Both the position numbers and the translations under genes were made by a program. The notes under the pieces were generated by a model. The model had not been told where the DNA came from. It worked only from the letters and a program-made list of their open reading frames with translations, and did not search any database. DNA of 31,471 bases, from the NCBI GenBank assembly GCA_017936245.1, contig JAGBFY010000305.1:1-31471 (forward strand), written 5' to 3'. Source of the DNA: Kiritimatiellia bacterium. GTDB lineage: Bacteria > Verrucomicrobiota > Kiritimatiellia > RFP12 > UBA1067. This document shows, one piece after another, positions 1-31,471 of the stretch (position 1 is its first letter; each line of letters starts with the position of its first letter).

Positions 1-667
1 CTATCCGCGTCCGCAGATGGAGTGAAAGGGCAGGACGAACCTCAACGGCGAATGGGATTATGCCGTAACGAGCGTCACAAACACTCCGGGAATCCCCAAA
101 AATGGGACGGCAAGATTCTGGTCCCGTTTGCGGTCGAGAGCGCTCTTTCCGGCGTCGGCCGGCTTCTGAACCCCGACGAGTTTCTCTGGTACACACGCAC
201 GATAAACTGCAACCCGAAGCGCGGGGAGCGCATCCTGCTCCATTTTGGAGGCGTAGATTTCCGGACGATGGTGTTCGTCGGACATGCGGAAGTCACCGAC
301 GTTCCCCATGAAGGCGGGCAGAATCCCTTTACGCTGGACATCACGGATTACGTCAAAAGCGGCGACAACACGCTGACCGTGTGCGTATGGGATCCGACCG
401 AAGACTTCGTCAACTCGCGCGGCAAGCAGAGCTTCAAGCCCAAAGGATGCTTCTACACCCGCGTTTCCGGCATCTGGCAGACCGTGTGGATGGAGACGGT
501 CCCCGAGTCCTACATCGAGTCGTACAAGTGCACGACCGACATCGACAACGGCGAGGTGCGCTTCGACTTCAAGGTCGCCGGTCCGGAGACGGACGAAGAC
601 GTGAAGATCGACATCTACGACGGTGACGTACGCGTCGCGTCGGCGGAGAAGGATGCCGACAAGCCCG
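1..667 (+). pseudogene. Glycoside hydrolase family 2 (beta-galactosidase/glucuronidase-like), N-terminal fragment; nonsense codon, frameshift and 3' truncation
   Basis: Frame 2 reads YPRPQME*KGRTNLNGEWDYAV, the GH2 N-terminal motif, with TGA at 23-25. The reading shifts to frame 1 at the A-run 98-102 (KWDGKILVPFAVESALSGV...LHFGGVDF...SGIWQTVWME). GH2-like sequence stops at about DADKP (~667), with no TIM-barrel domain. Confidence 0.85.
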
Positions 668-691
668 TGTTTTGTGCTTTTTCTTCAGCAC

Positions 692-736
692 TTAGGCGGA
701 AGCATTGTCGCCCTCAATTCGTTCAATTTCTTCCAT
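692..736 (-). other. 14-codon ORF (MEEIERIEGDNASA*) with its own SD; possibly a frameshifted/truncated small gene
   Basis: ATG at 736 is preceded by AAGGATTGAACC. An alternative frame just downstream reads CFRLSAEEKAQ (weakly ribbon-helix-helix-like) up to the GH2 junction. Confidence 0.3.
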
Positions 737-850
737 GGTTCAATCCTTATAAACGAAATGCCCCGCCCGTGGGGTGAAAGACGCGGGGATTGAACCGCAC
801 CCACGGGAAGGGCAAATTGTCATTAATCTTCATGCGCTTTCACTCGCATT
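737..850 (-). promoter_or_regulatory. Structured 5' leader: long stem-loop whose loop carries an anti-SD sequence
   Basis: Arms 759-776 and 798-814 are near-perfect inverted repeats. Loop nt 787-796 (minus strand GGTTCAATCC) are exactly complementary to GGATTGAACC at 737-746 (minus strand), directly before the ATG. Confidence 0.55.
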
Positions 851-856
851 GCGGAC

Positions 857-885
857 ATTATGTCATTTTCGGAGGAACGTTTGAA
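857..885 (-). promoter_or_regulatory. Sigma70-type promoter
   Basis: Minus strand TTCAAA-17 bp-CATAAT, with TG extension (TGACATAAT). Confidence 0.55.
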
Positions 886-889
886 TGTG

Positions 890-1132
890 TCATGTTCGCA
901 TTGCGTCCGCCCATACGGCTTCGGGGGATATGTCTATCTCGCCCGGCCATGCAAGCGTACCGTGTGCCGCCTGTACCTTCTCGAAAAACGCACGGTCGCG
1001 CAACGGCTCATAACAAGGATAACCCATGTAGGGGGCAAGGTCGAAAACGCCGCCCGTGCCGTCTGCAAAAGTCACGTGTACGTTGAATCCATCGCCAGCC
1101 CGTGCCGATATGGTATGCTGAAACGTCTGCAT
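890..1132 (-). CDS. DUF2442 domain protein (putative antitoxin)
   Basis: VHVTFADG..GVFDL..Y...F.KV....GTLAWP.EIDISPE pattern; lies directly downstream of DUF4160. Confidence 0.85.
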   Translation of the reverse strand: MQTFQHTISARAGDGFNVHVTFADGTGGVFDLAPYMGYPCYEPLRDRAFFEKVQAAHGTLAWPGEIDISPEAVWADAMRT

Positions 1133-1141
1133 GGTCGTCTC

Positions 1142-1423
1142 CTACTTGTCAAGTCCGCGAATCTTTGTCGGGTGAAGGTGGCGCACCGCTAATGCCCATG
1201 CGGCCATGAGTTCTTCGGCGTGAATGTCTATCCACGTTTGCACCATGCGAACTTTCTTTGCGGGGAAGTCGGCATCGGCCTCCAATACGTTTCCTTCGGG
1301 TATGGAAATAACCGCCCATTTGCCCGCATATTCCGCGTGTATGTGCGGCTCTTTGTGCTTGCTCTTGTCCTCATCCCAGTATATCCAGATAATGAGTCCG
1401 TAGAAGTCAGATAGTTGTGGCAT
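1142..1423 (-). CDS. DUF4160 domain protein (putative toxin)
   Basis: MP.LS.FYGLII.IY...H.EPHIHAEY...WI..H.EELMAAW pattern; SD AAGGA upstream. Confidence 0.88.
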   Translation of the reverse strand: MPQLSDFYGLIIWIYWDEDKSKHKEPHIHAEYAGKWAVISIPEGNVLEADADFPAKKVRMVQTWIDIHAEELMAAWALAVRHLHPTKIRGLDK

Positions 1424-1442
1424 GGTTCAATCCTTTCTTTTT

Positions 1443-1474
1443 CGCTTTCACTCGCACGCCGGACATTGTATCAT
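1443..1474 (-). promoter_or_regulatory. Extended -10 promoter/leader module of the DUF4160-DUF2442 operon; 27/32 identical to 835-866
   Basis: Minus strand ATGA-TACAAT-GTCCG-NNN-TGCGAGTGAAAGCG; the TGA is also the integrase stop codon. Confidence 0.6.
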
Positions 1475-2874
1475 AATCCAAGCAGTTTTCGGGCGAGTTC
1501 TTTTCGTTGCTCGTCCGTTAGGTTTGAAATGAGATTGTCTATTGTGGGAGCGGGGGCGGTGACGGTTGGTATCGACACGGGGATTTGTCTGTTGTGGCTT
1601 GTCCCGTCTCCGTCCAATACTGTTCCTGACATATGTCTGCGCATCCGTTCTGCGGCGTGTTTCTTCTCCGGGTTGTAATAGTTTTCCAATGTGGTTTCCG
1701 CTTCTCCATGTCCTACAATTCGCCGGACATCTTCAACCGGGACACCCGCTTTCAGGGCAAACACAACGAATGTGTGCCTGAATGAATGCCAACCGTAGAT
1801 GCTTGCGGCAACCTTGCCTATTCCGCGTTTCTGTCGGTTTTGCTCGATAAGGTCTATGCGGTCAGCCCTCTGCTTCGATATTTTTGCCATCGGGCGCAAT
1901 GTCTGTCCTGTAAGTTTTTCTATATCTCGCAAGTCCATCGAAATTTGGGAGCGAGCAACGTTTAGTTGGGCGGCAATGTCTATGGGACGCTGTCCCGCTT
2001 TGAAACGGGCGTAAACATCCATCAGGCGGCTTTGCTCGCGTTCGGTGAACCCTGAATTGGCGATAACTTCAGAAAGTTCGCGTTGTACTTCCCCTGTTTC
2101 GCTGATTTCTGTTTCAGGCTCGGTGTTTCCGAAAACCGCCCGTGCAAAAAGGGGCTTGACTGCCTGAATTATGTAGTGCTTGTTTCGGGCGTAGTGCGCT
2201 TGTGCATCCGGGAATACATATGGAGACGGCGCGCTACCGTCTCCCGGCACGGGCGCATATTCATTCAGCACATCGCGCAACCTCCCGAAAATCGGAATGG
2301 TGACGCGGACGCCCGCCTTTGCCGTCACGCAATCTATAAGACCGCCCGACAAATCAACATCGCTCCATTTGAGATTGCAGACGTCCCCTATGCGCATGCC
2401 GGTACAGGCGGCGGCAACTACAAGGGGATATATTTTTGTGTCTCGGGCGTATTCAAACATTCGTTCTGTTTCTTCCGCGTTCAATACCTTGCGGGAAGCC
2501 TTCTTGTTTTCGCCGTTTCCACCGCCCCGCAATTGTATTTTCTTCAATGGATTGATTCGCGCCAACCCGTTCGCTTGCAGACGTGTGAAAGTGCCGCTTA
2601 TCAAGTGCTTCATTTTCAGCACAGTTTCCCATGTGTATGTCGTTTTTATGTGGTTGAACCATGCACTCGCGATTTCGGGGGTGACATCGTTCACGGTTTC
2701 GCACCGTTTATGGTGCTTGTTTGCTTCTTTTTGTGCAAATTCGGCAAAGACTCCAAACCAGTTCTTTACCATTTTGCTCCATGCGGATGAAGGGTCTTTG
2801 GCTCTTATTACATTGTTTTTCCATATCTTTGGGGTTGATATATTCGCGTTACTATGGCTATATATGCCCCACAT
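1471..2874 (-). CDS. Tyrosine recombinase/integrase with a large HTH-like insertion; N-terminus possibly truncated
   Basis: TGMRIGD (R161), K186, HSFRHT (H363/R366), VGH (H389), YY (399-400); SAM-like N-terminal helices. Confidence 0.93.
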   Translation of the reverse strand: MWGIYSHSNANISTPKIWKNNVIRAKDPSSAWSKMVKNWFGVFAEFAQKEANKHHKRCETVNDVTPEIASAWFNHIKTTYTWETVLKMKHLISGTFTRLQANGLARINPLKKIQLRGGGNGENKKASRKVLNAEETERMFEYARDTKIYPLVVAAACTGMRIGDVCNLKWSDVDLSGGLIDCVTAKAGVRVTIPIFGRLRDVLNEYAPVPGDGSAPSPYVFPDAQAHYARNKHYIIQAVKPLFARAVFGNTEPETEISETGEVQRELSEVIANSGFTEREQSRLMDVYARFKAGQRPIDIAAQLNVARSQISMDLRDIEKLTGQTLRPMAKISKQRADRIDLIEQNRQKRGIGKVAASIYGWHSFRHTFVVFALKAGVPVEDVRRIVGHGEAETTLENYYNPEKKHAAERMRRHMSGTVLDGDGTSHNRQIPVSIPTVTAPAPTIDNLISNLTDEQRKELARKLLGL

Positions 2875-2898
2875 GCATCAAATAGGAACTATTCAACG

Positions 2899-3297
2899 AT
2901 GGAAGAACTGCCAGAGACCCTGAAAGCGGAAATCGAAGCGCTCGATTCGCTTGATGCCCGTGCCCTGAAGCGGCGCTATGCGGACATTGTCGCCGACATG
3001 CCCAAGTGCGCCCTGAGCAGTGTCCTGCGGGCCACCATAGCCTACCGGCTGCAGGAGCGGCACTACGGCCAGTCCCTCTCGAAGGAGGCAACAGAGTGGC
3101 TTGACGAGGCCGCCGACGACAAGCGGATGTTCCCGGACGGACGCAAGGTTGGATCGGGGGCGAGGTTTGTCCGGTTCTGGAAAGGCGAACGGTACGAGAC
3201 GACCGTCAGGGACGACGGGCGGTACGAATACAACGGCGAAATATACTCGTCCCTCTCGGCCGTGGCCAAGGCCATCACCGGGACGCACTGGAATGGC
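2899..3297 (+). pseudogene. DUF2924 domain protein, C-terminally truncated
   Basis: LR..IAYRLQE..YG...G.RFVR.WKG..YE..V..DG.YEYNG..YSSLSAVAKAITGTHWNG. After WNG the frame runs into the antisense of umuC (ORF track 2854..3531). Confidence 0.8.
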
Positions 3298-3528
3298 CAC
3301 GGCGGCGTACAGGCGCGACTTCTCGGCTGGCGGGGTGTCGTCGAAGAGATCGGTCTGGTGCGCCGTGCCGGGCTTTTCGAGGCCGAAGAACACGATGCCC
3401 GTCTTGCGGTAGCGCGTCCCCGGAACGTAGAGCGCGTCCACCTCCTCGCGGATGGCGCGGAGCATCTCGTTCGTCGCGTCCGTGGGCGCAGGGAAAACGA
3501 CCGTACGCCCCAGAAAATCGCACCCCTC
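3298..3528 (-). pseudogene. umuC: UmuC/Y-family polymerase C-terminal (little finger) fragment
   Basis: RTVVFPAPTDATNEML....LYVPGTRYRKTGIVFFGL......DLFD....KSRLYAAV; catalytic domain absent. Confidence 0.75.
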
Positions 3529-3534
3529 TAGCGA

Positions 3535-3888
3535 CATTGCTTCGCAATGCTCACTTCGTTTGGGGGATATTTCGCTTATCCCCGCGCCAACCATCGAGTC
3601 ACCCTCGACGCGCACGAAGTACGTGGCGGCCGGACGCTTCACCAGAAGTTCATTCAGGTCAAGAATATCCGCCGAAAAAGCGTCAGCTTTTGAGGGTAGC
3701 CGAAGGCCGAGCGGTTCCTGATACTGCTCGGCTGGCGACGGAAATCTCGCGCAGCACCTTGCGGTCCCTACGGGCGCTCGTTTCACTCGCGGCGCATCCT
3801 CTTGCGACCTTGCTTTGCAAGGCTCCTCGCTACGCTCGTCGGGCGACCCGACGCCTGCGGCGCGGGTGCATCCCCCTCCGAAGCGGAG
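3535..3888 (-). repeat. Cluster of about 11 short hairpins, many with GNA triloops
   Basis: Minus strand unless noted: CATTGC-GAA-GCAATG 3535-3549; AAAAGC-GTCA-GCTTTT (plus) 3676-3691; GCC-GAA-GGC (plus) 3699-3707; ACC-GCAA-GGT 3756-3765; CCC-GTA-GGG 3766-3774; GCGAGT-GAA-ACGAGC 3776-3790; CCTTGC-AAA-GCAAGG 3808-3822; CGAGC-GTA-GCGAG 3826-3838; GTCGGG-TCG-CCCGAC 3838-3852; CGCC-GCA-GGCG 3852-3862; CTCCG-CTT-CGGAG 3876-3888. Confidence 0.75.
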
Positions 3889-3938
3889 CTTCTTCGGTGC
3901 ATTCTCGCCGATCCCGATATTTTTGCTTTAGAACTCGC
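3577..3938 (-). pseudogene. umuD: UmuD/S24 peptidase N-terminal remnant interrupted by palindromic insertions
   Basis: FPSPAEQYQEP...LDLNELLVKRPAATYFVRVEGDSMVGAGI; catalytic Ser present, Lys half missing. Upstream in frame: IGIGENAPKKLRFGGGC. No intact start codon. Confidence 0.75.
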
Positions 3939-4081
3939 AGCGTTAATTATACAACAATACAGTTTTGGGAATTGGCGTTTTGTTTAACTCTTCGCTCAAA
4001 TTGGTAGCGGAGCGAGTATATGTGAGCGAGGGACATCAAAATGGTTTAAAAAATTGTTTCACATGGTAAGCATTTACCCAC

Positions 4082-4110
4082 TTGCGCGGTAAGATGTTTT
4101 ATGGTATAAT
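4082..4110 (+). promoter_or_regulatory. Strong sigma70 promoter of the R-M operon
   Basis: TTGCGC-17 bp-TATAAT with TG extension; SD AGGAG at 4130-4134. Confidence 0.8.
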
Positions 4111-4141
4111 ACGCGCCATCAGACCTCAATAGGAGAAATCA

Positions 4142-5929
4142 GTGGAAAACCGTAATACAGAAGTTGAACGTCTTGCATGGAAGTTGGCAGACATGGAGAG
4201 GAACTACACATCGTCTCCATGCTTCTCTGCAATTTGTGGTGCCTTTGCAATGTATCTGGCGCAAGATGCGCGCGAAACTACCGACCTTATCGACATCCTA
4301 AAGAAGAACGAAGTCTCCGAATCAGTATTCGCTCTTGTGACGGATCGTATTGCCGATCATTGGGATCGCTATCAGCCACTCCTCACCACATATGCACAGG
4401 CAGATCTCTCCGATTCTATCTTCCTGAACCTTAATCGAGGCTTTATAGAGGGCGGACGGAAAAATGGTTTCTCGTCCTCTATTCCGATTATCGACCTTCT
4501 GCTTAAGACTTTGGCGATTAAGAAAGGCGATTCAGTATGTGACATTGGCTGTGCTGCAGGAGATTTCCTTCGGCGCGCTTATTACAAGGCATTCTCCGAT
4601 AACGAGGAGAATGATTTTTGTGGCATCGAGCGTGCAAAAGATATGGCTGCAATAGCCGAGATTTGCGCATGGTGTCTTGATGCAAAAATAAAGATTCATG
4701 GTGAGGATGCTTTTGCCGAAACCTTTGACGGTATTGGATACGATAAGGTTCTTTGCGATGCACCACTCGCCGTTCGCGGAATGCCACAGGAGCCCAATGT
4801 CCGTCGTTTCTTCCATGCTACATTTCCCGATTTTCCAGAACTTCGCACGGGGATGCAGGGTGATTGGCTCTTTGCCGCTCGCGCTGTTGCCGCGATAAAA
4901 AGGGACGGTCGCGCAGCGGTTGTTCTGTCACCGTCTGCCATGTTCGACAACCGTAACGAGGCATACAGACGGTATTTCATCCAACACGGTCTGATTGAAG
5001 CGGTTATCGAGCTGCCTTCAAATCTCATGATGTCCACCAACATTCCGACATACCTTGTTGTGTTCAGCCACGGCAACGATGTTGTCAAGATGATTCGCGC
5101 AGATGAACTCTGCTACGTCAGTCGCCGCAAAAAGGTTCTAGGGAAGCAGCACATTGATATCATAGCCGCGTGTCTTGGAGTGGAAGCCACTGCGGATACC
5201 AAGGGCTTAGATCGCTATTGCGCAACAGTATCGAGGGATGTCCTCCTCAAAAACGAATGCTCTTTGGCTGTCAAGCAGTACTTCGCCGACCCGGTCGCCA
5301 TCAAGGATGGCATCCCATTCGGCAATTTTGTAACCGATGCGAGACGAGGCGTTCTGCTCACCAGAGACGAGCTAGACCGCATCTTTACAAAATCTGAAAC
5401 GGATTGGCTCTACCTTTCCGTCAAAGACATTTCCGAGGGCGTTATCGGGGGAGACCTCATGTATTTGGGCAACATCCCGGAGCAAATGATTTCGTCCTGT
5501 GTCAAACAAAACGACCTTATCATATCACGTGTGAACGCTAGTGGAGCAGGATTCAAGGTTGCTGTCGCGGAAATCCCCGAAGGCAAGCGACTCGTCCCTT
5601 GCGAAAATGTGCTGATCGTCAGCGTCAACGAGGATGAGGCCGACCCCTATTACCTTAAGGCCTGCCTTGACAACGAATATGCACAGCGTTACCTCGACAA
5701 GCACTCATCTGGATCGGCGATTCGCATTCTCAGTTATCGTGATCTTGAATCACTCCCCGTGCCTAATCTTCCAATCGAGCGTCAGCGGGAAATCGGCCGT
5801 GTCTGCCGCGAAAACGCGCTCAATATCGTCTCGCTGCGAGACCAACTTGCAGCGGCGAAGGCATCTCTCGCTTCCGTGTTTGAGAACGCGGCGGCGGATG
5901 TTCTCGTCAAAAACGGGCAGGAGGGCTGA
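4142..5929 (+). CDS. N-6 DNA methylase-like domain fused to a single HsdS-type target recognition domain; motif IV divergent
   Basis: Motif I VCDIGCAAGDFL. The motif IV position reads DAPL (4757-4768) instead of NPPF/DPPY. GRAAVVL..S and IEAVIELP.NL...T.IPT are HsdM motifs. C-terminal ND.IISR...YL...L.S..AQ.YL......L....L..LPVP.LPIE.Q.EI is a TRD plus coiled coil. Confidence 0.8.
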   Translation: MENRNTEVERLAWKLADMERNYTSSPCFSAICGAFAMYLAQDARETTDLIDILKKNEVSESVFALVTDRIADHWDRYQPLLTTYAQADLSDSIFLNLNRGFIEGGRKNGFSSSIPIIDLLLKTLAIKKGDSVCDIGCAAGDFLRRAYYKAFSDNEENDFCGIERAKDMAAIAEICAWCLDAKIKIHGEDAFAETFDGIGYDKVLCDAPLAVRGMPQEPNVRRFFHATFPDFPELRTGMQGDWLFAARAVAAIKRDGRAAVVLSPSAMFDNRNEAYRRYFIQHGLIEAVIELPSNLMMSTNIPTYLVVFSHGNDVVKMIRADELCYVSRRKKVLGKQHIDIIAACLGVEATADTKGLDRYCATVSRDVLLKNECSLAVKQYFADPVAIKDGIPFGNFVTDARRGVLLTRDELDRIFTKSETDWLYLSVKDISEGVIGGDLMYLGNIPEQMISSCVKQNDLIISRVNASGAGFKVAVAEIPEGKRLVPCENVLIVSVNEDEADPYYLKACLDNEYAQRYLDKHSSGSAIRILSYRDLESLPVPNLPIERQREIGRVCRENALNIVSLRDQLAAAKASLASVFENAAADVLVKNGQEG

Positions 5930-5931
5930 AC

Positions 5932-6471
5932 GTGGCTGTCAGCCCTGATAGAATGGTCGAGATATTCGACCGCGTGAAAGACCGCCTCGAAGACGCCAAC
6001 GAGAACGGGACTCTTCACGAATTGCTATATTTGCTTGGACTTCAGGGTTTAATTGACGAGGATGAGGAAATCGATCTCGGTGAAACCGACAATGCCTACG
6101 GCGACATACTTGTCCTGGGGCGTTGCGACGCCAAAAAGCATCACCTACAGGCTGTAGCCTACGAATGCGGCTACGATAAGAAACGCGTCAAATTCGTGGA
6201 CTACGACGAAATGCAACAATTCGATTGCGCGTCGCTGTGCTACAGTATGCGCTACTCTGCCATAATGTGCGGTCCGGTGCCGCACAAGGCTGGCGACATG
6301 GGTGACACATCAAGCATCCTCGAAGAGTTGCGCCACCCCGAGCGTGGCTATCCACCCCTCGCAGAGCTGCGGGAATCAGGCGGCACAGGAGAATTGCGAA
6401 TAACAAAGACAACATTCAGATCGGCCATTGGCCAGTTGGAATCTATGGGCGCAATCAAGCCCAACAAATGA
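5932..6471 (+). CDS. Conserved hypothetical protein; helical N-terminus plus alpha/beta C-terminal domain (DUF2325/receiver-like, tentative)
   Basis: GTG 2 nt after the upstream stop, with SD GGAGGG; pattern ILVLG...IMCGPVPH...GYPP...ITKT.FR. Confidence 0.7.
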   Translation: MAVSPDRMVEIFDRVKDRLEDANENGTLHELLYLLGLQGLIDEDEEIDLGETDNAYGDILVLGRCDAKKHHLQAVAYECGYDKKRVKFVDYDEMQQFDCASLCYSMRYSAIMCGPVPHKAGDMGDTSSILEELRHPERGYPPLAELRESGGTGELRITKTTFRSAIGQLESMGAIKPNK

Positions 6472-6484
6472 AGGGAATAAAACC

Positions 6485-8881
6485 GTGGCAATCAGAAAGA
6501 ACGATTTGGACAACTCACTGTACAGCCTTTGCGACGAGCTTCGCGGCGGCATGGACCCCAGCCAGTACAAAGACTACGTGCTGACGCTTGTGTTTGTGAA
6601 ATATATCTCCGACCGCTACGCGGGGGTTAAATACGCACCAGTCACGATTCCCGAGGGGTGCTCCTTTGAGGACTTCAAACAACTCAGAAACAAGCCCGAC
6701 ATCGGCGAGAAAATCGACATTGCTCTCGCCAACCTCGCGGAGAACAACCAGATGCTCGCGGGCATGTTCAAGGATGTCCACTTCAACGACGAGACAAAGA
6801 TCGGCAAGGGCGACGAAATGGTCGACAAGCTTACAAGGCTCATCAACATCTTCTGCCGCAGCGAGTTCGACTTCAGCCGGAACAAGGCCTCTGGCGACGA
6901 CATCCTTGGCGACGTCTATGAAAATCTTATGCGCCATTTCGCCGTCGATAGCGGCAAATCCAAGGGGCAGTTCTACACGCCTGCAGAAGCATCGCGAGTC
7001 ATAGCCGGCATTCTGGGGATAAGCGAGATAACGGAGCGCGAGGAAGGATGGTCGATCTACGATGCAGCCTGCGGTTCAGGATCGCTCCTCATCCGCTCGG
7101 CAAACGAGGCGCCATGCCAGGTCGCCATATATGGACAGGAAGAGAACCAGACAACTGCCGGCCTTGCCAAGATGAATATGGTGCTCCACAATCTCCCTAC
7201 TGCGGAGATAAAGGTAGGCAACACGTTCTCCAGTCCGCAGTTTACGCACATTGAGGATGGCGAAGAGGTTCTCGACAAGTTCGACTTCGCCGTTCTCAAT
7301 CCTCCGTTCTCGCTCAAAAACTGGAAGTCCGGATACAAGGACTTCGGGCGGACCGAAGGGTATGGGGCGATGCCGCCAGAGAAGAACGGCGACTATGCAT
7401 GGGTAATGCACGTCCTGAAGTCGCTGAAACGAGAGGGCCGTGCGGCAATCATTCTTCCGCTTGGTGTCCTTTCGCGCGGCAACGCCGAGGAGACGATTCG
7501 CAAGACGCTCATCGACAAGGGTATAGTGGAGGGCGTCATCGCATTCCCGCCCAACATCTTTTTCGGAACCGGCATCGCCGCCTGCGTTATGGTGTTGGCA
7601 AAATCAGGAGCCGAGGAGCGCGAGGGCGTTTTTATGATCGACGCCGCGCGCGACTTCATAAAGGATGGCAACAAGAATCGTTTGCGCGAGCGCGATGTCG
7701 CGAAAATCGTCGCGACCTACCGCAGCCGCCGCGAGGAGACGCATTACTCGCGATTCGTGAAGTGGAACGAAATCAAGGAGAAGAACGGCTACAATCTCAG
7801 CATGTCCCGTTACATTGATTCAGGTGTGCGCGAGGATGTGCAGGATGTCGAAGCTCACCTCAAAGGTGGCATCCCGTCTGCGGACATCGAAGCGTTGTCC
7901 ATTTACTGGGATTCGCTCCCAAACATGCGGCAGGCTCTTTTCAAGCCACTTCGCAAGGGTTACGAAGTGCTCGTCGTGGAACCGCCGCAGGTTCGTGAGA
8001 CCATTCATGCGGAAGCCGCTTTCGCGATGTACTCCGATAGGGTCGACAAGGCGTTTAAGGCCTGGGCGCGCGAGGAAACGCCAGTGTTCTCCGACATCGA
8101 CGCCTATACGGACGCCAAGCACTTCATCGCCGAGCCGGCGCATGTGCTGATGGAGCGCTTCTCCAGCCTCAAGCTCTTTGATCCGTATGATGTCTATGAA
8201 GTGCTGCTAAAGTACTGGACTGACACGATGAACGACGATTTGCACCTTGTCGTTGCGAACGGATGGGAAGCCGGGCGCGAAATCGAGACGTTCTACAAAG
8301 AGACCGAGAACAAGAAGACGAAGCAAATCAAGAAGGTCGAGACTGGCTGGGATGGCCTTCTCATCCCCAGAAAACTCGTTGACGCGAGGTTTTTCAAGGC
8401 AGAGTCAGAGGCTGTTGCAAAGGCCGAGGCCGCGCTCGAAGCGGCAAAGGCAGAACTGGAAGACCTAGCCGCAAGCGGAGAGGCGCAGGACGAAGATTCA
8501 CAGGGAAGTGAAGAAGAAGTTCTGCGCTTCGCAGCTTGCGGCGAAGATCCGGTGCGTCTCCGCGCTTGCGCGGAGGAAAAGCGTAAAGCAGCATCCAAGG
8601 CTCTCAAGGCCGCACAGAAGAAGCTTGAGACCCTGGAAAAGGCGAAATATCCAACGCTCTCAATCGACGAAATCAAGGAACTCGTCGTTGCCGACAAATG
8701 GATTGCTACAGTCCATAGCGGAATAGACGAACTGTTTCGTTCGATTTCAGTTGCGCTCACGGAGCGCGTCTCGACCCTCGCCGAGCGTTACGGCAGCTCG
8801 CTGCCGGAGATCGAGGCGGCTACATCTGCTGCGGAAAAGAGCGTTTCCAGCATTCTTGCAAGAATCGGCTATACGGCATAA
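6485..8881 (+). CDS. hsdM: Type I R-M methyltransferase subunit M
   Basis: CDELRGGMD.SQYKDY, GQFYTP, YDAACGSGSLL, NPPF (7298-7309), Y.W..H. GTG start at 6485 preferred over the ORF-track start at 6428. Confidence 0.96.
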   Translation: MAIRKNDLDNSLYSLCDELRGGMDPSQYKDYVLTLVFVKYISDRYAGVKYAPVTIPEGCSFEDFKQLRNKPDIGEKIDIALANLAENNQMLAGMFKDVHFNDETKIGKGDEMVDKLTRLINIFCRSEFDFSRNKASGDDILGDVYENLMRHFAVDSGKSKGQFYTPAEASRVIAGILGISEITEREEGWSIYDAACGSGSLLIRSANEAPCQVAIYGQEENQTTAGLAKMNMVLHNLPTAEIKVGNTFSSPQFTHIEDGEEVLDKFDFAVLNPPFSLKNWKSGYKDFGRTEGYGAMPPEKNGDYAWVMHVLKSLKREGRAAIILPLGVLSRGNAEETIRKTLIDKGIVEGVIAFPPNIFFGTGIAACVMVLAKSGAEEREGVFMIDAARDFIKDGNKNRLRERDVAKIVATYRSRREETHYSRFVKWNEIKEKNGYNLSMSRYIDSGVREDVQDVEAHLKGGIPSADIEALSIYWDSLPNMRQALFKPLRKGYEVLVVEPPQVRETIHAEAAFAMYSDRVDKAFKAWAREETPVFSDIDAYTDAKHFIAEPAHVLMERFSSLKLFDPYDVYEVLLKYWTDTMNDDLHLVVANGWEAGREIETFYKETENKKTKQIKKVETGWDGLLIPRKLVDARFFKAESEAVAKAEAALEAAKAELEDLAASGEAQDEDSQGSEEEVLRFAACGEDPVRLRACAEEKRKAASKALKAAQKKLETLEKAKYPTLSIDEIKELVVADKWIATVHSGIDELFRSISVALTERVSTLAERYGSSLPEIEAATSAAEKSVSSILARIGYTA
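8464..8576. repeat. Three REP-like hairpin units (family A) in frame inside hsdM
   Basis: CCTAGCCGCAAGCGGAGAGGCGCAGGAC 8464-8491 (+); GTTCTGCGCTTCGCAGCTTGCGGCGAAG 8519-8546 (-); CTCCGCGC-TT-GCGCGGAG 8558-8575. Confidence 0.8.
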
Positions 8882-8894
8882 GGAGGCAATCGTG

Positions 8895-10430
8895 ATGACG
8901 AAAGAAGAGCTGGAGAATCTTCTGCGTGATGTCGAGTCATCTCGCGTGGAGCGTACGATATCGACGGCAGATACCGACAAGTTCTGTGAGGCCGTTTGTG
9001 CATTCGCGAATGACATGCCTGACAGTCGGCAGAACGGATATCTTCTTGTCGGAGTACATGATGATGGAAGCTTGAGCGGTTTAGTGGCAACCGACGCCAT
9101 GGTGAAGAATCTGGCTGCGATTCGTTCTGACGGGAATGTTCTGCCCATTCCGACAATGAATGTAGAGATATTTCATTTTGATTTGGGCGATGTCATCGTC
9201 GTTGAAGTTGTCCCCGCCATATTGCCGCCTGTCAGGTATCGTGGGCGCACGTGGATCAGAGTTGGCGCAAGAAAAGCGATAGCGACGCAAGAAGAGGAGG
9301 ATTTACTCATCGAGCGCAGACGTGCCAGATTCCCTACGTTCGACTCCATGCCATGCCAGCATGCAAAGCTTGAAGACCTAGATCTCGACCTGTTCCGATA
9401 CGGGTTTCTGCCAAAAGCGTTCGACGAGGGAGTGCTTGCCTCGGAAACGCGATCCATCGAGCGTCAACTTGAAGCGCTGTGCTTTTATTCAACGGATTAC
9501 AACTGCCCTACCAATGCGGGGGTGATTCTTTTCGGCAAGAACCTTCTGCGTTTTCTGCCTGGCGATTACATCCAGTTCGTCAGATTTGCAGGGATGACAA
9601 GGGCTACCGACATCGTGAACCAGCAGATGTTCAAAGGATGCCTTATGACCGTTTTGCCGGAGGTTGACACATTCATCAAGACGGCCATCGCAACCAATCG
9701 TCCCGTGCCGGTGACCGTTCTCCGCGAGAAAACCGTCTATGATTATCCGAAATGGTCGATCCGTGAACTGATGATGAACGCCATCATGCACCGCGACTAC
9801 CGCAGTACCGGTCCTACTATGTTCTATCAGTTCGCCGACCGGTTGGAGATCCTCAACTCGGGAGGGCTGTATGGACGTGTCAATCGTGACAACTTCCCCG
9901 ACGAAAACGATTATCGGAACCCGATAATCGCCGATGCAATGCGGACGCTTGGATACGTGAACCGCTTTGGTCGTGGTATAGGACGCGTGAGGGCAGAGCT
10001 TGTTGAAAACGGAAACGGAGAGCCTTTGTTTGATACTACGCAAATTGGTTCGTTCCGTGTCACCGTTTCATGGACTAAGTTTGCATCAGAGGTCAAAAGT
10101 TCGCAGAGAGGCACTGAAAGTTCGCAAAAAACGGCGGAAAGTGCGCAGACAGCCGACGAAAGTTCGCAGACCGTTGCCGAAAGTACGCAGAAAATTGAAC
10201 GGTGGATAGCGAACGCTTTGCCAACAGGGATTCGTTCTGACGCAAGAGCCAATATGGTTGAGGTAATGAAGCTTATTCACGCCAATTCAACAGAGACGGC
10301 TGAGTCTATGGCGGCAAAGATTGGCATCTCAATGCGCGGCGTCCAGAAAATTCTTGCGGCCCTTCAGAAACTAGGCTTGATTGAACGCATAGGACCTGAT
10401 TTTGGCGGACATTGGGAGGTGGTCAAGTGA
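8895..10430 (+). CDS. AlbA_2/Schlafen + HATPase_c_4 + C-terminal winged HTH protein (RecG-C-like ATP-binding regulator)
   Basis: ES.RVERT...VCAFAN....GYLLVGVHDDG; RELMMNAIMHRDY; RNPIIADAM..LGYVNRFGRGI; LIERIGPDFGGHWEV. SD AAGGAGG at 8880-8886. Confidence 0.88.
   Translation: MTKEELENLLRDVESSRVERTISTADTDKFCEAVCAFANDMPDSRQNGYLLVGVHDDGSLSGLVATDAMVKNLAAIRSDGNVLPIPTMNVEIFHFDLGDVIVVEVVPAILPPVRYRGRTWIRVGARKAIATQEEEDLLIERRRARFPTFDSMPCQHAKLEDLDLDLFRYGFLPKAFDEGVLASETRSIERQLEALCFYSTDYNCPTNAGVILFGKNLLRFLPGDYIQFVRFAGMTRATDIVNQQMFKGCLMTVLPEVDTFIKTAIATNRPVPVTVLREKTVYDYPKWSIRELMMNAIMHRDYRSTGPTMFYQFADRLEILNSGGLYGRVNRDNFPDENDYRNPIIADAMRTLGYVNRFGRGIGRVRAELVENGNGEPLFDTTQIGSFRVTVSWTKFASEVKSSQRGTESSQKTAESAQTADESSQTVAESTQKIERWIANALPTGIRSDARANMVEVMKLIHANSTETAESMAAKIGISMRGVQKILAALQKLGLIERIGPDFGGHWEVVK
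10096..10190 (+). repeat. 21-bp imperfect tandem repeat (4.5 units) coding an (E/K)S(S/A/T)Q heptad linker
   Basis: Units start AAAGT(T/G/A)CGCA at 10096, 10117, 10138, 10159 and 10180. Confidence 0.85.
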
Positions 10431-11674
10431 AATCGGCAAAGTTCAAAGATTCGCCCCTCGGCCCCATCCCGCAGGATTGGGAGGTGAAGCGGCTGGGGGA
10501 GATAGGCGAACCACTCATGTGCAAACGAGTCTTGAAGCACCAGACATCAGAACAAGGGGATATTCCTTTCTACAAGATAGGAACTTTCGGCAAAACTCCA
10601 GATGCATATATTACAAGATCACTATTCGAGTCGCTAAGGTCGAAGTATCCATTTCCACGCAAGGGAGATTGTTTGATTTCGGCCGCAGGAACAATTGGCC
10701 GAGTTGTAGTGTACAATGGAGAAGATGCATATTTTCAAGACTCAAACATTGTTTGGATTGACAATGACGAAGCTGTCGTCACAAACGAGTACCTTGCATT
10801 GTGCTATACGCTTATGAAATGGCAATCGGAAGATGGCGGAATCATTAGCCGACTGTACAACGCCAATCTTAAAGCACAAATCATTGTTTGTCCTCCTCTC
10901 CCCGAACAGCAACGTATAGCGGAGGCACTCGGCGAGGTCGACAAACTAATCGAAAGCCTTGACGAGCAGATCGAGAAGAAGCGCCTCATTGCCAAAGGCG
11001 TAGCGCACGACCTCCTCTCCGGCAAAAAACGCCTGCCGGGATTCAAGGGGGCGTGGCGAGAAGTTGCATTTAAAGCCGCATTTATTTCGCTTGGAAATAA
11101 CACTTACGCAAGAGAGTGCCTATGTGGGTATTCGACAAATGCCTACGACATCCATTACGGTGATGTGCTGATTCGCTTTGGGGCGGTTGTGGATTTTTCA
11201 TCCGATTACATTCCACGTCTCAAGGACGGAATAAAGCCAAATAAAGACTTCCTGCAAAATGGCGATATCGTGTTTGCCGATACGGCAGAGGATGAAATGG
11301 TCGGTAAGGCCGTAGAGGTTCGCGGTCTCGGTGATGGTAAGGCGGTCTCAGGCCTTCATACGATGGCCTGTCGTCCACGCGCGGATATGTTCGCCCCAAG
11401 ATTCTTGGGGTATTATCTGAATTCAGATTCTTACCGCAAACAATTGCTACCGCTTATTACTGGTAGCAAAGTTTCTTCTCTGTCACGAGCAAACTTTGAA
11501 AGCAGCATATTGACAATGCCTGATGTAATCGAGCAGCAGGCAATAGCCGACCTTCTCAGCGAGCAGGATGCCGCCATCGCCGCGCTTGAGGAGAAGCGCG
11601 AGAAATACATGCGCATCAAGGAAGGCATGATGCGCGACTTGCTCACTGGCAAAGTGAGGATGAAAGGAGAATGA
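10427..11674 (+). CDS. hsdS: Type I R-M specificity subunit S (two TRDs)
   Basis: FKDSPLGPIP.DWEVK.LGE, PPLPEQQRIA, EQQAIA.LL, K.GMM.DLLTGK.R; GTGA overlap with upstream gene. Confidence 0.95.
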   Translation: MKSAKFKDSPLGPIPQDWEVKRLGEIGEPLMCKRVLKHQTSEQGDIPFYKIGTFGKTPDAYITRSLFESLRSKYPFPRKGDCLISAAGTIGRVVVYNGEDAYFQDSNIVWIDNDEAVVTNEYLALCYTLMKWQSEDGGIISRLYNANLKAQIIVCPPLPEQQRIAEALGEVDKLIESLDEQIEKKRLIAKGVAHDLLSGKKRLPGFKGAWREVAFKAAFISLGNNTYARECLCGYSTNAYDIHYGDVLIRFGAVVDFSSDYIPRLKDGIKPNKDFLQNGDIVFADTAEDEMVGKAVEVRGLGDGKAVSGLHTMACRPRADMFAPRFLGYYLNSDSYRKQLLPLITGSKVSSLSRANFESSILTMPDVIEQQAIADLLSEQDAAIAALEEKREKYMRIKEGMMRDLLTGKVRMKGE

Positions 11675-12726
11675 GGATGGAAATACTACCAGTAAAAGCA
11701 AAACTCAACGTTGACGTGAAGGCGGACCTTACACCGGCTGTACAAGCTACAGCTGATACGATTTCAACTTTACACAAGGGGGTCGGTAAACTTCTGAATG
11801 CGTTTGTTGGCCCATGGATTGCCAATCGAGAACGGGCTATAGCATTGCTTCAAGCACAGACGCAGCACGATTGCCAGCAGATTGCCGAAGGTGAACTTAT
11901 CTATCAGAAGGGAATGCTTTTGTCTGTTCCTGATCAGAGACCATTGCCAAATGTTTATGAAACGATTCACGGGCTTAACCATCAGGCTGATGCGAAACGG
12001 CTTGAAGCGGCGATTCGCGAAGCGGTACGACAGATTTCCGAAGTTCCATCCGACCAAATTTCTGATGATCCGATTTCCCAAACCTTTTTCAACCATTGGC
12101 GTCGAGAGGCGGAGATGATTGACGAAGATGAACTTCGCCAGTGGTGGGCGAGGATTCTTGTAGAGGAAGCCAAGAAGCCTCATAGTATATCGCCTCGGAC
12201 TCTTGATGTGGCCAGGAGGCTCTCAAAAGAGGAAGCATTGTTGTTTGTGAAGATGGTTAAAGGAGAGGTCGATGGTATTGTCCCTGTTGATTCACAAGGG
12301 CATCCTCAATATATAAGTTATGCGGAAGCTTTAATGTTGCAAAGTGCTGAATTAATATTCGCGCAACAGTCACGAACTACGTTTAGGTTAGCATATGATA
12401 TTGATGAGAAACATAAGGGTACATGTATCCCTCTACACAATGCAGGCTTGATGCTGTGCGCACACAAGAAGGATTTTTCGGCAGATTGTTATATTCTTAC
12501 AGATGCTGGTCGTAGACTTTTGTCAATTGCTCAGGAGCCAAGGAGAGTGGAAGACTATATTGCAATAGCCACTAGGCTATCTTCGCTTTCTGGGAATACG
12601 ATCATGTCTTTGCACCCAATCATGCAAAGGCAGGGAGCGCAACTTACCTGGTCGAATATCCCATTATGGACGAGCGAACGAGCGGATGAAGATAAGAAAG
12701 AAGATGACAAGGCGTCGAGGCCTTGA
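11671..12726 (+). CDS. DUF2806 domain protein
   Basis: F..W.REAE.I.EDELRQ.WARIL.EE.KKP.SIS.RTL.....LSKEEA..F; ATGA overlap with hsdS. Confidence 0.75.
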   Translation: MRMEILPVKAKLNVDVKADLTPAVQATADTISTLHKGVGKLLNAFVGPWIANRERAIALLQAQTQHDCQQIAEGELIYQKGMLLSVPDQRPLPNVYETIHGLNHQADAKRLEAAIREAVRQISEVPSDQISDDPISQTFFNHWRREAEMIDEDELRQWWARILVEEAKKPHSISPRTLDVARRLSKEEALLFVKMVKGEVDGIVPVDSQGHPQYISYAEALMLQSAELIFAQQSRTTFRLAYDIDEKHKGTCIPLHNAGLMLCAHKKDFSADCYILTDAGRRLLSIAQEPRRVEDYIAIATRLSSLSGNTIMSLHPIMQRQGAQLTWSNIPLWTSERADEDKKEDDKASRP

Positions 12727-12774
12727 ATAAGCAGCAAAGTGAAGTTACGTAATACAAGTAAGAAGGTATGATTT

Positions 12775-13524
12775 ATGTTACATAATATCCTACATGAGCT
12801 AGCACATGTGGTGACTGTCCTTGACGCGCATCAAGGAAGTTGTATGGTTTTGTTGACTTTTGCACTTGTTGCATGTGGCATTATCTCGTGCTACATAGCC
12901 GCGAGAAACATTAAGTTAATGCGTAAGCTTGAGGCGAACAGGTCAAGTCCGTATGTCGTTATAGAAACAACACATAGTATCCCGTTCTATGGTGTGCGCA
13001 TAGTCAATATGGGGTTGACGACGGCAAGAAATATCACAGTTGAGACAGATCCGAAGGTACATATCGTATTTCCGCGTTACCAGAAACCAATCGGATTTCT
13101 GGATAGTAAGCTTGCTGTACTGGTGCCGCAGAAAGAGTATGCGTGTGATATTGGGAGTTGGGATAACATTAAGAAAGAATGCCCGTCAATGATGTATCGT
13201 TGTATCGTACGATATGAATCGGAGTGGGGCGAGAAGTATGAATCTGAATATGTGTTGGACTATTCGATCTATGAGCATCTTATTCATCGCGAGGAACGAA
13301 CGCTTACAGATTTGACGAAGAAATTCGAAGAGTTCTGTCGAGAGTTTCGACACTTTGCAACTGGACATTATAAGCCGCATGTCTTGACAGAAGATTATGA
13401 TAAATACAATGAGAAGATGGAACAGATGATTAAAGGCTTCAAGGCAAAGAAAAATGATGCCTCTGTGGTCTCGCAATCGCCAGATCAAAGGGATGAAACG
13501 AAAGGAGCGGGTGATGATAAATGA
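12775..13524 (+). CDS. Hypothetical protein with N-terminal transmembrane helix and beta-rich soluble domain
   Basis: Hydrophobic MVLLTFALVACGIISCYIA, then NRSSPYVV...IVNMGLTTARNI; AT-richer than flanks. Confidence 0.7.
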   Translation: MLHNILHELAHVVTVLDAHQGSCMVLLTFALVACGIISCYIAARNIKLMRKLEANRSSPYVVIETTHSIPFYGVRIVNMGLTTARNITVETDPKVHIVFPRYQKPIGFLDSKLAVLVPQKEYACDIGSWDNIKKECPSMMYRCIVRYESEWGEKYESEYVLDYSIYEHLIHREERTLTDLTKKFEEFCREFRHFATGHYKPHVLTEDYDKYNEKMEQMIKGFKAKKNDASVVSQSPDQRDETKGAGDDK

Positions 13525-14143
13525 TAATGACATCAAACTAGTGTTGGGAAGAAACAGCTTTGGCCTTTTGTCGCAAGAAGACGACCCGTGGATTCGGTAT
13601 TCATTTGATATCCTTTTGGATGAGGAGGATGGCCCGGGGCAGATTGTCGGCAGTATGCAAGCATCTAAGCTAAGTTACGGGGAGATGTCTCGGCGCAAAT
13701 TAGCATTATGGATGGCGTTTGACGATTTTTCAATGGAGGCATCAGAGTGTTATGATGTATTATTTACCAAGAAAGGCAATCTTCGAAAGGCGTTTTGGCA
13801 CCAGTATTATGGACTGGAGGAATATTTCGCCAGGGATTTTCATTTCCTTGAACGGATCGAGGTGAATGAGAATTTCAAGGGCAACGGCATCTCGGGGATT
13901 GCTACTCGGATCTATCTTGAGAATTTTGCGAATTCTGACGATGTGGCTTATTTGAAAACGTTCCCCCTACAACATGAGAGTCGGTTCGGTGATAAACCTT
14001 ATAATCGCGAGTTTAGGGGTGACTTCAAGGCGAGTCAAGCGAAGCTTTGTAGATATTACGCACATCTTGGATTTCGCCGAATTGGCAAGACGGAGCATTT
14101 CTTCTTCGTTGTTGATCATTTTTTGTCGCACAGGAAGGATTGA
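13514..14143 (+). CDS. GNAT-family acetyltransferase-like protein
   Basis: FLERIEV...FKGNGI (motif A) and KL..YY..LGF (motif B); SD AAGGAG at 13502-13507. Confidence 0.7.
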   Translation: MINDNDIKLVLGRNSFGLLSQEDDPWIRYSFDILLDEEDGPGQIVGSMQASKLSYGEMSRRKLALWMAFDDFSMEASECYDVLFTKKGNLRKAFWHQYYGLEEYFARDFHFLERIEVNENFKGNGISGIATRIYLENFANSDDVAYLKTFPLQHESRFGDKPYNREFRGDFKASQAKLCRYYAHLGFRRIGKTEHFFFVVDHFLSHRKD

Positions 14144-14151
14144 TGTAAGCC

Positions 14152-15519
14152 ATGACCGGTGAGCAGAAAAACGCATTCAAGCAAGAGGTCACGCACCGCA
14201 TGGGGCGGCGGCTGAACGGCTGGGATTATGCCGGGCGCGGCATATACATGATTACCATCACCATTGAGGGTCGCAGGCCTCTCTTGGGGCGGCTCGTGAA
14301 GATTGGTGGTGAGTGGTCGGTTGAGCTGAGCGCGGCGGGTTGCATTGTGCAAGATTGCCTTGCCGAGATTCCTATGCAGTGGCCCGGCGTGTCGTTGATT
14401 GCCGTGCAGCTGATGCCGGATCATCTGCATTTCATAATCTTCGTTGAGCGTCAGCAACAGAAGCCTCTGGGGGCGATAGTGGGCAGCCTAAAGGCGAAAA
14501 GCACTTCGAGATATTTGGCCGCGCAAGACCTGGCCGCAAGCGCCAAGGCGCAGAACGGGGCGAAGTTCTGGGCGCAAGGCTATGTGGATCTGGTGCTTCT
14601 CAGGCGCGGGCAGCTTGAAAAGATGATTGCCTACCTGCGCGACAACCCGCGGCGGCTTGGGGTAAAGCGCGAGCATCCCGATCTGTTCAAGGTGTTGCGC
14701 GATGTTGAGGCGAAGGGCATGCATTTTAGCGCCATCGGTAATCATTTTCTCCTTGCAGCGCCGGTGATATTCCAGGTTCAGTGCTCGCGCTCGTCTTTCG
14801 CCTGCCGCCGCGAGAGGCTAGATACTTCGCCGCAAGCGGCGAAGCGCAGAATCGAGCTGCAAGCGCCAAGGCGCAGTACTTGGCGAATACTGCGCGATGC
14901 GCAGTGCAGGCCACTTGTTGAGAAGATCACGCCTGAATTTGAGGCAAAGGCAACTGCCGCACTTGAGGCCGCGAAGCGTGGTGCGGTGCTTATATCACCC
15001 TGCATCAGCCACGGTGAGCGTGAAATCGCGCGGCGGGCATTTGAGGCTGGTTATCGTATCATCACCCTCCAGAACAAGGGCTTCTCACCGATATACAAGC
15101 CGGGAGGGAAACTCTTCGACAAATGCGCGGCGGGTAATTTGCTGATACTTGCGCCGATCAACTGGCCATACATCCCAGGTGAGAAGCCGCCTACGCGCGA
15201 ATCATCGCTTGTATTAAACCGCATCGCGCAGTTCCTTGCTGGCGAAGGCGCAGCTGAAATTGACTACAAGGGCGCGACAATGCGCGGCATCGACGACATG
15301 GTGAAGCACCTTTGCGCGAAAGGCCTGGCCGCAAGCGGCCAGGCGCAGAACCAAGTGCAGAACAGCGCAAACGGCCAGTCGCAGAACAGCGCCTGCACCA
15401 AGGCGCAGAACGAGTCGCAGAACAGCGCAAGCGCCAAGAAGCAGCCCAAGAACGCAAACAACAAAGCGCAGTACTGCGCTTCGCCGTGTGCGGCGAAGAA
15501 TCAAGGAAAAGAACTATGA
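14152..15519 (+). CDS. REP-associated tyrosine (Y1/HUH) transposase fused to a DprA/Smf (SLOG)-like domain, with a repeat-derived tail
   Basis: RL.GWDY...G.YMITI, MPDHLHF (HUH), FW..GY.D, YLRDNP (catalytic Tyr). C-terminal half AIGN.FLL...QVQCSR...GAVLISPCIS.GE..IAR.A......GF...YKP.G..FD.CA.G.LLILAP. Confidence 0.85.
   Translation: MTGEQKNAFKQEVTHRMGRRLNGWDYAGRGIYMITITIEGRRPLLGRLVKIGGEWSVELSAAGCIVQDCLAEIPMQWPGVSLIAVQLMPDHLHFIIFVERQQQKPLGAIVGSLKAKSTSRYLAAQDLAASAKAQNGAKFWAQGYVDLVLLRRGQLEKMIAYLRDNPRRLGVKREHPDLFKVLRDVEAKGMHFSAIGNHFLLAAPVIFQVQCSRSSFACRRERLDTSPQAAKRRIELQAPRRSTWRILRDAQCRPLVEKITPEFEAKATAALEAAKRGAVLISPCISHGEREIARRAFEAGYRIITLQNKGFSPIYKPGGKLFDKCAAGNLLILAPINWPYIPGEKPPTRESSLVLNRIAQFLAGEGAAEIDYKGATMRGIDDMVKHLCAKGLAASGQAQNQVQNSANGQSQNSACTKAQNESQNSASAKKQPKNANNKAQYCASPCAAKNQGKEL
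14529..14556 (+). repeat. REP family A unit inside the RAYT catalytic domain
   Basis: CCTGGCCGCAAGCGCCAAGGCGCAGAAC, in frame (LAASAKAQN). Confidence 0.8.
14825..14879 (+). repeat. REP family A unit plus partial tandem copy inside the RAYT C-terminal domain
   Basis: CTTCGCCGC-AA-GCGGCGAAG-CGCAGAAT (perfect 9-bp stem), then GCTGCAAGCGCCAAGGCGCAGTAC. Confidence 0.85.
15324..15498. repeat. REP family A pair enclosing degenerate GCAGAAC tandem repeats at the RAYT 3' end
   Basis: CCTGGCCGC-AA-GCGGCCAGG-CGCAGAAC 15324-15351 (+); GTACTGCGCTTCGCCGTGTGCGGCGAAG 15471-15498 (-); 18-bp perfect palindrome AAGCGCAGTACTGCGCTT 15464-15481. Confidence 0.85.
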
Positions 15520-18500
15520 AAGACACTACAACCCCAATTGGCGCACCGGAACTTGCAACGCAGGCCCGGCTCATCGAGATGTTCGAGCAAGATCTCGGTT
15601 ATGAGTTCCTCGGCAACAAGACAGATGAGGATAACTCCAACATCATTCCCGAACTTCTCAGGGCGAATCTCCTTAACCGAAAAGATAGTGAAGGGAAGCC
15701 GCTATATTCGAAACGTCTTGCGGACGCGGCGATCGTGAAGCTTCAGTCGGAAGCGAAGGACCTCTCATCGGGGCTTTATGCTGCGAACAAGGCCGTCTAT
15801 TCTATCCTGAAATACGGTGCCAAAGTTCAGGACGAGAAAGGCGCAATAAAGACGGTCATGCTTATCGATTGGGATGAAGTCGGTAATAATGATTACCAGA
15901 TAGCAGAGGAAGTGACGGTCGCTGGGCTATATGACAAGAGACCCGATCTCGTCATCTATGTGAACGGCATTGCGCTCGGCCTTGTCGAACTCAAGCGCGC
16001 GAGCGTGTCGGTTGTCAAGGGAATCGCCCAGAACATCGCCAATCACACGAAGGAGATGTTCATCATGCCGTTCTTCACGACGATGCAGCTTCTCACGGCT
16101 GGCAACAACAGCGAGGGGTTGAGATACGGCACGATTGGCACTCCGGCGAAAAAGTATCTCGAATGGAGGCACGATGGATTTGGCCAGCATCCTGATGAAC
16201 GCGATCCTGTTGACGTGCTAATCGAGTCAAAAGCGGCGAAATTCGAGGAGAAGCTCGATTCGCAAGCGTATGAGATGTTCTCGCCGAGCCGCTTCCTGGG
16301 CCTCATACGCAACTTCACGATATTCGACCGGGGCAAGAAGAAGGTTGCCCGCTACAGTCAGTATTACGGCATCAAACGCACCCTTGCGCGTACGGCAAAG
16401 CACGAGGGTGGAATCGTATGGCATTCGCAGGGTTCCGGCAAGTCTATCGAGATGGTGCTTCTCGCCAAGCACGTCATCGAGCGCGATCACGACGGACGCG
16501 TTCTTATCGTCACGGACCGCGAAGAACTCGACGAACAGATCGAAAAGCTATTCATCGGTGTTGACGAGAAGATTCGTCGCACAAAGAGCGGTAAAGATCT
16601 GATTGACGCCATCAACGACACGGCGGGCGGCAATCTCATATGCTCGCTCATCCACAAATTCGGCAAGCATTCTGGCAAAACGGACGAATCCGAGGACAAG
16701 CTCGATGAAGAGGCTGTAGCCAAGTACATCGAGGAACTCAAGGTGGCGCTTCCAGCCGGATTCAAGGTCAAGGGCAATTTCACTATTTTCGTCGATGAAT
16801 GCCATCGCACACAGTCCGGTCTTTTGCATCAGGCGATGAAGGCAATCATGCCGGACGCCATTCTTGTCGGCTATACGGGCACGCCGCTCTTGAAGAAGGA
16901 CAAGAAGACGTCGATGGAGGTGTTCGGCCCTTATATTCACACCTACAAGTTTCCAGAGGCCGTGCGTGACGGAGTGGTTCTCGATCTTCGCTATGAAGCG
17001 CGCGACATCCCGCAGGATGTTACCGCCAAGAAGGAAATTGATGCTTGGTTCGAGGCAAAGACCGCAGGGCTTACTGACAGGGCAAAGGCGCGCCTGAAGG
17101 AGAAATGGGCTACGATGCAGAATGTCGTATCCTCCAAGTCGCGTCTCGGAAAGATTGTCGAGGATATCATTCTCGACTTCGCCACGAAGCCACGCCTCAT
17201 GAACGGCTCTGGCAACGCGATGCTCGTCGCGGATGATATCCTCACCGCCTGCAAGTTCTACAACCTATTCCACGAGCACGAGTTCAAGGGGTGTGCAGTC
17301 ATTTCTTCGTATGTTCCTGCGCCAAGCGACATCTCTACCTCGGTGGTCGATCCAGAACACCGGACGGATGAGGAGGTCTAGTACGGCACCTACTGCAAGA
17401 TGATTGGCGTCAAGCCGGGCGAAGATGTAAAGTCAATAGCCAAGAAGGTCGAGAACTTCGAGAAGGAGGCGAAGCGTCAGTTCGTGGATGAGCCGGCCAA
17501 CATGAAGCTTCTCATCGTCGTGGACAAGCTTCTGACTGGATTCGACGCGCCGCCTTGCACATATCTTTACCTTGATAAGCACATGCAGGATCATGGGCTC
17601 TTCCAGGCGATCTGCCGCGTAAATAGACTTGACGACGAGACCAAGGACTTCGGCTATATAGTGGATTACCGCAAGCTCTTTGGAGATTTACAGGATTCCC
17701 TTGCGATGTACTCAAGCGACAAGGCGTTCGCCGGGTACGATGCGGAGGATGTGGATGGCTTCGTCAAGAATGTCGTCAAGGAATCAAGCGAGCGCTTCAA
17801 AACAATCCTCGCCGCACTTGACGCACTCTGCGAGGGTGTCGAGTCTCCCGCACAGGGGCCGCAGTACCGCGCGTATTTCGGCTGCCAGGGCGCGGACACG
17901 CCCGAGGAGGAGACGCAATACGGACAGAGGCGCGAGAAGCTCTACCGACTCGTCGGCGCACTTGTACGCGCGTATGCCGTGTTCGCTCCTCGCATGGAGA
18001 GCGCCAAGGTGCCGCAAGCCGACAGGGATTTCTACGCTGCCCGCGTGAAGTTCTATCTCGAGCTTCGCAACGACATCGGCCAGGCGAGTGGTGATTTCCT
18101 CGACCTCAAGCCCTACGAGCCAGATATGCGTTATCTCATCGACACATACATTGCCGCCGGCGAGAGTGAACGCTTGACCACACTCGAGAACTTCTCCCTT
18201 TTGGACTTCATTGATGATAAATCAAATGGCAACGAGTCTGAGTTCATGTCAAAGGAGGAGCAGGACAATGTCGCCGAGACGATAGAGAATAACGCGGCGA
18301 AAGAACTCGTCCACAAGAGGCTCATGAACCCTGCGTTCTTCGAGCGCATGTCTGTAGTCCTCAAGAAACTCATTGAAGACCGCAAGGCTGGCGTGATCGA
18401 ATACAAGAAGCTCCTTGAAGAATACAAAAAACTTGCGGAGGAGATCAAGAATCCATCCGTATCGGGGCGCTATCCTGCATCCATTGCCGGATCGCCCGTC

Positions 18501-18701
18501 AAGGAGGCGCTCTACGACAACTTTGGCGAGGACGAGAAGCTGACACTTGCCCTGCACAAGGCGTTTCTTGGCTCCAAGCTGCAAGGCTTCAAGTACAACA
18601 TCGCCAAGCAGAACCAGATCAAGAGCGCGCTTTTCGCCGTTCTCAAGGATGACGACAAGGTTGAAGCCGTGTATAAGATACTTGAAGCACAGGAGGCGTA
18701 G
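15516..18701 (+). pseudogene. hsdR: Type I R-M restriction subunit R with one in-frame TAG (17379-17381)
   Basis: RPDLVIYVNGI.LG.VELK, WHSQGSGKS, VDECHR, GYTGTP, IVVDKLLTGFDAP, QAICRVNR. ORFs 15312..17381 and 17400..18701 are in the same frame, separated only by the TAG. ATGA overlap with RAYT. Confidence 0.92.
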
Positions 18702-18705
18702 GGAA

Positions 18706-19437
18706 GTGGAACTGAAAGTCGGAGACGTGCCTGTTGCGGTTCGCCGAAAGGCAATCAAGCACATGCATCTGTATGTAGAACCGCCTGACGGCAGTGTTCT
18801 CGTCAGCGCACCCAAAGAGGCGTCTGACGAGGAGGTGCTGTTTTTCGTGCGGGAGAACTTCGGCTGGGTTCTGCGGCAACGCAACGGAATGCTTGCGCAG
18901 CGACGCCAGCCGCCGCGCAAGTACACCTCCGGCGAAACCCACTACCTCTGGGGCGAACAGTATTTTCTTGAACTCGTCAAACAGGACGGCTGGGGTGGAA
19001 TTAAGATTTCCGGCAATACGCTGACCATGCTTGCGCTGCTGGAATCGACAGAGAAGTCACGTCGCGATTACATGACGGAGTGGGAGCGCTCGCTCCTTTC
19101 AGATGCGGTAAACCGCACCTTGCCGCTCTGGGAGAAGAGGACTGGACTGAATGTCCAACGATTCTCCATCATGAATATGAGGCGAAGCTGGGGTAAATGC
19201 AACCCCAAAAAGGAGAGCGTTATCTTCAATCTCCAGCTTGTCCGAAAGCCGAAGGAAGCGCTCAACTACATAATCCTGCACGAGCTTTGCCACCTCAAGA
19301 CCCGCACACACGGCAAAGAGTTTATCGCGCTTATGGATCGCTTCATGCCCGACTGGCGCGAAGTTCGCAAGCGCCTCAATGATTCACCACTTGATTACGT
19401 GAGCGGCGAGAAATCAAAAGATGGAGAGGCAACCTGA
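18706..19437 (+). CDS. M48/YgjP (DUF45, SprT-like) zinc metallopeptidase typical of type I R-M loci
   Basis: RKAIKHMHLYV.PPDG.V.VSAP, MRRSWG.CN, YIILHELCHL...HG..F...MD..MP.WR; GTG start at 18706. Confidence 0.9.
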   Translation: MELKVGDVPVAVRRKAIKHMHLYVEPPDGSVLVSAPKEASDEEVLFFVRENFGWVLRQRNGMLAQRRQPPRKYTSGETHYLWGEQYFLELVKQDGWGGIKISGNTLTMLALLESTEKSRRDYMTEWERSLLSDAVNRTLPLWEKRTGLNVQRFSIMNMRRSWGKCNPKKESVIFNLQLVRKPKEALNYIILHELCHLKTRTHGKEFIALMDRFMPDWREVRKRLNDSPLDYVSGEKSKDGEAT

Positions 19438-19528
19438 GCGACAGCAGAAAAGGGACTGGCCGTAGCCTCGCGGGAAAACGTCTACCGCCGCTTGATCCTT
19501 TCGTGCCTTGCAACGACATGAGACAACG

Positions 19529-19794
19529 ATGGCATACTCTATAGACAGTCTTGAAGTTGCGGACAATCCGATTGTGCTGTTCAGGGGCATCGTCGGAAGC
19601 CGGGCATACGGAACGCAGAACGCGAGCAGCGACACGGACGTTCGCGGAATCTTCGTAGTGCCTTCCGCCGAGTATGCGAGGCTTGTCCAGCCGCCGAGAC
19701 AGGTCTCAGACGAGCGAAACGACAGAACGTATTGTTCGCTTGTTCGATTCTGCGAGCTGATATCCGAGGCGAACCCGACAACGATGGAGAATCT
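19529..19794 (+). pseudogene. Pol-beta superfamily nucleotidyltransferase (RlaP/Nuc-transf-like), truncated
   Basis: GIVGSRAYGTQN.SSD.DVRGIF (GS...DxD motif)...ANPTTME.L, then switches to repeat-derived sequence. Confidence 0.8.
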
Positions 19795-19933
19795 GGGGAC
19801 ATACCCTTCAAGAAGAGTGGGAAAATCAAGGGACACACCCTTTGAGAAGGTTGGATAAGTTAAAAAGAGTGGGTGGATATTTGATTAATTGGATGATTTC
19901 TGTTGATTCTTGTGGGGACAGACCCTTCAAGAA
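19795..19933 (+). repeat. Three ~20-bp direct repeats GGGGACA(T/C/G)ACCCTT(C/T)(A/G)AGAA
   Basis: Copies at 19795-19814, 19829-19848 and 19914-19933. Confidence 0.8.
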
Positions 19934-20064
19934 TCAACGAGCAGGCTGTCTGTTGTACGGATGAAAAGTCAAGAGCTCTTCGAGAAGTAATGCGCAAGCT
20001 GCGCGTTGTACGGGTGGGGTTAATGTAAATGGATGGGATAGGATTTCGTCCGCCCCGTAATCTT

Positions 20065-20144
20065 GAGAATCAGTCCAAACCGTGTTCTCATTGATTCACC
20101 GTCTCATCAAAAGCAAGAGAATCGTTCCGAAGTGAATTCTCATT
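20065..20144. repeat. Two 28-bp direct repeats (21/28 identical), each with GAGAA...TTCTC inverted ends
   Basis: 20065-20092 and 20117-20144. Confidence 0.6.
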
Positions 20145-20147
20145 TTG

Positions 20148-20185
20148 GGCAACAGGTCGGACGCATGCAATGCGTCCGTCAGGAC
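20148..20185. repeat. REP-like element family B, copy 1
   Basis: GGCAAC-A-GGTC-GGACGCAT-GCA-ATGCGTCC-GTCAGGAC; 37/38 identical to 25657-25694. Confidence 0.85.
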
Positions 20186-20206
20186 TAGGGGGGCGGCGGC
20201 AAATCG

Positions 20207-20265
20207 TGGGCAACGTCCCCGCTGCTCGTGCGTCGGCGAATCGCGGGCAACGAGGACGCTGCCCC
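20207..20265. repeat. Inverted pair of REP-like units, family C (REPIN-like)
   Basis: TGGGCAACGTCCCCGCTGCTCG 20207-20228 versus the reverse complement of CGGGCAACGAGGACGCTGCCCC 20244-20265 (17/22). Confidence 0.6.
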
Positions 20266-20378
20266 TCCCTGGTTTTGCAAGTGCCTCAGGAAGATCTAGT
20301 TGGAGTTTTGAGGTTGCAGAGAAAGGAAACGAAACGTGAATGATAAAGTGAGCTGGAAAGAGCAGATGCGCCAGCTAT

Positions 20379-20441
20379 GGGTCAGGAGACCCTCATGGTA
20401 AAGGTCAAGTGACCCTCAGGGTAAGGGTCAGGTGACCCTTA
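20379..20441. repeat. Three palindromic units with exact 23-bp period, consensus GGGTCA-NN-TGACCC
   Basis: Units start at 20379, 20402 and 20425; the third is AAGGGTCA-GG-TGACCCTT. Confidence 0.8.
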
Positions 20442-20622
20442 TGCCCTAGGCCTTGCAAGTTGCTTTGGGGTGGGATGTGTGAGAGAAGATTCTTTCCGCT
20501 TTTGCTCTCCACAAAAATTCCGCTTTTGAAATCCACCATGTCGCCCAAGTGTTCAGGTGCGTTTGCAAGTGTGCATAATCTTATGCGAGAGATGGTATAA
20601 ATATGTGGTAAAGGAGGATGAT

Positions 20623-20706
20623 ATGTTCACGGCGACACCAACAGAAATTACTGATAAAAGTTATCGGTTTTATTACGGCATACATGGTATAATATATGGC
20701 CTTTAG
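20623..20706 (+). CDS. 27-aa small ORF (MFTATPTEITDKSYRFYYGIHGIIYGL) or truncated gene start
   Basis: Perfect SD AAGGAGG at 20611-20617 and a TGGTATAA -10-like box just upstream. Confidence 0.35.
   Translation: MFTATPTEITDKSYRFYYGIHGIIYGL
20685..20693 (+). promoter_or_regulatory. Extended -10 promoter for the pfl operon
   Basis: TGGTATAAT about 15 nt upstream of the riboswitch. Confidence 0.65.
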
Positions 20707-20707
20707 C

Positions 20708-20796
20708 GGAACTGACGATGACAGGCGTGTGCCTGAAGTGGAGCTTACCACATGAACCGCGTTCGGGTTAGCCCGATAGAGTCGTTCGTCTGGGCA
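20708..20796 (+). ncRNA. ZTP/ZMP (pfl RNA) riboswitch
   Basis: TGACAGGCG ... GTGGA-GCTT-ACCACATGAA (P2 and conserved junction) ... linker hairpin TCGGG-TTAG-CCCGA ... GTCG-TT-CGTC-TGGGCA (P3 with pseudoknot loop); directly upstream of pflB, the canonical association. Confidence 0.88.
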
Positions 20797-20823
20797 TTAT
20801 TCAAATAAAAGGAGGAATCTCCA

Positions 20824-23079
20824 ATGAATATTGCAGATACAAACATTCCCGCTTGGGAAGGATTTACTGGTGGACAGTGGCAGAAGGATATTGATACCGC
20901 TGTTTTTGTGCGTTTGAACTATACTCCTTACGAGGATGGACCCGAGTTTCTGGCCGATGCCACTCCCGCTACGGAGGCTCTTTGGAACAAATTGCAGTCT
21001 CTCCAGAAGGAGGAACGCGCCAAGGGTGGCGTTCTCGATATGGATACGGATGTAGTCTCGTCGATAACATCCCATGCTCCCGGCTACCTCGACAAGGATC
21101 TTGAAAAGGTTGTCGGTCTGCAGACTGACAAGCCCCTGAAGCGCGCATTCATGCCGTATGGCGGCATAAAAATGGCTGAAGAGGCTCTCAAGACATATGG
21201 CTACACGCCGAACCCCGATCTGCATCGCATCTTCACCGAATACCACAAGACGCACAATCAGGGTGTCTTCGATGCCTACACCCCTGAAATGCGAATCGCC
21301 CGCAAGAACAAGATCATCACCGGTCTTCCTGACTCCTATGGACGCGGGCGCATCGTCGGCGACTACCGGCGTGTTGCGCTTTACGGCATTGACCGTCTTA
21401 TCGCCGCCAAGGAACATGACCTTCCGATGGTCGGTGCGGGTTCCATGCCGGAGGACGTAATCCGCGGACGCGAGGAGGTGTCGGCGCAGATCCGCGCTCT
21501 CAAGGCCATGAAGGAGATGGCGGCGAGCTATGGATACGACATCTCCAGCCCGGCGGAGAATGCCCGCGAGGCTGTGCAGTGGACGTATTTCGGCTATCTT
21601 GCCGCAATCAAGACGCAGAACGGCGCGGCGATGTCCATTGGACGAATCTCCACGTTCCTCGACATCTACATCGAGCGCGACATCAAGCGCGGCATTCTCA
21701 CTGAATCAGAGGCGCAGGAGCTTATCGACCATCTCGTGATGAAGTTCCGCATGGTGAAGTTCGCCCGCGTTCCGAGCTACAACGAGCTTTTCAGCGGCGA
21801 CCCCGTGTGGGCGACAATCAACCTCGCCGGAATGTGCGGCGACGGACGCAGCATGGTCACGAAGACCGACTACCGCATCCTGCACACGCTTGAGACCATG
21901 GGGCCGTCTCCGGAGCCGAACCTCACGGTCCTCTACTCGCCTCGTCTTCCGAAGAAGTTCAAGGACTATGCGGCAAGGGTGTCGATCGACTCCAGCAGCG
22001 TGCAGTACGAGAACGACGAGATCATGCGCCGCGTATGGAGCGACGACTATGCAATCTGCTGCTGCGTGTCCGCAACGCAGACCGGCAAGGAGATGCAGTT
22101 CTTCGGTGCGCGCGCGAACCTTGCGAAGTGCCTTCTCTACGCCATCAACGGCGGTGTGGACGAGGTGACGCGAGTTCAGGTGGGACCGGAGTTCCGTCCG
22201 ATCATGTCGGAGGTTCTCGACTACAACGAGGTTCTGCATGCGTATGAGCAGATGATGGATTGGCTTGCCGGACTTTACGTGCATACGCTCAACATCATCC
22301 ACTTCATGCACGACCGCTACAACTACGAGGCGTCGCAGATGGCGCTCATCGATACTGATGTCGCGCGTTCGTTCGCGACGGGCATTGCGGGCTTCTCGCA
22401 TGCGGTCGATTCGCTTTCGGCGATCAAGTATGCCAAGGTGAGCGTGATACGCGATGAGGCCGGTCTTGCCGTGGACTATAAGGTGGAAGGCGACTTTCCC
22501 CGCTACGGAAACGACGACGAACGCGTCGACGCCATCGGCGAGTGGCTGCTTACGGAGTTCATGCGCAAGGTGAAGAGCCATCACACCTACCGCAACGCAA
22601 TGCCGACTACTTCGATTCTCACGATCACGTCGAACGTCGTGTACGGCAAGGCAACGGGTTCCATGCCTGACGGCAGGAAGGCCGGCGAGCCGCTTTCTCC
22701 CGGCGCGAACCCGGCATACGGAGCCGAGCAGAGCGGACTTCTCGCCTCGCTCAACTCTGTCGCGAAGCTTCCGTACGAATACGCGCTTGACGGCATCTCC
22801 AATACGCAGACCATCCATCCTTCCGCACTCGGCAATGATCCGGAAACGCGCGTCAATACGCTCGTATCTGTAATGGACGGATATTTCAAGAAGGGTGCGC
22901 ACCACCTGAACGTCAATGTGTTCGGAACGGAGAAGCTCATCGACGCGATGGAGCATCCGGAGAAGCCGGAATACGCAAACTTCACGATCCGCGTGAGCGG
23001 CTATGCCGTGAAGTTTATCGACCTTACGCGTGAACAGCAGCTTGACGTCATCAAGCGCACATGCCACAAGAGCCTGTGA
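20824..23079 (+). CDS. pflB: Pyruvate formate-lyase (formate C-acetyltransferase)
   Basis: [22 protein letters not shown], active-site ICCCVS, glycyl radical TIRVSGYAV; SD AAGGAGG. Confidence 0.98.
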
Positions 23080-23804
23080 CAGGCAGGATACATTCGTTCG
23101 AATCGTTCGGTGCGGCGGATGGCCCCGGCGTGAGGTTCATTGTGTTCCTTCACGGCTGCGGTTTCCGCTGCGTCTACTGTCACAACCCTGATACGTGGGC
23201 GCGTCCTGCGGCGATGGAGATGCCCGTCGAGGATGTGCTGGCAAAGGCTCTGCGCTATCGCGACTACTGGGGTGAGGAGGGCGGCATTACCCTCTCCGGC
23301 GGTGAACCTATGCTGCAGGCGCATTTTGCCGCCGAGCTCTTCGAGCGAGCTCACGATGCTGGAGTCAATACCTGCCTTGATACGGCGGCGGGGCCGTTCC
23401 GGCGCGATGATGCGCATATTGTCCGTCTGCTTGATGCGGCTGATACTGTCCTTCTTGACATCAAGGCGTTCGATCCTGCTCTTCACCGGAAGGTGACAGG
23501 TTCGGATAATTCAAATGTCCTTGATTGCGCAAGGTACCTTTCTGAAATCGGCAAGCAGGTCTGGATACGTCGGGTGATAGTGCCAGGCCTGACCGATGGC
23601 GAAGACGATCTGCGCAGGACGGGTGAATTTATCAGCACTCTCGGCAATGTAAAAAAGATCGAAGTGCTGCCGTATCACGACATGGGGGCCGACAAATGGA
23701 GGTCGCTCGGTCTTGACTACAGCCTTGAAGGAACGCCAATACCTGATGACCCTATTCTTGAACGTTGCTCGAACTTGTTGAAATCGGCTTCGTGCGGGAT
23801 GTAG
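23076..23804 (+). CDS. pflA: Pyruvate formate-lyase activating enzyme (radical SAM)
   Basis: [47 protein letters not shown] overlap start at 23076; alternative ATG at 23061. Confidence 0.97.
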
Positions 23805-23827
23805 CGGTGTTCGGTTGTGCAGACCGG

Positions 23828-24514
23828 TCAGAAGCTGTATCGCATCTCCACGCCGATGAATGAGGTTGGATCCCATTCGCTCGCATGGTTGTCCACCCCG
23901 TGCTGCACCATATAGAAAAGCAGACACTGCAAGTCGTCAACAGAAGGAATCGGCTTGAATGACACACCAATGGCTGAACGGAGCCGGTCGAAGCAGTTTC
24001 GCGTTTCGTCGTTCTGTTTGAAGGAGAAGAACGCCTCTTCAAACGCGAACGGAGATATCTTGAAATCCGTTACACTCCAGGATGTCCGCAAACGCAATCG
24101 GGAGCGCTGCCTGAGATACGGACTCGTGCGTTCTTTCTTGCGCATTTCAAAGCGTGTGCGAAGGTCAAGCTTCATCGTCCAGAATTCAGGAGAGGAGAAT
24201 ATTGCGTCGAATGTGGGGCGGAACTCGTGGTCAAATCGTCCAATGTCGTTTCTTTCAAATACAAGTCTGCATCCGGCGGCAAGCTTAAGCCATGAAGATG
24301 TTTTCCATGTGAGAAGGAAGAGGGATTCCTCGTTATAGAGCTGACGCTCGTCAATTTTCACCTCCTGTTCGAAAGTGAATCCTAAATCATTCCAGATGTC
24401 ACCTTCGGCAACCCCCTTGAGCCATACGTTAGCAGATGCGGTTGAAGATAAAAAGACGGCCATAGCCATCATGGCGACGCGGTTTATCAGCAAAGGAACG
24501 CTCTTGGTTGTCAT
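23828..24514 (-). CDS. DUF2490-like outer-membrane beta-barrel protein
   Basis: Signal-like N-terminus, E.RP, R.RFE.R, R.RSRLRLR, PFAFEEAFF, FDRLR..IG, C-terminal YSF. Confidence 0.75.
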   Translation of the reverse strand: MTTKSVPLLINRVAMMAMAVFLSSTASANVWLKGVAEGDIWNDLGFTFEQEVKIDERQLYNEESLFLLTWKTSSWLKLAAGCRLVFERNDIGRFDHEFRPTFDAIFSSPEFWTMKLDLRTRFEMRKKERTSPYLRQRSRLRLRTSWSVTDFKISPFAFEEAFFSFKQNDETRNCFDRLRSAIGVSFKPIPSVDDLQCLLFYMVQHGVDNHASEWDPTSFIGVEMRYSF

Positions 24515-24632
24515 GTTGCGTATTGTATCAAAAATTGTAACCGATTGCGGCGACAGCCGTTGAAAATGTAGATTGAAACTGTTGATTGTGATATAATCCG
24601 CAAGTGTCATAAATGATTGAGGAGGATATGAA

Positions 24633-25634
24633 ATGATGAAACGAAATGAATTTATTGCGTCTCTCTGTCTTGCGACCGGTTTTTTGCTTCTGCAGGGCGC
24701 GACAGCAGAAACCTCGTGTGCGTCAAAGGACTGCAGGATGCGTGACGGTAGACCGCTCAAGGTGCTGATGATTGGAAATTCTTTTACCGGAAGCGTTATG
24801 CGCGAGACTCCAACTTTGGCCAGGAAATCCGGCCTCAAGCTGGATATCGTGCAGTGCGGAATCGGCGGATGCCCATTTGACAGGCATTGGTCCAACGTGG
24901 AGAAATCCGATGACAAGAGTTTCAAACCATACGGAGTGCAGGCAAGCCTCTCTTCAGGCGATGCGAAAAAGTTTCCTAGGCGTGTGAACTTCACGGATAT
25001 GCTCACGGCCGACAAGTGGGATATTGTCACCATCCAGCAGGCAAGCGGCAAGAGCGCGTTCTACGACACCTATCAGCCGTATGCCGATAATCTGATTGCA
25101 AAGATCCGGGAACTTGCTCCGCAGGCGGAGATCGTCATTCAGCAGACTTGGAGCTACACGCCTTACGATACACGCCTTGCAAAATGGAAAATGACTCCGA
25201 AGGACATGTATGAGGCTCTCAAGAAAGCGTACGCGCAGCTAGCAGCCAAGCATAAACTCAGGATCATTCCGACGGCGGATGCGGTTCAGCTGTTCCGTGA
25301 TCGTCTGCCGGTCGATTACGGCAAACCGCTGACACGCGAGGAGATCAATAAGATCGCGAAACCGGGAACGGTGGACTTCCACGGCGATGTCGTAGGAGAC
25401 TCCGCATGGAAGCAGGGGCGCAAGGGAAAGCAGAAGGATTGGGAAGAGATAAAGCTCCGCTGCGACTTTTCGCACTTCAATGCCAGGGGACACTATCTCC
25501 AGGCATGCGTCTGGCTCGGATTCCTGTTCAATGTCGATCCCGCAACCTTCACATATCGCCCCAAAGGGTTGCCGGAGGCTGATGCCAAGTTGATGCGCGA
25601 GTGTGCCCGTGACGCGCTCAAGGCATCAAGGTAA
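24633..25634 (+). CDS. DUF4886 / SGNH-like secreted hydrolase
   Basis: Signal peptide, VLMIGNSFT, WDIVTIQQAS, QQTWSY, D.SH.N..G.YL.ACVW; SD GAGGAGG. Confidence 0.82.
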   Translation: MMKRNEFIASLCLATGFLLLQGATAETSCASKDCRMRDGRPLKVLMIGNSFTGSVMRETPTLARKSGLKLDIVQCGIGGCPFDRHWSNVEKSDDKSFKPYGVQASLSSGDAKKFPRRVNFTDMLTADKWDIVTIQQASGKSAFYDTYQPYADNLIAKIRELAPQAEIVIQQTWSYTPYDTRLAKWKMTPKDMYEALKKAYAQLAAKHKLRIIPTADAVQLFRDRLPVDYGKPLTREEINKIAKPGTVDFHGDVVGDSAWKQGRKGKQKDWEEIKLRCDFSHFNARGHYLQACVWLGFLFNVDPATFTYRPKGLPEADAKLMRECARDALKASR

Positions 25635-25656
25635 TATGTAATGTGAATGTTTTTGA

Positions 25657-25694
25657 GGCAACTGGTCGGACGCATGCAATGCGTCCGTCAGGAC
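25657..25694. repeat. REP-like element family B, copy 2
   Basis: GGCAAC-T-GGTC-GGACGCAT-GCA-ATGCGTCC-GTCAGGAC, 23 nt after the DUF4886 stop. Confidence 0.85.
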
Positions 25695-25892
25695 GATCGT
25701 TTGGCGTAGTGGGGATTTAGAAGGGTTGGATGGATGTGGGGTGGTGCGGACGCAAGAAAGTTATCTGGGCGAACATTCATACGCTCTTGTGGGTGGAGCG
25801 CTGCCCGATTACCTTTTGGTTTGTAAATATGTTATACTGTCACACTGTTGATGTTGCACTGACTGCAAAAACATAAGATAATTTACTGCGTT

Positions 25893-28088
25893 ATGAGGAT
25901 GCTAGAAATGAGGAAAGTCATAAGTATGGCGGTGTTGTCCGGCGTTTTCACCGCCACGGCGGTTGAATTTGCGGTAGGCGGCATGTCGCTTTGCCTCTCG
26001 GATACGTGCGGTGCGTTGGAGTCGTTGGTTGCGGCTGACGGTACGGAGCGCATTGTTCCGGTGTCGGAGGCGTTTACGTTGCAGCTTCTCGATTGCAAGG
26101 GTGAACCTGCACGCCTTAAATCATCAGACTTCCTGTTTGAGGGATTTATCTCTGCAGGACAGGCTGAACGAGTAGAAAAATCTTTACAGGGATTGCGTGT
26201 CCTGCGCGGCACAACACTCACATGGAGGCATCAAAACGGACTGACAGTCCGCATGGAAGTTACGGCAGCGGACAACGAGTTCCGTTTTAGGCCGTCCATC
26301 GAGAACATTCCCGACGGAATGCTGCTCGAATGGTTCGACGGTCCGCAGGTCAATGTCACCGCCGACAGTACGCTCTTCTGGCCATATATTGATGGAATTG
26401 AAGTGACGGATGTCAGCCGTCGCGGCAGCCCCTATCGTCCTATCGCCTTCCGTGACCGCAACTGGCGCGGCATATACTCTCTTTATCCCAGCTACTGCCA
26501 GATGCAGTTCCTAGCCTCTTACAAGGGAGGCAAGGGCATCTACTTTTCTGCAGTTGACGATCGGCACACCATGAAACAGGTGGATTGGGAATACATTGGC
26601 GATAAAACCGTACGCCTTTCTTTGCTGACATTCTGCGGTGATTTGACGAACGGTGCGTGGCGCCCATCATTCCATTACTCACTTCGTCCATACGATGGCG
26701 GCTGGATGGATGCCTGCGAAATCTACCGTGACTGGGTGCGCACGCTGCCCGCTTTCGCCAATCCTCCCAAACGTCCAAAGTGGATGTATGACTCGCCCGT
26801 AAATCTCATCTATCCCGTGCGCGGAGAAGGATTGGACAACAAGCCGAGGAATATGTCCCCCAACTGCTACTTCCCGTATGTAAACGCGATGTCGGCGGTG
26901 GAGAAGTATTCAAAGCTGCTCAATTCGCGCATTATGGCGCTTCTTATGCATTGGGAAGGCACTGCTCCTTGGGCTCCGCCCTATGTCTGGCCACCCTACG
27001 GCGGTGAGGCGGAACTTGCCAAGTTCCGGGATGCGCTTCATGCACGTGGAGATCTGCTCGGAGTATATTGTTCCGGAACGGCCTGGACGCAGATAAGCAG
27101 TATTGTGCCCTCGTATTCGTTGGAACAGCGTTTTGAGGATGAACACCTTGGCCGCCACATGGTGCGCGGGCCGAAAGGCGAGATTACCGCCGGCTGCTGC
27201 AACGGTCCAGACTCACAGCGTTTCGGCTACGAGATGTGTCTTGCGGACGAGTGGTCAGTGCGCACAGTTGCCGATGAAATATCCAAGATGTCCAGCTTCG
27301 GGATCGACTACTGCCAATTTTTCGATCAGAACAACGGTGGCGGATGGCATCTCTGCTACGCGAAACACCACGGACATCCGCCGATTCCAGGTGCATGGGC
27401 GGTGGATAGGATGGTTTCGCTTCAGAAGAAGGTTGCAGAATCTGCCGCACGTGACGGAATGCTGCTCGGATGCGAGTCGTCCGCCGCAACGCCCTATGTG
27501 CCGCAGCTTTTCTACAACGATGCACGGTTCGTCTGGACGTTTACAAGATGCGGCGTAGGCGGGGCGCGTCCGGTCCATGGTTCGGCGTTTGTGTTTCACG
27601 AATGGTCCTGCAACTTCTCCGGCAACCAATGCGCCTGCAAAGACATCGATCCGTTCTATCGTTGGACCTACGCCTTCCATAACGGTGATATGTTGTCGCT
27701 GATTCTCGGGAAGGACGATGGGCTGGTCGTTGGATGGGGGCATATGTGGGACGAAGAATTTGCGGAGCAGGGGGAACTCGTTTCGCTTGTCGGACGCCTC
27801 AATGCCTTGCGCAGGAAATATCCATCCTTCCTTCTCGAAGGACGGATGGTCAAACCGTTTGCGAGGTGTGAATCCCGTTCGGCCAAACTGCTTGTGTACA
27901 AGAATACGTGCAAATATTCGCCTGACGTGCCGGAGGTGTTTGTTTCGTTCTGGGAGAATGCGAAGGGAGAACGGATCGGATTTGCTTCAAACTGGCGGCG
28001 AGAACCTTCGGACCTCAAGATCATCTGCGATGATGGCAGAACTGAAATTCGTCGCCTCGCTCCGCTTGAAACGATAGAACTTCATTAG
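25893..28088 (+). CDS. DUF6259 / putative glycoside hydrolase (TIM-barrel), secreted
   Basis: Signal-like N-terminus; QMQF...Y....G.Y....D, W.DAC.IYRDW, LLMHWEGTAPWAPPYVWPPYGG, DY.QFFDQN.GG. Start may be 25893, 25899 or 25908. Confidence 0.75.
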   Translation: MRMLEMRKVISMAVLSGVFTATAVEFAVGGMSLCLSDTCGALESLVAADGTERIVPVSEAFTLQLLDCKGEPARLKSSDFLFEGFISAGQAERVEKSLQGLRVLRGTTLTWRHQNGLTVRMEVTAADNEFRFRPSIENIPDGMLLEWFDGPQVNVTADSTLFWPYIDGIEVTDVSRRGSPYRPIAFRDRNWRGIYSLYPSYCQMQFLASYKGGKGIYFSAVDDRHTMKQVDWEYIGDKTVRLSLLTFCGDLTNGAWRPSFHYSLRPYDGGWMDACEIYRDWVRTLPAFANPPKRPKWMYDSPVNLIYPVRGEGLDNKPRNMSPNCYFPYVNAMSAVEKYSKLLNSRIMALLMHWEGTAPWAPPYVWPPYGGEAELAKFRDALHARGDLLGVYCSGTAWTQISSIVPSYSLEQRFEDEHLGRHMVRGPKGEITAGCCNGPDSQRFGYEMCLADEWSVRTVADEISKMSSFGIDYCQFFDQNNGGGWHLCYAKHHGHPPIPGAWAVDRMVSLQKKVAESAARDGMLLGCESSAATPYVPQLFYNDARFVWTFTRCGVGGARPVHGSAFVFHEWSCNFSGNQCACKDIDPFYRWTYAFHNGDMLSLILGKDDGLVVGWGHMWDEEFAEQGELVSLVGRLNALRRKYPSFLLEGRMVKPFARCESRSAKLLVYKNTCKYSPDVPEVFVSFWENAKGERIGFASNWRREPSDLKIICDDGRTEIRRLAPLETIELH

Positions 28089-28243
28089 AATGCCTCAGAA
28101 AGAAAAACGGCCGTGAAAATGAAGAATATAGCACCAACCGCAACGACGGTCAGCTTTCAGCTTTTGTTGGTGTGATGTGATATAATCCGCCGTAAGAGTA
28201 TGAAGTTTTTTCGGGAAATAAACAGTGGCGGAGTTTCTGCGGC

Positions 28244-31159
28244 ATGAACAGTCTGCCGAGACTTACGGTAATAGAGGCGTCGGCCGGAACGGGCAAGACG
28301 TTCTCGCTTGTGACACGTCTGCTTAAGCTCATCTTCGGCGGGACTGAGCCTGAGCGGATCGTCGCCCTCACATTTTCGCGCGCGGCGGCGGGCGAGATAT
28401 TCAACAGCTTCATCGAACGCCTTTCCTATGCCGCCGAGAGCGACAAGATTGCTGCCGAAGAAAGCGAGCGGCTTGGTGTTCCTCTGACGAAAGGGGATTT
28501 CGCTTCCATGCTTCGGAAGGTGATCTCGCGTCAGCACCTTTCCCTGATAGGGACGCTCGACAGCTTCCTGATGAAGATTGTACGGATGCTTCCGCTCGAG
28601 CTTGGGCTTGAGGGCGAAATCGCGGTGTTGAGCGATTTCCGCGCGCCGGTGGAGCAGGGGCGTCTGCTAGACGAGATGATGGCGCTCGAAAGCGATGATG
28701 CGAAGATGTTCTACCGCGATTCGTTCCGTCTTGCGCTTGACGGCGACGGCTCGAAGAGTTTTCTCGAGGAGTTCTCTGGTTTCATCTCCTGCTGGCATCA
28801 GATGTACCGCGATATTCCGGAACGCGAGGCGTGGGGCGTGGCGGAGCGGATATGGGGCGATGAGGTGCCGACAGGACTTGACGTGTCGATAGCGGACATC
28901 CGAGCCCTTGCGGACGGACTCATGCCGTTCGCGTCAAAGCGTGGAGTTGAGACGTTCATAAGGGCTGTTCGTGAATTCAGCGGGACGGTGAAGGATTCGC
29001 CGAAGGTCCTGAAGGATGAACCTTCTGCGGCAGAGGCCGTTTCGAAGATGCATCTCTGGAGGATCGGGCGCGCGCTTCGCCGCACTGCCGGCATATACCG
29101 GCTTGTGCACACCTACGAGGCCGCGTACAAGGCGAAGGTCCGGCAGCGCGGACTCATCACGTTCGACGATGTCCCGAGACTGATCGGCAACCTTGGGGAT
29201 GATGTCAAGGCACCGCTCGAATATCGCATGGACGCCAAGTTCGACCACTGGGCGCTTGATGAGTTCCAGGATACGAGCCGCGGACAGTGGGCGGCCTTGC
29301 GGAACCTCATTGAAGAGAGCAGACAGTCGGACGGCGGACGCAGCGTGTTTATCGTCGGCGACCGCAAGCAGGCGATCTATGAATGGCGCGGCGGCGATGT
29401 GCGGATCCTTGGCGAACAGGTCGAGGCGGCGGATGACAATGGCGAACTTTCGGTGTCGCGCAGATATCTTGGGCGGATATCGTCTGCCGTGAACCGCATA
29501 TTCGATGAAACGACGATCCGCGGCGTGTTCAACATGGACGATGCCGTCTTAGAGGCCAGGTGGACGTGTCCGGAGCATGTAAGCTTCAACAAGGACAATG
29601 AAGGGTTTGTAAAGGTCATCCAGGCGGAGAAGTCCGGGAAGCAGGCTTCACAGAGCGACTTTTTCGAGCATATCGAGGAAGAGCTCAGAACGATCAAGCC
29701 ATGGGAACGCGGGATAACGAGCGCGATCCTTGTCCGCAACAACACGTTCGGAGAGGCTATCCTCGCGCATCTTAAGTCCAACGGTATCGATAAAGTCGTG
29801 TTCGAAGGCGACAGCGGCATCATGGATTCTCCGGTGCTTTCCGCGTTCACGATGCTGATGAAGCTTGCCGAACATCCCTCTGATGAGTATGCATATGCCT
29901 GTGTAAGACATTCACCTCTTGCGGAGGTGATGTATCCCAACGGCATGCCGCCGCCGGCAGAGGCATCCGCCAGACTTCTTGCCGACTTCACGCGTCTCGG
30001 CATGGTGCGCAAGTTCCGCGAGGTCCGTGAGGCGTTGAAGAAGGTGTCGGATTCGTGGAACGATTTCACAGAGGCGCGTTTCGCCGATCTCATAAAGTGC
30101 GCGGCGGAGTTCGAGGATGTCCGGGACGAGACCGTGCGGCTCTCCGATTTCATCGAATACCTTTCGGAACACAAACGCAGGGATTTTGCGGAGGAGGGCA
30201 TGGTGCGCATCATGACGATGCACCAGTCCAAGGGGTTGGGCTTCGACCATGTGATAGTGCCGTTCTATGAGTTCGACGATCTTTACGGTTCGCGCCATTC
30301 CGGTCCGTTGAAGAACGCCGGTCCCCGATGGATACTCGACAACCCGTCAGCCGATACCGATGCGACGGATCCGGTGCTCGGCGCGGCGGAACGCAGAAGG
30401 CGGCAGTCGCAGCTGTATGCGTCGCTGTGTCTCGACTATGTGGCGCTGACGCGTGCCAAGAAGGCGCTCACGATAATCCTCCATCCGCAGAACGCCAAAC
30501 CGCCGCCGGAGCCGACGCGCTTCAGCGATCTGGTGCGGCTTGTCGGACTTGAATCCGGTGGCGATTGGACCTGGTACGAAAAGTGCTGTAAGGAACAGCC
30601 TAAAGCTGCTGCATCCGCATCCATCCCTGAAGTGCCGCCTGTTTCCAGAAAGAAAAGGATGTGCATCTCCAAGGCGCGGCCGAGCGAATCGTTCATGACC
30701 GGTCTCGCCGCCGACCGGCTTTTCGCCGACGATTATGGGGCGGGTGCGGAGTACGGCAAGGAGATGCATGCAAAGTATGAAAAGATCGAATGGATCCCAG
30801 AAGACGAAGCTAAAGATCCGTTTGACCGCGCCTTTGTGAAACCGGACGGTTTTTCGGAGCTTTGGCGTGAACGATCATATGAGATATTTGCGGATGGCTC
30901 GTGGGAATCCGGACAGTTCGACCGCGTGGTGTTCACGGGTGAAGGCGCAGACCGTAAGGCTGTGATATTGGATTTCAAGACGAACGCGATGCGTCAGGGC
31001 GAAGACGTCTCCGCTTACGAAGATCGTCTGCGCGAGACGTATGCTCCGCAGATGGCGGCATATCGCAGGTCGGTGCACATGCTTACGGGGCTCCCGCTTG
31101 CCGATGTGTCGGCAAAGCTGCTCCTGACCCGAACCCGCAGCATCGTGGATGTATATTGA
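28244..31159 (+). CDS. addA: UvrD/RecB-like SF1 helicase with C-terminal PD-(D/E)xK nuclease (AddA-type)
   Basis: IEASAGTGKT, ALTFSRAAAGEI, LDEFQDTS, VGDRKQAIY.WRGG, IMTMHQSKGLGF, YVALTRAK, GQFDRVV...LDFKT. Confidence 0.88.
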   Translation: MNSLPRLTVIEASAGTGKTFSLVTRLLKLIFGGTEPERIVALTFSRAAAGEIFNSFIERLSYAAESDKIAAEESERLGVPLTKGDFASMLRKVISRQHLSLIGTLDSFLMKIVRMLPLELGLEGEIAVLSDFRAPVEQGRLLDEMMALESDDAKMFYRDSFRLALDGDGSKSFLEEFSGFISCWHQMYRDIPEREAWGVAERIWGDEVPTGLDVSIADIRALADGLMPFASKRGVETFIRAVREFSGTVKDSPKVLKDEPSAAEAVSKMHLWRIGRALRRTAGIYRLVHTYEAAYKAKVRQRGLITFDDVPRLIGNLGDDVKAPLEYRMDAKFDHWALDEFQDTSRGQWAALRNLIEESRQSDGGRSVFIVGDRKQAIYEWRGGDVRILGEQVEAADDNGELSVSRRYLGRISSAVNRIFDETTIRGVFNMDDAVLEARWTCPEHVSFNKDNEGFVKVIQAEKSGKQASQSDFFEHIEEELRTIKPWERGITSAILVRNNTFGEAILAHLKSNGIDKVVFEGDSGIMDSPVLSAFTMLMKLAEHPSDEYAYACVRHSPLAEVMYPNGMPPPAEASARLLADFTRLGMVRKFREVREALKKVSDSWNDFTEARFADLIKCAAEFEDVRDETVRLSDFIEYLSEHKRRDFAEEGMVRIMTMHQSKGLGFDHVIVPFYEFDDLYGSRHSGPLKNAGPRWILDNPSADTDATDPVLGAAERRRRQSQLYASLCLDYVALTRAKKALTIILHPQNAKPPPEPTRFSDLVRLVGLESGGDWTWYEKCCKEQPKAAASASIPEVPPVSRKKRMCISKARPSESFMTGLAADRLFADDYGAGAEYGKEMHAKYEKIEWIPEDEAKDPFDRAFVKPDGFSELWRERSYEIFADGSWESGQFDRVVFTGEGADRKAVILDFKTNAMRQGEDVSAYEDRLRETYAPQMAAYRRSVHMLTGLPLADVSAKLLLTRTRSIVDVY

Positions 31160-31189
31160 TTTGTGTGACAATAAGTTTATGGTACTCAT

Positions 31190-31471
31190 ATGAAGATAGC
31201 GATAGCGATAGATTCCTTCAAGGGAAGCCTTGGGTCGATGGAGGCGGGGAACGCCGCCGCCGAAGGGATAAGACGCGTTCTCCCGGATGCCGAATGCGTG
31301 GTGCGTCCACTTGCCGATGGCGGAGAGGGAACGGTCGAAGCTCTCGTTGCAGGATTGGGCGGCAGGCTGCGCAATGTCGAAGTTACGGGACCTGCGGGGA
31401 AGCCAGTCGTCGCAACGTACGGACTTGTGGGTAGCACGGCAGTAATGGAGATGGCGCAGGCCGCAGGCATA
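31190..31471 (+). CDS. glxK: Glycerate kinase (GlxK/GarK family), 5' part; runs off the window end
   Basis: ATG at 31190: MKIAIAIDSFKGSLGS.EAG.A...PLADGGEGTVEAL...VMEMAQAAGI; absent from the ORF track because there is no stop. Confidence 0.93.
   Translation, partial: MKIAIAIDSFKGSLGSMEAGNAAAEGIRRVLPDAECVVRPLADGGEGTVEALVAGLGGRLRNVEVTGPAGKPVVATYGLVGSTAVMEMAQAAGI

Follow-up and report, generated by a model that had tools for sequence, protein, structure and literature searches.

Few transcriptional regulators of type I R-M operons have been described: RptR (PMC12255303) and, from Mycoplasma, a single C protein (PMC12707154). RptR is the first gene of its R-M operon, with repeated palindromes over its own promoter (PMC12255303), and C proteins are likewise operon-heading regulators with palindromes over their own promoters (PMC12707154). 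A different group is formed by methylases that carry their own specificity domain. M.DrdI, M.XmnI and M.XcmI are homodimeric M~S enzymes with interrupted palindromic targets (PMC3874165), an engineered M-half-S fusion dimerises and has a palindromic target (PMC6158711), and an M-half-S fusion of V. vulnificus (PDB 7EEW) is of the same dimer/interrupted-palindrome type according to a paper that cites it (PMC12429846). These proteins combine an M domain, one TRD and a dimerisation helix; they are active, carry NPP(Y/F/W) at their catalytic motif and serve a nuclease. For the half-S homodimer Esub1 of Streptococcus pyogenes (PDB 8VSQ/8VSR), the authors who described it propose a role as transcription factor or repressor, and a phage protein binds in its DNA cleft (PMC11754733). 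In Ronin a type I methylase core is reused without need of catalysis (10.1101/2023.04.06.535777), and in the m6A/m4C type I system PacII M1M2S two HsdM-like genes lie in one operon, their products M1 and M2 carrying NPPF and NPPY, resembling each other and having no TRD (PMC9613975).

The window analysed here is a stretch of 31,471 nucleotides from a Kiritimatiellia bacterium, in which a restriction operon is headed by a gene for a 595-aa protein, M*-TRD, with a gene for a 179-aa protein directly behind it (Table 1). The sequence-only reading of this DNA had described the two as a translationally coupled pair at the head of a complete type I R-M operon. Both open reading frames (4142-5929 and 5932-6471) are present and both start with GTG; the gap between them is 2 nt and a GGAGG ribosome site lies within the 3' end of the 595-aa gene. 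The canonical hsdM, hsdS and hsdR are also all found downstream on the same strand, but they are interrupted by other genes, hsdM being separated from hsdS by a Schlafen/AlbA gene and hsdS from hsdR by variable cargo. Like the RptR island (PMC12255303), the operon ends in an M48 peptidase gene. The hsdR codon at 17379-17381, TAG in the window, is AAG in the homologous locus L001 and in 4/4 sequencing runs; the TAG is likely an assembly consensus error or a rare allele, leaving the operon intact in the population, and a broken operon was rejected since the stop is not seen in the runs. As in a mobile island, M*-TRD is preceded by integrase, DUF2924 and UmuCD-like remnants, and the neighbourhoods of homologous loci bear out a defence-island context. 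A locus whose 595-aa protein is 99% identical comes from a Kiritimatiellae MAG, and the source genome holds a second M*-TRD copy on contig C194, directly before hsdM and with no 179-aa gene.

Table 1. Features of the M*-TRD operon and its promoter (positions are those of the window).
Feature	Position	Strand	Basis or remark
Half-site GGTTT, degenerate, 22 nt 5' of operator	4043..4056	.	inferred, 22-23 nt phasing in homologues
Predicted operator, interrupted palindrome GGTAA-GCAT-TTACC (GGTW-N6-WACC)	4065..4078	.	conservation in homologous promoters
Predicted sigma-70 promoter, TTGCGC, 17 nt, TG-extended TATAAT	4082..4110	+	sequence reading and homologues
Second site GGTAA-GATG-TTTTA, degenerate, within promoter spacer, 23 nt 3' of operator	4088..4101	.	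inferred
M*-TRD, 595 aa: HsdM-like fold, single TRD, C-terminal helix	4142..5929	+	profiles, model, alignments
Motif IV, DAPL replacing NPPF; aa 206-209 (C-DAPL)	4757..4768	+	read from sequence and alignment
Single TRD (~aa 390-542) and conserved-region-like helix (aa 545-577)	5309..5872	+	profiles, model
179-aa acidic protein: two N-terminal helices and receiver/flavodoxin-like alpha/beta domain	5932..6471	+	
Canonical hsdM (NPPF)	6488..8881	+	ORF-finder start 6428, likely start 6488
Schlafen/AlbA_2 gene with RecG-like C-terminal domain	8751..10430	+	likely start 8895
hsdS, two TRDs	10412..11674	+	profile matches
Variable cargo: DUF2806 protein, two unknown ORFs, Y1/REP-type transposase-like gene	11671..15519	+	
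hsdR with in-frame TAG at 17379-17381	15312..18701	+	profiles, relatives, runs
YgjP/M48-like metallopeptidase, last gene of operon	18547..19437	+	

The 595-aa protein matches the N6_Mtase profile over aa 115-382 (E 1.8e-24), and type I specificity models match it over aa ~416-586 only, in keeping with the fusion to one TRD that had been read from the sequence. Its AlphaFold model (pLDDT 90, pTM 0.79) ends in a long terminal helix (545-577), and its best Foldseek matches are to HsdM chains of type I systems and to 7EEW, the M-half-S fusion. The protein therefore has the M domain, one TRD and C-terminal helix of an M-half-S fusion, and its helix is predicted to serve dimerisation. Its MTase-TRD fold is not a small HTH or RptR-type helical fold. 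The best PDB sequence match of the family profile's TRD region is Esub1 (E 1.3e-17), with HsdS close (2e-16); unlike M*-TRD, Esub1 has no methylase domain and is encoded away from hsd genes. The family is large, with at least 763 clusters at E <= 1e-60 (7994 candidates scored) in a search seeded with more distant members, and its members, where named, are labelled 'N-6 DNA methylase' or 'M protein'. The Bacillota branch was sampled through one plasmid record, contigs of a viral collection and protein matches; a class-wide search around G040 gave no further loci.

The M*-TRD gene is maintained by purifying selection: whole-gene dN/dS is 0.06-0.20 in 9/10 pairs, the remaining one being undefined, which rules out a decaying pseudogene. 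Conservation is highest in the TRD (mean identity 32%, against 26% in the MTase domain) and, in the dN/dS set, where the comparison of neighbours covers the HsdS proteins, it stays 93-99% identical where the TRDs of the adjacent HsdS swap to 18-25%. Such conservation fits a domain with a fixed target.

Motif IV is, as the sequence-only reading stated, DAPL in the 595-aa protein, and its loss extends across the family. The canonical form [NDS]PP[YFW] is found in 0/43 fusions dereplicated at 70% and in 25/25 canonical HsdM proteins, these controls having been picked by profile or Pfam label and not by motif; in the first alignment it was present in 0/50 rows. The 43 fusions carry 29 different tetrapeptides at this position, EPPL being among the variants of the family. 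The FYTP motif is lost in the 595-aa protein and in all the fusions (0/43 vs 21/25 canonical HsdM), and the motif VIII aromatic is Met in the window copy. The same reading had considered the SAM-binding motif to be kept, and this holds in part: D134, G140 and E163 are retained, but GxG has Ala in place of its first Gly (DIGCAAG). Among the 43 fusions these three residues are kept in 39-40, and G138, Ala in the window copy, is Gly in 24. Fusions with the acidic residues kept may still bind SAM, to judge from the alignment. The distant-seeded search listed 120 homologues, of which 119 had not been counted before; among these 119 matches, canonical motif IV occurs in 0/119, NYPF in 105/119, of Bacillota type, and HPPW or HPPY in 6/119. 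Since NLPY is active in DIMT1, so that N-x-P-aromatic can work, and EPPL is inactive in METTL14 (PMC10915109), loss of catalysis appears likely for the DAPL branch to which the window belongs, and inactivity is less sure for members with NYPF.

The sequence GGTAAGCATTTACC at 4065-4078 forms an interrupted palindrome that ends 3 nt 5' of the predicted -35 box. A consensus scan missed the promoter at 4082-4110 because this box matches at 3/6 positions, and the promoter/terminator scan of the window as a whole was at chance level; many homologues of M*-TRD have TTGACA at -35. The pattern GGTW-N6-WACC has a single match in the window, which is chance-level for the window taken alone, and the evidence for an operator is its conservation across homologous promoters. 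The pattern was first read as GGT-N8-ACC adjoining the -35 box in 26 upstream regions, and it was then counted in the 200 nt upstream of loci grouped at 70% identity. In the first set of 22 groups with 200 nt upstream the strict form occurs in 13 and a relaxed form in 18, counts that are not fully independent, given that 26 loci served to define the pattern and that relatives have a common ancestry. Other spacers (N2-N12) occur in 0-1/22 of the same groups, shuffles of the upstream set gave a mean of 0.19/22 with a maximum of 3 in 2000, and GGT-N8-ACC ranked first among 576 trimer/spacer palindromes tried. Upstream of canonical hsdM the strict form was found in 0/13 regions. The four relaxed misses of the first set comprise L047-L049, which fall outside a 39-member core clade (SH-aLRT 99, in a quick tree made without bootstrap), and L017, a true miss. 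In total the core has the operator in 16/22 groups in its strict form and 21/22 in its relaxed form; the groups not used in setting the pattern have it in 6/8 and 8/8, respectively.

Loci found later carry the same site. L154, L155 and L157, assigned to the core by profile score and motif and not by the tree, each have two strict sites, one 5' of the -35 box and one 3' of the -10 box, and two or more sites arose by shuffling in 0/5000 for each; L156 came without upstream sequence. On a Subdoligranulum record of 267 kb, 2/3 matches to a stricter operator flank the M*-TRD promoter. Where the 179-aa gene is absent, the operator is strict in 7/10 core groups and relaxed in 9/10, and therefore it follows M*-TRD. 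Its position is also regular: in 11/18 groups it starts 13-17 nt 5' of the first base of the -35 box. Further copies, spaced by about 23 nt, lie near -37, +7, +19 to +22 (on the -10 box), +30 and +42 to +45, and there are secondary score peaks at 22-23 nt. The sites flank or overlap the promoter, and in several homologues they lie on the -10 box, in the spacer or just 3' of the start. Of six distant plasmid homologues, L047 and L166 have two copies of a one-base-longer palindrome, AGTAW-N5-WTACT, noticed post hoc, L165 has one copy and L048, L049 and L167 have none; no clear site pair is seen in the latter four (a single site in L165) or in the core group L017. A reverse scan of viral contigs for the operator with TTGACA returned 71 loci; in none of them was M*-TRD found within 2.5 kb or the partner nearby, a figure given without a chance expectation for that collection.

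M*-TRD is thus the first ORF of its operon, and conserved palindromes lie over the promoter from which it is predicted to be expressed. By analogy, an M-half-S dimer is expected to bind a fixed 14-bp bipartite palindrome, and since M-half-S fusions dimerise on interrupted palindromes, M*-TRD most likely binds the site at its own promoter. The reading preferred here, to which a probability of roughly 0.65 is given, is that M*-TRD binds this palindrome and regulates the restriction operon, most likely as an autorepressor. It would dimerise through its C-terminal helix, as suggested by the precedents of the M.DrdI-type enzymes, the engineered M-half-S fusions and Esub1; the dimer would bind GGTW-N6-WACC at its own promoter and would repress the type I restriction/defence operon that it heads. 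Repression is suggested by the placement of the sites in several homologues, where they coincide with the -10 box, the spacer or the stretch right after the start; a site adjoining the -35 box could instead activate, as with C proteins. Of the roles offered before, those of a pseudo-methylase sensor or DNA-binding scaffold, the scaffold is strengthened, in the form of predicted binding to a promoter operator, and the sensor-plus-effector scheme is only partly supported. Such a role would be like that of RptR and the C proteins, yet M*-TRD belongs to neither group: the members of both are small, with helical or HTH folds and short sites, and M*-TRD is a methylase-TRD derivative of 595 aa whose predicted site is bipartite and 14 bp long. 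From M.DrdI and 7EEW it differs in its degenerate motif IV, in the full HsdM/HsdS that usually follows and in the concentration of its site at its own promoter.

The 179-aa protein had been taken as the effector of a fixed two-gene module, and neither part of that proposal was supported. Its gene follows M*-TRD in 13/23 core groups and is missing from 10/23, from the copy on C194 and from strain contigs of two runs (X5 and X13, the latter an RNA run that covers the region as contigs), in which 5927 is joined to 6486. No toxin, nuclease, membrane feature or hydrophobic segment was found in the protein, and linkage is the sole positive evidence for an effector role. It is acidic (pI 4.8), with 16 acidic and 4 basic residues in aa 1-57, and its family, which is unnamed, has 768 representatives at E <= 0.001 and two invariant residues, G114 and H118. 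Pfam, NCBIfam and PADLOC have no family for it, Foldseek gave no match to its model at E <= 0.001, VIA returned generic receiver/LacI-type folds (Z up to 7.2), a common arrangement, and its Atlas neighbours are without a name. A phospho-receiver role appears unlikely from the model, because the third strand of the domain ends in Gly instead of Asp. A possible resemblance to DUF2325 (PF10087) was not supported: there is no Pfam match, and hhalign to the DUF2325 neighbour of L166 gave a probability of 0.3%. The same domain also occurs at the end of larger proteins (about 310-450 aa), coiled coils being present in many of them. The profile of the 179-aa partner has matches in 5/401 genomes of the phylum sample; a plasmid search with the homologue P0110 gave none. 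The gene is nonetheless under constraint (dN/dS <0.2 in 8/9 pairs), and among loci fetched with it the stand-alone homologues are directly behind M*-TRD in 21/21 cases, three other loci having longer fused forms without M*-TRD. The best guess for the 179-aa protein, and the weakest step of the analysis, is a role as modulator of M*-TRD; it may also be a passenger, and it is optional in either case.

Membership of the described systems was considered for the pair, and its lack of assignment to any of them is supported by best PADLOC and NCBIfam scores far below the cut-offs. Mad2 of the MADS system shows weak profile matches to M*-TRD, but the scores are 24 against a cut-off of 720 for MAD2 and 34 against 400 for MAD5, with no other mad matches among the scanned proteins. 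The operon shares with PacII two HsdM-like genes, but it is not of the M1M2S type, given DAPL, the presence of a TRD and 22% identity between the 595-aa protein and the downstream HsdM. Ronin lacks hsdR and has a separate NPPF HsdM, a full HsdS and a membrane effector of 61 aa (10.1101/2023.04.06.535777), none of which applies to the M*-TRD pair; in the window hsdR is present and the partner is soluble, of 179 aa and optional.

The conserved palindrome might be read in other ways. M*-TRD could be a working methylase whose catalytic motif is non-standard; it would methylate the palindrome, or some other site, and regulate its promoter by means of the mark. R-M promoters under methylation control exist (PMC12707154), NYPF predominates among the further homologues listed, the activity of NLPY in DIMT1 is a precedent and the SAM-site residues are kept in about 40/43. 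This is nevertheless unlikely, given the diversity of motif IV, the loss of FYTP, the occurrence in the family of a tetrapeptide inactive in METTL14 and the absence of both aromatics from the window copy. Furthermore, the 5' half-site of gamma-class enzymes is methylated at a top-strand base (PMC3874165), and neither A nor C is fixed on that strand in the invariant GT/GGT; because it provides no methylatable top-strand base, binding without methylation fits the operator sequence. That another factor, such as a host regulator, binds the palindrome while M*-TRD has a separate binding role is the least probable of the readings considered. The link between protein and site is one of sequence association, and A/T-rich inverted repeats are common near promoters; the site, though, accompanies M*-TRD in Kiritimatiellota, in other classes of the phylum sample, in Subdoligranulum and in phage-like contigs, is absent from the canonical hsdM promoters, and changes its spacer with the M*-TRD clade.

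Two further readings give M*-TRD a part in defence itself. It could be a decoy like Ronin, which demonstrates the principle (10.1101/2023.04.06.535777), restraining the 179-aa protein and freeing it as an abortive-infection effector when a mimic of the Ocr/ArdA type binds. The strict linkage of the stand-alone 179-aa homologues would be explained by this, as would pairs without hsdM (L003, L014, L054 and L157), and the natural fusion 7EEW has been crystallised with Ocr; the frequent lack of the partner, the generic folds and unassigned family of a protein with no hydrophobic segment, and an operator left unexplained make it doubtful, slightly more so than an active methylase. Improbable, although not quite the least so, is an accessory type I subunit that adds symmetric specificity for HsdR or modulates HsdM. 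Here hsdM follows in 14/23 core groups (within the available sequence, some loci ending early), and engineered M-half-S fusions do restrict together with HsdR (PMC6158711). Yet an unmethylated target with 99 sites in the source genome of 3.54 Mb would be self-destructive, and GGT-N8-ACC is only joint lowest there of nine spacers (468 vs 468-644). The type I systems downstream belong to different families with neighbouring HsdM proteins in different clades, the TRD shows no diversification, and M*-TRD stands alone in the phage-like contigs L071 and L072. Heading unrelated type I families or standing alone fits better with a portable regulator than with a subunit.

An extension of the autorepressor reading is a decoy repressor, in which the M*-TRD dimer would resemble M2S, the target of DNA-mimic anti-restriction proteins, so that Ocr/ArdA, SAM depletion by a phage enzyme or the acidic 179-aa partner would free the operator and induce the operon. 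This is tentative, and carries perhaps one chance in a few; sensing of Ocr/ArdA by M*-TRD is putative.

Neither a degenerate HsdM-TRD fusion acting as a regulator nor the GGTW-N6-WACC operator was described in the main text of the openly accessible papers searched, PMC12839542 and 10.1101/2023.12.13.571470 among them. What is likely to be new is a predicted regulator of an R-M operon built from the methylase itself. Surveys of methylomes and of defence systems may wrongly count this large family among the methylases, because the names given to its members are 'N-6 DNA methylase' or 'M protein'. If the regulator reading is true, an R-M enzyme has been reused as the regulator of its own system, and the predicted operator renders that claim testable; anti-restriction proteins would also have a direct route by which to induce defence. 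Were the decoy repressor to hold, the detection of counter-defence would be wired to transcription, with the operator in hundreds of gut-anaerobe loci.

The in-frame TAG within hsdR is likely to be an assembly error, since both the related locus L001 and all four of the sequencing runs compared with the window read AAG at this position. The remnants lying 5' of the operon mark the edge of a mobile island. The variable cargo found between hsdS and hsdR is not present in L001 and is shared in part with L052.

Features of the window and of loci with homologues of M*-TRD (the HsdM-like, likely inactive methylase with one TRD) or of its 179-aa partner
Locus	Position	Feature
Window	1471-3786	Remnants of integrase, DUF2924 and UmuC/UmuD-like genes
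Window	11671-15519	Cargo: DUF2806 protein, two unknown ORFs (249 aa, about 207 aa), Y1 transposase-like gene
Window	17379-17381	TAG in hsdR
L054	3057-7884	Non-R-M cluster: unknown proteins (677 aa, 362 aa), DUF6339, PARG/macro-domain gene
L012	10578-14482	Inserted sbcD/sbcC-like genes
L046	10780-11000 (approx.)	Fragment of hsdM start
L063	7688-8683	Partner-domain fusion
L062	113-1090	Partner-domain fusion
L015	6891-8093	Partner-domain fusion
L166	6238-6561	DUF2325 gene
L071	278-2035	Stand-alone M*-TRD
L072	7632-9416	Stand-alone M*-TRD
L069 (G000:C194)	6599-8341	Second M*-TRD, 580 aa, motif YPPF

The M*-TRD and partner pair also heads the L054 cluster. Judged by eye, the 677-aa protein of this cluster is similar to the product of a 661-aa gene that lies 3' of the type I operon in L053. 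Inserted genes separate the pair from hsdM in L012, and the short fragment between M*-TRD and hsdS in L046 suggests that hsdM was deleted in that record. The partner's alpha/beta domain is C-terminal to other domains in three fusions; that of L063 is flanked by two AAA_15/DUF3696 ATPase genes, and that of L015 is divergent to a type I operon.

The DUF2325 gene of L166 lies 5' of a distant M*-TRD homologue, in a type I operon on a plasmid of Salimicrobium; the promoter has two AGTAW-N5-WTACT sites. The stand-alone genes, in phage-like contigs, have two or three predicted operators each and are neighboured by HNH and ParB-methylase genes or by a TubZ-like gene.

The second copy in the window's own genome lies immediately 5' of an hsdM, lacks the 179-aa gene and has the predicted operator GGTTTAAAGAAACC; cross-regulation could occur between this copy and that of the window.

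Follow-up and report, generated by a model that had tools for sequence, protein, structure and literature searches.

RAYTs are the textbook example of a domesticated bacterial transposase, and the benefit which they bring to their hosts is an outstanding question. What, then, is a gene of this type doing inside a type I restriction-modification (R-M) operon, directly in front of hsdR: is it part of the defence system, or a passenger which lives there on its own account? The locus lies in what we call the window, that is, the whole stretch of DNA analyzed: 31,471 nt from a Kiritimatiellia bacterium (assembly GCA_017936245.1, contig JAGBFY010000305.1, positions 1 to 31,471). The source genome, G000, is a 3.54-Mb MAG of 630 contigs which is 76% complete. 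We refer to the RAYT-DprA-like gene at 14152–15519 as the Y1 gene and to its product as P0001. The relevant features of the island are:

1471–2874, tyrosine integrase, left edge of the island
6428..8881, + strand, hsdM
10412..11674, + strand, hsdS
13514..14143, + strand, upstream cargo gene of 209 aa, likely start 13514, 90% identity in the relative L021
14152..15519, + strand, RAYT-DprA-like fusion gene (P0001), defined by a 455-aa ORF, its translation and approximately 2000 full-length homologues
15516..18701, + strand, hsdR, apparently translationally coupled to the Y1 gene, interrupted by an in-frame TAG at 17379–17381
18547..19437, + strand, YgjP-like metallopeptidase gene, found behind hsdR in all related loci

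The order within the operon is hsdM, a Schlafen/AlbA_2-HATPase gene, hsdS, a DUF2806/Abi_alpha gene, two genes without a family assignment, the Y1 gene, hsdR and the YgjP-like gene, and a pyruvate formate-lyase marks the right edge of the island. The TAG which interrupts hsdR is AAG in a 98%-identical relative, and this lysine is conserved in all homologues; an L021-type operon likewise lacks the amber codon.

The ORF at 14152–15519 is real, as the first-pass annotation of this DNA had held, and starts 8 nt past the upstream stop (the preceding ORF ends at 14143), with a Shine-Dalgarno-like run, AGGAAGGA (14131–14138), ahead of the ATG at 14152. The ATGA overlap with hsdR described there was likewise confirmed, the TGA stop of the Y1 gene (15517–15519) overlapping the hsdR ATG (15516–15518), which is itself preceded by the Shine-Dalgarno-like AAGGA. 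These junctions suggest that the Y1 gene is co-operonic with hsdR and translationally coupled to it. The label “GNAT” that had been given to the 209-aa upstream gene found no support in Pfam or NCBIfam. It was correctly noted that tnpB and flanking IS ends are absent, the neighbours being the 209-aa gene and hsdR. With neither tnpB, nor ends, nor copies, identification of the locus as an ordinary insertion sequence was rejected. The Y1 gene is present once in G000, together with two distant paralogues (≤25% identity), and paralogues in relatives are 30–57% identical to the query protein.

P0001 is composed of two domains:

14152..14706, + strand, Y1 HUH domain, aa 1–185 (Pfam PF01797, NCBIfam NF047646 below its cut-off, alignment to ISDra2 TnpA)
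14707..15336, + strand, predicted DprA-like (SLOG superfamily) Rossmannoid domain, aa 186–395 (AF2 model, structure alignment, Foldseek)

The first of these matched Pfam Y1_Tnp (PF01797) at 28.8 bits against a cut-off of 23, and the RAYT equivalog of NCBIfam, REP_Tyr_transpos (NF047646), over aa 30–171 at 48.2 bits, which is under the cut-off of 80. Its closest solved relative by sequence is the TnpA of ISDra2 (E 5e-4). The HUH motif consists of H91 and H93 (nt 14422–14430, within MPDHLHFII), the catalytic tyrosine is Y161 (14632–14634), and N165 (14644–14646) follows four residues later in AYLRDNP. This HUH/Tyr centre was claimed to be intact, and H91, H93, Y161 and N165 are indeed invariant across 25 aligned homologues, the most distant of which is approximately 61% identical to the query. 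P166 is invariant in the same alignment, and the motif has the form Y-x-x-x-N-P, the class-2 form as tabulated in Quentin et al. 2018 (PMC6006769). The protein is presumably a class-2 TnpA_Y1 (RAYT-type) HUH enzyme, in which the metal would be coordinated by H91, H93 and N165, with Y161 serving as the nucleophile. From its sequence it should share with the TnpA proteins of IS200/IS605 elements (ISDra2, PDB 2XM3/2XO6) the HUH/Tyr chemistry on single-stranded DNA (ssDNA) hairpins; it differs from them in being three times longer, in lacking tnpB, in being single-copy, and in that no subterminal end hairpins bound a mobile unit here. It is closer to the RAYT/TnpA_REP group, of which YafM of E. 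coli is the type: the HUH + Y-x-x-x-N-P core, the single, non-IS-like copy and the association with short GC hairpins which form one family and have a conserved foot are common to both. Unlike these, P0001 remains under the NCBIfam RAYT cut-off, has a DprA-like carboxy-terminal domain, and is encoded, in the cases described below, inside R-M or BREX operons.

For the fold of the second domain we relied upon an AF2 model of aa 186–400 built from a 66-sequence alignment (pLDDT 88.6, pTM 0.85); a full-length AF2 model (25 sequences, pLDDT 53.8) was left out of all fold claims. Foldseek, one of the checks proposed in the first-pass annotation, returned ShosA and DprA structures as all of the top ten PDB matches (probability ~1). 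With VIA-align, ShosA gave a Z of 10.8 (145 residues, rmsd 4.3) and the DprA proteins of H. pylori, S. pneumoniae and R. palustris gave values of 8.9–10.1, the ShosA and DprA alignments spanning 128–145 residues. In an exhaustive comparison with 48,161 representative PDB chains these were the only chains at Z≥8. A second tier at Z 4.4–5.4, at least 3.5 Z units lower, is made up of other SLOG superfamily members, namely a MoCo carrier protein, LOG proteins and YpsA. Among AFDB clusters the first matches were proteins named “Transposase IS200-like” which possess this same domain, followed by Smf/DprA; the suggestion that similar fusions are annotated elsewhere as transposases was thus correct.

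At the sequence level the result was otherwise. The domain has no match in Pfam or NCBIfam, and none to PF02481 even at E 10; in G000 the latter model finds only the housekeeping copy, a separate bona fide DprA encoded elsewhere. A PDB profile search with the domain gave no DprA signal, hhalign against 15 local DprA domains gave a probability of 0.8%, and a feature search of the ESM Atlas produced sub-threshold leads only. Since the fold matches come without a sequence match, the proposal of a DprA/Smf-like carboxy terminus holds for the fold (DprA/SLOG) and not for the sequence family (PF02481); the DprA link is one of predicted structure. In comparison with DprA/Smf and ShosA (PDB 4LJK, 3UQZ, 3MAJ, 8ZVA), with which the modelled domain has the Rossmannoid fold in common, it lacks profile-profile similarity, is without the SAM and C-terminal domains of DprA, and bears an extra beta-hairpin insert at aa ~205–260.

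Both ShosA and DprA bind ssDNA, as demonstrated by EMSA for ShosA (PMC11961720), and by analogy the carboxy-terminal domain of P0001 most likely grips single-stranded DNA. From the fold one might also infer RecA loading or nucleotide sensing. If the latter were its function, the SLOG-type domain would be a sensor of a nucleotide signal which gates the nuclease, rather than a DNA binder. The folds of the second tier do bind nucleotides and a few related loci contain TIR and SIR2 cargo, but the distance between the DprA/ShosA and LOG tiers, and the fact that most loci, including this one, are without TIR and SIR2 cargo, make this a very faint prospect. The arrangement that we favour is a HUH enzyme fused to a DprA-like Rossmannoid domain which would serve as its ssDNA grip.

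What such an enzyme might act upon is suggested by a family of short hairpin units of 27–28 nt, each composed of an 8-bp GC stem, a short loop and a tail of the form GCGCAG(A/T)A(C/T) or GCGCAG(A/G)AC (hairpin+GCGCAGAAC). The Y1 gene has five of them, four forward and one reverse, and the units and their remnants in the window are:

8464..8546, inverted unit pair in the 3' third of hsdM, read DLAASGEAQD / VLRFAACGED
14529..14556, + strand, hairpin+tail unit at hot spot 1, which separates the HUH motif from the Tyr motif, read DLAASAKAQN
14825..14852, + strand, hairpin+tail unit at hot spot 3 with a perfect 8-bp stem, read in another phase as TSPQAAKRRI
14852..14879, + strand, adjoining degenerate unit, read IELQAPRRST
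15324..15351, + strand, hairpin+tail unit, read GLAASGQAQN
15337..15516, + strand, Q/N/A/S-rich tail of GCGCAGAAC-type repeat remnants, pLDDT <50, variable or absent in homologues
15465..15505, − strand, reverse-oriented unit, read KAQYCASPCAAKNQG, ending 10 nt ahead of the start codon of hsdR

Across the 3.54-Mb assembly no other contig has the composite hairpin+tail motif. When all perfect stems immediately preceding a GCGCAG[AT]A tail in the genome are ranked by length, the top three fall in the Y1 gene, the unit at 15324–15351 having the longest. Given the completeness of G000 and its division into 630 contigs, dispersed copies could lie in unassembled DNA. A related pattern was searched for in five further genomes which contain loci of this kind; four gave matches, and all seven of these were inside the locus. 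Six R-M loci together contain 25 perfect-stem units, distributed over the Y1 gene (18), hsdR (5) and hsdM (2), with none in cargo or intergenic DNA; 19 of the 25 are on the coding strand. The stems show compensatory changes (TTCGCCGC/GCGGCGAA, TTGGGCGC/GCGCCCAA and CTGGCCGC/GCGGCCAG).

The units occur in both orientations and in three phases, and are translated accordingly as LAASxxAQN, SPQAAKRR, LGRTRPSAE, YCASPCAAKN or VLRFAACGE. Because a single unit is translated in more than one phase and from either strand, we regard it as a nucleic-acid element; a repeat at the peptide level was considered and rejected on the same grounds. In the protein alignment there are five hot spots for units, after aa 120, 185, 222 and 340 and in the carboxy-terminal tail, which mostly coincide with stretches of low confidence in the models. 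In relatives, in-frame units are also found in hsdR and YgjP, where single units with identical flanks occupy unlinked sites, and the loop sites of hsdR have units present or absent, in frame, from one relative to another. The hsdM block at 8456–8584 is swapped for 84 nt in two other metagenomes, and the contig of a related strain has a 60-nt in-frame deletion (15357–15416) in the Y1 tail. A joint between 14312 and 15501 in an RNA-library contig, which would delete most of the Y1 gene, was set aside as unreliable (41 nt on one side, 90% likeness).

It might be argued that the protein is enzymatically idle and that the repeats are slippage-prone, low-complexity DNA which has nothing to do with it. 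Replication slippage could expand tandem 24-nt arrays without any enzyme, and such arrays, like the 60-nt difference in copy number, fit this view. It accounts poorly, though, for the invariance of the catalytic residues in the 25 homologues, for isolated units with identical flanks at unlinked positions of hsdR and YgjP, for units in both orientations and three phases, for covarying stems, and for the fact that, in the genomes searched, the units were found only together with the Y1 gene family. We consider it very unlikely.

Elements which resemble the units in some respects are known. Rickettsia palindromic elements are short, lie in-frame within protein-coding genes and are tolerated in surface loops. 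These are spread genome-wide and are not known to have a linked transposase; the units described here differ in being limited to one operon, which encodes the presumed enzyme. They also differ from the REPs of RAYTs, which are extragenic and exist in many dispersed copies, in being operon-confined and translated in frame. Quentin et al. 2018 (PMC6006769) recorded occasional insertions of REPs into tnpA genes and, for certain TnpA_Y1 subclasses, C-terminal domains which are large and unassigned.

Approximately 2000 proteins match P0001 over its full length. In a library of representatives clustered at 50% identity, 261 proteins have E<1e-30. Hosts which bear a name belong to Kiritimatiellia, Victivallales and “Verrucomicrobia UBA” MAGs, ruminant gut being a frequent source of the samples, and near-identical DNA was found in animal gut or faecal metagenomes from 14 studies. 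In 34 of 41 related genomes (G000 included) there is a match to the query, mostly in the form of several divergent paralogues without near-identical copies. We sampled 44 family members with their gene context, the survey of neighbourhoods having been proposed as a further check. One clade (17 rows, SH-aLRT 98) has the Y1 gene directly 5' of hsdR in 12 of its 17 members, which argues that the contexts of these close relatives are not the random ones of an IS. Their Y1-to-hsdR junctions are ATGA overlaps or gaps of 1–18 nt. The order in these loci is Y1 gene, hsdR, YgjP and usually RadC, and the cargo which follows hsdS and precedes the Y1 gene varies from locus to locus (DUF2806, RhuM, TIR, KAP or YobI NTPases). 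The five exceptions lie beside PFOR/GH39 (a Victivallales trio), GH123 or genes of no family. Outside this clade, the Y1 gene of L080, a sister-clade locus, precedes a distinct hsdR and is accompanied by SIR2 cargo, that of L026 follows hsdS, and that of L025 is situated between pglX and pglZ of a BREX locus, with a one-base overlap with pglZ. This BREX-embedded paralogue has its own 43-nt hairpin family, with two copies in the gene and one inside pglX. The remaining members sampled adjoin glycoside hydrolases and other housekeeping genes.

Embedding of this kind, recurring in separate lineages (the type I clade, the distinct hsdR with SIR2, the hsdS-adjacent case and pglX-Y1-pglZ), raises the possibility that the enzyme is a working accessory of methylation-based defence which either cuts ssDNA invaders or tunes effector expression through the hairpin in front of hsdR. 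It would do so by being co-expressed with HsdR, or with PglZ in BREX. The invaders concerned would be ssDNA phages and conjugative or transforming strands, which are invisible to restriction that depends upon double-stranded DNA. Every time, the Y1 gene is on the operon strand and the downstream gene is tightly coupled to it. Moreover, it has stayed together with hsdR, catalytic residues intact, while the two diverged to approximately 60% and 42% identity, the Y1/hsdR junction is spanned by an RNA-library contig, and ShosA, the nearest fold, is itself part of a defence system. It is difficult to reconcile with this that a search of PADLOC-DB with P0001 matched no defence family (0 hits), that RAYT-type enzymes are hairpin-specific and thus a poor fit to broad recognition of invaders, that many relatives are found among glycoside hydrolases or beside PFOR, and that the amber codon knocks out hsdR here while the Y1 gene is intact. 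We therefore regard a working defence role as possible but doubtful.

A known accessory in a type I R-M operon is prrC, which lies between hsd genes and encodes an effector triggered by anti-restriction. The Y1 gene is similarly placed between hsdS and hsdR on the same strand, and from this arrangement would be co-expressed with the hsd genes; it differs in specifying a transposase-type DNA enzyme without a match to a known defence family. In the form of a dedicated accessory of type I R-M and BREX operons, with the hairpins as its cis sites and the second domain as its ssDNA handle, employed for attack or for remodelling or regulation, the idea is likewise one to which we give only limited credence. 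Were it true, bacterial immunity would gain a domesticated HUH transposase of a new functional class, and a defence role would add an ssDNA-directed activity to systems thought to deal with duplex DNA only.

A second role that one might envisage is that of a diversification engine, in which hairpin nicking would yield ssDNA to be passed by the DprA-like domain to RecA, leading to exchange of hsdS and cargo between the hsdM and hsdR flanks. The cargo differs in each locus (DUF2806/Abi, RhuM, TIR, KAP and YobI NTPases, SIR2) around a constant Y1-hsdR-YgjP block, and units in the 3' part of hsdM and in the Y1 gene bracket the variable segment, as do those of pglX and Y1 in the BREX locus. But when the window is compared with L021, its closest relative, the identity breakpoints are inside hsdS and the cargo, away from the hairpin units, and are explained by ordinary homologous recombination swapping the target-recognition domains of hsdS; breakpoints bounded by hairpins were rejected for this pair, the steps in identity failing to match the unit positions. 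No unit-to-unit excision junction was seen in the contigs. RecA loading belongs to DprA biology, and its extension to this domain would be by analogy. We think the chances of such an engine slim.

The explanation that we prefer, with somewhat more confidence than doubt, is that of a domesticated RAYT with an ssDNA-binding domain which is resident in mobile defence operons and acts locally on its own hairpins. The Y1 gene would be a long-term passenger, in single copy, on a type I R-M island which itself moves horizontally. Its substrates would be the 27–28-nt units, nicked and rejoined in ssDNA, copied or deleted over short distances only, and surviving only where a copy forms an in-frame loop insertion. 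Such short-range copying would lead units to pile up in the Y1 gene as well as in those operon genes which are long-standing residents. Cleavage and joining of the units, ssDNA binding by the second domain and action in cis are what we infer from the arrangement. The conserved placement ahead of effectors, seen in three kinds of operon, is a hint of some function beyond that of a passenger.

In our literature searches nothing relevant was found on RAYT or HUH proteins in combination with DprA or SLOG domains, or on RAYTs in combination with restriction-modification. The RAYT studies of Quentin et al. 2018 (PMC6006769) and Bertels et al. 2017 (PMC5581495) do not mention DprA, nor do they link restriction operons to RAYTs. 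We found no identification of such a RAYT C-terminal domain as DprA-like, and no report of RAYTs embedded in R-M or BREX operons or of operon-confined, translated units. The locus offers three handles on the question of host benefit: a predicted DprA-like fold, an apparently coupled position ahead of the effector in restriction and BREX operons, and REP-like units which are kept within the operon and translated as loops. Should the enzyme act on the hairpins, the system would be a compact and testable model of REP movement, since the handful of sites adjoins the gene, and it would also show remodelling of proteins by mobile hairpins.

The first-pass annotation had gone further in proposing the candidate core of an undescribed diversification or defence system. 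This is so far not supported: none of the results shows a gain for restriction, many relatives are located beside glycoside hydrolases and the distant ones behave as ordinary RAYTs; members of the wider family also occur outside defence loci. The distant members correspond to classical RAYTs, the gene being surrounded by dispersed REPs in a REPtron-like manner. The two-domain paralogues of genomes G015 and G021 are flanked by the hairpin TGCGACCAC-NNN-GTGGTCGCA and, since this hairpin is dispersed, the fusion family includes true REP-associated members: genome-wide it is present in 56 copies in G015 and 13 copies in G021, often as doublets, where a control pattern gave 0.

The restriction-modification locus of the window is carried by an integrative island, since a tyrosine integrase gene and a DUF2924 gene lie at its left, and genes for pyruvate formate-lyase and its activase follow at its right. 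These boundaries, the head of the operon and the repeats other than the hairpin-and-tail units are located in the window as follows:

1471-2874, minus strand: tyrosine integrase gene, the left boundary of the island, followed by the DUF2924 gene
4142-6471: fusion of a second methyltransferase and a specificity domain (595 aa) with a 179-aa partner, at the operon head
10087-10194: 21-nt tandem repeat, about five copies, inside the Schlafen/AlbA_2 gene, in its 3' portion
19794-19933: 21-nt motif TGGGGACAnACCCTTCAAGAA, three copies, intergenic, between the YgjP-like gene and the pyruvate formate-lyase gene
20143-20185 and 25652-25694: 43-nt repeat with the perfect hairpin GGACGCATGCAATGCGTCC, two copies, 93% identical

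The 595-aa fusion gave mad2 as its top PADLOC match (E 1e-18). Together with its 179-aa partner it is also found upstream of hsdM in relatives, namely at L021, the closest related locus, and at the P0036 locus.

A single in-frame TAG (17379-17381) divides hsdR of the window into 621 and 439 codons. In the 98%-identical relative L021 this position reads AAG, and lysine is kept there in every aligned homologue. The hsdM, hsdS and RAYT-like genes of the window are intact.

In contigs from two other metagenomes the hairpin-bearing block of hsdM (8456-8584) is replaced by 84 unrelated nucleotides, a length difference of 45 nt which keeps the reading frame. The tandem repeat of the Schlafen/AlbA_2 gene is longer by one 21-nt copy, inserted after 10115, in a contig from one metagenome. 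A contig from an RNA library joins 14312 to 15501 with ATG between them, whereby most of the RAYT-like gene would be lost; because its shorter side is only 41 nt, this contig may originate in another organism.

The 43-nt GGACGCATGCAATGCGTCC repeat, of which one copy follows the island and the other a downstream gene, is unrelated to the hairpin-and-tail units of the operon. The DNA flanking distant two-domain paralogues of the RAYT-like gene (loci L040 and L042; genomes G015 and G021) contains a classical REP family, TGCGACCAC-NNN-GTGGTCGCA. This family numbers 56 copies genome-wide in G015 and 13 in G021, often paired as doublets spaced 130-180 bp apart. Another paralogue (L025, 47% identity; region 4409-14116 of contig G020:C131) belongs to a BREX operon, with pglX on one side of it and pglZ on the other, and has a 43-nt hairpin family of its own, with one copy within pglX (5474-5516) and two within the paralogue's own gene (8061-8103 and 8312-8354).
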